Positions 1 through 64,000 of a stretch of 64,000 bases of DNA are shown here, in pieces. Position 1 is the stretch's first letter, and every line of letters starts with the position of its first letter. The stretch spans positions 14,770 through 78,769 of the forward strand of contig CAYVQU010000001.1 in assembly GCA_964453155.1 (NCBI GenBank), written 5' to 3'. This DNA is from an uncultured Anaerolineales bacterium. Lineage in GTDB: Bacteria > Chloroflexota > Anaerolineae > Anaerolineales > UBA11858. Both the position numbers and the translations under genes were made by a program. Below the pieces are notes generated by a model. The model was not told where the DNA came from, ran no database searches, and worked only from the letters and a program-made list of their open reading frames with translations.

Positions 1-833
1 CTGACCTCGTAATGCTGGCTCAAGCGTTGGAAACGGTCATTTCCACTTTTATCCAAGTCAGCCAGCCAAATTTGACTGCGCCCCCCGCGGGTCGTGACAA
101 AAGCAATCTGGCGCCCGAGGGGTGACCAGGCTGGGGAATAGTCCGCGGCATAATGATTGGTCAGTTGGATTGGATTCTGGCTGCCATCAATCGGCTGAAT
201 CAGGATGTCGAGACTGGCTTCGATATAACTTTCATAAGCTACCCATTGGCCGTCTGGTGACCAGGAGGGGGCCGCATCATAAGCCAAGGAATGGGTTACC
301 CGGGAGACCTCCTCGCTCTCAAGTTGCAGCCGGTACAAGTCCCATTGCCCATGGCGATTGGAGGCAAAGATTACCTGCTGGCCATCGGGGCTGAGGGCTG
401 GATGCATATCCTGCCAATCGCCGTGCGTTAGACGGGTTAGCGGACCAGTTGGGTTAGTCGCAGTGGTTACTGGATTATAGGCAAAGAGATGGGAATCTAA
501 CCCCTCGGTAAGCGCCAGAACAATTTGACCCTGAGACCAGAAACTCGGATCGGCTGCGGCACGAATTGGGGTCGGCGTGAGGGTGGGATTTTGTTGGGGT
601 TGGGGTGTCTTTTGCGGATCTGAATCCCCGTCTAATTCCAGTTTTTGGGAGGTGGGCATCTCTGCCGCCGCAGTGGGTTGCCCTTCAAATCGCGCCCGTA
701 ATACCGGCCATCCCAAAACCATTAAAACCAGGATATTGACCGTGAGCAATAATACGACCGTAATCGGCCGCAGCGCGATCCGTTTTGGTTGGCGTTTCGA
801 CGGGGCGGGTTCGGCTGAGTTGTGGTTTTCCAT
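1..833 (-). CDS. PD40/TolB-like WD40 beta-propeller repeat protein with N-terminal membrane anchor (partial; C-terminus lies beyond the left edge)
   Basis: Absent from the ORF track because it runs off the window. My reverse-strand translation from ATG (cat at 831-833) gives MENHNSAEPAPSKRQPKRIALRPITVVLLLTVNILVLMVLGW. PD40-type blades follow (HPALSPDGQQVIFASNRHGQWDLY; DAAPSWSPDGQWVAYES; DYSPAWSPLGRQIAFVTTRGGRSQIWL) with no stop down to position 1. The + ORFs 122-394 and 577-882 are antisense shadows of it. Confidence 0.8.
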   Translation of the reverse strand, partial: MENHNSAEPAPSKRQPKRIALRPITVVLLLTVNILVLMVLGWPVLRARFEGQPTAAAEMPTSQKLELDGDSDPQKTPQPQQNPTLTPTPIRAAADPSFWSQGQIVLALTEGLDSHLFAYNPVTTATNPTGPLTRLTHGDWQDMHPALSPDGQQVIFASNRHGQWDLYRLQLESEEVSRVTHSLAYDAAPSWSPDGQWVAYESYIEASLDILIQPIDGSQNPIQLTNHYAADYSPAWSPLGRQIAFVTTRGGRSQIWLADLDKSGNDRFQRLSQHYEV

Positions 834-878
834 GGAGGGATCACTATATCATGAGGGGATTTCAGCGTCAATTTGCCG

Positions 879-907
879 TTAGAACGTTTCAACGTTGAAC
901 GTTCTAA
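879..907. repeat. Perfect 10-bp inverted repeat (TTAGAACGTT / AACGTTCTAA, 9-nt loop) carrying three AACGTT palindromes, between the ABC exporter stop and the PD40 gene start
   Basis: Read directly: ttagaacgtt tcaacgttg aacgttctaa. No adjacent U-run, so it is not a canonical intrinsic terminator. Confidence 0.4.
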
Positions 908-909
908 TG

Positions 910-2703
910 TTAATCTTCAAAACCCATTTGATACAGTTGCGCGTAATAGCCGTCTTGGGTCAGGAGTTCGTCGTGGGTACCGATTTCGACAATCTGACCA
1001 GCTTCTAGGACAATGATTTGGTCGGCATTGACGATGGTTGAGAGGCGATGGGCGATGACGAATGCAGTTCTTCCCTGCAAGAGATGTGCCAAGGCCTCCT
1101 GAATGATGATCTCGGTTTGAGTGTCAACACTGGAGGTCGCTTCATCCAAGATCAGAATGCGAGGGGAAGCCAGCAGAGCGCGGGCAAAGGAGATCAATTG
1201 GCGTTGACCTACCGATAAGACTACGCCACCTTCTTCAACGGAGGTGGCATATCCGTCTTTGAGCCGCATGATAAAGTCATGGGCCCCGACCGCTTTGGCG
1301 GCGGCTTCGATTTGTTCCAGCGGACATTCGAGACAGCCAAACTGGATATTGTCGGCTACGGTGCCATTGAAGAGGAAGGGATCTTGGAGTACGATCCCCA
1401 TTTGACTGCGGAGGCTGCTTTGAGTTACTGTGCGCAGGTCAATGCCATCAACCAGGACCTGCCCACTAGTGGGGTCGTGGAACCTGCTGAGTAATTTAAT
1501 AATCGTGGACTTACCCGCGCCAGTTTTGCCCACCAAAGCAATCGTCTGGCCGGGTTCGGCCTTCAGATTGACCCCCGTCAGAACTGGGGTATCGTCGTCT
1601 TCGTAATGGAAATCGACGGCGTCAAATTCAACTGCGCCCTGAATAAAGGGCATCTGTGCCGCATCAGGGGCATCCTGGACCTCGGGGCGGGAATCCAGAA
1701 GAGCAAATATTCTCTCACCGCCGGCCATGGTGGACTGCATCTGGTCGAAGCGCATACTCAAACTGCGAATTGGTCCAAAAAAGCGGCTGATATAAAGCAC
1801 GAAGGCGACCAAAACCCCGGCTGTAACCTGCTCTTCTAAGACCGCCCGGCCACCAAACCAAACGACCAACGCAGTCGCAATCGCTCCCAGAAAATCAATT
1901 GAGGGGAAGAAAGCTGAAGACAGCCGAGCTGCCTTTAAATTCAAATCCAGGTTATACCCATTGACATCATCTCGGAAAAAACGATAGTTATGGGCTTGAC
2001 GCGAAAAAGCTTGCACAACCCGCACGGCATTGACATTTTCCGCCAGAACTGAGTTGACCCAACTGACTGCCGCCCGCACCAGGCGATAGTTTGCCCGGGC
2101 ATATTTTCGAAAAATCACTGTAACGGCCACCATAAACGGCAGTACGGTAAAAGCGATCAAAGACAATCGCAGGTTCATACTCACCATGGCGATCACGATC
2201 CCTACCAGCACAAAAATATCACGGGCGCTGGCCACAATGGCCCAGGTGATGAATTGCCGTAGCACACTGACATCGTTAATAACGCGGGTGATCACCCGGC
2301 CCACGCTGTAGCGACTGTAAAAACTAAGCGATAAATTCTGCAAATGCTGGAACAACTCAGAACGCAAATTATAGATGATCGACTGTCCAACCTTGGCCAT
2401 CAAGTTGACGCGCACATAGATCATTAGCCATTGCAGGCCAGTCATCAGAACATACAGCAAGACATAAAGCCCCAACGTCCGGACGTTCCCCACCGCAATA
2501 CCATCATCCAATGCTCGTCCGATCAGATAAGGACCGGATGAGACCGCGGTGGCTTGCAGCAAGGTATAGAACACACCCTGCAAATAGCGCCAGCGATACA
2601 CTCGCATAAATTCCCACAAGCGGCGCATCACCCGGGGATCATAACCTTTGTCGTATACTTCGTCTTGTTTAGGGGGCGTGATTTTTTTCTTTTCGGTGGT
2701 CAT
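910..2703 (-). CDS. ABC exporter, fused permease/ATP-binding protein (MsbA/MdlB-type half transporter)
   Basis: 597 aa. N-terminal six-TM exporter domain, then NBD with Walker A GKTGAGKST, signature LSVGQRQ, Walker B ILILDEATS and H-loop IAHRLST. Confidence 0.92.
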   Translation of the reverse strand: MTTEKKKITPPKQDEVYDKGYDPRVMRRLWEFMRVYRWRYLQGVFYTLLQATAVSSGPYLIGRALDDGIAVGNVRTLGLYVLLYVLMTGLQWLMIYVRVNLMAKVGQSIIYNLRSELFQHLQNLSLSFYSRYSVGRVITRVINDVSVLRQFITWAIVASARDIFVLVGIVIAMVSMNLRLSLIAFTVLPFMVAVTVIFRKYARANYRLVRAAVSWVNSVLAENVNAVRVVQAFSRQAHNYRFFRDDVNGYNLDLNLKAARLSSAFFPSIDFLGAIATALVVWFGGRAVLEEQVTAGVLVAFVLYISRFFGPIRSLSMRFDQMQSTMAGGERIFALLDSRPEVQDAPDAAQMPFIQGAVEFDAVDFHYEDDDTPVLTGVNLKAEPGQTIALVGKTGAGKSTIIKLLSRFHDPTSGQVLVDGIDLRTVTQSSLRSQMGIVLQDPFLFNGTVADNIQFGCLECPLEQIEAAAKAVGAHDFIMRLKDGYATSVEEGGVVLSVGQRQLISFARALLASPRILILDEATSSVDTQTEIIIQEALAHLLQGRTAFVIAHRLSTIVNADQIIVLEAGQIVEIGTHDELLTQDGYYAQLYQMGFED

Positions 2704-2766
2704 AGAGATTGTTAGTTTGATTGTTAGTTGGTTGGTGACTATCTGACTAGGAACCTAGCGGAATTT

Positions 2767-4176
2767 TCACATCCAGCGGAGCCACTTTGGCGAGTGGGAT
2801 TTGAGGCGATTTTGGACGCGTTTGCCCCACCCCAGGGGATAGCCGTCTACGGTGACCAGGACCCAGCCTTTTTCACCGGGAGAGGGGAGAACTTCGCCAT
2901 GGAGGTATGCCCTGGTGCGAGGATCATCTGCTGTAAGATCAAAGGTTTGACGGAAATCGACTGGTTTGAGCGCCAGAGCTAACGCATGCGAGGGTTCGAA
3001 ACGTTTTTTCTTAAAAGTTCCCAGCCACCAGCCCCAGTGGATGACCTTCAGACCGCGTAAATCCGGAACATTTTCGGGGTTCAGATACAAATAGGACCCC
3101 TGGAGGGTGAGGCGGTTTAGAGGGGGTTGCCAGTTGAGGGCCGCGGAGGCAAATTCAGCGAAATAGCCTTGGGCGTCTCGGGGGAGGGGAGCAGGGGGTG
3201 AGGGGTCCGGGGGGTAGCGGTGCAGGGGAGAAGCACTTGATTTCTCGAGGATCGCGATGAAATGGCCTTCGCCGGGGGCTTTATGAGGCCAAAGACGAAC
3301 CGCACGGGATAATTCGCTAGGAATGTCAGGCATCCAATCCGGCCGGGCGGGGGCAAACCCCTTAAATTGTGGGGGGGACACGATCTTAAATTCAGGATGA
3401 GCGACCAAAAAACGAGCAATCGTGCCTTCATCCTCCTGGGGAGCGAAAGTGCAAGTGGCATAGATCAAACGTCCACCAGGTCGGACAAGTTGAGCGGCGT
3501 CCCTTAAAATTCCATCTTGGCGAACCCCGCAGCTTTCAACCAGTTTGGGGGTCCATTCCTGGATCGCGCCGGGGTCTTTGCGGAACATCCCTTCGCCAGA
3601 GCAAGGGGCATCAACCAATACTTTATCGAAATAGGCTCCAAAATGATCCACTAGCCGCGGTGGGGTTTCGTTGAGAATAACGGCATTCCGGACTCCCCAG
3701 CGTTCAAGGTTCTTAGCCAAATCTCGGACCCGTTTGGGGTGAATGTCATTTGCTACCAGTAAACCGCTACCGGCCATCAGCGCAGCGATATGGGTGGTTT
3801 TCCCTCCGGGCGCCGCAGCCAAATCTAATATCCGTTCTCCCGGTTGGGGATTCAATAATTCTGCGACTGCCATCGCGGCCGGATCTTGAAGATAGTAAAG
3901 TCCGGCGGCATGATAGGGATGCTTGCCCGGCCGGGAGCCGGAGGGGATGGTAAAGCCTGCCGGGACCCAGGGGATAGGAGTGAGGGGAGGAGAGAGTAAG
4001 GGGGCCGGGGACCGGGGTGCAGCTTGAAGTAAATCCGTGAATTGCTCGGGGGTGAGTTTGAGGGTGTTGACGCGCAAGCCGATATCAGGGGGATCGGCGT
4101 AGCTGGCGTGGAACGCGTCGAAATCCGACCCAAGTTGGATCTGCATGCGGTCGAGGAAAGCAGGAGGCAAATTCAT
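2767..4176 (-). CDS. rsmF: 16S rRNA m5C methyltransferase, RsmF/YebU-like (NOL1/NOP2/Sun family)
   Basis: 469 aa. SAM-binding DLAAAPGGKT, catalytic motifs DAPCSGEG and YATCTF. N-terminal LPPAFLDRM...RVNTLK and a C-terminal extension as in RsmF. Confidence 0.8.
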   Translation of the reverse strand: MNLPPAFLDRMQIQLGSDFDAFHASYADPPDIGLRVNTLKLTPEQFTDLLQAAPRSPAPLLSPPLTPIPWVPAGFTIPSGSRPGKHPYHAAGLYYLQDPAAMAVAELLNPQPGERILDLAAAPGGKTTHIAALMAGSGLLVANDIHPKRVRDLAKNLERWGVRNAVILNETPPRLVDHFGAYFDKVLVDAPCSGEGMFRKDPGAIQEWTPKLVESCGVRQDGILRDAAQLVRPGGRLIYATCTFAPQEDEGTIARFLVAHPEFKIVSPPQFKGFAPARPDWMPDIPSELSRAVRLWPHKAPGEGHFIAILEKSSASPLHRYPPDPSPPAPLPRDAQGYFAEFASAALNWQPPLNRLTLQGSYLYLNPENVPDLRGLKVIHWGWWLGTFKKKRFEPSHALALALKPVDFRQTFDLTADDPRTRAYLHGEVLPSPGEKGWVLVTVDGYPLGWGKRVQNRLKSHSPKWLRWM

Positions 4177-4258
4177 TAATTGTGAATGATGAATGGTGAG
4201 CGGTTAATTGTGAATGGAATCCGCAAATCGGATACCTGTAACCTGAAACCGGGCATTT

Positions 4259-5992
4259 TTATCCCTCCTGCCCGCGCAATTGCAATTCATAAATCTCGCG
4301 GTACAGGCCATCGGCGGCTAATAATTGATCATGCGTGCCGCGTTCTACAATGCGGCCGTGATCCAGGACGATGATCTGGTCAGCCCGACGGACACTTGAG
4401 AGACGCTGGGCAATGATGAAAGTGGTCCGGCCCTCCATCAAACGATCAAGGGCTTGTTGGATTTTTCGTTCGGTTTGGGTATCAACCGAAGATGTCGAAT
4501 CATCCAAAATAAGGATGCGGGGATCAAGAAGTAAGGCCCTAGCAATCGCCACTCGTTGGCGCTGCCCGCCGGAGAGTGTTATGCCGCGTTCACCGATCTC
4601 GGTTTCGTAGCCCTCTGGCATTGCGGTGATGAATTCGTGGGCCTGGGCGGCTTTGGCCGCAGCCACAACTTCATCCATACCGGCCCCTGGGCGGCCATAA
4701 GCGATATTCTCGCGGATTGTATCTGAGAATAAAACGGAATTCTGCAGAACGATGCCAATCTGTTTTCGCAAGGAAGGTAAGGCCACAGCCCGGATATCCT
4801 GGCCATCGACCAAAACCTGTCCCGCGGTGACATCGTAGAAGCGCGGGATCAGATTGACCAGGGACGACTTCCCCGATCCCGTCGGACCAATCAGAGCAAC
4901 TATTTGGTTTGACTCAACTTTGATGTGAATTTCTTCGAGTGCCGTTGTTTTCTCACCTTCATAGCGGAAACAAACATCTTTAAATTCCACATCTCCCGAG
5001 AGGGTCTGCAGTTCTACGGCCTCGGGAGGGGATTGAATTTCAGGCTCATCTTCGAGGACTTCGAAAATCCGCTCGATCCCGGCACTGGCCTCCCCGGCAG
5101 TATTAACTAACATGACCAGTTGACGGGCCGGCTCAGCCATTAGGAGCAGGTAACTGTTGAAGGCTACGACTTCCCCCAAAGTCATTTGGCCGCGCACCAC
5201 CATATTGCCGCCAAACCAGAGGATCAAAACCGTGCTCATGGCAATTAAAAAATGAGAAGTGGGCATCACCCGACTCCACTCGTGGATTACGGTCAGACGG
5301 GCATCATACAGACGGCGATTGCGTTCGTTGAACCGCTCAATTTCGTAGGGTTCACGGGCAAACGCGCGGACCACCTGGGCCCCACTAACATTCTCCTGCA
5401 ATCGGGCCGAGAGATCACCGATGGCCTGATCCACAATATAGAATAACTTCCCCACTCTCTCACCAAACCGGGTGGTCATTAAAAATAGTGGAATCATGGG
5501 AATGAGCGCAATCGCCGCCAATTGGGCATTACTCACAAAGAGGAGAACTACTACACCGATTAAAAGCAAACTGATCCGGATCAATTCAACAATCCCAGTC
5601 CCGGTAAACTGTTGGATCGAACGGACATCCTCAATACAGCGGCTAATCAACTGTCCGGTTTGGGAATGATCATGATAACTAAAAGACAGATGCTGGATGT
5701 GATCGTATAAACGATTGCGCAGGTCGAAAGTGATCCGGAATGAAATCCAGGAGCTAAGGTAGCGATTGCCAAAATCGAGCACCGCACTGAAAATCCCTAA
5801 ACTTAACACAATCAGAGCCGCGGTGCGGAGGAAATGCGTTTGACCGGCGACCAAACCGACATCGATCACTTGTCGAATAATTTCAGGAATGACGAGGTTG
5901 GCAGCTGTGATCAGCAAGAGAATTACTAATGCCAGCAAAACCTGCCAGAGATATGGACGGAGGAATTCGCGAATTCGGAGGAGAGATTTCAT
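4259..5992 (-). CDS. ABC exporter, fused permease/ATP-binding protein (partner-type half transporter)
   Basis: 577 aa. TM exporter domain, then Walker A GPTGSGKSS, signature LSGGQRQR, Walker B ILILDDSTS and H-loop IAQRLSS. Confidence 0.92.
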   Translation of the reverse strand: MKSLLRIREFLRPYLWQVLLALVILLLITAANLVIPEIIRQVIDVGLVAGQTHFLRTAALIVLSLGIFSAVLDFGNRYLSSWISFRITFDLRNRLYDHIQHLSFSYHDHSQTGQLISRCIEDVRSIQQFTGTGIVELIRISLLLIGVVVLLFVSNAQLAAIALIPMIPLFLMTTRFGERVGKLFYIVDQAIGDLSARLQENVSGAQVVRAFAREPYEIERFNERNRRLYDARLTVIHEWSRVMPTSHFLIAMSTVLILWFGGNMVVRGQMTLGEVVAFNSYLLLMAEPARQLVMLVNTAGEASAGIERIFEVLEDEPEIQSPPEAVELQTLSGDVEFKDVCFRYEGEKTTALEEIHIKVESNQIVALIGPTGSGKSSLVNLIPRFYDVTAGQVLVDGQDIRAVALPSLRKQIGIVLQNSVLFSDTIRENIAYGRPGAGMDEVVAAAKAAQAHEFITAMPEGYETEIGERGITLSGGQRQRVAIARALLLDPRILILDDSTSSVDTQTERKIQQALDRLMEGRTTFIIAQRLSSVRRADQIIVLDHGRIVERGTHDQLLAADGLYREIYELQLRGQEG

Positions 5993-6061
5993 GGAGTGGG
6001 TGTTTGGATTTCGGAATGTGGCGTGAAAATGAATGGTTAGCCACAGCTTCAGAAGAATGTC

Positions 6062-6454
6062 TTAATCGTCAATCGAAAATTGGATGTTTTTTTCATCCAC
6101 AATGGTTTTTTCCGGTGGGAAAATCGGATCGTTAGATTGACCTTCGGCGCCAAGTTCGGCAGTGTAGAAAACAACGAGTTTAAGGTTGTAGTGGCCTTCG
6201 GGATCGGTTGCCCGGAGATGAAGCACCATTTCGAGTTTGGGTGTAATCGCTTCAATGAAACTGGTGGTTGCTACCAGGTTTCCCAGCGAATCAGTAATGT
6301 GTAGGTCACCATTGGGTTTCTGCTGAAAGGGGGTGAACTCGATAAACACTCGCAGGCGGCGGCCATCAGGGAACGGATCCACCTTTAAATCTAGGATTTT
6401 GACTTCATTGGGGGGTAAGGGAACTTCATCCGGATCAGCAAAAAAAATATCCAT
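6062..6454 (-). CDS. Hypothetical protein (about 130 aa, beta-rich, no recognisable motif)
   Basis: ORF track gives 6062-6520 from a GTG. I prefer the ATG at 6452-6454 (MDIFFADPDEVPL...). The GTG lies inside the spacer of a good sigma70-like promoter and directly abuts the upstream terminator. Confidence 0.55.
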   Translation of the reverse strand: MDIFFADPDEVPLPPNEVKILDLKVDPFPDGRRLRVFIEFTPFQQKPNGDLHITDSLGNLVATTSFIEAITPKLEMVLHLRATDPEGHYNLKLVVFYTAELGAEGQSNDPIFPPEKTIVDEKNIQFSIDD

Positions 6455-6501
6455 AAGTCTTCTCGATTTATATAATTTCGACCACCTTTTTATGGCAACC
6501 A

Positions 6502-6530
6502 AGTGTACCTTTAATGTCACAGAACGTCAA
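6502..6530 (-). promoter_or_regulatory. Putative sigma70-type promoter for the 6062-6454 gene
   Basis: - strand reads TTGACG (6530-6525), a 17-nt spacer, then TACACT (6507-6502), about 45 nt upstream of the ATG at 6454. Confidence 0.4.
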
Positions 6531-6556
6531 AAAAACTCCCGCGGAATGCGCGGGAG
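6529..6556 (-). terminator. Intrinsic terminator after degV-1
   Basis: CTCCCGCG / CGCGGGAG 8-bp GC stem (6536-6556) flanked by A7 (6529-6535), which is U7 on the - strand, and by CTTTT on the + side. Confidence 0.75.
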
Positions 6557-6625
6557 CTTTTAATATTGCTAATCTGCATCCGAGGCAGGGACCATTTGAC
6601 CCCTGCCTGGAAATACCGATCAAAC

Positions 6626-7474
6626 TTAATCCACCATATAGGCAATTCCGATCGTGCCTGGCCCACAGTGAGTCCCGACAACCGGGCTAACTTCAGAATA
6701 AATTGTTTCGACCGCGCCCAGTTGTTTGCTGGCTTGAGTGAGAAGTTCTCGGGATTCTTCAACCGCATTGGCATGTAAAGCTGCTAAACGAATTTCACCA
6801 TCGTGCTCTGCAACGCGTTCGGAGATAATCTCTAACAGGCGAGCATGAGCTTTTTTGGAAGTCCGCACTCGTTCGATTGGTTCTACTTTTCCATTGGTCA
6901 CTTCCAGGAGTGGTTTAAGTTTAAGCGCGGTCCCTAAGAAACGGGAAGCCCCGCCAATGCGACCACCGCGATGTAAGAATTCGAGCGTATCGACGGCAAA
7001 AACGACACCGGTTTTATCTTTCGCTGCTTCAGCCGCGGCTTTACATTCTGCCAGAGTACCACCTTTTTCAGCGGTGCGGGCTGCGGCGAGAACTTGAAAA
7101 CCCAGCGCCATGGCTACCGATTCAGAATTCACAATTTCAATTGTGATATCAGGCAGCATTTGGGTGGCTAAATCAGCAGAATTGGAGGTTTTTGAAAGCT
7201 GATCGGATACCAAAACGGCCAAAATCTCTTTACCATCAGCATGTAATTTCTCAAAGAGCGATTTAAAATCAGAAACTGCAACCTGCGAAGTGGTTGGCAT
7301 TACCTCCGAAGTTGCCAGGCGTTTATAAAAATCGATGGGTTGGATATCAACACCATCACGATATTCTTCTTCGCCAAAAATCAAAACACATGGGGCTACC
7401 GAAATATCGTATTTAGCCACCAAATCTTTGGGGATATAGGCGGTACTATCGGTAACAATGGCAATATTTGACAT
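6626..7474 (-). CDS. DegV family fatty-acid-binding protein (FakB-like)
   Basis: 282 aa. MSNIAIVTDSTAYIP start, PTTSQV and EFLHRGGRIG motifs typical of DegV. Confidence 0.9.
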   Translation of the reverse strand: MSNIAIVTDSTAYIPKDLVAKYDISVAPCVLIFGEEEYRDGVDIQPIDFYKRLATSEVMPTTSQVAVSDFKSLFEKLHADGKEILAVLVSDQLSKTSNSADLATQMLPDITIEIVNSESVAMALGFQVLAAARTAEKGGTLAECKAAAEAAKDKTGVVFAVDTLEFLHRGGRIGGASRFLGTALKLKPLLEVTNGKVEPIERVRTSKKAHARLLEIISERVAEHDGEIRLAALHANAVEESRELLTQASKQLGAVETIYSEVSPVVGTHCGPGTIGIAYMVD

Positions 7475-7609
7475 AATTCCTTCTCCTAAAAAATGAATGA
7501 TAACTCGATTTTGAGAGACTTTCCCTCAACAAGGTATAAACCCTAAGAATGAGTTGAAGTTACGCGCAATGTTGGCTAGTTTGATCGTTGGCTCACTATC
7601 CAATGAATC

Positions 7610-7635
7610 AAAAAAGGAACGGATTTCTCCGTTCC
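7610..7635 (-). terminator. Intrinsic terminator immediately 3' of tRNA-Arg
   Basis: Perfect 8-bp stem GGAACGGA/TCCGTTCC with TTTC loop (7616-7635), followed on the - strand by U6 (A6 at 7610-7615). Confidence 0.75.
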
Positions 7636-7641
7636 TCACTG

Positions 7642-7714
7642 CGCCCTCGGTGCGACTCGAACGCACGACCCCTTAGTCCGCAACCAAGTGCTCTATCCAC
7701 TGAGCTACGAGGGC
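7642..7714 (-). tRNA. tRNA-Arg, anticodon read as GCG
   Basis: Reverse complement is GCCCTCGTAGCTCAGTGGATAGAGCACTTGGTTGCGGACTAAGGGGTCGTGCGTTCGAGTCGCACCGAGGGCG. Cloverleaf: acceptor GCCCTCG/CGAGGGC, D stem GCTC/GAGC, anticodon stem CTTGG/CTAAG with loop TTGCGGA, T arm GTGCG-TTCGAGT-CGCAC. No encoded CCA. Confidence 0.85.
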
Positions 7715-7767
7715 AATTTGGAAAAGCCTGCGGATTTTACCGCAGGCTCATCAAAATGGCAACTAAT

Positions 7768-8616
7768 CTATTCATCAAATTGATATGCCAAAGCCAAACA
7801 CCCCGGCCCAACATGAGTTCCAATCACCGGACTGAGATCGGTCAACAAGGCTTCAACCGGGTTGAGTTGAGCACTCACTTTATCTAGGAATTTTCCAGCT
7901 TCGGCCAGATCATTAGCGTGAGCGACCCCAATCCGCACATTAGATTTTCCAGCCACACGTTCCGCGACAATTTCCGTCAGACGAATGAGCGCTTTTTTCC
8001 GGGTCCGGGCTTGATCTAAAGCATCAACTTTGCCATCTTTTACAGTCAGAATGGGCTTGATATTGAGTAGAGTCCCTAAAAACCGTTTTCCACCCCCAAT
8101 CCGGCCGCCCCGATGCAGAAATTCCATTGTATCCACAGCAAATACCACACCGCTATTCTCGCGTGCTTTCTCTGCCGCAGCCACACATTCTGCCAGCGAA
8201 CCACCGGCCTGGGCAGTTCGCGCCGCAGCCAAAACCTGGAACCCCAGCTCTGAGATCGTTGACATGGAATCAAAAAGTTCGATGGTGGCCTCTGGCAGAT
8301 CTTTTTTGGCTTGAATCGCGGAGGCAATCGTTCCTGATAAGGCATTCGAAATCAAAATCGTCAAAATCTCAAAACCATCTCCATGCAGCTTCTCAAATAG
8401 CTGCTTGAATTCCCCAATCGTGACTTGAGAAGTCGTCGGCATTGTCGCACTCTGAGTCAGGCGGATATAGAATTCTGTCGGGGTAATATCGATGCCATCA
8501 TCCAGACTTTCTTCGCCCCAAATCACCTTCAATGGGAGCACATGGATTCCATACTCTTCCACTAATTCGGGGGGTAAATACGCGGTACTATCGGTCACAA
8601 TTGCAACTTTCGACAT
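7768..8616 (-). CDS. DegV family fatty-acid-binding protein (second paralog)
   Basis: ORF track runs to 8715. I prefer the ATG at 8614-8616 (MSKVAIVTDSTAYLP), preceded by GGAGAAAT. Same PTTSQV / EFLHRGGRIGG motifs as the 6626-7474 paralog. Confidence 0.9.
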   Translation of the reverse strand: MSKVAIVTDSTAYLPPELVEEYGIHVLPLKVIWGEESLDDGIDITPTEFYIRLTQSATMPTTSQVTIGEFKQLFEKLHGDGFEILTILISNALSGTIASAIQAKKDLPEATIELFDSMSTISELGFQVLAAARTAQAGGSLAECVAAAEKARENSGVVFAVDTMEFLHRGGRIGGGKRFLGTLLNIKPILTVKDGKVDALDQARTRKKALIRLTEIVAERVAGKSNVRIGVAHANDLAEAGKFLDKVSAQLNPVEALLTDLSPVIGTHVGPGCLALAYQFDE

Positions 8617-8751
8617 AATAATTTCTCCTGATAAATAAAAATGAATAGGGCTAGACCGGAAAGATTGTACCCGGCAACTGGATGAGAGGCAATATGTTCT
8701 CTCCTTCCCTCTCATGCTATACTAGCCCAAATAAAACATCCACCAAAAATT

Positions 8752-8815
8752 AGGTGACAGTCACTTCTCAAAAAGTCATCAGTAAGTCCGCATTCAAAGA
8801 AAGTGACTGTCACCT
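8752..8815. promoter_or_regulatory. Two copies of the palindrome GTGACnGTCAC (centres 8759 and 8808) forming a perfect 15-bp inverted repeat in the degV-2 / murJ divergent intergenic region
   Basis: aggtgacagtcactt (8752-8766) and aagtgactgtcacct (8801-8815) are exact reverse complements. Each arm is itself a 5-1-5 palindrome. The second site ends 19 nt before the murJ ATG. Confidence 0.5.
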
Positions 8816-8834
8816 TCCCATTTAGGGAAGGATT

Positions 8835-10376
8835 ATGAAACATATCGCCCGATCGACTCTCATCATCGCTATATTTTTCGGTCTCGAAAAAATATTGGGA
8901 TTTGTTCGCCAAATCATTATTTCACGAACTTTTGGCCGCTCTATGGAATTAGATGCCTTTAATGCCGCCAATAACATCCCGGATATGTTGTTTGCCTTAA
9001 TCTCTGGGGGCGCATTGGCAATGGCCTTGATCCCGGTGTTATCGGAATATCTGGAAACCAAAGGTCGCCCCCAAGCCTGGGATGTATTCGCTCGCATCGC
9101 CAACCTGGTATTTTTGGTGACTGCCGGATTTTCGATCTTGATTGCTATTTTCGCCGACCAACTCGTCCAATGGAATATCGGTATCGCACCTGGGTTCGGT
9201 CCCGAACAACAAGCCCTAGTCGCCGACCTAATGCGCATCAATTTAGTTGCAACCTTGTTGTTCTCAATGGCTGGTCTCGTGATTGCAGGTTTGCAGGCCA
9301 ACCAACATTTCCTTCTTCCAGCCCTGGCTCCCAGCTTGTACGATATCGGGGCCCTGATTGGCATTTTGATCCTGGTGCCGACCGAGAGTTTGGCTTTCGG
9401 GCCAATTACCTTGCCAGCATTTGGGTTAGGCATCCGTGGATTAGTTTATGGTACCGTGTTGGGTGCGGCCCTTTTTTTGGGGATCCAAATTCCCGGTTTG
9501 TGGCGATATCAATTCAAATGGACTCCCAAAGTCGATGTAAAACATCCTGGAATTCAAAAGGTTCTAATCGTCTTAGGGCCCCGAGTTCTGACCATGTTTT
9601 TCATTCAAGCAGTATTCATTGCTCAAGACAACATTGCATCTCGTCTGATTGCGGGTTCGGTCACTGCGTTAGTTTATGGGTGGTTGTTCATGCAAGTACC
9701 AGAATCACTCATCGGGACAGCAATTGGAACAGCTTTACTGCCGACACTATCTGAACACGCGGCGCGGCAGGATATTGCCCGATTAAAATCTACCTTAAAT
9801 ACCGCAGTACGCGTAATCTTAGCTCTGGCAATTCCGGCAACGCTATTGATGATCGTCGGGGTCCCCCATTTGGTCGGGATTTTAGGCTTTGATGAGATTG
9901 GCACTCAACTTGTCATTGCCAGTTCCCAGGCCTATATGCTAGGTCTGATCGCGTTTGCTCTGACCGAAGTCACCGCACGTACATTCTACGCCCAACAAAA
10001 CGCCCGCACGCCTCTGCTGACGATCATCTTGACTGCCACTGTCTTCATTTTGCTGGCTATCCCCCTCGCTAACTGGATTGGAGCCCCTGGGATCGCGCTG
10101 GCAAATTCCACCGCATTCACCATCCAGTTAGGCCTCATGGTTTACTTGCTAAAACGCGAATTTCCTGGCTTTGCCAACGCCAGATCAACCCTTACGCGCG
10201 TAATTCCAGCCTCCATCGGCAGCACACTTTTGGTATTGTTAGCCCTTCGACTCATCCCGCTGGCTTCCCTAGGGTTTCTGATGCAAACAGTCGTTACCAG
10301 CGCGTTGCTTGGAATTGGCGGAATAATCATTCTGCCATTTATTTGGCCGGAAATTAAACTCATTTCAAACTTATGA
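8835..10376 (+). CDS. murJ: Lipid II flippase MurJ (MviN family)
   Basis: 513 aa polytopic membrane protein. N-terminal FGLEKILGFVRQIIISRTFG...ELDAFNAANNIPDMLF is the MurJ/MviN signature region. Confidence 0.88.
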   Translation: MKHIARSTLIIAIFFGLEKILGFVRQIIISRTFGRSMELDAFNAANNIPDMLFALISGGALAMALIPVLSEYLETKGRPQAWDVFARIANLVFLVTAGFSILIAIFADQLVQWNIGIAPGFGPEQQALVADLMRINLVATLLFSMAGLVIAGLQANQHFLLPALAPSLYDIGALIGILILVPTESLAFGPITLPAFGLGIRGLVYGTVLGAALFLGIQIPGLWRYQFKWTPKVDVKHPGIQKVLIVLGPRVLTMFFIQAVFIAQDNIASRLIAGSVTALVYGWLFMQVPESLIGTAIGTALLPTLSEHAARQDIARLKSTLNTAVRVILALAIPATLLMIVGVPHLVGILGFDEIGTQLVIASSQAYMLGLIAFALTEVTARTFYAQQNARTPLLTIILTATVFILLAIPLANWIGAPGIALANSTAFTIQLGLMVYLLKREFPGFANARSTLTRVIPASIGSTLLVLLALRLIPLASLGFLMQTVVTSALLGIGGIIILPFIWPEIKLISNL

Positions 10377-10987
10377 TGACAATTCCCTCCCGAGAGGCTG
10401 CCGACCATTATCTCGCAGAAGCCAGTCACCTCAATCCTGGTTTATGGGTTGATCATTCCCACCAAGTCGCCCTCGCCGCCCAGAAACTCGCAGCCCACCA
10501 CCCCCAACTTTCTCCAGATTATGCCTACGCCCTAGGTCTGCTCCACGACATCGGCCGCCGCGCGGGGGTGACCGATATGCGCCATGTTCTCGATGGCTAC
10601 CATTTTCTGGTCACTGAAGGCTATCCAGATGCGGCTCAAATTTGCCTGACCCATTCATTTCCACTGCCCTACACCGGCGTTGGCTCGGGAAAATGGGATT
10701 GCTCCTCAGCCGAACTAGACTTTATCCAAAGTTATCTCGATCAGGTTGAATATACGCAATACGATCGGTTAATCCAACTCTGCGATGCGATTTGTTTACC
10801 GACAGGTCCGGTTTTAATGGATAAACGGCTAATGGATGTTGCGCTGCGACATGGGTTCAACGATTACACCATCCAAAAATGGCAAGCCTTTATGGCTATT
10901 CAAACCGAGTTCGAAGCCGAATTTGGAGCTTCAATTTACCAGTTCTTACCTGAAGTGGTAGTCAATACTTTTGGTTTCCGGCCGTAG
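10373..10987 (+). CDS. HD-domain metal-dependent phosphohydrolase
   Basis: 204 aa. HSHQVA ... LGLLHDIGRR (His...His-Asp signature). Start overlaps the murJ stop (ATGA). Confidence 0.7.
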   Translation: MMTIPSREAADHYLAEASHLNPGLWVDHSHQVALAAQKLAAHHPQLSPDYAYALGLLHDIGRRAGVTDMRHVLDGYHFLVTEGYPDAAQICLTHSFPLPYTGVGSGKWDCSSAELDFIQSYLDQVEYTQYDRLIQLCDAICLPTGPVLMDKRLMDVALRHGFNDYTIQKWQAFMAIQTEFEAEFGASIYQFLPEVVVNTFGFRP

Positions 10988-11034
10988 ACCACTTTCGAAA
11001 TTTGCGGGTATACTTGGCTCTGGAGATTGAATAC

Positions 11035-11283
11035 ATGAACAAACCCCTTTTTGACCAATTTTTACGCGAATATGTGCGTGAAGCCCTGATTTATGGCGAC
11101 AACAAAGTCGATCTAGCTGCCGATTACCTCTTAGGATTAAAAAAACCAGGAATCTTCTCCAAAGGTGAGAAAAAGCAAGCCCTCGAACGCGCCCAGAAAG
11201 TATTTGGCTCCTATCGCGATCGCCCGGTCTGGTTCATCCTGAAATGTTTGGCGATTGATCCCAAAGACATCGAAAACGCCTGA
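11035..11283 (+). CDS. Hypothetical small protein (82 aa)
   Basis: ORF track starts at TTG 11002. The ATG at 11035 is preceded by GGAGA 7 nt upstream. No recognisable motif. Confidence 0.45.
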   Translation: MNKPLFDQFLREYVREALIYGDNKVDLAADYLLGLKKPGIFSKGEKKQALERAQKVFGSYRDRPVWFILKCLAIDPKDIENA

Positions 11284-11293
11284 AAATTTTTCT

Positions 11294-12775
11294 GTGAAAT
11301 TAATTTATAAATGGATCGCGGCCTTGGCCGTGATCTTGTTGTTTATATCTGAAAGTTGGTTGTTGCCAGCCGCTTCATCTGGAAATTGGGAGGCTAAGGT
11401 CGATCCCCAGGTTTTAAGCGCGGCTTCAAGCGGATCAACCGAATTCCTGGTCATTCTGAAGTCCCAGGCCGATCTGACGGCTGCTGAAAACTTAACAAGC
11501 AAATCCGAAAAAGGGTATTTTGTATACGAGACTTTAACTTCGCTAGCAGCAGCATCTCAAAGACAAATTCAAACCGAATTAGATTTTTTTGGGGTGAAAT
11601 ACAAGCCCTTTTGGATCATTAATATGTTGTGGGTTCAGGGGGATCATAACCTCATCCAAAGAATCGCCCAACGGAATGAAATTGCGCATATCACATCTAA
11701 TCCTCAGATCCAATTCCAGCAGCCGACAAATCAAATCACTAATCTTCCCCAAGAGGTCACTACAATTACCTGGGGGGTCAACCAGGTCAATGCTCCTCAG
11801 GTTTGGGACTTAGGCTACACCGGCGAAGGCATCGTCATCGGCGGCCAGGATACCGGCTATGTCTGGGATCACGAAGCCCTGAAAGATCAATATCGCGGCT
11901 GGGATGGCAATTCGGCAGACCATAACTTCAATTGGTACGATCCGGTCATCTCGACGACCGTTCCAGTAGACCCCCATGGGCATGGCACCCACACCATGGG
12001 CACCATGATCGGCAGTGATGTCAGTGGGACAGCCATTGGCATTGCCCCCGGTGCAAAATGGATCGGCTGCCGCAATATGGACCAGAACGGGGTTGGGACA
12101 CCGGCAACTTATGCCGCCTGTTATCAATGGTTTATCGCGCCAACTGATCTGACCGGTGAGGGGGCTGATCCAGCCAAAGCGCCCCATGTGATCAATAACT
12201 CCTGGGCTTGCCCTACTGGTGAAGGCTGCGCAATCACCACGCTGATCACCGCAACCCAACGAGTCCGTGAGGCGGGAATTGTAACCGTCCACTCTACTGG
12301 GAACTCCGGGTCTGGCTGTGGCACAGTCAACACCCCATCAGCCATCTATGATGAGTCCTTTTCTGTGGGCGCCACCGATAGTAGCGACAACATCGCCAGT
12401 TTTAGCAGCCGCGGCCCGGTCACTGTTGATGGCAGCAATCGCTTGAAACCCGATATTTCTGCACCGGGAGTGGGGATTTGGTCTAGCACCAAAGATGGGA
12501 GTTACGGTCTAAATCAGGGCACCAGCATGGCATCGCCACATGTTGCGGGGGTTGTGGCGCTAATTCTGTCCGCAAATCCTAACTTAATTGGTCAAGTGGA
12601 TGAGATTGAAACCCTACTTCAGGAAAGTGCTCAACCACGCTACACATCTGAAGGCTGCGGCGGCGATCAAAACGATTCGCATCCCAATCACACCTATGGC
12701 TACGGTTTGGTTGACGCCTGGGCGACCTTTCAACGGACGATGGAAATCATCTATTTCCCGCTAATTTTCAGATGA
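11294..12775 (+). CDS. Secreted subtilisin-like serine protease (peptidase S8) with I9-type propeptide
   Basis: Catalytic triad contexts GGQDTGY (Asp), HGHGTHTMGT (His) and GTSMASPHVAG (Ser). An N-terminal hydrophobic signal KLIYKWIAALAVILLF follows an in-frame GTG at 11294. The ORF track starts at TTG 11255, so the start is uncertain. Confidence 0.88.
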   Translation: MKLIYKWIAALAVILLFISESWLLPAASSGNWEAKVDPQVLSAASSGSTEFLVILKSQADLTAAENLTSKSEKGYFVYETLTSLAAASQRQIQTELDFFGVKYKPFWIINMLWVQGDHNLIQRIAQRNEIAHITSNPQIQFQQPTNQITNLPQEVTTITWGVNQVNAPQVWDLGYTGEGIVIGGQDTGYVWDHEALKDQYRGWDGNSADHNFNWYDPVISTTVPVDPHGHGTHTMGTMIGSDVSGTAIGIAPGAKWIGCRNMDQNGVGTPATYAACYQWFIAPTDLTGEGADPAKAPHVINNSWACPTGEGCAITTLITATQRVREAGIVTVHSTGNSGSGCGTVNTPSAIYDESFSVGATDSSDNIASFSSRGPVTVDGSNRLKPDISAPGVGIWSSTKDGSYGLNQGTSMASPHVAGVVALILSANPNLIGQVDEIETLLQESAQPRYTSEGCGGDQNDSHPNHTYGYGLVDAWATFQRTMEIIYFPLIFR

Positions 12776-12784
12776 ATAGAAAAA

Positions 12785-12808
12785 GGCCTCAGAAATTCAT
12801 CTGAGGCC
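12785..12808. terminator. Shared hairpin terminator between the convergent S8 protease gene and the BMP ABC operon
   Basis: GGCCTCAGA / TCTGAGGCC 9-bp stem with 6-nt loop. A5 upstream (12780-12784) gives a U-run for the - strand transcript. Confidence 0.6.
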
Positions 12809-12837
12809 TCAATATCCTTTAGCTGTTCTTCTACTGA

Positions 12838-14361
12838 TTAACCATTTTCAACTTCCGAACCGGCCATCAAAAGACCTAATTCGGATTTGGTGACTTGATC
12901 CACATCCATTGTGGCAACGATTTCCCCGTGATACATCACTGCGATCCGATCAGCGAGTGAACGGATCTCATCCAGTTCGGCCGAAATCAACAACACGGCC
13001 GCACCTTCATCACGTTCTTTGATGATCTGGCTGTGAATATATTCGATGGAACCAACATCTAAACCTCGGGTTGGCTGGTTAGCGATCAGCAACTTGACTG
13101 AGCGGCTTAACTCACGGGCCACAATCACTTTCTGCTGATTACCACCCGATAGGTTCCCAGCCGGAACCGCGGACCCCGGTGTGCGCACATCAAATTGTTC
13201 AACCAATTGATCGGCATTCTTCAAAACTGCCCCAGCATCCCGCTGCAAACCGTTGGCAAATGGTTTCTGGTAGTAAGTACACAGGACCATATTATCGGCA
13301 ATCGAATAGGGTAAAACCAGACCGTGTTTCTGGCGATCTTCGGGGATGTGAGAAACACCTGATTCGGCCAAAACACGCGGATTCTCAAAGGGCAGCGGCT
13401 CATTGTTGAGCATGATCGTGCCCCTTTCGGCACCCCGCAAGCCTGTTAGGGTTTCAGCCAATTCAGTTTGACCGTTCCCTTGAACACCTGCAATCCCCAA
13501 AATTTCACCCGCTCGGACATCAAAGGAGATATTGCGAACTGCCTCAACGTCTCGCTCGTCCACAATGGTCAAATCTTTAACTTCAAGAACGACATCTTTG
13601 GGCTCAGCCGGGGTTTTCTCAACTTCCAGGATCACTTCACGGCCGACCATCATTTCGGCTAAACCTTGTTCGTCCGTTTCAGAGGGTACAGCAGTCCCCA
13701 CGAGTTGGCCGCGGCGCATAACCGAAATCCGGTCGGCGACAGCCAACACTTCTTTGAGTTTGTGGGTAATAAAAATGATCGATACACCCCGCTCGGTGAG
13801 ATGCCGCATGATGCGGAAGAGGTCATCAGCTTCTTGTGGGGTTAGCACCGCGGTTGGTTCGTCCAAGACCAAAATTTTGGCGTTTCGATAAAGGGCTTTG
13901 ATGATCTCAACGCGTTGCTGAATGCCTACCGGTAAGTCTTCGATGATGGCTCGGGGGTCAACTTCCAAACCATACTCCTGGGAGAGTTCCCGAATTTGAC
14001 GGCGCGCAGAGCGAATATCAAGGGAAGGGCCTTTGGTGACTTCGGAGCCGAGGATGATATTCTCGGTCACTGAGAAAACGGGCACCAACATAAAGTGCTG
14101 GTGAACCATCCCCACCCCCGCGTGGATCGCATCATGCGGGTTGCGGATTTCGGCTTGCTCACCATCAATGAAGAATTCTCCTTCATCAGGGCTGTACAGG
14201 CCGTAAATCACATTCATCAGGGTCGATTTTCCGGCCCCGTTTTCTCCAAGAAGAGCATGGATTTCGCCTTTTTCAAGGGTAAAGTTCACCCGATCATTGG
14301 CGATTACACCCGGAAAGCGTTTGGTAATATTGCGAACTTCTAAGGCTAAAGGTGCGTTCAT
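12838..14361 (-). CDS. ABC transporter ATP-binding protein, duplicated NBD (sugar/nucleoside CUT2-type)
   Basis: 507 aa. NBD1 has GENGAGKST and ILVLDEPT. NBD2 has GVQGNGQTE, LSGGNQQK and LLIANQPTRGLD. Confidence 0.92.
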   Translation of the reverse strand: MNAPLALEVRNITKRFPGVIANDRVNFTLEKGEIHALLGENGAGKSTLMNVIYGLYSPDEGEFFIDGEQAEIRNPHDAIHAGVGMVHQHFMLVPVFSVTENIILGSEVTKGPSLDIRSARRQIRELSQEYGLEVDPRAIIEDLPVGIQQRVEIIKALYRNAKILVLDEPTAVLTPQEADDLFRIMRHLTERGVSIIFITHKLKEVLAVADRISVMRRGQLVGTAVPSETDEQGLAEMMVGREVILEVEKTPAEPKDVVLEVKDLTIVDERDVEAVRNISFDVRAGEILGIAGVQGNGQTELAETLTGLRGAERGTIMLNNEPLPFENPRVLAESGVSHIPEDRQKHGLVLPYSIADNMVLCTYYQKPFANGLQRDAGAVLKNADQLVEQFDVRTPGSAVPAGNLSGGNQQKVIVARELSRSVKLLIANQPTRGLDVGSIEYIHSQIIKERDEGAAVLLISAELDEIRSLADRIAVMYHGEIVATMDVDQVTKSELGLLMAGSEVENG

Positions 14362-14364
14362 GGG

Positions 14365-15387
14365 CTACTCCTTCTCGTAAGGGATACCATCGGCCGCCGG
14401 AACGCGGGTCCGTCCGACAAAACCGGCCAATACCAGGATGGTCATGAGGTAGGGGATCATCCCAATGAACTGATGGGGGATATCGATCGTCCCGGCAAAT
14501 TGTAACTGCGTTTGGATCGCCGAAGTCAACCCGAACAGCAGCGCGGCTCCCCACGCGCCAAAGGGCGTGTACTTCCCAAAGAGCATACAGGCCAGGGCGA
14601 CAAAACCGCGGCCATTGGTCATCAGGCGTTCAAAGGAGCCAACGGCTTCCAGTGTCAAGAAAACACCACCAAGTCCGGCAATGGCCCCGCCCAAAATAAC
14701 GTTGACATAGCGCATCAAGTAAACATTGACGCCAACTGTGTCCGCCGCCCGCGGATGTTCACCAACCGCCCGGGTCCGCAAACCCCAGCGAGTCCGAAAG
14801 ATCAAATAATGCACAAAAAAGACCAGAAGAATCGCGGCATAGGTGATCGGCGGATTGTTGAAGAATACTTTGCCAATAATGGGAATATCAGCCAATGGCC
14901 CCAAAGCGATCGGCTGCAATTTCCCTTCTGTGGTCAAACCGACCTGATAAAAATAGCCGGTTAATCCAATGGCAATAATATTAATCACCGTCCCCCCAAT
15001 GATCTGGTCAATTTTTAAGGTGACCGACATAAAGGCCAATAATAAACCGAGCAGCGCTCCAGTCAAAAGCCCAGCGGCCACAGCCATGATCAGATTACCG
15101 GTCCAGACATTGGCCAAAAAGCCGATAAAAGCCGACATTAGCATCTGACCTTCAATGCCAATATTGATAACGCCCACGCGTTCACCCAACAGGCCGCATA
15201 AGGCTCCTAGGATGAGAGGAGTGGATTGGCGCACCGCCGAAGCGAGAACCGCCTCTGTAATCCGCTGATTTTGAGAATAAAAAAACAAAATGGCGAGCAC
15301 AACAACCAAACCGCCACCAATCATGACGCCATAGCGGCGCAAGAAATATTTCCAATCGGGGAGGGTAGAGTAGGTATCGGTAGTCAT
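14365..15387 (-). CDS. ABC transporter permease (BMP/nucleoside-type)
   Basis: 340 aa polytopic membrane protein, adjacent in the operon to the ATPase and a second permease. Confidence 0.85.
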   Translation of the reverse strand: MTTDTYSTLPDWKYFLRRYGVMIGGGLVVVLAILFFYSQNQRITEAVLASAVRQSTPLILGALCGLLGERVGVINIGIEGQMLMSAFIGFLANVWTGNLIMAVAAGLLTGALLGLLLAFMSVTLKIDQIIGGTVINIIAIGLTGYFYQVGLTTEGKLQPIALGPLADIPIIGKVFFNNPPITYAAILLVFFVHYLIFRTRWGLRTRAVGEHPRAADTVGVNVYLMRYVNVILGGAIAGLGGVFLTLEAVGSFERLMTNGRGFVALACMLFGKYTPFGAWGAALLFGLTSAIQTQLQFAGTIDIPHQFIGMIPYLMTILVLAGFVGRTRVPAADGIPYEKE

Positions 15388-15402
15388 ATCGTTTCCAGCC
15401 TC

Positions 15403-16524
15403 CTATTGGGAACCCCAGCCCGAACTGAGGGTGATGCGTTCTTCATCCGATTCGCGCATCCGGAAAACCCAACGCACGATCATATCGGCAGCAACGAAGA
15501 ATAAGATTAGGGCCTGGATCACATCGGTGATCTCTTTAGCAACTCCAGCCGAAAACTGCATCTGACTGGCACCAGCTTTCATGGCTCCCACGAAAATGGC
15601 TGCTGGAATAACGCCAAATGGGTTGGTTTTTGATAATAATGCAATCGTAATACCATCAAAACCCAGCCCCGCATTAAAGCCGGGTTGATAGCGTCCCACC
15701 ACAGCTTGGGTTTCAATTGCGCCCCCCAAACCGGCCAATACACCGCTCAATACCATGGTTAAAATAACGGTCCGGGCAACTTTGATCCCAGCATATTTGG
15801 CCGCATGGGGGTTCTGACCGACCGTCTGAATTTCAAAGCCAAGAGTGGTTTTATCGAGGACCCACCAAACCAAAATTGCGAATAAGATTGCGATCACAAA
15901 ACCCAGGGATATTCCCCCAATTTCAGGGATACGGGCCGAATCCATAATGGCGGGGGTACGGGCCACGATATTACCCGGGGAAGTATCTTTCCAAGGGCCA
16001 TCAGCCAAAAAATCGGTGATGTTGATGGCAATATAGTTGAGCATGATGGTGGTGATCACCTCATGCGCCCCGGTAAACGTCTTCAAGGCTCCGGGGATGG
16101 CACCATACAGGGCCCCGGCAAGGCCACCTCCTAATAGTGCCAAAGGGATATGAATAATTGCAGGCAAGCCTTCAATACCAAAGCCAATCCAGGCCGCGAT
16201 AATCGCGCCAAAAAGTAATTGGCCCTGGGCTCCAATGTTGAATAAACCGGCTTTGAAAGCAAAGGCAACGGCCAGACCACTAAAAATAAGGGGAGTCGCT
16301 TTTTCGAGCGTGCGGCCGATAGCCCGTAGGTTCCCAAATGAACCCTGCAACAAGGCTGCATAGGCAGAAAAAGGATTCGCACCTGAAACAGCCAAAATAA
16401 TCGCACCAATTAGCGCCGCCAATAAAACCGCGGCCAATGGTACGCTAACTGCACTCCAAACTGCTGGTAAAACGGAGTTCTGGGGGGGTGAAGACGCGGC
16501 TTTTTGATCTTCGGTCATAAGCAT
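15403..16524 (-). CDS. ABC transporter permease (BMP/nucleoside-type)
   Basis: 373 aa polytopic membrane protein, in operon context. Confidence 0.85.
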   Translation of the reverse strand: MLMTEDQKAASSPPQNSVLPAVWSAVSVPLAAVLLAALIGAIILAVSGANPFSAYAALLQGSFGNLRAIGRTLEKATPLIFSGLAVAFAFKAGLFNIGAQGQLLFGAIIAAWIGFGIEGLPAIIHIPLALLGGGLAGALYGAIPGALKTFTGAHEVITTIMLNYIAINITDFLADGPWKDTSPGNIVARTPAIMDSARIPEIGGISLGFVIAILFAILVWWVLDKTTLGFEIQTVGQNPHAAKYAGIKVARTVILTMVLSGVLAGLGGAIETQAVVGRYQPGFNAGLGFDGITIALLSKTNPFGVIPAAIFVGAMKAGASQMQFSAGVAKEITDVIQALILFFVAADMIVRWVFRMRESDEERITLSSGWGSQ

Positions 16525-16600
16525 CTTCCTCTTTATTTATTTGCAGATTTTGGAAAGTAATAAGATTAAAAAAATCAGGTACAAACCGAAATCTGCTAAG

Positions 16601-16706
16601 GTGGTGTGGTTAATCTTGACAATAATAAAACAAAGCCAAAACCACACCACACTTAAGTGCAAAAGTGCGGCGCACTCTACTTCTCAAAGAGTGAGTGCGC
16701 CGCACT
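16601..16706 (-). promoter_or_regulatory. Two intercistronic stem-loops between the BMP binding-protein gene and the permease genes (attenuator / mRNA-stabiliser type)
   Basis: Hairpin 1 is 16664-16706, with a 14-bp stem (A)GTGCGGCGCACTC / GAGTGCGCCGCAC(T), followed on the - strand by UUUU. Hairpin 2 is 16601-16650, with an 11-bp stem GTGGTGTGGTT / AACCACACCAC. Confidence 0.55.
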
Positions 16707-16730
16707 CGGATCTAAAGTTGCAGCAAAGAA

Positions 16731-17762
16731 TTATTGACCGTAGCCAGTGGAAACGCTGCCGTCTTTGAGGCCGGCATCCAGTTCAACCAAAAGGTCTTTC
16801 ACATCTTGGGGAACATCGCCATCGAAATCATGGAAGGGAGCCAAACCAGTCCCACCGAAGTACAGACCGGGGACAGGACCAGCAAAAGCGCCATCCTTGG
16901 AAAGTTTGACGAGATCAAAAACTCCAGGGGTAATCAATTTCATTGCGCTGGAGATCAAGCAGGGGTGGGCCTCAGGCACAGTGCCCCATTGATCGCTGTC
17001 AACACCGATGCAGTAAACACCAGCATTGGAGGCAACCTCGATGAGAGCGCCATTACCGGTCTTGCCACCGGCACCAAAGACCACATCTGCGCCATTGTCA
17101 ATCGCCTGTTTGGCGGTAGTAGCACCCCACTCGGGGTCGGTGAAGGCCACATCCAGGCCACCGGGGTGGTAGGTGGAGATCAGATTGATGTCAGGGTTGA
17201 CGTAGCGAGCGCCAGCTTCATAACCTTCTTTGAAAGCCACAACCGGGGGAACCAAGTCGGTGCCTAAAACGGCCGCGATCGTGCCACTTGTGCTCATCTT
17301 GGCAGCCAAAGCGCCAGCGAGGAAACCAGCCTGGTCTTCAGGGAAGAGCAGACCAATTACATTGGGGATGGACCCATCATTCCATTGGTCAACACCGATG
17401 AAATCGACATCGGGGTATTCGCCAGCGGCGATACCAGTGGCCTCACCCATAGCAAAACCTACGGTCACGATGACATCGTAGCCTTTGTCAGCGAAGAGAG
17501 CGATATTGGCGCCGTAGTCTTTGCCGTCTTTGGTTTCGATGTAGTTCACAATTGCACCAAGTTCTTCTTCAGCCAATTGAGCGCCTTCCCAAGCAGATTG
17601 GTTGAAGGACTTGTCGTCAACTTCACCAACATCGGTTACCAGACCAACACAAAACACTTCTTCTTTGCCACAATCGGCCTCGGTAGCTTCCGACTGGCAG
17701 CCTACCAAAACCATTGTAGCCATGACCACAAGGGCCAAAATCAAAAACAATTTCTTGGACAT
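16731..17762 (-). CDS. BMP-family (PnrA/Med-like) ABC substrate-binding lipoprotein
   Basis: ATG at 17760-17762 is preceded by GGAGGAG. MSKKLFLILALVVMATMVLVGC lipobox. The body matches basic-membrane-protein family binding proteins (DKSFNQSAWEG..., GVDSDQ). Confidence 0.88.
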   Translation of the reverse strand: MSKKLFLILALVVMATMVLVGCQSEATEADCGKEEVFCVGLVTDVGEVDDKSFNQSAWEGAQLAEEELGAIVNYIETKDGKDYGANIALFADKGYDVIVTVGFAMGEATGIAAGEYPDVDFIGVDQWNDGSIPNVIGLLFPEDQAGFLAGALAAKMSTSGTIAAVLGTDLVPPVVAFKEGYEAGARYVNPDINLISTYHPGGLDVAFTDPEWGATTAKQAIDNGADVVFGAGGKTGNGALIEVASNAGVYCIGVDSDQWGTVPEAHPCLISSAMKLITPGVFDLVKLSKDGAFAGPVPGLYFGGTGLAPFHDFDGDVPQDVKDLLVELDAGLKDGSVSTGYGQ

Positions 17763-17938
17763 ACAGAGCTCCTCCAAAAGAAAGAAAAAAAGGGATTTTA
17801 AAGTGGGTCCTAGACTAACCCACCGCCCTAAAGTCTAGCATAAAGTGATTAATTCCGCAATATGCCTTATTTCATACATAGGGCCAAGCGTAAAGATATC
17901 AACAATCAAATTTACGATCAGATCTCAATCTGCCATTT

Positions 17939-19000
17939 TCAAGGGATTTGAGTTGAATTTGTGCCGAGGTCAATATAATCAGATTGAACTGAAAACAATA
18001 TTTCTTCGACCAGTCTTTGTTTTCCAGGACTTAGCAATTCCGAGTTGATATCAAATAATGTCAGGGGAACTGAAACTGAACGTTGATTTTCAGCCGCGAC
18101 AAAGTCTGACCAAGTCTCTGGGAATACCAATAATGGATCAGAACGAAGAGAAGCAATCCAGTGATCCTGAATATCGGCCAGGGGAAGGGTACCGCCGATG
18201 AGGTTCACCCCAGACTGGGCTAAGTGCCTCAGCATCGCATCATCTCCAGCCCCGGGAACAACATAAACCGTCTCAACCTGGCGGTGGATCATGAATTCAG
18301 CCGCAGCATGCCATTCTGAGTTATCCGCATCGGCGCTCAACTCAAAAAACAATGGGTACTCAAAGAATGGGGGGTATTCTGGCAAACATAATCCACAATA
18401 GAATTTCACTCCAGTTAGAAAGGCCTGCCGGGCTGCGAGGGTTTCTTCGGAACTAGATAACCCAATAACCCCAACCCGCCAATCCGCAGTGATAAGGGCA
18501 GCCATATACCCCGCGACGAACCCCTGACGATCCAAACGCGCCATTTCACCCCCAATTTGGGTTAAATTGGGAGTGGGATTTAACCCCTGGATATCGATCG
18601 TCAAAAAACGGGTTTCAGGATGACTGGCAATTATTTCTGACAGGTCAGGAAAATCTGCTACGGCTACGACAAATTTAATTACTTCTCGTGAAAAATCATC
18701 CGGTGAAAGGCGGGGCCGAACCTGGAAGCGATAACCGAGTGTTTTTACTGATTCCGCAACAATTGGTTGAACAGCGGAAACAATGCGGGAATCGGCCTCT
18801 GGAGGGGCTACCAAAACACCCACTTCTGGCAGCGGTGTAACTGTCAACGTAGGAATTTCGGTTGGCAGTATTGTCACCGTAGGGCTTGAAGTGACTGTTG
18901 GAGTTGGCGGCAAACTTGCATCGGAATTTTGGCAACCAAACAGAAAGAATAGCCCCATAATGACGAATGAAAAATATCTTATTCGAAGCGTTTGTTTCAA
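17939..19000 (-). CDS. Putative lipoprotein, possibly a divergent periplasmic-binding-fold (BMP-like) protein
   Basis: 353 aa. TTG start preceded by GGAGGAG. Signal plus lipobox FFLFGC, a PT-rich linker, then alternating beta-alpha pattern (VGVIGLSSSEETLAARQAF..., VYVVPGAGDDAMLRHL). The fold assignment is inference. Confidence 0.5.
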   Translation of the reverse strand: MKQTLRIRYFSFVIMGLFFLFGCQNSDASLPPTPTVTSSPTVTILPTEIPTLTVTPLPEVGVLVAPPEADSRIVSAVQPIVAESVKTLGYRFQVRPRLSPDDFSREVIKFVVAVADFPDLSEIIASHPETRFLTIDIQGLNPTPNLTQIGGEMARLDRQGFVAGYMAALITADWRVGVIGLSSSEETLAARQAFLTGVKFYCGLCLPEYPPFFEYPLFFELSADADNSEWHAAAEFMIHRQVETVYVVPGAGDDAMLRHLAQSGVNLIGGTLPLADIQDHWIASLRSDPLLVFPETWSDFVAAENQRSVSVPLTLFDINSELLSPGKQRLVEEILFSVQSDYIDLGTNSTQIP

Positions 19001-19086
19001 AGAAATTCTCCTCCGAAAAAATGATCCGGAGTATTTTACTCCATTTTACCGAAGCGTAGGATACAATATTCCTGTATAATTGCCCT

Positions 19087-19557
19087 ATGATTGAATTAAC
19101 CATCCCAGGACGCGGCATTATTAAGCTGAAGCATTTGGTCTGCGACGTCAATGGCACCTTGGCTATTGATGGGAAACTCAGCGAGGGCCTCACCCGGAAA
19201 TTGAGTCTCCTGGGAGACCGGTTGCAAGTTCATCTCATAACTGCGAACACCCACGGATACCAGGATTTAATCGATCGTCAATTAAATTTAACCGCAACCC
19301 GCGTTTCAGCCGGGCAGGAGGCCCAGCAGAAAGCTGAGTTTGTGAATTCACTCGATCCAGATCAGGTCATTGCCATTGGCCAGGGTGCGAATGACACTGA
19401 CATGCTGGCTACCGCCCAAATTGGAATAGGGATTCTGTCCCCGGAGGGATTGGCTACATCAGCATTACTCGCAGCTGACATCATTGTCCCAAATATTCAG
19501 GCCGCCCTGGATTTAATTGAAAAACCACTTCGAATTGTGGCTACACTCCGATCATAA
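19087..19557 (+). CDS. HAD-superfamily hydrolase (small, soluble P-type-ATPase-like)
   Basis: 156 aa. Motif I-like LVCDVNGTLA and motif IV-like GQGANDTDML. Confidence 0.65.
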   Translation: MIELTIPGRGIIKLKHLVCDVNGTLAIDGKLSEGLTRKLSLLGDRLQVHLITANTHGYQDLIDRQLNLTATRVSAGQEAQQKAEFVNSLDPDQVIAIGQGANDTDMLATAQIGIGILSPEGLATSALLAADIIVPNIQAALDLIEKPLRIVATLRS

Positions 19558-19575
19558 CAGAGGGAAATCGATCCC

Positions 19576-20781
19576 ATGAGTTTACCGACCACTGCCCAAA
19601 CCCCCGACGATCCACAACAGCTTTCACCCGCTCGCCGCCGCCGGGCAAAGCGATTACTCGCGCCACTTTCATCATCTGACCAAGAGACTTTCCTGCACGA
19701 AACCACCCGGCGGATTTCCCCTTCGTTCGACTTTTTTTTATTCTCACTGCTGGCAGCGGTAACAATTTGCATCGGGTTGGCAATAGATGCCCCCGCACTC
19801 CTGGTTTTGGGCGTTTTATTTGCCCCAACGATGACTCCCATTGTCGGTTTGGCCTTGGGGACTGTTACTGGATCAACCCGATACTTTTTCCGGAGTTTGT
19901 TGGGATTACTGATCGCTTGCGGTTTGGTTTTTCTGATCGGCACGCTGACTGGTTTTCTTATTCGCGGGGCAGGGATTTCAGAATTAATCCTCGCCTTTTA
20001 CCACTCCCAGCTCAAGTGGTATCGATTACTAGTATTAAGTATTGGCGCGATCCTTACCACGCTGTCGCTGGTCCGATCCCGACGGCGGGGTGCGGTCGCC
20101 AGCGTGGCCCTCTCGTACGAATTATTTGTACCATTGGCTGTGGCCGGGGTCGGGTTGGGTAGCGGTATCCCCCATTTGTGGCCCGATGGAGTTGTGATTT
20201 TCCTGGTCCATTTGGCCTTGGCAACATTACTAAGTACGGTGCTGCTCCTCATTTTAGGTTTTAGAACATTAACGTTATTTGGCTTTACTTTAGGGGGAGT
20301 GGGGCTTCTTGTTGGCGGGATACTACTCATCGGGTTGAGTGGCATTGGCGCCGCTTTTTGGGGCCAGGTGGCGATCCCTACGCCTTTGCCAACTGTAACC
20401 CCCACAGCTACGGTGACACCTACATCGACAAATACAGCCACCATAACCAACACGCCCTTGCCGCCCACGTCGACATTTCCGCCCACATTTACCCCGTCCA
20501 TCACATTGGCTCCCAGTGAAACGCCAGCACCAAGTCCAACCCCGATTTACGCCCTGGTTGATGTTCCTGAAGATTACGGGGGAGCGATTCTACGGGTCTC
20601 CCCAGGTTTCAACGAGGAATACATCACTTCAGCCGTCAACGGCACTCTAATTCAAATTTTGAGTGAAAAACCGGTATTTGCGGATAACGTATTATGGCTC
20701 AATGTCCGCCTGCCGGATGGCACTGAAGGATGGATGCTCCAATCGGCGTTGTTAGCTGCAACCCCTGCCCCGAATTGGTGA
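19576..20781 (+). CDS. Polytopic membrane protein (DUF389-like) with Pro/Thr-rich linker and C-terminal SH3b-like domain
   Basis: 401 aa. TM-rich core, then TPLPTVTPTATVTPTSTNTATITNTPLPPTSTFPPTFTP, then YALVDVPEDYGGAILRVSPG...LWLNVRLPDGTEGWMLQSALL, a bacterial SH3 pattern. Confidence 0.55.
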   Translation: MSLPTTAQTPDDPQQLSPARRRRAKRLLAPLSSSDQETFLHETTRRISPSFDFFLFSLLAAVTICIGLAIDAPALLVLGVLFAPTMTPIVGLALGTVTGSTRYFFRSLLGLLIACGLVFLIGTLTGFLIRGAGISELILAFYHSQLKWYRLLVLSIGAILTTLSLVRSRRRGAVASVALSYELFVPLAVAGVGLGSGIPHLWPDGVVIFLVHLALATLLSTVLLLILGFRTLTLFGFTLGGVGLLVGGILLIGLSGIGAAFWGQVAIPTPLPTVTPTATVTPTSTNTATITNTPLPPTSTFPPTFTPSITLAPSETPAPSPTPIYALVDVPEDYGGAILRVSPGFNEEYITSAVNGTLIQILSEKPVFADNVLWLNVRLPDGTEGWMLQSALLAATPAPNW

Positions 20782-20810
20782 AGAACTCCGACCACAGGCG
20801 GGAGTTCTTC
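20780..20810. terminator. Hairpin between convergent genes (10-bp stem GAAGAACTCC / GGAGTTCTTC)
   Basis: Read directly. It overlaps the TGA of the upstream + gene and has no clear U-run. Confidence 0.35.
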
Positions 20811-20835
20811 ATATGGATAAGGGTTATTTAGTTTT

Positions 20836-21249
20836 TCAGGCTAAATCTGTGGGGGTGAATGCTCCTGGGAGGAGTTTCGCAACCGAGGTTTCTTCCAGAA
20901 TTTCCCCAGCACCGTTAGTAATGATTACAATCGTATTTAGTCCAAACTCGGCTAATACTTGCCGGCATGATCCGCAAGGGGAGCCCCCATTGTCGGTCAT
21001 AACGACGATCGCGGTGAAATCTTGCTCACCCGCAGTAACGGCTGAAAATACGGCCACCCGTTCAGCACACATGGTGGTTGGGTAGGCGGCGCTTTCAACA
21101 TTTACCCCTGTAAAAACTTTCCCTGATCCAGTCAATAGAGCCGCACTAACCGGATATTTTGAGTATGGGGAATAAGCGTTTGAGCGCACATTTTGCGCCA
21201 TTGTAATTAAGTTATTTTTACTCTTTAGACTCAACATTCTAATTTCCAT
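20836..21249 (-). CDS. cdd: Cytidine deaminase
   Basis: Zinc-ligand motifs CAERVA and PCGSCRQV; NAYSPYSKYPV. An alternative ATG at 21237 (MLSLKSKNNLIT...) fits the usual Cdd N-terminus better. Confidence 0.9.
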   Translation of the reverse strand: MEIRMLSLKSKNNLITMAQNVRSNAYSPYSKYPVSAALLTGSGKVFTGVNVESAAYPTTMCAERVAVFSAVTAGEQDFTAIVVMTDNGGSPCGSCRQVLAEFGLNTIVIITNGAGEILEETSVAKLLPGAFTPTDLA

Positions 21250-22495
21250 TTGGAGCTAACCACTTGGCACGTACTTGATGGATGCGGCGATTACTAACCC
21301 GTTCTACAATTAGGTCCAAATTATCTACCCTTACACTTTCACCAGAAACAGGAACATGCCCTAACCGGCCATATATAAACCCACTGAGGGTATCTGCTTC
21401 TGAAGGTGGCAATTCAGTCGCCATTATTTCGTTAAAATCATCCAAGTCGATGCGCCCCCGGAATAAATAATCACCATCAGCCTCGACTTCATAAGGCAAC
21501 TCTTCTTCGTCATATTCATCCTGGATTTCACCAAAAATTTCTTCAATGATGTCCTCCAGAGTGACGACGCCCGCGACACCACCGTATTCATCAACCACAA
21601 TGGCCATATGGACCCGCCGACGCTGCAGCTCAGCCAGTAATTCATCCACTTTTTTGGCTTCTGGCACAAAATAGGGATCGCGCAATAAGCCCTTCATGTT
21701 TCCAGATCGACCATTGCCTTCTCGCCAAACTTTCAATAAATCTTTAGCATACAAAATACCGCTGACATTATCCACCCGTCCTTCAAAAACTGGCACCCGG
21801 GAATATCCGGAATTCAAGAGAGAGTCCAAAGCCTCAGTGAGCGGCGTATCAATATCCAAAGCCGACATTTCAATCCGGGGCACCATAATTTCGCGAGTCA
21901 GCGTATCGCCCAATTGGAAGACCGAAAAAATCATCTGGCGTTCTTCCTGTTCGAGAATCCCTTCTTGTTGACCAGCCTCCACCAATGTCTTCAATTCTTC
22001 TTCGGTAACAACACTGGTAGGATCATCTATATTGTTGTTATCACCCGATATCCAAATCGTAAGGCTGACAAATGGATAAAGTATCAGGTTCACGCCTTTA
22101 ATAAATATGGCCAACCGTAATACCCATGGTTCTGCCGACCGACTCACCATTCGGATAATCCACCATTCAAACAGGGCAATAATTATCCCAATGAGTATCA
22201 TCAAACCAATAAAAAGACCAACCGATTTTGTCGTTGGCCCCCAGGATATTACATATAAAAATAAACCCATAAGTACAAACCGGCTGATTGACTGAAAAAT
22301 ATACAAACCGGCCAAATGACGTGGCATCGAATTCAGAAGGTTTAACGAAAGCTCTACCTGAATTCCTTGTTGCTCTTTTAGTTGCAACACGCGCGCTAAA
22401 TTGGAATTGCGTAAAGCTGACCGGGAAGCAATTGTTATTAAATCGAGACAGAGAACAAATACCAGGCCGATTACCATAAAATTTTGAGCGTTCAT
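21239..22495 (-). CDS. CNNM/CorC-family protein (DUF21 membrane domain + CBS pair + CorC_HlyC)
   Basis: 418 aa. N-terminal TM domain, a CBS pair region (REIMVPRIEM...VPVFEGRVDNVSGILYAKDLL) and a C-terminal transporter-associated domain. Confidence 0.85.
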   Translation of the reverse strand: MNAQNFMVIGLVFVLCLDLITIASRSALRNSNLARVLQLKEQQGIQVELSLNLLNSMPRHLAGLYIFQSISRFVLMGLFLYVISWGPTTKSVGLFIGLMILIGIIIALFEWWIIRMVSRSAEPWVLRLAIFIKGVNLILYPFVSLTIWISGDNNNIDDPTSVVTEEELKTLVEAGQQEGILEQEERQMIFSVFQLGDTLTREIMVPRIEMSALDIDTPLTEALDSLLNSGYSRVPVFEGRVDNVSGILYAKDLLKVWREGNGRSGNMKGLLRDPYFVPEAKKVDELLAELQRRRVHMAIVVDEYGGVAGVVTLEDIIEEIFGEIQDEYDEEELPYEVEADGDYLFRGRIDLDDFNEIMATELPPSEADTLSGFIYGRLGHVPVSGESVRVDNLDLIVERVSNRRIHQVRAKWLAPNGN

Positions 22496-22630
22496 TTATT
22501 ACCGTTCTACTAAGTGGGTGACGGTAGGTACTTCGGAGTAAAACTGACAAGATTTACCATCACGCCTGAGCAATTTTCAGTTTGAGCAAGAAGTCAATTT
22601 CAAGCTTCTTCCCGAAAGCTACTTTGATAA

Positions 22631-23992
22631 TCAATCTTTTGATTGATCTTTTTTCAGCTTGCGAATGGCTCGGGCCGGAATGCCAACAACCAATGTATCT
22701 GCGGGGACATCCTTGGTAACCACAGAACCAGCTCCAGTTCGGGCGCCATCTTGAATATTTAATGGTGCCACTAACATCGAGTCACTGCCAATAAATACGT
22801 CGGCGCCAATTTTGGTGGGATGTTTTTGTGAACCATCATAATTGCAAGTGATTGTTCCAGCCCCAATATTGACGTTGGGACCAATGGTTGCATCGCCCAG
22901 ATAAGAAAAATGACCCATCTTGGTCCCAGGCCCTAAATAGGAATTTTTGACTTCGCCATAATTCCCCATATGGACGCCCTCGGCCAGATGAGCACCTTTC
23001 CGCAAATGGCCGTACGGACCGACATCGACTTTATCTTCCAGCACTGCGCTTTCAACTACGGACGAAAATATTTCGCACCGATCCCCAATTTTTGAATCCC
23101 GAATTACAGAATTCGGCCCCAAAATACAGGCTTCACCAACTTGAGTGTTGCCCTGCAAATAGGTGTTGGGCCAAATGACGGTGTCAGGACCAACCAAAAC
23201 TCCGGATTCAATATAAGTGGAGGCTGGATCAACAATGGTCACCCCTGATTCCATCAATTCGGTATTGATACGGCGTTGCATAATCGCGGTGGCTTCAGCC
23301 AAATGCACTCGGGTATTTATACCGATCAACTCATCCGGATCGTCCAATTTAATGGTTTCGATTTGTTTACCATCTGCGGCCGCAATACCCGCCAAGTCTG
23401 TGAGGTAATACTCGCCTTTTGGGGAAAGCTCGATGCGTGGAAGAGCGTCCCAGAGCCAATCTGATGAAAAACAATACATCCCGGCGTTCAACTCCCGAAT
23501 TGCTAACTCGTCTGGGGTGGCCTGGACCTCTTCAACGATCCCTTTTACAGCACCGTTTTCATCCCGTACCACCCGGCCGAATCCATGGGGATCATCCATT
23601 TCAACCGTCAACATCGTCATCGGGCCCGGATTGATCAGTTGAGCGTCAACCAGGCGTTGCAAAGTTTTTGGACGGACCAGGGGCATATCACCATAAACCA
23701 CCAAGACCAAATCGGTATTACCTCGTAAATGGGTTTCGGCTTGTTGAACCGCATGGGCCGTTCCCAGGCGTTGCTCTTGAACAACAAATTGGACTTCGGT
23801 TGTAATTCTTTGGCGAACCTCATCAGCCCCATTGCCAATGACGACTACCGGGGGGGTATCAGATACTATCTTAGCATTTCCTACCGCATATTCAACCAAC
23901 GTCCGCCCTAAAATGGGGTGGAGAACCTTTGGGAGGTTCGAACGCATGCGGGTACCTTGCCCCGCAGCGATGATGACAGGTGTAATTTTCAT
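22631..23992 (-). CDS. glmU: Bifunctional UDP-N-acetylglucosamine pyrophosphorylase / GlcN-1-P acetyltransferase
   Basis: MKITPVIIAAGQGTRM start (ATG 23990-23992, GGAG upstream; the ORF track starts at TTG 24019). C-terminal left-handed beta-helix hexapeptide repeats. Confidence 0.92.
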   Translation of the reverse strand: MKITPVIIAAGQGTRMRSNLPKVLHPILGRTLVEYAVGNAKIVSDTPPVVVIGNGADEVRQRITTEVQFVVQEQRLGTAHAVQQAETHLRGNTDLVLVVYGDMPLVRPKTLQRLVDAQLINPGPMTMLTVEMDDPHGFGRVVRDENGAVKGIVEEVQATPDELAIRELNAGMYCFSSDWLWDALPRIELSPKGEYYLTDLAGIAAADGKQIETIKLDDPDELIGINTRVHLAEATAIMQRRINTELMESGVTIVDPASTYIESGVLVGPDTVIWPNTYLQGNTQVGEACILGPNSVIRDSKIGDRCEIFSSVVESAVLEDKVDVGPYGHLRKGAHLAEGVHMGNYGEVKNSYLGPGTKMGHFSYLGDATIGPNVNIGAGTITCNYDGSQKHPTKIGADVFIGSDSMLVAPLNIQDGARTGAGSVVTKDVPADTLVVGIPARAIRKLKKDQSKD

Positions 23993-24185
23993 TTCGGCTC
24001 CAGTGTTAGCAAGTTGCAAGAAATTTCGTTAGGGCAAACAGAACCATAATCCCCCCAGGTTAAAGACAACAAGCATCGCACCGAATCTTGCTGAGCGCGA
24101 AGCTTGCTAAAAGTGGTTATATTTGATTGGAACCCTAAATGTGGGTCTTCATCAACAACAGATATCATCACAAAAAAGTGTCAGG

Positions 24186-24256
24186 CAGGGGAGCCCGGAT
24201 TCGAACCAGGATCAACGATTCCAAAGACCGCTGTGCTGCCATTGCACCACTCCCCT
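24186..24256 (-). tRNA. tRNA-Gln (anticodon TTG)
   Basis: Reverse complement is AGGGGAGTGGTGCAATGGCAGCACAGCGGTCTTTGGAATCGTTGATCCTGGTTCGAATCCGGGCTCCCCTG. Acceptor AGGGGAG/CTCCCCT, anticodon loop CTTTGGA, T loop TTCGAAT. Confidence 0.88.
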
Positions 24257-24354
24257 ACATTTTGCCTAACCTTCAAACGGGCTGCATTTTATCACAGGCT
24301 GTTCCAAAAAGGCAATGCTAAATCCACCAGATCGCAATGAAAAAAGATCGGATT

Positions 24355-25425
24355 TTATTCCGATTTTTCGTCCGGAGCTAACCCTAGTTGTACCGCTTGT
24401 TCATAGGTCAAGGCATCTGCGTTTTGCAAATTATTCGAAGTTTCATCGGCCGTGACCGTATTCCAAAATTCATCGACTTCTTCGGTCTTTGGAACATTTG
24501 CATCCACCCCTTGGAATAATGCTTCAATAAGAGGCGCTTCTTCTTCCAAATCTACAGTATCGATCTGGTCTTCAGGCTCTTCTTCCACAACGACGGGTTG
24601 GTCATCTGATTTTAATCGCACGCCCATATTGAGCAAAATTTCATGCAAATCCCCTACACCAGCATAAACTCCCCTGACAATCGTGCTCAAATCTTCATCT
24701 ATATGAATCGGATTAACCGCCACCATCAAAGCATAAGCTTCACCAACGTGTGCCAATAAAATATCATATTTGGGGCCTGAAAAATAGGATAAATCATTGG
24801 GAGGATTCGTACCTAAAAACCGTGCTACCCGTTTACTAGCACTAAAAACCGACATTAAAGAGGGCAGCAGAGATGATTCTACGGTGGCATCGGGGAGATC
24901 ACCGGCACCGGCCAAGACACGCCCGCGATCATCGATAAGAACGGCAGAGAAAGCATCTAAATCGTTCCGCAGTTTTACTAACCGCTCGGAAACATTTTCC
25001 GATGGTTTGACGGTTTCTAAGACTGAAACAGTCGGTTCTATCGGTTCAGATTCAATCAATCCTAAGGTGCGTTCAACTGAATCCAGAAAATCGGCGGGAT
25101 CCATTGGTTTTAGGAAAAAAGCATCCGCGCCAGCATCGGCCACATCTCGCCGGACTTGAGCATCAACAGTTCCGGTAATTAAAATGACTTTGAGATCTGG
25201 ATTCCGAACTCGGACCTTCTCTAATAATTCCAGGCCACTCATGCCAGGCAGCATGATGTCTGAAACTAGCAAATCAATATCTTGACCCCGAATTTCTAGG
25301 AAAGCTTCCTCCCCGGAGGGAACCGCAATCACTTCAAATTCGGACCCCAAAGTTTCAACTGCAGATTTCAACATAATCCGCAATTCGCGTTGATCATCGA
25401 CAATGAGTACTCGGTACGAGGCCAT
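24355..25425 (-). CDS. Response regulator: REC receiver domain + Roadblock/LC7-like middle domain + acidic tail
   Basis: 356 aa. REC region VLIVDDQ...DLLVSDIMLPGMSGLELL...KVILITG. Middle region LDAFSAVLIDDRGRVLAGAGDLPD...YALMVAVNP resembles Roadblock/MglB (inference). No DNA-binding domain seen. Confidence 0.75.
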   Translation of the reverse strand: MASYRVLIVDDQRELRIMLKSAVETLGSEFEVIAVPSGEEAFLEIRGQDIDLLVSDIMLPGMSGLELLEKVRVRNPDLKVILITGTVDAQVRRDVADAGADAFFLKPMDPADFLDSVERTLGLIESEPIEPTVSVLETVKPSENVSERLVKLRNDLDAFSAVLIDDRGRVLAGAGDLPDATVESSLLPSLMSVFSASKRVARFLGTNPPNDLSYFSGPKYDILLAHVGEAYALMVAVNPIHIDEDLSTIVRGVYAGVGDLHEILLNMGVRLKSDDQPVVVEEEPEDQIDTVDLEEEAPLIEALFQGVDANVPKTEEVDEFWNTVTADETSNNLQNADALTYEQAVQLGLAPDEKSE

Positions 25426-25534
25426 ATTGGAGTTATTTTATCATGATTCAGGGCTAAAAGACTGTTTATCAGCCGGCAACAACCTGATAATATTGTTGGT
25501 TTAGCAAGTTAGTGGGAACTAGCCGATGGACATT

Positions 25535-27661
25535 TCATTTCTCGGGCAATAAGACCTGAACCCCGGTTTGAAAGCCGTTTTGATATTCGATTCCATTTAA
25601 AATCTTAGTATATGGAAAGTTGACATTCTCAGCTACAAACTCGGTAACTGCGCGGGTATAAAGGGGGATGAAGGGCCGCTGATCGGCCAACATTTTTTGC
25701 ATCTGCAACCCATATTCGCGCCCGTTTTCCAAATCATTAGCCTGCTCGAAAGCCTCTGCCAGGATATCAAACTCAGCATTTTTGAAGCAAGAGGTATTCA
25801 ATCCGCCAGTTTCAAGCGTACAGTTGCTGCTATGCCAGAAAGTTTCGAAATATCCTGGATAAGCTGGGTTGCCAAGAGAGGTGCCAAAGATATATAAGTC
25901 ATAATCTGCAGCCACGAAAACTGCATCGAGGATAGCATTTCGGTCTGTCAGCTCGGATTGCACCGGAATTCCCAAATCCCGGGCCCATTCTGAAATCCTG
26001 TGAGTGAAAGTGGCCCGAACAAAATCAAACTCAGGACCAGGACCTAAAATTGTAATTTCAGGCATCGGATCACCCGTTGGCATCGTCAAACCATCGCCGG
26101 GGAGTATTGCTTGGGCGGCAGCATCCCAGGCCGGTTCGGTTTTCCAGACCCAGCCGGCATCTTTTAGAACCTGGACTGCCAGGGTCACTCTTTCTTGACG
26201 CGATCGTTTTTGATAAGGGTTGACGATATCAGGGTTATGCCAAAAAGTGTTTTCCGGCAGAACGGAGGAATACAACGGTTGGAGGGTAGCAGTCGAAACT
26301 TCTGTGATGATCCATTCACGATCCAGAAGAATGTCAAACACCTGTCGAAATTCAGAGGTTGAGAGGGGGTATTTCTGGGTATTAAAAGCTAAATAGAACA
26401 TTTCGTTGGCAGAGTTGGTAATCTCAACCAGGTGTTCTCCATTCCGCAACTCATCGATCTGGGGCGGCGTCAGCCCAATCGGATTAAGAACATAATCAAT
26501 ATCCCCACGCCCTAATGACTTCAGGGCGGCTTCTTGGGATCCAAAAATAACATAATCCAACCCAGGACTAAAAGCCTGATCTTGATACTGCCATAATGGA
26601 TCACTCGCGGGTTCGCCATACAAAGTATTTGTCATCCCATTTACAAATTGGCGGGTCCAAGTCCCATTCCGGTAACCGGTGAGGAGGGTATCGCGAAAAT
26701 AGTATTCATCATTGGGAACCAAGCGAATTAATTCTCCCGGCAGCCAATCGGCTAGTTTATAACCACCTGCAACCGGGTAATCTTGAACATCGTGTGAGTA
26801 CAAATGTTGCCGGGCCTGTTCATAGACATCATCATAAGTTGCCCAACTATCACAAAGCGACTGCTCAGAGGGGGTCAACTTTAGAGCAGCACAATACGCT
26901 GGCCGGTCATCAAGCGGCGGCAAGGTTGTCCGAATCATTTCCTGGGCCTCAGAAACAATATCTTGCCAATAATGTTTGGGGAGGATGGGCGCTAGGGCGA
27001 TGCCAAACTGCCAGGTTTTTAAGGTTGGCGCTTGCCCCCTAAAGGTGTACTTCACTTGATATTCCCCCTGAGCGACGACCTCGATATTCGTTCCCTCCGG
27101 GCGGCAAAGATCGGCCCAGTAATGGGTGAGTTGCAAGTCCTGGCAAACCTGAATGGTAAATTCCACATCTTGGGCAGTGATCGGAGCACCATCACTCCAG
27201 ACGGCAGCGGGGATCATCTCAACTACAATTTCCCAGGAGCCATCTTCGGTTGGTTGTGGGCTAGGAATATCCAGCGCTAGAGAGGGTACAAATTGATACT
27301 GCTGACCTGCTAATGTGAAAAGATGAGCGGCATCATTTCCAATGATATACCCTGTCCAAACTGAACTGCCCGGGCCAAGGTAATTCCAGTAATTTAGGGA
27401 GGCCGGTTCTTCATAGATTCCAATCCGAAATACATCACAACAACGCTCATCAGCTGCTGGGATGGTGGGTTCCGCAGTCGGCTTGGGAGTTGATTTCTGA
27501 GCGGTTGGTTCGGTTTCTAACTCTTTTTCGGCGGCCGACGTCTGCACTGCCACCGCGGTTTGAGAGCTCGCAGTAGGTTCAGGATTACCCGTTTGGCAAC
27601 TCGAGAGAAAAAAGAGTGCTATTCCAACGAAAATGCTACCAATGATATTTTTTTGATACAT
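25535..27661 (-). CDS. ABC transporter substrate-binding lipoprotein, family 5 (peptide/nickel type), oversized (708 aa)
   Basis: Signal plus lipobox FFLSSC, a long low-complexity tether, then an SBP_bac_5-like body. Confidence 0.85.
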   Translation of the reverse strand: MYQKNIIGSIFVGIALFFLSSCQTGNPEPTASSQTAVAVQTSAAEKELETEPTAQKSTPKPTAEPTIPAADERCCDVFRIGIYEEPASLNYWNYLGPGSSVWTGYIIGNDAAHLFTLAGQQYQFVPSLALDIPSPQPTEDGSWEIVVEMIPAAVWSDGAPITAQDVEFTIQVCQDLQLTHYWADLCRPEGTNIEVVAQGEYQVKYTFRGQAPTLKTWQFGIALAPILPKHYWQDIVSEAQEMIRTTLPPLDDRPAYCAALKLTPSEQSLCDSWATYDDVYEQARQHLYSHDVQDYPVAGGYKLADWLPGELIRLVPNDEYYFRDTLLTGYRNGTWTRQFVNGMTNTLYGEPASDPLWQYQDQAFSPGLDYVIFGSQEAALKSLGRGDIDYVLNPIGLTPPQIDELRNGEHLVEITNSANEMFYLAFNTQKYPLSTSEFRQVFDILLDREWIITEVSTATLQPLYSSVLPENTFWHNPDIVNPYQKRSRQERVTLAVQVLKDAGWVWKTEPAWDAAAQAILPGDGLTMPTGDPMPEITILGPGPEFDFVRATFTHRISEWARDLGIPVQSELTDRNAILDAVFVAADYDLYIFGTSLGNPAYPGYFETFWHSSNCTLETGGLNTSCFKNAEFDILAEAFEQANDLENGREYGLQMQKMLADQRPFIPLYTRAVTEFVAENVNFPYTKILNGIEYQNGFQTGVQVLLPEK

Positions 27662-27679
27662 CGTGCGGTCTCCTGCCGC

Positions 27680-27753
27680 AAAAAAAATAAGAACCGCGGT
27701 TTCTCACCGGTCGCAACAGCATATCGTTACGACACCAGTAAAGGCCGCGGTTC
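27680..27753 (-). terminator. Terminator/attenuator-like element between moxR and the downstream SBP gene
   Basis: GAACCGCGG (27691-27699) pairs with CCGCGGTTC (27745-27753). On the - strand the stem is followed by UUAUUUUUUUU. The large 45-nt loop makes it atypical. Confidence 0.3.
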
Positions 27754-27769
27754 GGTCGAAATTTCAACT

Positions 27770-28723
27770 TCAAGATAATGAATGTTTGCCCCCAGGAACC
27801 GGTATCCGGTCAAGAATTTCAGAGAGAATGACTTGCTCACTTAAGTCTTGCAGATGAGCACCTGGTGCCAAGATCATGCGATGCCCCAAAACAGCTTCCG
27901 CCAAAATTTGGACGTCATCGGGGATGACAAAATTGCGGCCAATCATCGCCGCCCGGGCCTGCCCGGCGCGGTAGAGTCCCAAACTGCCTCGGGGGCTGGC
28001 ACCTAAATAAGCATCAGTATGGTTTCGGGTTCGGCGCACAATTTCGACGATATACCGTTTGACCGCCGGATCGACATGGACAGATTGAATTTCTTTCTGA
28101 GCTTGTAAAACTTCAGCAACAGGTACAACTGGGGATAGAGCTTCAATGGGATGCCCAAATTGTTGGCGATCTAAAACATCGAGCTCATCGCCAAAATCAG
28201 GATACCCAAGTTTGATTCGCATTAAAAAGCGGTCGAGTTGGGCTTCGGGTAACCGGAATGTACCCTCATATTCAATCGGGTTTTGGGTTGCCAGAACCAT
28301 AAATAATTCGGGTAAATCGCGCGTCGTCCCGTCAACGGTAACCTGACGCTCCTGCATGGCTTCTAACAATGCCGATTGGGTTTTAGGTGTTGCCCGATTG
28401 ATTTCATCGGCTAAAACGATCTGAGCGATGATGGGGCCAGGGCGATATTCAAAAGTGGCGGTGGACTGATTGAAAATAGACACCCCGGTGACATCACTGG
28501 GCAGCATATCAGGGGTGAATTGAATCCGCCCAAATGAGCCGCCAATCGATTGGGCCAAACTCCGTGCCAGCATAGTTTTGCCAACGCCAGGAACATCCTC
28601 AATCAGCAAATGTCCCTGGCTCAGCAAACAATTTATCGCCAGTTCCACTGTGGCTCGTTTACCAACAATCACTTGTTCAATATTGGCGACTAATTTCTCG
28701 GATAATGTTTGAACTAATTTCAT
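27770..28723 (-). CDS. MoxR-family AAA+ ATPase
   Basis: 317 aa. Walker A EDVPGVGKT, Walker B plus sensor VLADEINRATPKTQSALLEAMQE, and the C-terminal MoxR lid region. The ATG overlaps the upstream stop (ATGA at 28720-28723). Confidence 0.92.
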   Translation of the reverse strand: MKLVQTLSEKLVANIEQVIVGKRATVELAINCLLSQGHLLIEDVPGVGKTMLARSLAQSIGGSFGRIQFTPDMLPSDVTGVSIFNQSTATFEYRPGPIIAQIVLADEINRATPKTQSALLEAMQERQVTVDGTTRDLPELFMVLATQNPIEYEGTFRLPEAQLDRFLMRIKLGYPDFGDELDVLDRQQFGHPIEALSPVVPVAEVLQAQKEIQSVHVDPAVKRYIVEIVRRTRNHTDAYLGASPRGSLGLYRAGQARAAMIGRNFVIPDDVQILAEAVLGHRMILAPGAHLQDLSEQVILSEILDRIPVPGGKHSLS

Positions 28724-31700
28724 GATTCATCCTCTAGCGTAACATTAATATATAAGGGTGGGTTTAACCAAAATATGGATCGTAAAATACCGATTTGAAA
28801 AATTTTTACCAAGAAAAATACCAACCATAGTCGATAGCGAAGTTGTTGATAGGTTTTTATCACATCCTTCGATTCAGCGGTGGTTCCCGCGGAATTAAAC
28901 AATAAGCTCACAAAAACATCTACGATGCGATCGAACAAAACCCTGCTTTCAGCAATCCATTCCGACCAATGACTTCCCTGACTAACCTGGTGGGTCAAAC
29001 GCTCAAATAAGGTTTGATACCGATAAACCGTATCACCAGGATTGAGCGGGATCCCACACCACCGGCCGTAACGATAAATTCGCTTGAATAACTGCGGGAC
29101 CAGGATTTCTACCGGCAATCGAGATAGCCACCAATCCACGATTAAACCAAACCCAATCAGGACCCCGATTACGAAAAATAATCCCGACCACAGACTTTGG
29201 ACCCAATTCTCAAAGGAAAATGGATTTTCAGGGATGAGTGGTTTCAAATCCAATTCAAAATTATCAACCAATTCGAGGAAGGGTTCTACCGGGCGGTCAA
29301 TCGCCTGGCGGCCGCCGGTGGGTTCAAATATCACCCAACCATATTCCGGGAAATAAATTTCCACCCAGGCATGGGCTTGATCTGCGGTGATAATGAATTG
29401 ACCATTCTCGGCATCATAGTTTTCACCGACATAGCCTTGAACATATCGGGCGGGCAACCCGGCTGCGCGCGCCAAGACAACCATCGCGGTTGAATAATAA
29501 TCGCAATAACCTTTTTGCAGGCTGAACAGGAAATAATCGGCAACATCAGCCCCGGCCGGCCCGGTGGATACATCCAGGGTATATGGAAACTGCCGTAGAT
29601 AGCGTTCAATCGCGACCGCTCGATCGTAAGGGGTGGGTTCAGTCGCGGTTAAGTCGCGGGCCAACGACAAAACCCGATCAGGCACGGTAGCTGGCAAAAT
29701 CAGATAACGATTACGAACCCAAGCCGGATAAATTTGACTGGCGGCCTGCAACTCCTCCACGCTAGCAATCTGGACTAGCGAATCAGCTCGATACGAGTCG
29801 GCGTCGACCGTGGCACCGAAAATATCGAACGCCCCAATATCATACTCTCTCATCCGCCAGGAAACCCGGAAATCTTGATCGACACTCAACGGATCCCCTA
29901 CGGTGTGCATCAGCCCGCCCAGGTTGGTGGCCATATTAATTTGTTGGCGAATCAGCAAATTATCCCCAGTGCCAATTGAAATGATGCGTTCTCCCGGAGT
30001 GTGATCCACAATATCGGCCTCGCGCGATTCCCAACCATAACCAATGTAGCGATCATATGTTAAGCTGCGAAGATAGAGGGGCTGCAAAGCCGCAAACATG
30101 TCAGTTTCAGGATGACCGGATTGGAGCGATTCGATCGCGACCGTCATGACAACTTGGTCTGCCAACTCTGGACCGGAACCGATCAAATGTGAATTGGGCA
30201 GTCCCCCAGCTCGACGGATATCGAGGGTGTCGCGTTGTTTGGAAGACTGATTCTCTAAGCCCATCGATTGGGCCAAATCGGCCGAAGCTGCGCTTTGGCC
30301 CGTCATCTGACGCGCCCAATTGGCCATCTTCTCAATCGATATCGAGGGGATCGTCAATGAAAACAGCATCAACCCCAGGGTTAGTAACACAGCTGCCAAT
30401 GAAAATTTAGAGCGGATTTGGCTGGCAAAATTGAGACGCTCTAACTGCCAGGCCGTCTCTTTGGTATCGTAAGTGTTAAATACCATCAAGGCACTAACCG
30501 CACCCAGCATAAAGATTATGTCGTAAGAACTACTCCGCACCGAAGCCAAACTAAAAACAACCAAAGCTAACGCCGGGAAAAACCCGAATAGGGGGTTCTT
30601 TCGACGGAAAAGTCCCCACATCGCCCAAACAGTTACCGACCAAATTACCAGGCCCCAAATAAAAGTGATCACAACTGGATCGAAAATGGCCTGACCTTGA
30701 GCCAAGGTTACACCCCAGGTCCACAACCGGTTCCCCAAAGCGACTACGCCATCGGTAAATTTGTTCAGCGTAATCATAAACGGTTGAAAATCGGGCTGAC
30801 CGGCCCGATCCATAACCCAGGCCGTAATTTGGGGCACTAACCGGGCGGCGCGGATGAAAAGATTCGCAACCACATCTCCGAGACGTCCCACCCGGAGGGT
30901 TGTTATGCCAAGGCCAATTCCACTACCAATTAGCGCCGCCCACCGTCCTTTTAGCTTTGACACTGTTAATCCCCAACCAATCAGAATCCCTCCAACTAGC
31001 AAAGACCAGAGAAAATCTCGTTCCAAACCCCGCACCGCATCACTGATGAGCCGCACCATCATCCCAAAAAACACCAGGATCAGGGCCCAATTTCGAAACA
31101 GGCGTTTAAATTTCTGCCAGGCGACTTCCCACCGATCAACGGATGCCGACGAGCGGCCAGAGCGACGCAACAAAAATTTGAGTTCGTCTTTTAATTCTTT
31201 TTCGGGGCTGTCTAGCAAATCAGCACTAATGGTGTAATGGGCAACCCCTAACTTGAGCAGACGTTTGCGAAAAATCTCAAGCTGACCTTCACCCCCAAAC
31301 GAAACCGGATCTAAAATGAGAACAGTTGGCACGATACCAACGCGCTTGATTAATTCCAGGGCATTGACCCACTCGGGCGAGAGGCTGGGGGTAATGACGA
31401 TGAGACTCGTCCGAGCCCCTAAAGAAGTCCGCAAGCGATCCAGAACTTGGGGTAATTTTGCGCCCCCAGGCTGAATCTTAGCCAATGACTTAAGGATCGC
31501 CCAAAGATGAGTATCCCCCATTTTGGGCGGATGCCAGGCCAATTCGTCGCCATGCGAGACAAACCCGACATGTTTACCTAATTGCAATCCCCGGTTGGCT
31601 AGGGAGGCCCCCAATATCACGCCATGTTCGGTAGTAGAACGTTTACCTTCCCCAACCTGAACCGCGGCATCCAAATCGAGCAGAATCCACCAATCGCTGG

Positions 31701-32472
31701 TGGGTTCATCATCGAAAATGTGAACAAATGGCTCCCCAATACGGGCAGTGGTCGGCCAATGAAGCCAACGTAAACTATCACCCGGTACATATTCACGAAC
31801 CCCGGTAGTACTGACGGTTTGTTTGATGGCTCTGATCGAGGAATTTCCTTCTCCGATCCGCTCGCCAGAGGCAATTTCAATTTCCGGCAAGGCAATTACC
31901 GGCGGTGCAACCATCATGTTAACCGCATCGGCGTAGTCCACTGTCACTTCATAAATTCCAAAAGGATCACCCGATTCTAAGGTCACCGGACCTAAAGTAT
32001 AAATGCCGCGCTGACTGCATACGCCTTGGGTATGCCAATTGTGGTACCGCCAACCCTGAACTTCCGCCACTGAGCTGATTTCATACTCACTCATATCTGA
32101 GTGATCATCCACGGCAACCCAAAGCCCTGGGGCCCAACTGTTATTTTCGAGGGACACCCGTTCTCGCAATTGATCCCCAACCTGCTTCCAATCAAAGCGC
32201 ATTTCTCTTTCTATGCGCAACCCCCGTTTCAAAGAATACGTCCAGATATAAGCCAACAACCACATCCCCCCAAATCCCGCTAACAAGATCACCCAGCCCT
32301 TAAATGGGAAAAACAATTGGATAATTAATAATCCAATTACCACTACCGGGAGCAAACGAGTTTTAAGTTTTAGCGTTCTGACGGGTTCATCGCGGGGTGT
32401 CATACAAGTCTTACTGCTAAGTGACAAAAGCGGTTCAATCCTTACAATAGGCGGTGTGACTTCCAGCCACAC
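28720..32472 (-). CDS. Fusion protein: DUF58 (vWA-fold MoxR partner) + multi-TM region + transglutaminase-like core (TgpA-like) + DUF4129-like tail
   Basis: 1250 aa. DUF58 signature GVREYVPGDSLRWLHWPTTARIGEPFVHIFDDE (res ~224-256). At least six hydrophobic segments lie in res ~460-710. TGase core is QKGYCDYYS (Cys990), DQAHAWVEIY (His1034) and GWVIFEPT (Glu1050). The start is either GTG 32472 or ATG 32403; the GTG lies inside a 17-bp hairpin. Confidence 0.85.
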   Translation of the reverse strand: MWLEVTPPIVRIEPLLSLSSKTCMTPRDEPVRTLKLKTRLLPVVVIGLLIIQLFFPFKGWVILLAGFGGMWLLAYIWTYSLKRGLRIEREMRFDWKQVGDQLRERVSLENNSWAPGLWVAVDDHSDMSEYEISSVAEVQGWRYHNWHTQGVCSQRGIYTLGPVTLESGDPFGIYEVTVDYADAVNMMVAPPVIALPEIEIASGERIGEGNSSIRAIKQTVSTTGVREYVPGDSLRWLHWPTTARIGEPFVHIFDDEPTSDWWILLDLDAAVQVGEGKRSTTEHGVILGASLANRGLQLGKHVGFVSHGDELAWHPPKMGDTHLWAILKSLAKIQPGGAKLPQVLDRLRTSLGARTSLIVITPSLSPEWVNALELIKRVGIVPTVLILDPVSFGGEGQLEIFRKRLLKLGVAHYTISADLLDSPEKELKDELKFLLRRSGRSSASVDRWEVAWQKFKRLFRNWALILVFFGMMVRLISDAVRGLERDFLWSLLVGGILIGWGLTVSKLKGRWAALIGSGIGLGITTLRVGRLGDVVANLFIRAARLVPQITAWVMDRAGQPDFQPFMITLNKFTDGVVALGNRLWTWGVTLAQGQAIFDPVVITFIWGLVIWSVTVWAMWGLFRRKNPLFGFFPALALVVFSLASVRSSSYDIIFMLGAVSALMVFNTYDTKETAWQLERLNFASQIRSKFSLAAVLLTLGLMLFSLTIPSISIEKMANWARQMTGQSAASADLAQSMGLENQSSKQRDTLDIRRAGGLPNSHLIGSGPELADQVVMTVAIESLQSGHPETDMFAALQPLYLRSLTYDRYIGYGWESREADIVDHTPGERIISIGTGDNLLIRQQINMATNLGGLMHTVGDPLSVDQDFRVSWRMREYDIGAFDIFGATVDADSYRADSLVQIASVEELQAASQIYPAWVRNRYLILPATVPDRVLSLARDLTATEPTPYDRAVAIERYLRQFPYTLDVSTGPAGADVADYFLFSLQKGYCDYYSTAMVVLARAAGLPARYVQGYVGENYDAENGQFIITADQAHAWVEIYFPEYGWVIFEPTGGRQAIDRPVEPFLELVDNFELDLKPLIPENPFSFENWVQSLWSGLFFVIGVLIGFGLIVDWWLSRLPVEILVPQLFKRIYRYGRWCGIPLNPGDTVYRYQTLFERLTHQVSQGSHWSEWIAESRVLFDRIVDVFVSLLFNSAGTTAESKDVIKTYQQLRYRLWLVFFLVKIFQIGILRSIFWLNPPLYINVTLEDES

Positions 32473-32484
32473 CGCCTATTGTAA
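32442..32484 (-). promoter_or_regulatory. 17-bp perfect hairpin at the permease / DUF58-TGase gene junction
   Basis: TTACAATAGGCGGTGTG (32442-32458) and CACACCGCCTATTGTAA (32468-32484) with a 9-nt loop. It begins 2 nt after the upstream TAG. There is no U-run. Confidence 0.55.
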
Positions 32485-32485
32485 A

Positions 32486-35400
32486 CTACACTTCTCGTAA
32501 CCGGGGATTAATCACTCGATCGAGGGCAAACCCAAAGAGAGCAAATGCCAGACCGGTGATCATCAACAGGCCAATCGGCTCCAAAATCCAATAATAATGC
32601 CCCAAGAGATGAGCACTGTTATCAAAGGCATCAAAAACCACTTTCCCCCAGGTTGGCAAATAGGGATCACTCAACCCGAGATATGCCAGGGTGGCTTCGT
32701 AAAATACATATCCCGGCACCATGATGACCAGTTGAGGTAACAAAATTGGCACAATCCGAGGGATCAGATATTGGAAAACTATCCGGCGATTTCCCGCGCC
32801 GTAAGCCCGGGCACCTTCAATATAATCGGCTTCTTTCACCTGTAAAAATGCGGCCCGATAATTTTTAATCGAACTGCCAAAGATGTTCAGCAGCACAATA
32901 ACCCCCAAAATGACCCAGATACTCTTGGAATACATGATATAGATCATGACGGCAATCGGCAAGGTGGGCAAAATAATGTTGATTTCAGTAATTCGTTGAA
33001 TTAGATTATCGACCCAACCCCCATACCAGACCCCAAACGCAGAAATGAACATCGCGGCCAGGCCCGTACCAACTGCCCCCAGTAATCCAAATGCCAACGC
33101 GACTGGCGTCCCCCATAACAGAGCGACCTTCAAATCCCGCCGGTGATGGTCGGTTCCAGCAATCCCATGGACGCGGCCGTAGAGTACAAATTCAGCCTCA
33201 AAATCTGATTCGGATTCAAACACAATACCGCTGACTTTGAGTTGATAGCGCCCATTTAAGGGAGTCGGTTCTTCGAAATTGGGATCGGCAAACAGCCCGA
33301 TTTGGGGTGCCAACCCCCTCAACCGACGTTGGAGGCGTTCATCTTGAACCATACGGTAAATATGAGGATTCTCAAGTGAAAAACTACTCAACCGGATTTC
33401 ACGCTGATCGGGGGTCAACCAAGTTAGCGACACATGTGGCAGTTTTTCATCAAACTCACTCGCGAAAAAGAGGGTCAGCTCTTCAGGGAATTGGGCGTAG
33501 TTGTAGTCAAATTCAAAAATCACGGTCACATCGGTAGTCTCTGCATTGACTTGTTCGTAAACCTTGGTGACCGCTGGGGCACGGGTATCCAGAATTAATG
33601 TCTCAGGTAATTTTTCGGTGCGGAACCAATTCGTCCACCCAGGGGCCGCGTTGCGCGGGTATTTTTCCCATGAATCGGTCGTATGGGTCCGCCACAACAC
33701 AACGGCTTCATTATATGGCAGGGCGAAAACAGTATATATGGAAACGCCAATCAATATCAAAATTACTGCCATCCCCACCAACGCGGAAGGGTACCGGCGC
33801 AGCTCTTTTACGAGCGATTTTTGAGTATTGAACAGACCCTTCCGGCCCTGCCAACCGCCTACAAACAGAGATTTCAGGAAATTTGGAATTGCGCTCAGCG
33901 CGTGGGACAATTCAGTGATGCCCCTGAATATCACGGTTGGTACCGCACCCACTCGGGTAAGCCACGTCGCAGATCGTCTAACAGTAAGCATTCGATTTCC
34001 GTTGTTCCCGAGCCGTACTTTGGGGTCCACGAGACCATATACCAAATCCAATACAAAGACTGTTATTGCCAAAATATAGGCGAATATCACCACAATGGCC
34101 ACAATGATGGGGGTACTGGTGTTATTAAACCGCGTAACCGCCTGTAAAAAGAGCTGACCAATTCCGGGCCAATGGAATAGCAGTTCGAGCGCGATTGCAG
34201 TTTCCCAGAGGGTGATCATCATCATTGCAAAATTGGTAATCACATAAGGAAAAGTTGGTCGCAAAATGTATTTACGTTCAATCGCACGTTCCGACAAGCC
34301 CATCGCTTTGGCCATTTCGACATAATCTTCCTGCGAATAGATCAGGAAAAATGTTCGCCAGGCGTAAACTCCTTGGAAGAAAACGCTCAAGAAAATCGCC
34401 AGTACGGGCATGATCAGTTGTTTTGCCAAGACCCCTAAAAATCGGCGGGAATAATCGGCATATTGGAGATCGATGGCCACCGGGAAAGGCAGCCAGCGTA
34501 ATTGCGCCGCTAAAATTAGGATTAATAAGATGCCATAGATCCAACTTGGGGCCGAACTCAAAGCAGCCAGGACCGCACTCATCCGGTCGAGCCAACTACC
34601 ATATTTGCGCGATAAAAACAGGGCGACAAAAATACTCGTAAAAAAGAAAATGATATTTGCGACCCCCACCAGAATCAGTGTAAATGGTAGTCGTTCTAAT
34701 ACCATTTCCTGGACTGAGCGATTTCCACTTTGGAATATACCCTTGAAGAAATAATTCAACCGGGCTTCTCCCAGGTTCAGCGTCAGACCATGAAACAGCC
34801 AACGAACCGTCCGCAGCATGAAAGGATCATGCAATCCCATTGATTCTTCCAACCCCCATTCCATATTTTCAAGGTAGGCGTCCTGTTCTTTTTCCGGAAT
34901 TTCATCCAGACCCCCCGCCATCACAAAACCCATGATTTGCTGAGCCACCATCCCTCGCATGATTTCATCGACATAACCGCCCATATTGGCGACCAAAATG
35001 GTCAAATAAACACCGATGACAACCGTAAAAAACAGGGTGATGAGTTTTTTCAGCGAGTATTTTGAGAAATCGATCACCCCTTTAAATCGGTCAAACTTCT
35101 GGTTTCCTCGGACTTGCTCATCTGAAATTAGTATTACTGGTTTCCGTTCGAGGTTATTAAGAGCCCCCATAGCTTCCGAATGCTGGGCGTTAACCCGCAA
35201 GGTTTGGTGTAACAACGCTTTTTGTAGCCCAAGAGTCTGCGTCGCCTGACTTAGTAAATACCAGGCGTCATCATTGGCAGGATCGGAATGCAATATTTTT
35301 TGTAGCAGGGCGCGTGCCGCATCCCAGTCTGCTTGCCCAATTAAGACCTGAGCTTGGGAAAGTTGTGAGGCGCTGTCAGGTACTGATGATGTTTTTTGGG

Positions 35401-35665
35401 GAGCAGTTTGTATTTTGAGTTGGGGTTCTAAACGGTCCAGTTGTTCCCTGGCATTTCCGTTATCAGGGTTCAGGCGTAAAACCTGCTGTAAAGCATATGT
35501 TTTGCCAGCCAGATCAGAAACCGCAAAACTCAAGGCATACCAGGCCTGCGCATCATCTGGATTCTGACGCAAAATACCAATTAAAATTTCTCGAGCCTGC
35601 TCGATGTTTCCAGCTCTAATTTGATTTACCGCAGCTGTAAATGATTTTGCAGTGATGGCATCCAT
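32486..35665 (-). CDS. Triple fusion: N-terminal TPR repeats + OppB/DppB-type permease + OppC/DppC-type permease
   Basis: 1059 aa. TPR-like repeats: NPDDAQAWYALSFAV, NPDNGNAREQL and DPANDDAWYLLSQA. The first permease half is paralogous to 39392-40534 (VYLTILVANMGGYVDEIMRG; EAA loop EDYVEMAKAMGLSERAIERKYILRPT). The second half is paralogous to 38049-39395 (YPSALVGMAVIL...; DYIEGARAYGAGNRRIVFQYLIPRI). Confidence 0.88.
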   Translation of the reverse strand: MDAITAKSFTAAVNQIRAGNIEQAREILIGILRQNPDDAQAWYALSFAVSDLAGKTYALQQVLRLNPDNGNAREQLDRLEPQLKIQTAPQKTSSVPDSASQLSQAQVLIGQADWDAARALLQKILHSDPANDDAWYLLSQATQTLGLQKALLHQTLRVNAQHSEAMGALNNLERKPVILISDEQVRGNQKFDRFKGVIDFSKYSLKKLITLFFTVVIGVYLTILVANMGGYVDEIMRGMVAQQIMGFVMAGGLDEIPEKEQDAYLENMEWGLEESMGLHDPFMLRTVRWLFHGLTLNLGEARLNYFFKGIFQSGNRSVQEMVLERLPFTLILVGVANIIFFFTSIFVALFLSRKYGSWLDRMSAVLAALSSAPSWIYGILLILILAAQLRWLPFPVAIDLQYADYSRRFLGVLAKQLIMPVLAIFLSVFFQGVYAWRTFFLIYSQEDYVEMAKAMGLSERAIERKYILRPTFPYVITNFAMMMITLWETAIALELLFHWPGIGQLFLQAVTRFNNTSTPIIVAIVVIFAYILAITVFVLDLVYGLVDPKVRLGNNGNRMLTVRRSATWLTRVGAVPTVIFRGITELSHALSAIPNFLKSLFVGGWQGRKGLFNTQKSLVKELRRYPSALVGMAVILILIGVSIYTVFALPYNEAVVLWRTHTTDSWEKYPRNAAPGWTNWFRTEKLPETLILDTRAPAVTKVYEQVNAETTDVTVIFEFDYNYAQFPEELTLFFASEFDEKLPHVSLTWLTPDQREIRLSSFSLENPHIYRMVQDERLQRRLRGLAPQIGLFADPNFEEPTPLNGRYQLKVSGIVFESESDFEAEFVLYGRVHGIAGTDHHRRDLKVALLWGTPVALAFGLLGAVGTGLAAMFISAFGVWYGGWVDNLIQRITEINIILPTLPIAVMIYIMYSKSIWVILGVIVLLNIFGSSIKNYRAAFLQVKEADYIEGARAYGAGNRRIVFQYLIPRIVPILLPQLVIMVPGYVFYEATLAYLGLSDPYLPTWGKVVFDAFDNSAHLLGHYYWILEPIGLLMITGLAFALFGFALDRVINPRLREV

Positions 35666-35776
35666 GTTCTTAGGATTTTACGTGAAACTATCCAGTCCCA
35701 CAATCAAAAATTCTATACTTCTTACCAATAAGCAAAACAAGCAGTTCATTCAACCCCCACAAAACCGATAGAAATA

Positions 35777-35817
35777 TTCAGCCTTGCTTTGGGAAAAAAT
35801 CTCAAAGCAAGGCTGAA
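35777..35817 (-). terminator. Intrinsic terminator ending the upstream oppBCDF unit
   Basis: 15-bp perfect stem TTCAGCCTTGCTTTG / CAAAGCAAGGCTGAA with an 11-nt loop. The - strand continues UAUUUCUAUCGGUUUU. Confidence 0.55.
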
Positions 35818-35837
35818 AGTTTTTCAAACCAATAAAT

Positions 35838-36038
35838 CTATTTCCGACCGACTTTTGCGTACCAGGCGGCTCCGATTATGCCCATAAGCAACCCACCTAC
35901 AGATGCAAAATAGGACACGAAGTTAAGGAAAAAAGTGGATTTCAAAATACCCATTACCATCAGGAAGGGTGCCACAAACCCAAATAGCACCATGAAAAAC
36001 CCGATGATGATCAGTTGTCTTGGTCTAACTGTGTCCAT
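35838..36038 (-). CDS. Small two-TM membrane protein (66 aa)
   Basis: ATG at 36036-38 gives MDTVRPRQLIIIGFFMVLFGFVAPFLMVMGILKSTFFLNFVSYFASVGGLLMGIIGAAWYAKVGRK. It overlaps the oppF-like stop by 14 nt. The longer track ORF (to 36125) overlaps oppF out of frame. Confidence 0.5.
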   Translation of the reverse strand: MDTVRPRQLIIIGFFMVLFGFVAPFLMVMGILKSTFFLNFVSYFASVGGLLMGIIGAAWYAKVGRK

Positions 36039-37071
36039 TATCCTTATACAGCCAGCAATAGGTGGTGTGGCCCGCCTCCGTCGGTTCGAACTCGGGCGGA
36101 TCTTCAACATCGCAGAGACCGGCAATCATCTTCGCACAGCGAGGATGGAACCGACAGCCAGCGGGTGGGTTAACCAAACTGGGGGGCTCGCCAGGGGGAA
36201 TCTCTTTGAAGGTTTTGGCATTATCGGCATCCGGCTCCGAGGTCCCTTGTAACAGGGCATCGGTATAAGGATGCAAGTGATCGTAAAGAATGCCATCCAC
36301 GGGTGATTTTTCAATTAGCTGTCCGGCGTACATCACAAAGATGCGATCCGAGAAATAACGCACCGTTGAGAGGTCGTGAGTAATGTAGATCACGGCCAGG
36401 TTGTGGGTTTGCTGCAATCCTTCCAACAGCTTCAAGATTTCAACCCGTACGGAGGCGTCGAGCATCGAAACCGGCTCATCGGCCACAATCAGTTTGGGTT
36501 CCAAAATCATCGCCCGGGCAATAACCACCCGCTGCTGCTGACCACCACTCAGCATGTGAGGGAACTTGTCGATGAAATCATCTACTGGGTTCAACTTTAC
36601 TTCGTCCATCACCCTGCGGATGCGTTCGGTGCGTTCAGCTTGGTCAGAGACACCGTTAATGATCAACGGTTCTGCTAAAATCCGTTCAATGGTCATGAAG
36701 GGCGGCAGCGCGCCATAGGGGTCCTGCTGGACAAAACCAATTTTCGAGCGGAACTTTCGCAGTTCCGAGCCAGATAACTCGGTCAATTTTTGGCCATCAA
36801 ACTCGACCTCACCACTGTGGGGCGTGTTGATACCCAAAATTGTTTTCATCAGGCTGGTTTTACCCGAACCACTCTCACCAACGATGGCAATCGCATCACC
36901 GTACCCCAGGTCGAAGCTGACATTGTCAACCGCCCGGACGTAACCGGCATGGGCAAAACCCCACTTCTTTAATTCAAACCATACTCGCAAATTTTGAATG
37001 GACAGCAGAGGTGCATCGCCATTATCCATCGTTTGTACGTTTTCAGTCATTTCTTTCAAATTTTCTGTCAT
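36025..37071 (-). CDS. Oligopeptide/dipeptide ABC transporter ATP-binding protein (OppF/DppF-like)
   Basis: Walker A GESGSGKTS, signature LSGGQQQRV, Walker B IVADEPVSMLD, and a C-terminal oligo_HPY Cys cluster GCRFHPRC. The ATG at 37071 has GAGGG upstream. The alternative ATG at 37101 overlaps the oppD-like gene. Confidence 0.9.
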   Translation of the reverse strand: MTENLKEMTENVQTMDNGDAPLLSIQNLRVWFELKKWGFAHAGYVRAVDNVSFDLGYGDAIAIVGESGSGKTSLMKTILGINTPHSGEVEFDGQKLTELSGSELRKFRSKIGFVQQDPYGALPPFMTIERILAEPLIINGVSDQAERTERIRRVMDEVKLNPVDDFIDKFPHMLSGGQQQRVVIARAMILEPKLIVADEPVSMLDASVRVEILKLLEGLQQTHNLAVIYITHDLSTVRYFSDRIFVMYAGQLIEKSPVDGILYDHLHPYTDALLQGTSEPDADNAKTFKEIPPGEPPSLVNPPAGCRFHPRCAKMIAGLCDVEDPPEFEPTEAGHTTYCWLYKDNGHS

Positions 37072-37079
37072 GATGCCCT

Positions 37080-38045
37080 CTATTCTGCGTGCAGCCAGCA
37101 TTGAACCAGACGGCCTTCTTTATTGACGACCGGCGGGTCCTGGTCACATTTCTCAAAGCGGAAAGAACAGCGCGGGGCGAACCGGCAGCCCGGTTTGAGA
37201 CCAATCAATGACGGGGGCTTACCTGGAATAAACTCAAGTTCCTGGTTGCCACGCAAACGCGGCACGCTGGCCATCAATTTTTGGGAGTAAGGATGCAACG
37301 GAGCGTCGAAGAAGCGGTGGGCGTCACTGACCTCCACAATCTGACCCGCATACATCACGGCCACGCGTTCGGCCAACTCACTGGAAGTAGCGATATCGTG
37401 GGTAATGAGGATGAAGCTGACATCAAATTCTTGCTTGACCCGCTTGAGTAGGTTGAAGATGTTGGTTTGGGTCAACACGTCGAGAGCCGAGGTAGGTTCG
37501 TCAAGGATGACGACTTCGGGGGTGGTTACCAAGGCCATCGCGATAGCCACGCGCTGGCGCATCCCACCGCTCAACTCAAAGGCATAGCGGTTCAAGAAGT
37601 CAACTGGCACACCCACTCGCTGGAACATGTCACTGGCATGAGCCAGGGCTTTCTCCTTCGAAATCCCTGCATGGATCATCAGGGGTTCGGCCACCTGATC
37701 ACCAACTTTGAGCACCGGGTTGAGGGCATTCATAGCTGCTTGGGGCACCATCGACATGCGCACCCAGCGGACCTGGCGCCGATATTCTTCGTCGCCCATG
37801 GCCATCAATTCCATTTCGTTGAGATTGACAGTACCGGCGTAAGTATCAATGTTGCGGGGCAACAATCGCAGGATAGCCCGAGCCAGGGATGTTTTGCCAC
37901 AGCCCGACTCGCCCAGGATGACGATGGCATCGTTATAACCCAAATCGAGGTCAACTTTGTCCACCGCTTGTACAACCCCACCCGAAGCTCGGAAATAGAG
38001 TTGCAAATCTTCGATGTGTAAAAGTGGTTTGTTATTGTTCGTCAT
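37080..38045 (-). CDS. Oligopeptide/dipeptide ABC transporter ATP-binding protein (OppD/DppD-like)
   Basis: GESGCGKTS, LSGGMRQRV, VILDEPTSALD, C-terminal GCRFAPRC. Confidence 0.9.
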   Translation of the reverse strand: MTNNNKPLLHIEDLQLYFRASGGVVQAVDKVDLDLGYNDAIVILGESGCGKTSLARAILRLLPRNIDTYAGTVNLNEMELMAMGDEEYRRQVRWVRMSMVPQAAMNALNPVLKVGDQVAEPLMIHAGISKEKALAHASDMFQRVGVPVDFLNRYAFELSGGMRQRVAIAMALVTTPEVVILDEPTSALDVLTQTNIFNLLKRVKQEFDVSFILITHDIATSSELAERVAVMYAGQIVEVSDAHRFFDAPLHPYSQKLMASVPRLRGNQELEFIPGKPPSLIGLKPGCRFAPRCSFRFEKCDQDPPVVNKEGRLVQCWLHAE

Positions 38046-38048
38046 GGA

Positions 38049-39395
38049 TTACAGACCTCGCAATCGGGGATTGAAGATGCGGTCGAGAGAATAACCGATG
38101 GTGGCGAAAGCCAAACCGGTCATCATCAGCAGGACCGAGGGCTGCAGCACCCAATAGTATTGACCCACATACAGGGCCCCATTGGTGTTGGCCTCATTAA
38201 TGATTTTGCCCCAAGTCGGCAGGATCGGGTCACCAAGACCGAGGACGGCCAGAGAAGCCTCCAAAAACACGAACGCGGGGATTAAAGTTACAAATTGGGG
38301 GATCAGCAGGGGAATGATCCGGGGGATGAGGTAACTGAAAATAATGCGGGTGTGACCAGCTCCATAAGCCTGAGCAGCCTCAATATAGGAGGAGGCTTTT
38401 ACCTGCAAGAACATCGCCCGGTAGGTTTTGATCCCGCCACTAAAGATATTTAGCGCGATGATCACGCCCAACATCATCCAGATACTACGGGAATAAAATG
38501 TACCAACCATGATGAGAATTGGCAGCACCGGCAAAATCAGGTTGACCTCAGTGATCCGCTGAATTAGTTCATCCACCCAGCCACCCATCCAGACACCGAT
38601 CGCAGCGATGATCATGGTGGTAATGGTGGTGCCAACAGCGGCAATCAAACCAAAGGACAAGGCAATCGGGGTCCCCCATAACAAGGCAATCGACAGATCC
38701 CGGCGACGGTGGTCGGTTCCCGCCCAACCTGAAACCCGACCAAACATCACTAATTCGGCATCGACATCGACGCCTTCTTCAAAGACCAGACCGGTAATCT
38801 GAAGTTCATAATTGCCTTTGAGAGGAACCTGCTCTTCAGAATTGGGATCGGCAAACAAAGCTACTTGAGGGGCTTCCCCCTTCAACTTCCGCTGTAAACG
38901 CTCATCTTGTGAAACCCGGTAAGTCTGATGGCTTTTCTCCAAAGAAAGACTACTAAAGCGAATCTCGCGACCATCCGGCGTCACCCATGTAAGTGAGATA
39001 TGGGAAAACTTCTCTTCGAAATCACTCTTGAAAATGAGGGAAATTTCATCCGGGAATTCATCGGCCTGATAATCGAATTTGAAAGAGAACATAATGTCGG
39101 TCGATTCTTCACCGGCTTTTTCATATGTTTTAACAATTTCTTCATCAGCAGAATTCAATACCACAGTCTCGGGTAGTTTTTCATTGCGGAACCAGTTGAC
39201 CCACACAGGGGCCGCGGTTTTGGGGGAGTTGTACCAGACTTCCTCGCCACCCCGCCACATGTAAACCGCCTCGTTATAGGGAATAGCAATCATTGTAAAA
39301 ATGGAGATTCCAATCAGACCAAAGATGATCGCCAGCCCCACCATTGCGGAGGGATAATTTCTAATCTCAGAAAATGTTCTTTTTAACCAGTTCAT
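38049..39395 (-). CDS. OppC/DppC-type ABC permease with ~190-aa extracytoplasmic insert after TM1
   Basis: 448 aa. TM1 is MVGLAIIFGLIGISIFTMIAI, followed by a long hydrophilic segment up to GTDHRRRDL, then the five-TM core with EAA loop SYIEAAQAYGAGHTRIIFSYLIPRI. Confidence 0.88.
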   Translation of the reverse strand: MNWLKRTFSEIRNYPSAMVGLAIIFGLIGISIFTMIAIPYNEAVYMWRGGEEVWYNSPKTAAPVWVNWFRNEKLPETVVLNSADEEIVKTYEKAGEESTDIMFSFKFDYQADEFPDEISLIFKSDFEEKFSHISLTWVTPDGREIRFSSLSLEKSHQTYRVSQDERLQRKLKGEAPQVALFADPNSEEQVPLKGNYELQITGLVFEEGVDVDAELVMFGRVSGWAGTDHRRRDLSIALLWGTPIALSFGLIAAVGTTITTMIIAAIGVWMGGWVDELIQRITEVNLILPVLPILIMVGTFYSRSIWMMLGVIIALNIFSGGIKTYRAMFLQVKASSYIEAAQAYGAGHTRIIFSYLIPRIIPLLIPQFVTLIPAFVFLEASLAVLGLGDPILPTWGKIINEANTNGALYVGQYYWVLQPSVLLMMTGLAFATIGYSLDRIFNPRLRGL

Positions 39396-40534
39396 GCTCG
39401 GCCTCGTTCTCCTACCCGTACCCGGGGATCTACCAGGGCATAGATGAAGTCCAACAAGAAGACGGTGATCGCCAAAAGATAGGCGTAAATCACGCTGGAA
39501 CCCACGATCACGGGGGTATCATACAGCCCAATGGCGCGGAAGAGGGCGCGCCCCAATCCTGGCCAGTTGAACGTGGTTTCCAAAATGATGGCCCCGGTCC
39601 AGAGACCGATCAACATCAGTGCAAAGGAGGTGATGATGGTCGGTAAGGTCGGGCGCAAGACATAGCGGCGTTCAATATCTCGGGAGGACAAACCTTTGGC
39701 TTTGGCCATTTCAACGTAGTCTTCACTAGAATAAATCAGGAAGAACGTGCGCCAATTATAGGCGCTCAAGAAAACGCCACTGATCAATTGGGCCATTACG
39801 GGCAAAATTAAATGCTTGCCAAGGCTCAAAGCATATTCTAGGGGATTATCTGGCGGCGGAGCATCAACCATCCCCCCAAAGGGTAGTACTCCCAAAACAG
39901 AAGCGAACAAAATGATCAAAAATAGACCATAAAACCAGCCGGGTGCAGATCCGGTGGGGGCCATACCAATGATCAATTTATCCAGGAAACTACCATAACG
40001 TCGGGAGAGGAATAAAGCCCCAAACAAGGCAATGAAGAATAACAACAGATTGGATAACCCCCACAATACCAGGGTGGAGGGCAGCCGTTCGAGGATGATT
40101 AATTTCACCGTTTTCGAACCGCTGTCACTGATCATCATTTCAGCCATCCCCAAATTGAGGGTAATAGCATCCCGTAAGAAGCCAAAACTGCGGACGATGA
40201 AGGGCTGATCCAACCCCAGGCGCTTTTCCAAAACGGCGACCTGTTCATCAATCAACCCCTGTTTTTCTTCGGGAGATAACGCGCGCATTTCGGCACTTTG
40301 ATCCTGGAAGATCGCCACCGAAACTTGCTCGCGAATGGCACCTTTGCGAATTTCATCCACGTACCCACCCATGTTGGCGATTAAGATGGTCAGGTAAATC
40401 CCAACCGTTACGGTCAGGGCCAAAACCACCAGGCGGGTCGCGGTGAAACGAGCTAATTTCGCAAAGTTGCCGCTGCCAGACTTCTGTTCCGATTTTTCGG
40501 ATTCCGCTGGCACGGGCATCGTTGTTTCGCTCAT
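39392..40534 (-). CDS. OppB/DppB-type ABC permease
   Basis: 380 aa. EAA loop EDYVEMAKAKGLSSRDIERRYVLRPT. The stop overlaps the oppC-like start (ATGA). Confidence 0.88.
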   Translation of the reverse strand: MSETTMPVPAESEKSEQKSGSGNFAKLARFTATRLVVLALTVTVGIYLTILIANMGGYVDEIRKGAIREQVSVAIFQDQSAEMRALSPEEKQGLIDEQVAVLEKRLGLDQPFIVRSFGFLRDAITLNLGMAEMMISDSGSKTVKLIILERLPSTLVLWGLSNLLLFFIALFGALFLSRRYGSFLDKLIIGMAPTGSAPGWFYGLFLIILFASVLGVLPFGGMVDAPPPDNPLEYALSLGKHLILPVMAQLISGVFLSAYNWRTFFLIYSSEDYVEMAKAKGLSSRDIERRYVLRPTLPTIITSFALMLIGLWTGAIILETTFNWPGLGRALFRAIGLYDTPVIVGSSVIYAYLLAITVFLLDFIYALVDPRVRVGERGRA

Positions 40535-40656
40535 ATCTCTTTTCCTTTCTTATTAGCGTCGCAATTGGCGACAAAAAATCGATAGAGTAAGGTGGGCACC
40601 ATACCCCTATCGACTTATATACTAATTTGGTTCACATTTTGTTCGAAAATTTGCTT

Positions 40657-40718
40657 AGGAATATGGTTACAAAGGATTACAAATACATTACAAATTTCAA
40701 TACTGAAACCACATTCCT
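40657..40718 (-). promoter_or_regulatory. Three helically phased TTACAAA direct repeats enclosed by a 12-bp imperfect inverted repeat, upstream of the oppB-like gene
   Basis: TTACAAA occurs at 40667-73, 40677-83 and 40688-94 (spacing 10 and 11 nt). The flanks AGGAATATGGTT (40657-68) and AACCACATTCCT (40707-18) are complementary with one mismatch. Confidence 0.4.
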
Positions 40719-40731
40719 AAAAAGATTTTCC

Positions 40732-40770
40732 AAAAAAAATCCTGGAGAGACACTGGCGTGTCTCTCCAGG
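40732..40770 (-). terminator. Strong intrinsic terminator directly after the 872-aa SBP gene
   Basis: Perfect 13-bp stem CCTGGAGAGACAC / GTGTCTCTCCAGG with loop TGGC (40741-40770), followed on the - strand by U8 (A8 at 40732-40739). Confidence 0.85.
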
Positions 40771-40787
40771 GATATTACTGTGTTAGG

Positions 40788-43406
40788 CTAGGGGGCCGTA
40801 ACAAACTGGAAGGTGTCGCGAACGGGCACGAGGGCGCGTTTGGAAACGACGATCACAGCCAGTTGGTTGGAGCCTTCAGCCAAACCACCGGAGACATCGC
40901 CACTGATGGTGGCAGTCCAGTAGCCGTCTTCCACGGCTTCGGCATCACCGACGAATACGAGTTCGCCAGTGGCGTCGAAGACCAGGTAGCGGACCATGGA
41001 AATGTCATCGACAGCGTAAGGTTCGCCAGCGAGATCTACAAAGACATCGTAAACGGCCTCATCACCAATGGTGACGCGGTCGGCACCGTCCAAGAGAACC
41101 TCGGGGATCGGCGGGGCCGCGAAGCGGTCCCAGCGATTGGCGGCGTAGGGGAAGTCGGGGTTGTACTGCAGGATGATGGTGCCTTCAACCGGGAAAGCCT
41201 TCTGCATGTAGTACGGACCGGTGTTGACCCAGAAGTGGCCATAGCGGCGGTGCCATTCTTGCAGGTTGGCATAGCGGGCGGCGGCGTCATCAGCCGTGAT
41301 GTACTGACCGAGGGTCGGTTCGTAAGGAATCAAACCATCGGCGGCAGCGGTATCCAGGTTGGCTTTCATGATGTCCAGGGTCGGACCAGCAATCCAGCTC
41401 ATCCATTCCACACCGAGTTCTTCGGCTTTGTCGGCGGAGAAAGCAGCTTCACCATTGGCTTCGGCCATCCAGGCAGGAACCAAAACGTGCCAAGCGAACT
41501 CACCGTCTTGCGATTGGGCGGAGTGCATTGCCCGACCGTTGGTGATGTTGTTCTCAGCATCCAGACCGTAAGCATCGGTGTAGTATTCCACCGTGAAGGG
41601 GCTCTCAGATGTAATCTTCCAGCCTTTGAAAGCGCTCATGAAGGTTTCAAAGCTCGGAACCTGAGCAGCATCGAAGATTGGGGAGGCCTCTTTGGCCTGA
41701 TCGAAAGTCATAATAGCGTACATGACGTGGTCAGCAATGGTGACCGGGCTGCCATCGTGCCATTTGACTTTGTCGAAGTAGTCATCTTCATAGGTCATGA
41801 CAACTTTGGACAGAGCGGAAACGCCATCGGGGAAACGTTCACTGGCGGGAATGAAGACTTGGGCTTCGGCATCCCAGTCGGCCCAGGCGTCAGCGGGAAC
41901 TTCGATGCTGCCAGCCGGAACGAATTCCAGGGTGGCCCAATCGAGGTTCTGCTCAACGGGCAGACCTTCTTCCACGTAAACCTCAGCCGATTGCAGCAGG
42001 TAAGGCAAGCGGAGACCGGTGAAGGGATCGGGAACCACGGCGAAGGTGTTCATACCACGGATGGGCATCATGTCGTATACCCAGTTGGTACCCGCAATCG
42101 GGTTCCAGGGCTCGGTCATAATGCTGGGCATCGCGATGGTCATCGAGCCACCGACCTGGTCGGTGAACTTGATGGTGTCGGCCCACAGCCAGGAGCCGTA
42201 GATCGAACCAGACAAGTCAGAGGCCAGGGCAACATTGGCGGCATGCGGGGCAATACCGGTGTCGTCCTTCAGCCAAATGCGCTGGGAGTCGAGCAAGGTC
42301 TCGGTCAGGGCGGTGCGCATCAATTCGGCGCGCTCTTCGAGGTTGGCGAATTCACTGTTGTTCAGCTTGGTCGAAACGTCATAGAAGGTCTCCGAGGGGG
42401 AGTAAGCCTGCCATGGCGGGAAGGGCAAACCATCGGGGGTGTAGAAGAAGCTGAAGTTGCCAGCGGCATCACGGGAGATGGCGGTGGAAACCCAACCACC
42501 GGTGTAGAAGTGGGCACAACCATCATCGGGGTTACCACGCAGCCAGCAGGGGGAAGCCTCAGAAGAGGTTTTGTAATCGCGCTGGACGGTGAAACCGATG
42601 TCCTCGAGCAAGTTGGAGACGTAGTCACCAATCTCAAGGCGCTCATCCTCAACACGGATCAGACCGATGAGGACGACAGGTTCGCCATTGTACTGCCATT
42701 TGCCATCAACCATTTCGGCACCCAGGGCTTCCATCTCGGCGGTGATAACTTCCACGGCTTTGTCAGGATTGTGGGCGTATTTCAGAGCGATAGCGGCAAT
42801 CGCGTCGGCCAACACTGCGGCATCTTTCGAAGCGTAGTTGATGGGCACGAAGCGGGGCACAGCCATACCACCGGTAATTTCATCGGCAATATAGGCGCGG
42901 TCGACCAACCAGTTCATGGCTTCACGGATTTTGTCCGAGAAGAACGGGTTGAGGCGGCCATCGGTGAATTCGGCTGCAGTCGAGGGCATGAAGGTCAGGT
43001 CGTTGTAGTTACCATAAGCGGTCTGGTACGCCAGAACCTCAGAGTCGAAAATGCGCTGGGCAGGATCGGGCTCGGAGATGTTGTAGGCGTAGACATCGAT
43101 GTCGCCAGCTTCCAGGCGGGAAATGGCAGCATCGGTCTCGGGCTCTTCAACGAAAATGACGGTATCAAGCCAACCACCGTCGCGATCAACCGGTTCGGGC
43201 TCAGCTTCGACTTCGACAATTTTCTCGACTTCGACAACTTTCTCGACCTCAACGGTCTCGACGACTGTCTCTCCTTCTGTTTCGACAACCACGGTCTCAA
43301 CTACCGTGATGGTCTCAGGCTCGGCAACGGGAGCAGGCTGGCAGGCAGCTAAAGCCATGCTAGCAACAACCAACAAACCGAGCACAAGGGCTAATTTTTT
43401 ATACAT
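40788..43406 (-). CDS. ABC transporter substrate-binding lipoprotein, family 5, oversized (872 aa), probably highly expressed
   Basis: MYKKLALVLGLLVVASMALAAC lipobox, a Val/Glu repeat tether, and an SBP_bac_5-like body. Double SD GGAGGAATAAGGAAAT precedes the ATG. Codon choice is strongly GC3-biased (see finding). Confidence 0.9.
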   Translation of the reverse strand: MYKKLALVLGLLVVASMALAACQPAPVAEPETITVVETVVVETEGETVVETVEVEKVVEVEKIVEVEAEPEPVDRDGGWLDTVIFVEEPETDAAISRLEAGDIDVYAYNISEPDPAQRIFDSEVLAYQTAYGNYNDLTFMPSTAAEFTDGRLNPFFSDKIREAMNWLVDRAYIADEITGGMAVPRFVPINYASKDAAVLADAIAAIALKYAHNPDKAVEVITAEMEALGAEMVDGKWQYNGEPVVLIGLIRVEDERLEIGDYVSNLLEDIGFTVQRDYKTSSEASPCWLRGNPDDGCAHFYTGGWVSTAISRDAAGNFSFFYTPDGLPFPPWQAYSPSETFYDVSTKLNNSEFANLEERAELMRTALTETLLDSQRIWLKDDTGIAPHAANVALASDLSGSIYGSWLWADTIKFTDQVGGSMTIAMPSIMTEPWNPIAGTNWVYDMMPIRGMNTFAVVPDPFTGLRLPYLLQSAEVYVEEGLPVEQNLDWATLEFVPAGSIEVPADAWADWDAEAQVFIPASERFPDGVSALSKVVMTYEDDYFDKVKWHDGSPVTIADHVMYAIMTFDQAKEASPIFDAAQVPSFETFMSAFKGWKITSESPFTVEYYTDAYGLDAENNITNGRAMHSAQSQDGEFAWHVLVPAWMAEANGEAAFSADKAEELGVEWMSWIAGPTLDIMKANLDTAAADGLIPYEPTLGQYITADDAAARYANLQEWHRRYGHFWVNTGPYYMQKAFPVEGTIILQYNPDFPYAANRWDRFAAPPIPEVLLDGADRVTIGDEAVYDVFVDLAGEPYAVDDISMVRYLVFDATGELVFVGDAEAVEDGYWTATISGDVSGGLAEGSNQLAVIVVSKRALVPVRDTFQFVTAP

Positions 43407-43708
43407 ATTTCCTTATTCCTCCATAGGATTTTGGGTTGATAAAAAAACTTGCAACGAGCAATAAATCTTTGTTTTATTTTTCCTCCTGGGCACCACCTCC
43501 TTTCAAAATACTGAGACGCGTCAGATTTTGATTGAAATCTTAGAGAAAATTTCCTCAAAAAACCAACACTTTTTTAATCCGGTAAATTATGCAGTATTGT
43601 GAACATATTGTAAAAGGCTGAGAAATTATATCATAACCTTTTTTATGAAATATTTACAATCTTCACACTACAAATAGTGAATTGTCATAGGGATGCTAGT
43701 CAAAGCTC

Positions 43709-45703
43709 CTATTTTTGACAATTCTCACCATAATCGAACGATTCTAATTGGCTGAGCGCCGAGTTAGAAACTGGATCAACCTGAACGCCACACATATCTG
43801 AACGCTGGGCAACCAACCGAATGCGAGGATACAGGGGCAAAACCGGCAAATCTTCGGCAAAAATCAATTGCATTTGCCCGATTGCATTCTGAAAGACCTC
43901 ACTCTCGGGGATTGCGTACTGAAATTGGTGACAGTAGGCATCAAAGGTCGAATTGCGGTACCCTGAAACATTGGCCCCGCCCCAGCCCTTAGTTGAACCG
44001 GGTTCAAGTCCGGGAACTTCTGCACTAGTAAATAAAGAACACATTGGCGTGAGATTCGTTGCCCAGGCGAATTGAACCATATCAAATTTGCGGCCAAATA
44101 TGAGACCTTCTGGCCCTGAATTGAAAAGGGTTTGCCATTCATCCTGAACAACTTCAACCCCCAGCCCACATTGCCGCAAATTGGCGGCAATCATTTCTGC
44201 CACTTCGGGTCGCTCAGCATCATTTGGAACGCTTAATTTCACCACAAATGGCGTACCATTGGGCACATTTGGAATTCCAGAGGCTGTCCGGGGAGTATCA
44301 GGGTTGAGATCAAAATCGACCCAACCCGCCAAAGCGAACCTGCGAGCAGCTTCTTCAGGATCGAACGAATAGACAGCTACATCTGGGTTCGCCAAGGGAT
44401 GATTCGGCGGGACAAATGTAGCTGGCACTGGTGGAACGCCAAATAGAAATTGGTCTATCAAGGCCTGGCGATCGATACAATGAGCGATCCCTTGACGTAA
44501 AGCGGCGGCTTCAAATAAATCGTAGCGGTTGAGGGTTAGTGTATCAATCCCGAAAGCCAATAATTCCCAGGCAGTTCCTAATTGAATATCAAATTCAAGG
44601 CGGCCATTTTCTTGTTCGGCTCGCAAGCGGGGAACTTCGGTTTCGAGCAATGCCGATCGATCAACATAATCACACTCATTGATGATGACCGCATCGATCG
44701 CGGCAGAACTGGAGGGCATAAACCGGAAGACCAAATGATCAAAATACGGTAGCCCCTCCGTCGTTCGAAAGTAATGTGGGTTAGGGCTGAGAGTGATATG
44801 ATCCCCAGAAATCCACTCATCAATCACATAAGGCCCCCATCCTAATGGGGTTCGGTTGGAGATATCTGCCGAGAACAACTCGGCGGAAGTTAGGTGCTGC
44901 CAAAGATGTTGAGGTAAGGGGGAGAAAAATTTGGTGGCATAATCCCCAAGATATCCTGGGATGCCAACCCACTCCACTGTGATCTCATCTACAGCCTGAT
45001 ATGCCTGCGTAAATCGAAGAATTTCTACACCGGTATTGGCAAAAATTTCTCGAAATACTTCAAACGAATAAACTGAATCAAATGCAGTTACGGGAGTCCC
45101 ATCAGACCAAGATACTCCTGGCACTAGTGAAAATTGTACTCGCATTTCATCCATTTGAACTGCATCGGTACCCTCGTATTCAAGCGCGCAATCTTGCTCT
45201 TGGCAACCGGTCGGGAAGTAGCGCACGCCACCTTGTAATGCAACCCAATTGCGATCTGCATCTAGGATAATCTCACCAGGAGAAACATCTATCGGTTTTA
45301 AAAGTACATCTCCATCCATCAAAGATGGAATTTTTTCTAAGATAACCGGATTGGGCGTGAAATTATTCCAATCAATCGGCCCATCATAGATTGCTTGTCG
45401 GACACTTTGAGCAACTGAGGATGAATCACCATAAAGAAATAGAGATGCTGGTTCAGCGCCTAAACAAACCGTCAGTGTCCGTTTGGGTTTCGGGGTTACC
45501 GAAGGGGTCGTGGTGATTGCGGGGGTTGGGTCTACCGGGATTTCGGTTGCTGTTTCGGCTGCAACCAAAATTGCGTCCACTGTAGGGCTTGAAATCACTT
45601 CCACCTTACAGGCTGTTAAACCACTCAGAAGAATCACAGTCAGGATGACTGCCATTTTCTTTACATTTATTGTGCTCTGGAAAAAGTGGGGTGGCAAGTT
45701 CAT
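43709..45703 (-). CDS. ABC transporter substrate-binding lipoprotein, family 5 (664 aa)
   Basis: KKMAVILTVILLSGLTAC lipobox, a PT-rich tether, and an SBP_bac_5-like body. An alternative ATG lies at 45655. Confidence 0.85.
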   Translation of the reverse strand: MNLPPHFFQSTINVKKMAVILTVILLSGLTACKVEVISSPTVDAILVAAETATEIPVDPTPAITTTPSVTPKPKRTLTVCLGAEPASLFLYGDSSSVAQSVRQAIYDGPIDWNNFTPNPVILEKIPSLMDGDVLLKPIDVSPGEIILDADRNWVALQGGVRYFPTGCQEQDCALEYEGTDAVQMDEMRVQFSLVPGVSWSDGTPVTAFDSVYSFEVFREIFANTGVEILRFTQAYQAVDEITVEWVGIPGYLGDYATKFFSPLPQHLWQHLTSAELFSADISNRTPLGWGPYVIDEWISGDHITLSPNPHYFRTTEGLPYFDHLVFRFMPSSSAAIDAVIINECDYVDRSALLETEVPRLRAEQENGRLEFDIQLGTAWELLAFGIDTLTLNRYDLFEAAALRQGIAHCIDRQALIDQFLFGVPPVPATFVPPNHPLANPDVAVYSFDPEEAARRFALAGWVDFDLNPDTPRTASGIPNVPNGTPFVVKLSVPNDAERPEVAEMIAANLRQCGLGVEVVQDEWQTLFNSGPEGLIFGRKFDMVQFAWATNLTPMCSLFTSAEVPGLEPGSTKGWGGANVSGYRNSTFDAYCHQFQYAIPESEVFQNAIGQMQLIFAEDLPVLPLYPRIRLVAQRSDMCGVQVDPVSNSALSQLESFDYGENCQK

Positions 45704-45820
45704 TGAGTTCCAAGTTACGAGCTTGTTATCAATCTAACCAAAACGCCAATACAACTTTTTGTTAAGGTTGGTTCCTGCCAACGAGGAGGAATTCAAATTG
45801 GAATAATACATAAAGGCCAG

Positions 45821-46084
45821 TTAGCACATCCCGAAAGCGCAAATTTTAAGGGAATGGACATCTGTCATCTTCAACCGATAAAGTGATAGATCGTTATTGT
45901 CTTCGAAAGTCAAGGCCAAATAGACTGAAACCAAAGACATTTTAGGATTTTCTCCGCGCGAGGCCGCTTGCAAAAGTCGATTTTTGCCAAATGCCGGTGG
46001 ATTTTTTCGTCCAACCCAATTCTTTAGGGTTCTACTCAAACTTAAATCAACGGTATCGAACCGTTCCATTTTAGGTAAACTCAT
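45821..46084 (-). CDS. Hypothetical small protein overlapping the ECF sigma stop (anti-sigma position, but no anti-sigma motif seen)
   Basis: 87 aa. Its ATG at 46084 overlaps the sigma gene by 14 nt. There is no HxxxCxxC motif and no full-length TM segment. Confidence 0.35.
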   Translation of the reverse strand: MSLPKMERFDTVDLSLSRTLKNWVGRKNPPAFGKNRLLQAASRGENPKMSLVSVYLALTFEDNNDLSLYRLKMTDVHSLKICAFGMC

Positions 46085-46646
46085 ATTGTACCTCCCGGAG
46101 ATCTAACCCATTGGATTCAAGTTCTGTCTTCAGGGCCTTACGCCCGTAATACAATCGCGATTTGACCGTTCCAACGGGTACATCCAGGACTTCAGATATT
46201 TCCTGTAAAGATAAATCATTAATATAATAAAGTACGACTACCATTCTTTGCGAGAGTGGTAATCCCGTAATCGCTTGATGGATATCCTGCCACTCTTCAT
46301 CTTTTTCAGCTAAATAAGAGGGAGATTGTTTCTTCCCCCCGGTCAGCCATTCGGCCATATCTTCTAAAGGTTGTAACCAGCGTTTGCGCCGTTTGACATA
46401 AGTGTAAGTCAAATTTGTGGTTGCGCGATACAGCCAAGGCTCTAACGGCCGGTTATGATCAATGCGGTCGGCGAACCGGTGCATCCGCAGAAAAACATCT
46501 TGCAGTAAATCCGCGGCCGCGGCTTCATCACCCGTGACTGCCAGGGCAGTACGATATACCATGTGCTGGTGCCGATCGTATAACTCCCCTAATGCATGTA
46601 AACTACCACTTTGAAGTCGGAGAATAAGTTCGCCGTCGCTGATCAC
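46071..46646 (-). CDS. ECF-type RNA polymerase sigma-70 family factor
   Basis: 191 aa. Region 2 DLLQDVFLRMHRF...PWLYRATTN. Region 4 HTH LSLQEISEVLDVPVGTVKSRLYYGRKAL. GTG start with GAGAGG upstream. Confidence 0.88.
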   Translation of the reverse strand: MISDGELILRLQSGSLHALGELYDRHQHMVYRTALAVTGDEAAAADLLQDVFLRMHRFADRIDHNRPLEPWLYRATTNLTYTYVKRRKRWLQPLEDMAEWLTGGKKQSPSYLAEKDEEWQDIHQAITGLPLSQRMVVVLYYINDLSLQEISEVLDVPVGTVKSRLYYGRKALKTELESNGLDLREVQYEFT

Positions 46647-46761
46647 AAATGATGCCTCTCGAAGGTTTTGGTCTTACCTTACTATACTATTGAAACCCAT
46701 AATTGGTTCAATTGCAGCAAAATCTTGCCAATTCTATTTCCGGATGAGGGGGATGTCAAGC

Positions 46762-47688
46762 TCAAAAAGAGTCTTCTTCTTCACCTAGCCGAAGCCGAAT
46801 ATATGATTCGTAACGTTCGAAATGGATTTTCTCACCTTCAACGGCGACCTTAACCGCACAACCAGGTTCGTGTAGGTGCATACAGTTACTAAACTGGCAA
46901 TCGGCTACTAAATCGCGAATTTCGGGGAAATAACCATCCACCTCTTCGGGTTCAATATCCCATAGTGCCAGGGCTTTTAGTCCGGGGGTATCGGCCACGT
47001 AACCACCACCATCTAGCGGAAACATTTCCCGAACGACAGTTGTATGCCGTCCTTTTCGGGTAGCTTTACTAATATCGCGGACCACCAACCCCAAACCCGG
47101 CTGAATTTTATTCAGCAGACTTGATTTTCCGACTCCCGATGGTCCGGCTAAAACGGAAACTTTGCCGACTAATTCCTTATGAAGTTTTTTAACTCCCCGA
47201 CCTGATTCAACCGAGGTGAAGATGACCGGATAGCCAATATCTTTGTAATGACCATACCATTTTTTAGCATTGCGTAAACCAATCAGATCAATTTTGTTGA
47301 ACACAATCGTTACCGGCGTTTCGGCCTGTTCGGCAACGATTAAAAATCGATCGAGCATCCGCAGTTTAGGTTCTGGCTCATCACAAGCAAAGACCAACAT
47401 AACTTGATCTGGATTCGCAATGATAATTTGTTGATATTCACCTCTGGGCGTCGGTGCCATTCGGGAAAACATTCGGTCCCGGTCATCAATGGCTTCGATC
47501 ATACCAGTACCATCATCCAAGAGTGAAATTTGGACCCAATCGCCCACGGCAGCAATATCTCCCTGCTTGCGGCCCCGCTTGAGTCGTCCACGCAACCGAC
47601 AAACGACGATCCCGGTCGCAGTTTCACAAGTATAGAAGCCCGACTGGGATCGAATGATCAGACCTTTCGTTTTTTTTTCTTTATTCAG
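46762..47688 (-). CDS. rsgA: Ribosome small-subunit-dependent GTPase A
   Basis: Circularly permuted GTPase motifs NKIDL ... GPSGVGKSS ... DTPG, with the zinc cluster CQFSNCMHLHEPGC. The conserved OB-fold N-terminus (KGLIIRSQSGFYTCETATGIVVCRLRGRLK) lies upstream of the track start (TTG 47595). I therefore extend to CTG 47688, which follows GGAGG. The start codon is uncertain. Confidence 0.85.
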   Translation of the reverse strand: MNKEKKTKGLIIRSQSGFYTCETATGIVVCRLRGRLKRGRKQGDIAAVGDWVQISLLDDGTGMIEAIDDRDRMFSRMAPTPRGEYQQIIIANPDQVMLVFACDEPEPKLRMLDRFLIVAEQAETPVTIVFNKIDLIGLRNAKKWYGHYKDIGYPVIFTSVESGRGVKKLHKELVGKVSVLAGPSGVGKSSLLNKIQPGLGLVVRDISKATRKGRHTTVVREMFPLDGGGYVADTPGLKALALWDIEPEEVDGYFPEIRDLVADCQFSNCMHLHEPGCAVKVAVEGEKIHFERYESYIRLRLGEEEDSF

Positions 47689-47718
47689 ATTGCCTCCAAA
47701 CTAGAAGAGTATAAATCT

Positions 47719-50019
47719 TTATGGGTTACTTTCTTCTTCGCTCACAACTTCGTTTGTTTCAGGTAATGCTAACACACCCACGCTCGATTCCCAAGGCAAC
47801 AAGTAATTTCGACGGCCTTCGAAATAATATTGAACGATACCCCTAAAAATTGGGGCAGCAATATCGGAACCCTCCCCCGAATGTTCGGCGATAACAGCTA
47901 TCGCAATATCCGGTTTATTTTCCCGGTTTTCCAGGGTGTAACCCGCAAACCAAGCATGTGAGGCATCCAAACCTGATTCGGCGGTCCCGGTTTTTCCAGC
48001 CATAGCATAAAGATTCTTGCTATAAGTGCCGAGAACATGACTGGCCGTGCCGCGTTTATCTTGAACGACTGCGATCATGCCTTCCTTTAAAACGGCTAGT
48101 GTCTCTGGAGAGACAGGCAGCTTACCGTTCTCAATCGGTGCGAATTCATAAATTGGGTCAGCACCTGGGGGTGCAATCCGTTCGATGACTTGCGGTTGAT
48201 ACATGGTGCCCCCATTACCTAGCGCGGCGATAAATTGAGCAACCTGGAGCGGGGTCACAAGCGTATCTCCCTGACCAATTGCCAGGTTTATGGCTTCTAC
48301 TTCATCTCCAGGATCAGGAATATTGCCGGCTTCTTCTTCGACGCCTTCAATCCCAGTAGGACTGCCGAGACCGAAACCGCGGGCCATCTCAGATACCCCA
48401 TCTGCAATTCCCTGACGATAAAGATCCAAACCAATATGCCAGAAATAGGGGTTGCAGGAGCGCATCAACCCTTCCGGGAGATTTAGCAATCCGCTCGGTT
48501 TGGTTTCGCACTCTTCTTCGGTCAATAACTCTTCTTGACAGTGTTCCCAAGTCCAATCGTGCCGAGGGGAAATGCTGGGAATTTCAGTAAAATGATAATC
48601 ACAATCGTAGGTTGATTCGCGGGTATAAAGACCACTTTCGAGGGCCGCGGCGGTCGTAATTATTTTGAAAACCGATCCCAATGGGTACTGCCCGCGCGTG
48701 GCTCGATTGTAGAGGGGTTGGCCACCATATTGGTTATAAATATCCTCAAGCTGGTAACGAGAATTTGCATTTGCGGGCTCAAAGGCATTGGGATCAAAAC
48801 CGGGTGAGGAGGCCAGGGCTAATATTCGTCCAGTTTCTACTTCCATGACCACAATAGCACCGAAATATTTAAGGAGCATCTCTTGAGCTGCCAATTGCAG
48901 GTCAGCATCAAAGGTTGTATAAATGGCTTGCGCCGGTTGACCAGGAACATCGGCGATTTGGGTAACTACTTCATTTGATGGGCCAAGTACGTACAATGTG
49001 CCCCCACGGATCCCGCCAAGATAGGATTCGCCCCATTTTTCAACCCCTTGGCGACCAACTTTTTCATCCCGGCTATACCCCAAACGGAGGTATTCTTCTT
49101 CCTCTTCGGCCTGAATAAAACTAACATATCCTATCGATTGGGGAGCGATCCCATTGTCGTAATAAAACCGGGATTCAAATGGCCACATTACCAACCCCCC
49201 TTGGTCATATCCATTAGAGATATCGTAATACTCATCGACAAATTCGCGGGGGACTTCGGCCACGTATACCAGCCAGTCAGCTCCAGGGGGATAATCGTAA
49301 TATTGGTTATACAATGCGCCGGGATGAATTCCCGTCATCCGCTGGATATTCCGCAAAATGTCATCTTCCTCCCCATCTTCGAAGCGGCTGGGAATGATAC
49401 CAATCGAGGCCGCTTCGGCATAGGCCACAATCGCGTTGCCATTGCGATCATATATATTGGCGCGGGCTGGGATATGGCGATCCATCCAGAGATAATTACC
49501 ACCCGCCAACTCGGGCAGGATAATTTCATCGGCCCACTGTACCCGCCAACTACCATCTTCAAGGCTGAGATTCATAATCGTTTCGCGGTGAATATCACCA
49601 ATTAACACACTGTGGAGTATTACGCGAAAACTAACCTCCGCACTTTGGGAATTGCGCTGCAAAAATGACAATATTTCAAAATCCAGGCTGCTTACGGCCG
49701 CTTCGGCCAAAACAGAGCGATAACGCCGGATGAAATCTTCTTCAGAAATTGCGTCCTGACTGATGGCGGTTAGCATGGCATACATCGCCGGGTAATCATC
49801 AGCCTGCCAATATTCCAAATATTTTTGAACAAAATGATCTGGATCAGGAACTGGTGTAGCGGTTAATGTGGGGGTAGGTGAAGCAATTTCGGGCGTTACC
49901 GTGGCAACCACAACCTCGGCTGTCGGGGTTTGGTCCATTGGCAATGGAGTTGGGGTAACAGTGGTACATCCCACCACCAGAATAATTACGATAAAGATAA
50001 GCCAACGTATTTGGGTCAT
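47719..50019 (-). CDS. Class B penicillin-binding protein (PBP2/FtsI-type transpeptidase) with N-terminal NTF2-like domain
   Basis: SxxK SVFK, SxN SCN, KTG KTGTA. The ATG at 50019 gives the lipoprotein-like signal MTQIRWLIFIVIILVVGC. The ORF track starts at GTG 50040. Confidence 0.88.
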   Translation of the reverse strand: MTQIRWLIFIVIILVVGCTTVTPTPLPMDQTPTAEVVVATVTPEIASPTPTLTATPVPDPDHFVQKYLEYWQADDYPAMYAMLTAISQDAISEEDFIRRYRSVLAEAAVSSLDFEILSFLQRNSQSAEVSFRVILHSVLIGDIHRETIMNLSLEDGSWRVQWADEIILPELAGGNYLWMDRHIPARANIYDRNGNAIVAYAEAASIGIIPSRFEDGEEDDILRNIQRMTGIHPGALYNQYYDYPPGADWLVYVAEVPREFVDEYYDISNGYDQGGLVMWPFESRFYYDNGIAPQSIGYVSFIQAEEEEEYLRLGYSRDEKVGRQGVEKWGESYLGGIRGGTLYVLGPSNEVVTQIADVPGQPAQAIYTTFDADLQLAAQEMLLKYFGAIVVMEVETGRILALASSPGFDPNAFEPANANSRYQLEDIYNQYGGQPLYNRATRGQYPLGSVFKIITTAAALESGLYTRESTYDCDYHFTEIPSISPRHDWTWEHCQEELLTEEECETKPSGLLNLPEGLMRSCNPYFWHIGLDLYRQGIADGVSEMARGFGLGSPTGIEGVEEEAGNIPDPGDEVEAINLAIGQGDTLVTPLQVAQFIAALGNGGTMYQPQVIERIAPPGADPIYEFAPIENGKLPVSPETLAVLKEGMIAVVQDKRGTASHVLGTYSKNLYAMAGKTGTAESGLDASHAWFAGYTLENRENKPDIAIAVIAEHSGEGSDIAAPIFRGIVQYYFEGRRNYLLPWESSVGVLALPETNEVVSEEESNP

Positions 50020-50099
50020 AACTGCTAAAGTCTCTCTCACTGATCAAAAATTCACAATTTGATAAACATCCTAATTGACTTATGATCAGCGTTTAAATC

Positions 50100-50750
50100 T
50101 TACCTATCAGGTAAGATATTTTTGAAGGTCACACAATGATATCTTAGAGCTTCTTGACAGGCTGAGGGTACATTAGTACCAACAGCGATTCCAATCTTCG
50201 AAATTTGCCGAGTTAAATTACAAAGGGGCAAACCCATTACATTTGCGAAACATCCTTGTAAATTATCGACCGGCTGAAAGCCGGTATGCTGGATGGCATA
50301 GGCCCCAGCCTTATCGAGGGGATCGCCACTGTCAACATAAACCTGCATTTCATCATCCGAATAATTCCGCATCGGGACATCCGTACCACAAATATCGGTT
50401 AGCAATTGATCTTCTTGTAAGTTTAGGGCCGCAATCGCGGTAAAAACTTGATGAGAACGGCCCCGCAACTGGGTTAACATCCGAATTGCATCCCCCTTGT
50501 CACATGGTTTACCTAAAATTTGATCACCATCAACAACGGTGGTGTCTGAGGCAATTACTACGCCATCTTGATCGACAAGTTCTTGGACCGCCCGGGCCTT
50601 TTCGACTGCCATCCGCAGCACATATTCTTGGGGATTTTCGCCCTGATGAGGGGTTTCATCAATGTCGGCGGCAATCACCTGAAAATCCAGATTCATAAGC
50701 GCCAATAATTCATGGCGACGGGGAGATTTCGAAGCTAAGATAATTTTCAT
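50100..50750 (-). CDS. maf: Maf-family nucleoside triphosphate pyrophosphatase
   Basis: MKIILASKSPRRHELL start (ATG 50748-50750) and the Maf fold motifs that follow. Confidence 0.88.
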   Translation of the reverse strand: MKIILASKSPRRHELLALMNLDFQVIAADIDETPHQGENPQEYVLRMAVEKARAVQELVDQDGVVIASDTTVVDGDQILGKPCDKGDAIRMLTQLRGRSHQVFTAIAALNLQEDQLLTDICGTDVPMRNYSDDEMQVYVDSGDPLDKAGAYAIQHTGFQPVDNLQGCFANVMGLPLCNLTRQISKIGIAVGTNVPSACQEALRYHCVTFKNILPDR

Positions 50751-51067
50751 AAACGTCATCCATTCAGCGCCGGATTTTATCACAATCTCTGAATACCTCT
50801 AGCCCATTCGATCTTACCAATGTAGAATGGACAGGATTGAATTTAATAACTCATGTAATGCATGATGTGCAAAGTGTGCCAGAAAATTCACCCCTTCCGA
50901 AAATTTCAGAACACAGCTTCGATACGCTTTCGCTACTCAGGCCCGTCTTGAGACGGTCGAAGGGATACCAGTTCCGTAATATCAATTATAGATAATTGAG
51001 CTTACCATCAATAATTGGAAAGCTTCAGTCGAAATCAGAATTTTTATTATCAGCTTTTGGAGGCGAA

Positions 51068-51634
51068 ATGCAAATACTGAAAGATCGAATTGTAAAGGAA
51101 GGGAGAAACCTGGGAGGGGGCATCTTGAAAGTCGATGGATTTGTCAACCACCAGGTAGACCCTCAATTGATGGATGATGCTGGCAAAGAATTTGCGGAAT
51201 TATTTGCCGATATTGGGGCCACCAAGATCCTGACCGCCGAAATTTCGGGGATTGCTCCAGCGGTGGCCACTGGGTTGCACATGGGGTTGCCGGTGGTCTA
51301 TGCTCGTAAACGAAAACCCATTACCATGCCAGATCAGGTGTTGCTAACCCTGGCACCATCGCATACCAAAGGGCGGACTGTTGAATTAATTGTCTCTCCG
51401 GAATATCTAGCCGGTGGAGAGCGAGTACTGATTATCGACGACTTCCTGGCCAGCGCGGCTACGATCATGGGCTTGGTCCGATTGGCTGAGACAGCCGGGG
51501 CAGTCGTGGTGGGGATCGGGGCATTAATTGAAAAGGCGTTTGAGGGCGGGCGCGGCTTGCTCAATCCGCTGGGCGTCCCCGTCTATTCCTTGGCATCCAT
51601 TCAATCCATGGATGATGAAATCATTTTCGAATAA
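51068..51634 (+). CDS. xpt: Xanthine phosphoribosyltransferase
   Basis: The ATG at 51068 is preceded by GGAGG. MQILKDRIVKEGRNLGGGILKVDGFVNHQVDPQLM parallels the Bacillus Xpt N-terminus. PRPP-binding loop VLIIDDFLASAAT. Confidence 0.88.
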   Translation: MQILKDRIVKEGRNLGGGILKVDGFVNHQVDPQLMDDAGKEFAELFADIGATKILTAEISGIAPAVATGLHMGLPVVYARKRKPITMPDQVLLTLAPSHTKGRTVELIVSPEYLAGGERVLIIDDFLASAATIMGLVRLAETAGAVVVGIGALIEKAFEGGRGLLNPLGVPVYSLASIQSMDDEIIFE

Positions 51635-51681
51635 ATTGAAATATCCAAACGTTATGATAGTGCAGGTTGAACATTAAAATC

Positions 51682-53241
51682 ATGGTTGACACAATCGTAA
51701 TTCTTGATTTTGGTTCCCAATATTCACAACTGATTGCCCGGCGGGTGCGCGAGCAACAGGTGTATTGTGAGTTATTGCCCTGGGACACTGCTCCTGAAAA
51801 AATTAGGGACCTAAAACCCAAAGGATTTATTCTCTCCGGTGGGCCCAACTCGGTCTATGAAGGGGGTGCGCCCCAAATCCTACCATTTCTGCTTGAATCG
51901 AAATTGCCAATTTTAGGCATCTGCTATGGAATGCAGGCCCTCACGCATGCGCTAAATGGTAAGGTCGCACCATCGACCGAACGCGAATACGGTCCAGCCA
52001 ATATTAGAACCTTGACCCCCAACGATTTGATCCCATCTGGAGAGCATCCGGTATGGATGTCACATGGAGATCGGATCGAAACTTTGCCACCGGGTTTTTC
52101 ATCTTTTGCAGAATCCGACAACTCGCCTTTTGCAGCAATGGGAGATCCGACCCGCGGCTATTATGGCGTTCAGTTTCACCCAGAAGTCCACCACACGCCT
52201 GGTGGTTCAGAAATGCTTCGGCGGTTTGTGACTAATATTTGCGAGGCACAACCGAATTGGACCCCAGAATCGATCATTGCCGAAAGTGTGGCGCGGATCA
52301 AGACTCAAGTTGGACCAGAGCGCGTACTCTCCGGCGTCAGTGGGGGAGTTGATTCGAGCGTTGCCACCGCTTTGGTCCACCGCGCGATCGGCGATCAACT
52401 GGCAGCCGTTTTTGTTGATAACGGATTACTCCGCCTGGGCGAGGCCAGTCAGGTGGTTGAAACGTTTTCAAAAAACTTAGGTGTGAAACTTTACCCAGTA
52501 AATGCCGTAGAAGATTTTATGGAGGCCCTGGCGGACGTCACAGACCCGGAACGAAAACGCCAAATCATCGGCGAAAAATTTATCCGGATTTTCGAAGCCC
52601 AAGCCCGAAAATTGGGTAAACCGCAATTCTTGGTACAGGGAACAATCTACCCCGACGTGGTTGAATCAAGTGCTCCCGATCGTTCGAAAGCCCAACGGAT
52701 CAAGAGTCACCATAACGTCGGCGGTTTACCGGAGGATATGGAGTTTGAGCTCGTTGAACCGCTCCGCTACCTATTCAAAGACGAAGTCCGGGCGGTCGGC
52801 GAAGCTTTAGGATTACCAACCGAAATGGTTTGGCGACAACCCTTCCCCGGGCCGGGTTTAGGCGTACGCTGTTTGGGTGAGATCACCTGGGATCGACTTG
52901 AAACCCTCCGGGCAGCCGACGCCATCTTCAGAGAAGAATTATCCGCGGCTGGTCAACTCCGCATGAAACATGAAGCCGGCTTAATTAGCGGGAGTGCCCA
53001 AGCCTTTGCGGTGCTGCTACCAGTCAAATCGGTCGGCGTCATGGGTGATCAACGTACCTACCAGGAAGTGGTCGCGTTGAGAGCGGTCACCACCGAGGAC
53101 TTCATGACAGCCGATTGGTCTCGCCTGCCTTATGATTTATTAGCCCGAGTCGCTAACCGGATTGTAAATGAAGTCAATGGCATCAATCGAGTCGTTTACG
53201 ACATTACAAGTAAACCCCCGGGTACAATTGAATGGGAGTGA
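51682..53241 (+). CDS. guaA: GMP synthase (glutamine-hydrolysing)
   Basis: GATase [12 protein letters not shown]-PPase P-loop SGGVDSS, C-terminal dimerisation domain ending PPGTIEWE. Confidence 0.95.
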
Positions 53242-53436
53242 GTGCTGTGCGGTTTGAACCTGTTTATTAACCAAGGGGCTGGTTCGCACAGCCTTAGCAA
53301 ATTTTGGTTTGGGAAAATTTTTATGCTAAATATTTATCCGAAATTTGCAAATGATATGAGGTTTATTGGATGTATTTGATGAAAACGGTGACAGGTAACT
53401 GACAACTGATCACTGGTATTACAAAAGGAGATTGCG

Positions 53437-54438
53437 ATGGATTTCGGTGAAGTATTAACCAATGCGTGGAAAATAATTTGGAAGTTTAAAGTCCTGTGGA
53501 TTTTTGGCATCCTATCTAGTTGTGGACAAGGTGGCGGCGGCGGAGGGGGTGGCGGTGGTGGCAATTCGGGGGTTCAATATTCACCCAGTGAAGGTGAATT
53601 GCCCCCCTTTATGCGCGATTTCGTGTTTGGAATGGAACGCTTTTTCAACAACATAGAAGGCTGGCAAATTGCGCTATTCATCATCGGGATGATCGTCTTC
53701 ATCTTGGTGTTGACTTTTATCTTCGCCGCGCTCAACACTGTGGGACGAATTGGATTAGTCCAAGGGACCATTGAAGCCGAAGCCGGGGCTGAAACCCTGA
53801 CTTTCATGGGGCTTTTTGAACAAGGCAAACCCCTCTTCTGGCGAATCTTTGGGTTCAACTTATTAGTAGGATTAGCCATTTTCTTGTTGGTTTTGATCTT
53901 TATGGTGCCCTTCATCCTCATTGGGGTGGTAACCATGGGAATTGGTATGTTGTGCTTGATCCCTTTGATCTGCATTCTGGTTCCGGTGGGTTGGCTAGCG
54001 GGTGTGGTGATCGAGCAGGCGAACATCGCCATTATCGTCGAAGACTTACCGATGCTAGCAGGTCTCCAGCGCGGTTGGGAAGTATTTCGAGCCAACCTCG
54101 GCAATATGATCGTCATGGCCTTGATATTGGTCTTAGGTGGCGGGGTGATCGGATTCGCGATGGCCCTCCCCATCATGTTCGCGATTGTGCCATTGATCAT
54201 CGGGGGTGTCACCGCCGCCGCTGGCGAGGCTCCCATGTTCGCTGGGGGCGGGGCCATGGTTTCGCTCGTGTGTTGTGTTTCTTACCTGCCAGTACTGATC
54301 GTCTTAAGTGGTATTTTGCAAGCTTATATTAAATCCGCCTGGACGTTGACATACGTGCGCCTGGCAGCCGCAACAGATTCTCAGCCAGATGTCTTCGATA
54401 GCGATGAGGTTGAATATCTCCCCGAAGAAGATCTATAA
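53437..54438 (+). CDS. Polytopic membrane protein of unknown function with an 11-residue poly-Gly tract after TM1
   Basis: 333 aa. LWIFGILSSCGQGGGGGGGGGGGNSG, followed by at least five hydrophobic segments and an acidic tail. Confidence 0.6.
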   Translation: MDFGEVLTNAWKIIWKFKVLWIFGILSSCGQGGGGGGGGGGGNSGVQYSPSEGELPPFMRDFVFGMERFFNNIEGWQIALFIIGMIVFILVLTFIFAALNTVGRIGLVQGTIEAEAGAETLTFMGLFEQGKPLFWRIFGFNLLVGLAIFLLVLIFMVPFILIGVVTMGIGMLCLIPLICILVPVGWLAGVVIEQANIAIIVEDLPMLAGLQRGWEVFRANLGNMIVMALILVLGGGVIGFAMALPIMFAIVPLIIGGVTAAAGEAPMFAGGGAMVSLVCCVSYLPVLIVLSGILQAYIKSAWTLTYVRLAAATDSQPDVFDSDEVEYLPEEDL

Positions 54439-54511
54439 TTTGCAACAGTATCCTGACATGTGAAGCGTGATAAGTAATCACGCTTCACACTTTCACACAT
54501 TATTCTAGTTT

Positions 54512-54535
54512 CCCCCTCCAAGGGGGATTTTTTTT
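54512..54535 (+). terminator. Intrinsic terminator
   Basis: CCCCCT-cca-AGGGGG stem-loop followed by A-T8 (54528-54535). A second 11-bp hairpin, GTGAAGCGTGA/TCACGCTTCAC, lies at 54460-54488. Confidence 0.75.
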
Positions 54536-54567
54536 GTTCGCTTCCGGTTTTATGCTAAAATCTAGCC

Positions 54568-56499
54568 ATGTTCGGCCTAAAAAGTAGAATCGCACTCATT
54601 TTTTGTGGGATTTTCTTCCTAACCTTAAGCGCCAGCGCTCAAACTGCCGGGAGCGCAATTTTAACCCCGCCTAATACTGACGAATTTCCACTCATCAGTT
54701 CATACCTCGAGGTTTATGATGCCGAGGGGAACTTTGTTCATAATCTCCAATCTGAAAACATCCAAATTACAGAAGATCAGCGCTTGATTTCTATTCAAAG
54801 TATCACTGAATTAGAAACTGGAGCTCAATTTGTGGTGGCATTAAATTTAGGACCGACATTTGCAATCCGAGATATTAATGGTATCGCTCGCATTGACACC
54901 ATACGACAAACTTTAACGAATTGGGCTGATAATCATACCGCTCATCAAGATGATCTCAGTTTCCTAACCAACGATGGGCCAGAATTCATTCACCTACCCA
55001 ATTCTCGGCAATGGGCGGTAGGGCTAGAGTCTTACACTTCGGATCCGCGCGCAGCCATCCCCAGTCTTGATGTTTTAGTGCGGGCGATTGAGGTTGCGGC
55101 GGATCCTAACGCGGCGGTGGGGGTTGGTAAAGCTGTCCTACTCCTGACACCCCCACCTGATCGAGCTGGCACCGCAACGCTCCAAAGCATCATCTCGCGG
55201 GCGAAAGAAGCCCGCGTACGGGTTTTTGTATGGATGATTTCATCTCCGGCCTATTTCACATCAGAGGGCGCTCTCCAATTAGCCGAATTAGCCCAACAAA
55301 CCGGGGGGAGATTTTTAGGGTATTCGGGCGATGAAAATTTACCGGATATCGAAAATTATTTAGAACCACTGCGATTTTTTTATACTCTGAATTACGAATC
55401 CCAAATTCGGAACGCCGACCCCCATCAAATTTCGCTTCGAATAAAGACGGATCAACTGGATATTGCAACGGAACCGATTAACTTTGAGCTAGAAGTACTC
55501 CCGCCCAATCCAATTTTCCTAACACCTCCCATCAATATTGTCCGAGCAAATCGGGCCTCGTTAGGAGAGGCTTTTAATGAAGAAACGAATTACACGCCCA
55601 CGGAACAATTGGTAGATATTTTGATCGAATTTCCTGATGGGCGTCCGCGCGATTTGGTTCGGACTACATTATATGTCGATGGGGAAATAGCCGCTGAAAA
55701 TAAGGTTCCCCCATTTGATCAATTTTCATGGAATCTGAATAGCTACCTTACAAGTGGAGCTCACACCATCAAAGTTGAGGCCGAAGATTTGCTTGGGTTA
55801 AGTGGTGTCAGTATCGATAATACAGTTCAAATTACTATTCAGCAAACGCCGCAAAATGTTGTTTCCACCATTGCAAAAAATGCGCCCGTAATTGCGGGCT
55901 CGACGGTAGCCGTTACTGGGGGGATTTTGTTATTGGTCTTGGTTTTGCGCGGCCGGATACAACCCAAGCGATTTGGGCGTGGTCGTCGAAAAAAACTCCC
56001 CCAATCTTCTCAAGAGAGACAAATCCCAAATACCCCAACCGTTCAACTCCAACCTTTACCTGGCCGGGGACGATTTTCAAATTGGATGAATCGCTTCTCT
56101 TGGCCTCAACGCGGCAATATCTCTGACCATGGTATTGCTTATATGGAACCAATTTCCCCAGAAAATGGCCGGACTACAATTGAGCGAATCGATATTACTT
56201 ATGGTGAAATCGCTTTTGGGAAAAATCAACAACTTGCTACGCAAGCATTTAGTGATAATTCGGTTGATGATCTGCACGCTCGTATTCGAGTGAACGCTCA
56301 AGATGGAACAATGATTTTTGATGAAAATTCAACTGCGGGGACTTGGGTCAATTATCAGCCCATTTCAGTGGAAGGTGTTCAACTCTTCCATGGGGATATT
56401 ATTCACTTTGGCCGGGTTGGATTTATATTCAAATTGAATGATTCCGCCCGAATTCCTAAACCCGTTATCATACCGCAGGAGCCTGGTTATGATTCCTAG
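54568..56499 (+). CDS. Single-pass membrane protein: extracytoplasmic vWA-like domain (degenerate MIDAS) + TM + cytoplasmic FHA domain
   Basis: 643 aa. Signal FCGIFFLTLSASA. vWA-like strands FVVALNLGPT, KAVLLLTPPPD, RVFVWMIS and AQQTGGRF. TM VIAGSTVAVTGGILLLVLVL. C-terminal FHA region ITYGEIAFGKN...LHARIRVNAQDGTMIFDENSTAGTWVN...GDIIHFGRVGFIF. Confidence 0.75.
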   Translation: MFGLKSRIALIFCGIFFLTLSASAQTAGSAILTPPNTDEFPLISSYLEVYDAEGNFVHNLQSENIQITEDQRLISIQSITELETGAQFVVALNLGPTFAIRDINGIARIDTIRQTLTNWADNHTAHQDDLSFLTNDGPEFIHLPNSRQWAVGLESYTSDPRAAIPSLDVLVRAIEVAADPNAAVGVGKAVLLLTPPPDRAGTATLQSIISRAKEARVRVFVWMISSPAYFTSEGALQLAELAQQTGGRFLGYSGDENLPDIENYLEPLRFFYTLNYESQIRNADPHQISLRIKTDQLDIATEPINFELEVLPPNPIFLTPPINIVRANRASLGEAFNEETNYTPTEQLVDILIEFPDGRPRDLVRTTLYVDGEIAAENKVPPFDQFSWNLNSYLTSGAHTIKVEAEDLLGLSGVSIDNTVQITIQQTPQNVVSTIAKNAPVIAGSTVAVTGGILLLVLVLRGRIQPKRFGRGRRKKLPQSSQERQIPNTPTVQLQPLPGRGRFSNWMNRFSWPQRGNISDHGIAYMEPISPENGRTTIERIDITYGEIAFGKNQQLATQAFSDNSVDDLHARIRVNAQDGTMIFDENSTAGTWVNYQPISVEGVQLFHGDIIHFGRVGFIFKLNDSARIPKPVIIPQEPGYDS

Positions 56500-57592
56500 T
56501 GAACGATCTCATCTGTTCTTGGCAGCCACTACGCATCCTGGAATGAGTGGAAAAAATAACGAGGACAATTATGCTGTCTCAGCACATTGGGTGAATGAGA
56601 AGGATCGAATTCCATCGGTGCTGGCGATTGTAGCTGATGGCGTCGGTGGGCATCGGGCTGGCGAAGTTGCCTCTGAAATTGCCACTGAAACCATCAGCCA
56701 AATCGTAAGTCAGAGTGACGCGGCAAACCCCGAAGAAATCTTAAAATTTGCCATTGTTCAGGCTGGTCAGGCGGTTAATGAACAATCGGAAGCGAATGAA
56801 GGCCAACAAGGGATGGGATCCACTTGTGCTTGCGTGTGGGTAATTGGGGAGCAGCTATATACGGCTTCAGTAGGGGATTCGCGAATTTATCTTGTTCGCG
56901 AAGGAAAAATTCGCCAGATCACGATTGATCATACTTGGGTGCAAGAGGCCATTGAGCATGGCATCATAACCCCGGATCAGGCCCGAAATCACCCGCGCGC
57001 GCATGTTATTCGTCGCTATCTTGGTTCCAAAAAACCAACTGAGCCTGATTTTCGGTTGCGCATGACATCTGAAGAGACCGATGAAGAATCCTTAGCAAAT
57101 CAGGGAATGGAATTAATTCCTGGTGATCAAATCTTGCTGTGCAGTGACGGTCTCACCGATCTCGTTGATGATCAAGAGATACAAGATCTTCTTCAAACTA
57201 GAGATTTGCAAGATGCTCTCGACCACATGGTTCATATCGCTAATGGCCGCGGCGGGCACGATAACATCACAATTGTCAGTTTACAAGTTCCTGAAACCCA
57301 AGTGATGCCGGTCGTAAATGAGAAAACAAAATCAAAAAACGGGAAAAAAGTACGGTGGCAAACGCTGGTCGCTCTGGGATTATTGCTCATCATCCTGACG
57401 GGTCTTAGTGTGGTCGTTTTTCTTTACTCATCTAGTCCGGTTTCCGTCCCTACGCCAACAGCGAGTATGACGCCAACCCAAACAGAACTTCCCACAGAAA
57501 TCCCACCTTCTGAAACCAGCCTTCCAACAGCCACTTTGACATCCCCACCTCCGACGTTGACTCTGGAACCTAGTGACACACCATCTCCATAA
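56489..57592 (+). CDS. PP2C-family Ser/Thr phosphatase with C-terminal TM segment and PT-rich extracytoplasmic tail
   Basis: The ATG at 56489 (AGGAG upstream) overlaps the upstream stop by 11 nt. Motifs NEDNY, ADGVGGH, GDSR, CSDGLTD and GGHDNIT. TM LVALGLLLIILTGLSVVVFLY. Confidence 0.9.
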   Translation: MIPSERSHLFLAATTHPGMSGKNNEDNYAVSAHWVNEKDRIPSVLAIVADGVGGHRAGEVASEIATETISQIVSQSDAANPEEILKFAIVQAGQAVNEQSEANEGQQGMGSTCACVWVIGEQLYTASVGDSRIYLVREGKIRQITIDHTWVQEAIEHGIITPDQARNHPRAHVIRRYLGSKKPTEPDFRLRMTSEETDEESLANQGMELIPGDQILLCSDGLTDLVDDQEIQDLLQTRDLQDALDHMVHIANGRGGHDNITIVSLQVPETQVMPVVNEKTKSKNGKKVRWQTLVALGLLLIILTGLSVVVFLYSSSPVSVPTPTASMTPTQTELPTEIPPSETSLPTATLTSPPPTLTLEPSDTPSP

Positions 57593-57622
57593 AAAAAGCG
57601 GTGCTCAATTGCGCCGCTTTTT
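57591..57622. terminator. Bidirectional intrinsic terminator between convergent genes
   Basis: A7 - AGCGGTGC/GCGCCGCT stem (one G-U pair) - T5. Confidence 0.7.
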
Positions 57623-57667
57623 AGTGAAGATTCAAAAAATTCGTTATCTTGCGGGCTCTAGCAAGAA

Positions 57668-59917
57668 TTACGGTAGGGGGGTTAAATATATCTGATTACC
57701 TAAAGCGATAAAAATTTGGTGATTGGGACTAACTGAAAAGGCAGTAATTTCTCCTTCGGGGAGGTTACTTTGAGGGCGATATTGTTTTTGGTATGTTAAC
57801 CGCATACTGAAATGGTAAATCGATCGAGATTCTGGGTCTAACAGGAATATGGAGGCATCTGGCGGGGGAGCGAATTGAATTTCACGGAAACGGGTATCCT
57901 CAAAAATGGGCATCGTTTCCATAATTCCATCTTGCCGCCGTTTGTATTCAGCGGGATCAGTACACCGCGTCGGATAACCAAAGGTACAGGTGGTTAAATG
58001 ACCATCCTGATGGAGTAGGTAAAGCTCATCACGATTGACAGTAATATCGATCACATCACCCATCGGGGGAACATCCTCATCAAAGAAGAATGTCGGTAAT
58101 TCCGATAAACCATCTTGTTCCCAAAACACCCACACCGCATTCGTCATCGGATCCAGGATATACAAATTACCTGAATTGAGTACCAGCGCGGCAGGTGACC
58201 CCCAATTCATATCTGGGGGAGGCATTTGAAATGCCAGGGCTTCTGGGTTCCCAGGAATACATTGCAACAAATTCCCATTGGCATCGATCCCCATAACATC
58301 GGCATTATTGGGATCATCAATGGGGAGTGCCACAATATCCACCAGCGGCCCGACAATCCAAGGCTTTTGAACCGGCTGACAAACGAACTCGTCATCAAGA
58401 ACATACCCTCGATCGGTGCGGGTTGCATGCAAGACGTGACCATTCGTCTCATTGAGCAGGTAGAGTTCGTTATCCGCTTTGGCCGCAACGATGCGTTTTA
58501 TAACAACATCAGAAGGTAAATTCTCTAATAATACCGGCTGAAAATTTAGTCGTTGGACACCATCCAGCTGATCTAAAACTGCCAAAGCATAATTACGCAT
58601 GGCTTGAGAATCAGATGTAGTTTGGTAACTTTCCGCTTGATCTAAATAACCGATCACAGTTGTCCAACCCGCGCGCAAGTCAGCGGGGTCTTCTAATTGT
58701 AAGGCTTGTTCCGCGGCATAAGCGGCTTGTAAGTAATACTCTTCGAACATCCGCCCCTGGCCGCGTTTGAAATACACGGTGGCAGCAATCGAAACAACCA
58801 TTAGCGGCACTGCGAATGCCATAAACACCATCCATTTCGTAGGAATGGTGAACAGAGACTCATCTGGAAGTAACCGCTTTGTAAACTCCCGACCCGATTT
58901 GGTGGCATGTTGCCAGGTTTCGCCAAAAGTCTTAAATATCTGTAACACCGCGGGCCCAATGATCCGTTTTCGGGAAGGTTTTTTCTTTTTTATTTCAGGT
59001 TCGATATCGGGGGACGGCGCGGCACTTTCAGATGGAATAGGATCCTTCTTTAGTGTTTTTTTTTCTTCAAGCGGGGTGTTTACATCGCTTTCGTTTGTGG
59101 TTTTTGCAGGAGATGCTGCCTCGACGTTTTTGGGGGCCGGTGCTTTTTTCCGTTGCGGTTTACTTTTTACTGCTGCAGTTTTAGCAGGATTTGTTCGTGG
59201 GCGAGATGTAATTGGTTCCGGCCGTAACACTCGTAATTTCCCTTCCCCTTCGCCAGCAGCCACCTGGATTACGCCAGCTTTGATTTCAGCATCCCGCGCT
59301 TGAATCAGCCGCACATGCATTTTCATCAAAGACAAACCACTTAGCTCACTAAGAAAGTCTTCAGTCCATGAGATCGGAGGTTGAGCAGAAATTAGGATCG
59401 CATCTTGAGGGTTGATCGCAACTTGATGATATTGAATAGTGGTCGCACGACTCATTCCCAACCCACGCCCGGCAATATCGGGGTCGTGAAAGTGTTGCAA
59501 GCCACCTTTAGAGATCAAATATGTATGCGTTGAGCCACTTTGAGCTAAATACAAATGTTTGCCGCGCACAACTGCCAGGGTCGCCAGCCCCACCGACTGC
59601 ATCCCCCGGCTGGCCCCGCGCATATTTCGCTCTAAAAGGTATTCATTTAGCCATTCTATTACGGTTCGCATAGCGGCGGTTGATGAACCAGGGGTTTTGA
59701 AATAGGCTTGAGCCAGGTGCCCCACCAACTTTGAGTACCCCTTGGGAGATAATGGCGCGGTCCCATCCAAGGCCAAATGAATGACAAGCCGATCCAAAGC
59801 CCGTCCCCGCGAAGTTCGACGTGGGGGTTTAGCGGCAAATAAACCCGGAAGTTCGGGGTGGTCTTGGCCATCGACGCGGTTTAAGGGGAGTAAGATTAGA
59901 TCCAAGGAGGTGGTCAT
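57668..59917 (-). CDS. Large membrane protein: degenerate PP2C/SpoIIE-like N-domain + Lys/Pro-rich linker + TM + beta-propeller-like ectodomain
   Basis: 749 aa. ATLAVVRGKHLYLAQSGSTHTYL aligns with the PP2C block ...lyvAnvGDSRayl, but GDSR is replaced by SGST. TM WMVFMAFAVPLMVVSIAATVYF. The C-terminus has about six repeats of the type ELYLLNETNGHVLH / NLYILDPMTNAVWVF / ELYLLHQDGHLTTC / SIFLLDPESRSIYHF. Confidence 0.6.
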   Translation of the reverse strand: MTTSLDLILLPLNRVDGQDHPELPGLFAAKPPRRTSRGRALDRLVIHLALDGTAPLSPKGYSKLVGHLAQAYFKTPGSSTAAMRTVIEWLNEYLLERNMRGASRGMQSVGLATLAVVRGKHLYLAQSGSTHTYLISKGGLQHFHDPDIAGRGLGMSRATTIQYHQVAINPQDAILISAQPPISWTEDFLSELSGLSLMKMHVRLIQARDAEIKAGVIQVAAGEGEGKLRVLRPEPITSRPRTNPAKTAAVKSKPQRKKAPAPKNVEAASPAKTTNESDVNTPLEEKKTLKKDPIPSESAAPSPDIEPEIKKKKPSRKRIIGPAVLQIFKTFGETWQHATKSGREFTKRLLPDESLFTIPTKWMVFMAFAVPLMVVSIAATVYFKRGQGRMFEEYYLQAAYAAEQALQLEDPADLRAGWTTVIGYLDQAESYQTTSDSQAMRNYALAVLDQLDGVQRLNFQPVLLENLPSDVVIKRIVAAKADNELYLLNETNGHVLHATRTDRGYVLDDEFVCQPVQKPWIVGPLVDIVALPIDDPNNADVMGIDANGNLLQCIPGNPEALAFQMPPPDMNWGSPAALVLNSGNLYILDPMTNAVWVFWEQDGLSELPTFFFDEDVPPMGDVIDITVNRDELYLLHQDGHLTTCTFGYPTRCTDPAEYKRRQDGIMETMPIFEDTRFREIQFAPPPDASIFLLDPESRSIYHFSMRLTYQKQYRPQSNLPEGEITAFSVSPNHQIFIALGNQIYLTPLP

Positions 59918-60042
59918 AAAGGAGGTTTGTTAGAATTAATTTTGCAGATATTATCGAAATTACCGCAAAATATTGATGTCCAACCACATTTTACCAGTAT
60001 AATGGGCTTATCTGAACATAAATAGAACATTTGGGAGAAAAA

Positions 60043-61065
60043 ATGAATCTCAGCATTATTCGCACACTTTCTGAGTTCGAAAATATTTCTGGAAAATGGA
60101 ACCAATTACTAGAGCAAAGTGCAAGTCATGTGCCATTTTTGCAGCACGAATATCTCAGTACTTGGTGGCAAACCCTGGGTGGGGGCGAATGGGTCCAGGG
60201 TGAATTATTCATCGTTATTGCCCAAGATGAAACAGGCGATTTAATCGGCGCAGCCCCGTTCTTTACCACCCACAATTTAGATGGAAAACGCGCCATCATG
60301 CTCTTGGGTAGTATCGAAATATCTGACTATTTGGATTTGTTGGCACCACCAGATACCTTAACTCAATTTTTGAACGCGTTATTACCCTTCCTGGCTGGAC
60401 CCGAAGGGGGCGACTGGGAAATTCTAGATTTATACAACTTTTTAATCGACTCTCCCACCATCCCCATTTTGAAGGCTGCTGCCCAAACCCAAAGGTGGCA
60501 GTACACCCAAGAAATTATTCAACCTGCTCCATCGATAACCTTGCCTGACACCTGGGAAGACTACCTGCTGAGCATCAAGAAAAAACAACGCCACGAAATT
60601 CGTCGAAAAATCCGCCGGGCCGAGAATTATATTCTCCCGGTGCGCTGGTATATGGTTGAAGATGAAACGATGTTAGCAGCAGAAATTGAGGCCTTTTTGC
60701 AATTAATGGCCCACGATGCAGAAAAAGCCGCTTTTCTGACCGATGTGATGCGTACCCAAATGCAGGCTTCAGTTCAAACGGCATTTAGAGAAGGCTGGCT
60801 CCAATTGGCATTTCTTGAAGTTGGCGGCGAAAAAGCGGCCGCCTACCTCAACTTTGACTATGCGAATCGAATCTGGGTTTACAACTCGGGCATCGATCCC
60901 AAGTTCAGAGAATTATCACCGGGCTGGGTTTTGGCGGGGTATTTAATTCAATGGGCAATTGAAAATGGTCGAGAGCTCTTTGATTTTATGCGGGGAGATG
61001 AAATCTACAAATATCGCCTGGGGGGAGTCGATCGTCACGTCCTTCGGGTTCAAATTACCCGCTAA
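60043..61065 (+). CDS. GNAT-fold acyltransferase of the CelD/BcsL (FemAB-like, Acetyltransf_6) type
   Basis: The ATG at 60043 follows GGGAGAAAAA. C-terminal block AAYLNFDYANRIWVYNSGIDPKFRELSPGWVLAGYLIQWAIENGRELFDFMRGDEIYKYRLGG. Confidence 0.7.
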   Translation: MNLSIIRTLSEFENISGKWNQLLEQSASHVPFLQHEYLSTWWQTLGGGEWVQGELFIVIAQDETGDLIGAAPFFTTHNLDGKRAIMLLGSIEISDYLDLLAPPDTLTQFLNALLPFLAGPEGGDWEILDLYNFLIDSPTIPILKAAAQTQRWQYTQEIIQPAPSITLPDTWEDYLLSIKKKQRHEIRRKIRRAENYILPVRWYMVEDETMLAAEIEAFLQLMAHDAEKAAFLTDVMRTQMQASVQTAFREGWLQLAFLEVGGEKAAAYLNFDYANRIWVYNSGIDPKFRELSPGWVLAGYLIQWAIENGRELFDFMRGDEIYKYRLGGVDRHVLRVQITR

Positions 61066-61103
61066 AAAAGAGCCAACCCTTGAAAGGTCAGCTTTTCATT
61101 TAT

Positions 61104-61233
61104 AACCTGAGTTCGGGATAAGAAATCGGACGCAGATTTTCAGGATAAACGCAGATAAATCAAGAAAAATCTGTGTTTATCTGCGAAATCTGCGTCCAAA
61201 TTGGTTTTATACCTGTTATCCCGAATTCAGGTT
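61104..61233. repeat. ~130-nt compound imperfect palindrome (three nested helices, ~43 bp paired) with iteron-like CGCAGAT / ATCTGYG heptamers
   Basis: Outer helix 61104-21 pairs with 61216-33 (18 bp, one G-T). Middle helix 61128-39 pairs with 61186-97 (12 bp perfect). Inner helix 61144-56 pairs with 61169-81 (13 bp, one G-T), with a 12-nt loop. Confidence 0.7.
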
Positions 61234-62319
61234 TTATAGCATTTCAGATCGATATTTTATGCACGGGGTCCATGACCCCAGGGGACGCTTGCAACCGCGG
61301 CAGGTCGCTAAACCTTGTCGCTGGAGACAATAGCTATCCACCACGTATTCGAAAATCCGAGCATTCCGAATCGCAAACGCGATTTCTTCAGCGATCGAGA
61401 GCAATAAAAACAACTCATCTTCCGTAAAAGCTTCCCCATCGAATTTGTTGATCACTTCCAGCACACCAACCGATTCCTCACCGGCCGTCAAGGGTAAAGC
61501 AATCATATTGCGGGTTTGGAAACCAGTTTTGGAATCGATATTTCCAAAGAAACGGGGATCAGCCGCAACATCGTTGATCATTTCTGGAGCCTGGGTTTGA
61601 TACACAGAGCCAGCGATTCCTTTATCGGTTGGAAAGGTGACGGCATCCAACAAGGGTTTAGCCGGGCCTTCGACCTGATAGAATAAAAAGTTCGCTTTTT
61701 CATCATCCAGCAACAAGACCGACGCAGTTTCGGCAGATACTGCTTCCATACTGCAATACAAAACGGCCTCTAAAATATCGTGTAACCCTAACGGCTGCGA
61801 CAACATTGAACTTACAGTTAAGTACGTATTCAGATGAGCCAACTGACGTTCTGATTGCTGTCTCTCGATCAATCGATCAACCATTCCGCCAAAAAGGTGA
61901 AAAAAGCGCTTCCAAATTTGTTTACGAGCCGCCGTGAATTTCTGCTGCGAGGTCAACCCCACCATCCCAAAACAAGTTTGGGGACCTCGCAGGGGATACA
62001 GATGGATCGAATCGCCCCCATTCCATGCTGCTGTCGTCAAGATAGGGGTATCACTCTGATATTCAGATATACTAACAAATTGCTGTTTACAAAATTGCTC
62101 TAAATCCTGCTTTAGGTTGGCTGGAATTTTGAATGGATACACCTGGGCTGAAAGTAAACGGGGATCGTCTACATATAAAAATCCGGATTGCGATTGGGTG
62201 ATACCGGTCATCTCTGGAAAAGCCTGATCGGCTAACTCCGCCAAATGTTGAGCAAAAATGGCCTTTTCAGCCAGATTAATAAGTTGAACCGAATTTCCTG
62301 GTGTATTTTGATCGTCCAC
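61234..62319 (-). CDS. GAF-domain protein with C-terminal Cys cluster
   Basis: GAF core ETASVLLLDDEKANFLFYQVEGP...GIAGSVYQTQAPEMINDV...MIALPLTAGEESVGVLEVINK. The tail is CLQRQGLATCRGCKRPLGSWTPC. The GTG at 62319 is preceded by GGAGGG. The ORF track starts at TTG 62334. Confidence 0.75.
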   Translation of the reverse strand: MDDQNTPGNSVQLINLAEKAIFAQHLAELADQAFPEMTGITQSQSGFLYVDDPRLLSAQVYPFKIPANLKQDLEQFCKQQFVSISEYQSDTPILTTAAWNGGDSIHLYPLRGPQTCFGMVGLTSQQKFTAARKQIWKRFFHLFGGMVDRLIERQQSERQLAHLNTYLTVSSMLSQPLGLHDILEAVLYCSMEAVSAETASVLLLDDEKANFLFYQVEGPAKPLLDAVTFPTDKGIAGSVYQTQAPEMINDVAADPRFFGNIDSKTGFQTRNMIALPLTAGEESVGVLEVINKFDGEAFTEDELFLLLSIAEEIAFAIRNARIFEYVVDSYCLQRQGLATCRGCKRPLGSWTPCIKYRSEML

Positions 62320-62438
62320 GGCAGTACCCTCCAAAAGAATATTTCTTCAAATTCAATGAAACGCCAACGTTATTTCTTATAGCATAGCAAAAAAATAACA
62401 CCCGAACAAGATGAGTGATCTCTCCGAGAAAACCTGTT

Positions 62439-62750
62439 TTATTTTTCAACTTGGTTAGGAAACAATAAATCAAACTGATGACCTTCACCTTTCTGAGCGC
62501 CCAACTCCTGGCCCAGGTAGGCGTCCTTAAATTTTAAAAAATGGGGCGTCTTCAAATGAAATTCTCGAGCAGCTTGATCCTGGTAAATCTCTAATAAGCT
62601 GAAGTGAGTAGGATCTTCTTTATCCTGATAAACATCAAACCGTAAAATACCGGGCTCTTTTAAAGTCTCTTCGGCGTTTTCCAGAATAGCAGCCCGATAC
62701 GCCTCAACACAGTCTGGTTTAATAAAGTGGTGGAACTGAAAAATTAGCAT
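62439..62750 (-). CDS. Antibiotic-biosynthesis-monooxygenase (ABM, ferredoxin-like fold) family protein
   Basis: 103 aa. EPGILRFDVYQDKEDPTHFSLLEIYQDQAAREFHLKTPHF is the ABM/YgiN-type pattern. Confidence 0.75.
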   Translation of the reverse strand: MLIFQFHHFIKPDCVEAYRAAILENAEETLKEPGILRFDVYQDKEDPTHFSLLEIYQDQAAREFHLKTPHFLKFKDAYLGQELGAQKGEGHQFDLLFPNQVEK

Positions 62751-62786
62751 GCCAGTCTCCTTTCAATATCCATTATAATTCGTTTT

Positions 62787-63392
62787 ATGTTAACAATTGC
62801 GATCCAAGCTGGAGGACAATCCAGTCGGATGGGGCAAGATAAAGCCCTCCTCCCTTTTCAAGGCCAACCCTTAATTCAACGCGTCATCGACCGAGTTTCA
62901 CAATTATCGGCTGACATTCTGATCACAACCAATCAGCCTGAAGGTTATCGATTTTTAGGTTTTCCCCTCCAACCAGATGTAATGCCTGGTACTGGCGCGC
63001 TAGGAGGGCTTTTCACAGCCCTATCAGCGGCCGCCAATCCCTTTGTTGCGGTTGTTGCCTGCGATATGCCGTTCGCAAACGCCCAGATATTAGCTGCTAG
63101 CCTAGAAATTATTACTTCATCTGATTTTGATGCGGTCATTCCTCGTACAGATTTTGGGCTAGAACCCATCCACGCAGTTTATCGGCGGGAGACATGTTTG
63201 CCTGCCATTGAAAAGGCATTACAACTTAATCGCCGCCGGGTCATCGCCTGGCACCAAGATGCAAATATTCGGATTTTGGCCCCGAATGAGTACCACCACT
63301 TGGATCCCCTCTGTATTTCATTTTGGAACGTAAACTCTCCCGAAGAATTCCAACGAGCAGAACAAAAAGCGATGGAACTGGAAGCCACCTAA
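62787..63392 (+). CDS. mobA: Molybdenum cofactor guanylyltransferase
   Basis: 201 aa. LTIAIQAGGQSSRMGQDKALLPFQGQPLI N-terminal nucleotide-binding signature. Confidence 0.85.
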   Translation: MLTIAIQAGGQSSRMGQDKALLPFQGQPLIQRVIDRVSQLSADILITTNQPEGYRFLGFPLQPDVMPGTGALGGLFTALSAAANPFVAVVACDMPFANAQILAASLEIITSSDFDAVIPRTDFGLEPIHAVYRRETCLPAIEKALQLNRRRVIAWHQDANIRILAPNEYHHLDPLCISFWNVNSPEEFQRAEQKAMELEAT

Positions 63393-63682
63393 ATTTTTAC
63401 GAGAAACCTTGCCAAAGTTTAATCAAAAAGGTGCCTAAAGCCTGGAATAAAACCAAGACCGTCAACTCGTTCCAGCGAGTATCCCGATCTGAAAATCGTC
63501 GTTCGAGGTCTAGACCAGCTAAAACTGCAAAAAACGGGGGCACAAATAACCACAATCGGACCGTCTCACTGGCGGTTTTGGAAAAAAAGCCAGAAAGATC
63601 ATAAAAAGAAAGATAATAATATCGATTTTTTTGGGATAAAATTTTGCTGAATAATCCACCTTTCCGATCTTAAGGAGCCCCA

Positions 63683-64000
63683 ATGACCTTCGACATCTCC
63701 CAAATTCGATCTCAATTTCAAGCTCTCAAAAGGGATGCAATTTTCTTTGACAACCCCGCAGGTACGCAAGTTGCTCAACAAGTTATAGACCGTATGAACC
63801 AATACATGATCAATATGAACGCCAACGTTCATGGCGTTTTTGCTACCAGCCAGGAATCGGATCGCATAATCGATGAAACGCGGTCTGCAGCCGCCGATTT
63901 TCTGGGCGCGACTCGACCGGAGGAAATTGTTTTCGGCCCCAACATGACCTCATTGACGTTCAATTTGAGTCGCTCTCTCGCTTTGTGGTTGAACCCTGGG
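63683..64000 (+). CDS. Class V aminotransferase / cysteine desulfurase-like protein (partial, continues beyond the right edge)
   Basis: Absent from the ORF track because it has no stop in the window. ATG 63683 follows AAGGAG. MTFDISQIRSQFQALKRDAIFFDNPAGTQVAQQVIDRMNQYM...IVFGPNMTSLTFNLSRSL is typical of the family N-terminus. Confidence 0.7.
   Translation, partial: MTFDISQIRSQFQALKRDAIFFDNPAGTQVAQQVIDRMNQYMINMNANVHGVFATSQESDRIIDETRSAAADFLGATRPEEIVFGPNMTSLTFNLSRSLALWLNPG

Follow-up and report, generated by a model that had tools for sequence, protein, structure and literature searches.

In an uncultured Anaerolineales bacterium (Chloroflexota; Anaerolineae; UBA11858; assembly GCA_964453155.1, contig CAYVQU010000001.1), genes for a MoxR-type AAA+ ATPase and a DUF58~TgpA fusion protein (TG) lie within the genes of an Opp-type ABC importer. 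Do they form one machine with the transporter, processing a substrate for uptake, as a sequence-only reading had proposed, or do two systems merely share a locus? We analyzed a window of 64,000 nt (contig positions 14,770–78,769, forward strand), in which the locus occupies positions 25,535–35,817, together with about 170 related loci (labels L001 etc.). The comparison suggests a self-contained insert rather than a new hybrid machine. We moderately favor the reading that two ordinary systems have come to adjoin each other in a single Anaerolineales lineage, a MoxR/DUF58~TgpA envelope cassette, autonomous in itself, having entered an Opp locus with several permeases.

Gene content of the locus

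The four ORFs of the sequence-only reading lie exactly where it placed them, all on the minus strand (32486–35665, 28720–32472, 27770–28723 and 25535–27661), and Pfam matched all of its domain calls (TPR/BPD_transp_1, DUF58/Transglut_core, AAA_3 and SBP_bac_5, respectively). Because the order recurs elsewhere, chance does not account for this gene content. The features are collected in Table 1.

Table 1. Features of the locus and its surroundings, in the order of minus-strand reading (window positions).
Feature	Position	Strand	Evidence
SBP664, family-5 solute-binding protein, 664 aa, first SBP of the Opp locus	43709..45703	-	SBP_bac_5, E 3e-46
SBP872, family-5 solute-binding lipoprotein, 872 aa, second SBP	40788..43406	-	SBP_bac_5, E 8e-16
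13-bp perfect hairpin, then T-run, between SBP872 and oppB	40741..40770	-	inverted-repeat/sequence inspection
OppB-type permease, 380 aa	39392..40534	-	BPD_transp_1, E 2e-25
OppC-type permease, 448 aa	38049..39395	-	Pfam BPD_transp_1
OppD-type ABC ATPase, 321 aa	37080..38045	-	Pfam ABC_tran + oligo_HPY
OppF-type ABC ATPase, 358 aa	36025..37101	-	Pfam ABC_tran + oligo_HPY
Small two-TM protein, 66 aa	35838..36038	-	conserved ORF read from sequence
Strong hairpin closing the Opp operon	35772..35822	-	dG -30.5 kcal/mol, z -6.3; inverted repeat I1
TPR-OppB-OppC fused accessory permease, 1059 aa	32486..35665	-	Pfam TPR families + 2x BPD_transp_1 (E 1e-36)
21-bp perfect hairpin immediately 3′ of the permease stop codon	32441..32485	-	dG -36 kcal/mol, z -4.9; inverted repeat I2
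DUF58~TgpA fusion protein (TG), 1227 aa from its most likely start	28720..32403	-	Pfam DUF58 + Transglut_core; PDB 6g49, E 7e-20
MoxR-type AAA+ ATPase, 317 aa	27770..28723	-	Pfam AAA_3 (E 1e-64) + AAA_lid_2
Intrinsic-terminator-like element, extended hairpin then U8	27680..27753	-	dG -45 kcal/mol, z -4.7
SBP708, family-5 solute-binding lipoprotein, 708 aa	25535..27661	-	SBP_bac_5, E 1e-33
Response regulator (RR)	24355..25425	-	Pfam Response_reg; REC domain + ~230 aa without domain match
tRNA-Gln (anticodon TTG), downstream end of the block	24184..24256	-	ARAGORN; Rfam tRNA, 61 bits

The transporter would be a peptide/nickel/oligosaccharide-type (Opp/Dpp, PepT-family) importer with SBP664, SBP872 and SBP708 as receptors and two translocators, OppB+OppC and the fused accessory chain. 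Like Opp/Dpp/Nik importers it combines BPD_transp_1 permeases with EAA loops, family-5 SBPs and OppD/OppF with an oligo_HPY tail; it differs from them in the fusion of OppB and OppC into one chain with an N-terminal TPR part, in an OppC that carries an insert of ~200 aa outside the cytoplasm, between TM1 and TM2, and in its unusually large SBPs (664–872 aa). An NCBIfam search reached no equivalog for the transporter proteins of the locus. SBP872 is 72% identical to its L087 orthologue. The first 14 nt of the 66-aa ORF are shared with the end of oppF, and orthologues (46–52% identity) occupy the equivalent position in L086, L087 and L170. The hairpin that had been noted behind the Opp unit is real and comes after this ORF.

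Pfam places the TPR repeats of the fused permease at residues ~12–146, in a part (residues 1 to ~180) predicted to be cytoplasmic. Its B half is 46% identical to the OppB of the window and its C half 59% identical to OppC over the full OppC length, with near-identical EAA loops; by these comparisons it and the upstream OppB and OppC are paralogous. As had been claimed, Pfam finds no ABC ATPase in the stretch from the permease to SBP708, and the only OppD/OppF pair of the 64-kb window is that of the preceding operon. This state is ordinary, because fused OppBC genes usually lack ATPase genes of their own: an ATPase gene is adjacent in only 10 of 42 sampled cases, and usually belongs to an Opp operon directly upstream. 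Where at least 3 kb of flank was available on each side, 7 of 10 had none (for instance L088). Given the paralogy, the shared EAA loops and the scarcity of adjacent ATPase genes, the fused permease probably borrows OppD/OppF in trans. It is well known that several permease sets of ABC importers can share an ATPase, as with the MsiK-type ATPases of actinomycetes.

In the 1250-aa ORF of the sequence-only reading, DUF58 was found at residues 225–389 (E 1e-22) and Transglut_core at 936–1051 (E 8e-27). The ORF and its domains are thus real, whereas its start most likely has to be moved. The GTG at 32472 lies inside the 21-bp hairpin and the homologues are all about 1220–1229 aa long, so that translation most likely begins at the ATG at 32403 and the GTG is spurious. 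A repeat search did not reveal this hairpin as a repeated element within the window. TG aligns with the periplasmic domain structure of TgpA (6g49), including the catalytic Cys and His, and its catalytic residues C967/H1011/E1027 are invariant. Using the positive-inside rule, we predict two TM segments, a cytoplasmic DUF58, seven TM segments, the Cys-His-Glu domain, one TM segment and a cytoplasmic tail, which puts the transglutaminase core outside the membrane. DUF58 and TgpA as a single polypeptide is a rare arrangement, and one that implies physical contact between the two parts. The moxR gene overlaps TG by 4 nt (ATGA, 28720–28723); its product is assigned to MoxR by the AAA_3 and AAA_lid_2 matches, and Walker A (GVGKT) and Walker B (LADEINR) are readable in the sequence. 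SBP708 has a signal peptide and a lipobox (FLSSC).

From what is known of these families, we suspect that a cytoplasmic MoxR hexamer docks onto the vWA-like DUF58 domain, and that ATP-driven remodeling would control the extracytoplasmic transglutaminase-fold domain. The latter may target envelope proteins or peptides, its location being deduced from the topology and its activity from Pseudomonas aeruginosa TgpA.

The two systems in related loci

The neighborhood analysis recovered the gene order of the window in at least six other contigs, with TG proteins 51–79% identical. The modules are also found apart. Fused permease and trailing SBP run uninterrupted, without TG-MoxR, in L170–172 and L123 (Opp genes, small ORF, fused permease, SBP), which bears out the idea that the module is nested. 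In L093 and L164, RR-GlmU directly follows the fused permease. One contig has identical flanks (RsgA-sigma on one side, RR-GlmU-CNNM-CDA-DUF389 on the other) and between them only two SBP genes, B, C, D, F and the SBP708 orthologue, with neither fused permease nor TG-MoxR. SBP708 orthologues belong to Opp loci without TG-MoxR, standing at the head of complete Opp operons in L014 and L169. Conversely, L003–L006 have TG-MoxR or TG by itself, and among 79 species-representative TG loci, 67 lack an adjacent Opp-type gene. Together these loci argue that the systems are separable. SBP708 would then be the ancestral tail gene of the Opp locus, with the cassette inserted between it and the accessory permease.

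A sister subclade (L015, L018, L022, L037 and L071) has the DUF58-TgpA-MoxR block on the strand opposite to both RR-GlmU and the neighboring fused permease. RR adjoins GlmU in nearly all related loci as a conserved backbone neighbor, and synteny in the lineage extends to unrelated housekeeping genes (GlmU, CNNM and cytidine deaminase). Since these are kept as well, conserved adjacency is weak evidence of a functional link, and the position of the cassette may reflect inherited gene order with no shared mechanism. Among at least 599 pattern-matched stretches (one genome per species), at least 595 relatives were confirmed; the module is vertically inherited and near-universal in Anaerolineae.

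Proposed boundaries of the cassette

TG and moxR are bracketed by the strong 21-bp hairpin on the 5′ side and the terminator-like element on the 3′ side. Hairpins 3′ of moxR also occur in the orthologous loci L086, L001 and L008; L001, L002 and L086 share an identical 19-nt promoter-like motif where the SBP gene starts, and in L085 oppF is separated from DUF58 by a canonical terminator. The bracketing does not suggest the single four-gene transcript of the sequence-only reading. With the strand inversion, the promoter-like motif and the L085 terminator, it points to a cassette with boundaries of its own. Of the proposed wiring, then, the domains, the nesting and the missing ATPase are supported, while the common transcript and the coupled machine, as stated there, are not.

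The terminator-like element, which had been overlooked earlier, ends 18 nt upstream of the SBP708 ATG at 27661. In the window this leaves no space for a promoter before the start codon, so that SBP708 may be expressed only when transcription reads through from moxR, a point that we counted against the insert reading.

Known systems and alternative readings

MoxR-DUF58-TgpA is a known but poorly understood triad (PMC3507681, PMC12067865), as the sequence-only reading had it, and full-text literature searches likewise returned no description of the triad inside an Opp-type locus. In P. aeruginosa the three genes (PA2875-PA2874-PA2873, MoxR-DUF58-TgpA) are co-transcribed; tgpA is an essential gene, and the TgpA domain has activity in vitro (PMC3507681). 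The window shares the three domain families and a polytopic protein with a transglutaminase-like domain outside (predicted in the window). It differs in having DUF58 and TgpA in one chain and TG before moxR, in seven predicted rather than five TM segments ahead of the outside domain, in Glu (FEPT; 70 of 70 Anaerolineae sequences) rather than Asp as third catalytic residue, and in lying within a transporter locus. MoxR beside DUF58 also occurs in the bifidobacterial PFNA cluster, with a transglutaminase, and in the mycobacterial moxR1 operon, with a vWA membrane protein, where MoxR1 is reported to be a chaperone of the cell-wall peptidase RipA (PMC12067865). The locus studied here, from Chloroflexota, differs from these in having ABC importer genes as neighbors and neither a Ser/Thr kinase, an FN3 protein nor RipA/B. 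Bat (Bacteroides aerotolerance) operons combine MoxR and DUF58 with TPR membrane proteins thought to scaffold a membrane complex (PMC3557215); the locus lacks BatA/BatB vWA-TM proteins, and its sole TPR is the N-terminus of the permease. That this typical Bat partner is here carried by a permease was counted against the insert reading. Finally, DUF4350/DUF4129-MoxR-DUF58 clusters of archaea and bacteria are predicted secretion or membrane-remodeling systems, and DUF4350 resembles GldG, an ABC transporter accessory subunit (PMC5898192). They share MoxR (COG0714), a vWA/DUF58 protein and membrane proteins with the window, whose module is of the TgpA type.

Two readings can largely be set aside. 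That MoxR replaces the missing ABC ATPase and drives the fused permease directly, via DUF58 and TPR, would be a new kind of transporter drive. The absence of ABC ATPase genes from the unit and the encoding of a cytoplasmic TPR beside a cytoplasmic AAA+/vWA pair are circumstantially consistent with it, but the EAA loops on which ABC ATPases dock are conserved and closely match those of OppB and OppC, with EAA residues invariant throughout the fused-permease family, OppD/OppF are encoded 360 bp upstream, and most fused permeases lacking an ATPase gene likewise lack a MoxR neighbor. We know of no AAA+-driven BPD-type permease and consider this reading improbable in the extreme. Scarcely more credible is a conflict or defense system placed in the locus by chance. 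Earlier work connects MoxR-vWA pairs with conflict systems (Kaur et al. 2020, as cited in PMC12067865), and here MoxR has a weak secondary match to bpMoxR (E 5e-11); the AAA_3 match is far stronger, the locus has no beta-propeller or effector partner, PADLOC gave no meaningful match for the five locus proteins tested, and the near-universal, vertical distribution is unlike that of patchy defense islands.

True coupling, in which the TPR-tagged accessory permease and SBP708 cooperate with the MoxR/DUF58~TgpA module, is a possibility to which we give appreciable but minority weight. Either the transglutaminase-fold domain would free or modify peptides from the envelope or the substrate for capture by the SBP and permease, or MoxR-DUF58 would dock on the permease TPR domain, assembling or gating the translocator. 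As stated in the sequence-only reading, the coupled machine sits badly with the independence of the modules, the inverted cassette and the many TG loci without a nearby transporter. L089 moreover has a TPR-fused permease with no MoxR module nearby, and only 2 of the 42 sampled fused permeases have one in their locus; the bracketing structures and the high background synteny also speak against it. In its favor are the order kept down to 51% TG identity, the use of TPR proteins by Bat-type operons, and Opp genes adjacent to 12 of 79 TG loci compared with 0–1 of about 55 in other clades. Against it, the recurrences described next are phylogenetically clustered, amounting by a rough tally to about three independent events, only marginally above chance.

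Non-orthologous recurrences, which we counted against the insert reading, keep a functional tie alive. In L002, TG and moxR flank OppB and a TPR-OppC-PQQ-propeller protein in a tight array on one strand; this protein is only ~25% identical to the window permease and not orthologous, and its OppC again has an N-terminal TPR. In L087 and L092 the orthologous Opp and fused-permease block is followed by a different, DUF4129-type module (MoxR, unfused DUF58 and a DUF4129 protein; in L087, MoxR 49% and DUF58 29% identical to the window). In clade E (L066, L082 and L085), OppABCDF precedes DUF58-TgpA-MoxR on one strand. In the sister subclade, giant OppBC-Peptidase_M28 fusions adjoin moxR, so that these genomes do make use of designs in which an extracytoplasmic peptidase is joined to an Opp permease.

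Borders within the four-gene stretch

The TPR-OppB-OppC fused permease, the DUF58~TgpA fusion protein (TG), the MoxR ATPase and SBP708, a family-5 solute-binding protein (SBP) named by its length, are encoded by four consecutive open reading frames on the minus strand. These were found at exactly the coordinates reported in the sequence-only reading, and a Pfam search bore out every domain call made there for the four proteins. The unit before the fused permease lies on the same strand and encodes SBP664, SBP872, OppB380, OppC448, OppD and OppF. A domain scan agreed with the earlier statement that this unit holds the sole OppD/OppF pair of the 64-kb window.

Features of the permease-TG-moxR-SBP708 stretch and its surroundings
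Feature	Position	Strand	Description and source
Fused permease	32486-35665	-	1059 aa; N-terminal TPR repeats and two BPD_transp_1 domains (Pfam)
DUF58 + Transglut_core ORF (TG)	28720-32472 (GTG start as first given)	-	Pfam
MoxR-type AAA_3 ATPase with AAA_lid_2	27770-28723	-	Pfam
Family-5 SBP708	25535-27661	-	Lipoprotein signal peptide (Pfam, sequence)
21-bp perfect hairpin	32441-32485	-	Just 3' of the permease stop codon; dG -36 kcal/mol, z -4.9
Extended hairpin + U8	27680-27753	-	Between moxR and the SBP708 gene; dG -45, z -4.7
tRNA-Gln			3' of the response regulator gene

The start of TG had to be revised. The GTG codon at 32472 proposed previously lies inside the perfect hairpin, and homologues are 1220-1229 aa long. 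Thus, the start is most likely the ATG at 32403, which would give a product of 1227 aa.

The permease, TG, moxR and SBP708 genes share one strand and are separated by short gaps, yet a hairpin follows the permease gene and a hairpin with U8 follows moxR. The latter element looks like a canonical intrinsic terminator; it was absent from a simple terminator scan because its loop is long and structured. It ends 18 nt before the start codon of SBP708, for which an AGGAG ribosome-binding site is present. The three longest inverted repeats within 24-44 kb are all located at module borders and therefore punctuate the locus into SBP872, OppBCDF with a small ORF, TPR-OppBC, TG-MoxR, and SBP708 with the response regulator (RR). 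When the intergenic hairpins were searched against Rfam at E <= 1 for riboswitches or other known RNAs, tRNA alone was returned. A REP-like repeat marking an insertion was rejected, as the 15-mer arm recurs in the window no more often than chance would predict. A sigma-70 promoter scan of the window gave 20 matches against 20.7 expected in shuffled sequence, and therefore no promoters were called; inspection of the short spacers by eye revealed no convincing -35/-10 pair.

Transcription signals were also seen in orthologous loci, which are metagenome loci or contigs designated L001-L172 and P0002. A strong hairpin is located 3' of moxR in L086 (z -5.5) and L008 (z -3.1), and is less clear in L001. 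At the start of the SBP708 orthologue an identical 19-nt motif, TGTTAAAATCNGCCGCATG, is found in L001 (14752-14770), L002 (18175-18193) and L086 (18074-18092). It reads as an extended -10 box and would be promoter-like. The -10-like box lies only 7 nt before the ATG, suggesting a leaderless transcript. The motif is absent from the window, and the TG proteins of these three loci are only about 50-54% identical to the window TG.

The MoxR and DUF58~TgpA proteins

MoxR matched AAA_3 over 131 of 131 profile positions (E 1e-64) as well as AAA_lid_2 (E 6e-21), and both Walker A (GVGKT) and Walker B (LADEINR) are intact in its sequence. Its gene is joined to that of TG by a 4-nt ATGA overlap, and we refer to the pair as the cassette. 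Pairing of MoxR with a DUF58 partner was present in 44 of 79 related loci.

In TG, DUF58 scored above the gathering score (PF01882, E 1e-22), and Transglut_core was matched with E 8e-27 (PF01841). From hydropathy and the positive-inside rule, the chain is predicted to begin with two TM segments, after which come a DUF58 region of 380 aa in the cytoplasm, seven further TM segments, an acidic outside domain of 383 aa containing the TGase core, one last TM segment and a cytoplasmic tail; K+R counts in short loops are 15 inside and 4 outside. The two N-terminal TM segments lie at residues 17-56, with positive charge at the N-terminus and after TM2, and the DUF58 domain is predicted to face the cytoplasm. 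This topology check, proposed in the sequence-only reading, places the TGase core outside the cytoplasm; the predicted location agrees with the periplasmic location of Pseudomonas aeruginosa TgpA (PMC3507681). Transglutaminase (protein cross-linking) activity of the outside domain is known only for the P. aeruginosa protein, whose gene is essential in that species (PMC3507681). A single solved structure was matched by TG, namely that of the P. aeruginosa TgpA periplasmic domain (6g49, E 7e-20), and the alignment pairs the catalytic Cys and His of the two proteins; in TG these are Cys967 and His1011, neither of which varies among homologues. The third triad residue, which is Asp (VDPT) in P. 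aeruginosa TgpA, is instead Glu (FEPT; window residue 1027) in 70 of 70 readable Anaerolineae sequences. TgpA_N (PF11992) was recorded in many homologues and in L066, and was not reported for the window protein in the Pfam search.

The single-ORF fusion is restricted to the subclade of the window; outside it, adjacent but separate genes encode DUF58 (~430 aa) and TgpA (~800 aa). Among the best-scoring 150 clusters (50% identity) from a library of 1.84 billion representative proteins, three to four were fusions and nearly all others stand-alone TgpA, with a few stand-alone DUF58 proteins and shorter fragments. A full-text literature search found no description of a DUF58~TgpA fusion. The single chain provides a "Rosetta-stone" argument that DUF58 would act directly on TgpA, and the search for a MoxR substrate thereby narrows to TgpA itself. 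In L025 (5265-13674), moxR is followed by two tandem DUF58-TgpA gene pairs.

Bat-type MoxR systems carry BatA/BatB vWA-TM proteins and separate TPR proteins, whereas the locus has neither: DUF58 is its only vWA-type domain, and TPR occurs solely as the N-terminus of the permease (Pfam). A defence or conflict system was considered and rejected since PADLOC matches were negligible (E > 1e-4), and a domain scan of the window locus found no effector or beta-propeller partner genes of a MoxR-vWA conflict system.

The fused permease and its Opp locus

The two BPD_transp_1 domains of the fused permease were matched with E 1e-36 (Pfam). Over the full length, the C half shares 59% identity with OppC448, an unusual outside insert of ~200 aa included, and the B half shares 46% with OppB380. 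The fused permease has EAA loops, EDYVEMAKAMGLS... and ADYIEGARAYGAG..., that differ little from those of OppB and OppC, and the EAA residues are invariant across the wider fused OppB-OppC family. This conservation of the EAA loops led us to reject MoxR as a transporter motor.

In line with the sequence-only reading, no ABC ATPase is encoded between 35665 and 25535, that is, in the unit of the permease and SBP708. Fused OppB-OppC proteins form a large Anaerolineales family (among the scored candidates, 372 proteins had E <= 1e-20). In a metagenome sample only 10 of 42 fused genes had an adjacent ABC ATPase gene, and of the ten whose flanks extended 3 kb or more on each side, seven had none; L088 is another ATPase-less example. 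We therefore consider the ATPase-less state to be normal for the family. Where ATPase genes do neighbour a fused OppBC gene, they are usually part of an Opp operon just upstream, as in the window. OppD and OppF of the preceding unit would energise the accessory permease in trans, as its paralogy and EAA conservation suggest. With regard to substrate class, the best NCBIfam matches (Opp2B, Opp4B, Opp4C, NikB and others) all stayed below the equivalog cut-offs, with 85-135 bits where 300-480 bits were needed, and no class was assigned. The same block encodes SBP708, a family-5 lipoprotein; its orthologues are encoded in other Opp operons, whose permeases differ.

Several minor features of this block were recorded. 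The insert of ~200 aa, located between TM1 and TM2 on the extracytoplasmic side, is present in OppC448 (38049-39395) and in the fused permease (residues ~650-850), and at 664, 708 and 872 aa the SBPs encoded here are longer than usual; the two may form matching enlarged docking surfaces. A 66-aa two-TM ORF (35838-36038, minus strand) starts 14 nt inside the end of oppF, overlapping its stop, and has orthologues after oppF in L086, L087, L170 and P0002 (46-52% identity, 19 invariant positions). It may encode an unrecognised small subunit of this Opp type. An 864-aa ORF (40758-43352, plus strand) runs antisense to almost the whole SBP872 gene and is probably a shadow ORF, because Pfam and a 72%-identical orthologue support the SBP872 frame.

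Gene order in related loci

We mapped MoxR, DUF58, TgpA, BPD permease, TPR, SBP5, OppD/F-type ATPase, RR and GlmU on 88 loci, using profile HMMs built for this analysis. A neighbour-joining tree of DUF58 plus TgpA was also built, which is rough, with unreliable deep branches. All TG homologues came from Anaerolineales/Chloroflexota MAGs. The neighbourhood comparison suggested by the sequence-only reading gave a mixed result: the order permease-TG-MoxR-SBP does recur, but the modules are also found separately. The full order Opp, TPR-OppBC, TG, MoxR, SBP, RR, GlmU was found in P0002 (TG 79% identical to the window TG), L001, L008 and L086, and partly in L007. TG-MoxR stands alone in L003/L004, and TG alone in L005 and L006. 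A permease gene lies within 1 kb of the TG module in 8 of 79 species-representative loci and an Opp operon is adjacent in 4 further loci; the remaining 67 have neither.

The sister subclade (L014-L016, L018, L022, L037, L071) has a different arrangement. In L015, L018, L022, L037 and L071 GlmU and RR (minus) are followed by DUF58, TgpA and MoxR (plus) and a giant M28-fused permease (minus). L016 shares the first two blocks, which are followed by two ordinary permease genes on the same strand as the cassette. In L014 an M28 fusion is encoded on the same strand as moxR, ~2 kb further downstream, and there is a complete divergent Opp operon with an SBP708 orthologue at its head. A single inversion of the TG-MoxR block would turn the sister-subclade order into that of the window, and in the sister-subclade order co-transcription of this block with either neighbour would be impossible. 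The giant chains beside moxR (L015:5272-9681, L018:15152-18925, L022:9125-13585, L037:14743-19065, L014:16628-20203; 1190-1490 aa) consist of an optional ABC-2-type membrane domain, OppB, OppC and a C-terminal Peptidase_M28, and L087:48-1820 is a further OppBC-Peptidase_M28-type fusion. They look like permeases with a putative built-in outside aminopeptidase. At 27-33% identity they were rejected as orthologues of the window permease.

Opp loci also occur without the cassette. The flanking genes in the window encode RsgA and an ECF sigma factor at one end, with RR, GlmU, CNNM, cytidine deaminase and DUF389 at the opposite end. One contig with the same flanks has just SBP, SBP, OppB, OppC, OppD, OppF and an SBP708 orthologue between them, without the fused permease and without TG-MoxR. 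In L169 the SBP708 orthologue heads an Opp operon, after which come one more pair of permease genes and RR-GlmU. L170-L172 contain the orthologous Opp operon and the 66-aa small ORF, then a fused permease whose N-terminus is TPR-like and, behind it, an SBP; they are the putative "host" unit without the insert, with an SBP not orthologous to SBP708 (23% identity in L170, on which orthology was rejected). RR-GlmU lies directly 3' of the fused permease in L093 and L164, an OppDF pair occupies the slot before RR-GlmU in L095 and L107, and unrelated genes follow the Opp operon and TPR-fused permease in L089. Thus, the slot between accessory permease and RR-GlmU is variable, and each module exists without the others. 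Synteny in this lineage extends to plainly unrelated housekeeping genes, and conserved adjacency by itself therefore tells little about function.

We consider it probable that the cassette is an autonomous MoxR/DUF58~TgpA envelope module inserted in a conserved multi-receptor/translocator Opp locus, in which TPR-OppBC borrows OppDF in trans. The adjacency is then more likely inherited gene order only, and the locus would show how multi-receptor, multi-translocator importers are built around one ATPase pair. Functional coupling of the Opp permease and SBP708 with the MoxR-DUF58-TgpA module, as originally proposed, appears unlikely. It stays a live rival because of L002, L087/L092, clade E (L066, L082, L085) and the peptidase-fused permeases. 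In L002, genes for OppB and a TPR-OppC-PQQ-propeller protein separate TG from moxR; all are closely packed on one strand, and no strong structure was seen between the genes. The latter protein (14408-17068, 886 aa) combines an OppC-type permease with TPR at its N-terminus and a PQQ-like beta-propeller at its C-terminus. Its TPR is 30-35% identical to the window TPR and its permease part only ~25%, and the L002 permeases were rejected as orthologues of the window permease on the latter value. In L087 and L092 the orthologous Opp block (about 70% identity) and the fused permease(s) lead into another kind of MoxR module. Its MoxR shows 49% identity, against 64-76% in every MoxR protein linked to TgpA; its DUF58, at 29% identity, is a separate protein, and the module also encodes a DUF4129 protein. 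The L087 module (15842-20688) comprises a small TM protein, DUF4129, an unassigned ~210-aa protein, MoxR, unfused DUF58 and a ~165-aa protein without domain match, and the L092 core (13211-17129) DUF4129, an unassigned ~219-aa protein, MoxR and DUF58. In clade E, OppABCDF precedes DUF58, TgpA and MoxR, all on one strand, and L085 has a canonical terminator 3' of oppF. The fused permease is convergent with DUF58-MoxR in L142. Including clade E, MoxR modules of three lineages adjoin Opp-type genes. By a rough estimate, inferred rather than computed, this would amount to about 3 independent adjacency events out of perhaps 25-30 independent contexts, only marginally above chance.

One specific form of coupling, which we regard as doubtful, is that the TPR-tagged ATPase-less permeases are physical partners or clients of MoxR-DUF58(-TgpA), with the TPR docking the AAA+/vWA proteins and the outside TGase-fold domain processing envelope or substrate peptides for uptake by the permease and SBP708. 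In the sister lineages this processing would instead fall to an M28 peptidase or PQQ-propeller domain that is fused to the permease, a proposal we hold just as hesitantly. Operons of the Bat type (MoxR-DUF58-vWA) regularly include TPR proteins (PMC3557215), and archaeal MoxR-vWA clusters include a GldG-like ABC accessory protein (PMC5898192). A full-text literature search found no prior description of the MoxR-DUF58-TgpA module in an Opp-type locus, as had been supposed. The MoxR modules of three lineages beside Opp-type permeases in Anaerolineae provide a testable candidate partner. The MoxR-DUF58-TgpA triad is widespread and, to our knowledge, has no known client or mechanism; if the client proposal is true, these permeases would be its first concrete client.

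The response regulator (24355-25425, minus strand) consists of a REC domain and ~230 residues without domain match, and no histidine kinase gene was found beside it within the scanned part of the window. Its gene pairs with GlmU in almost every related locus; what it adjoins besides differs between genomes and may be the SBP gene, the gene of the fused permease, oppF or the TG module.
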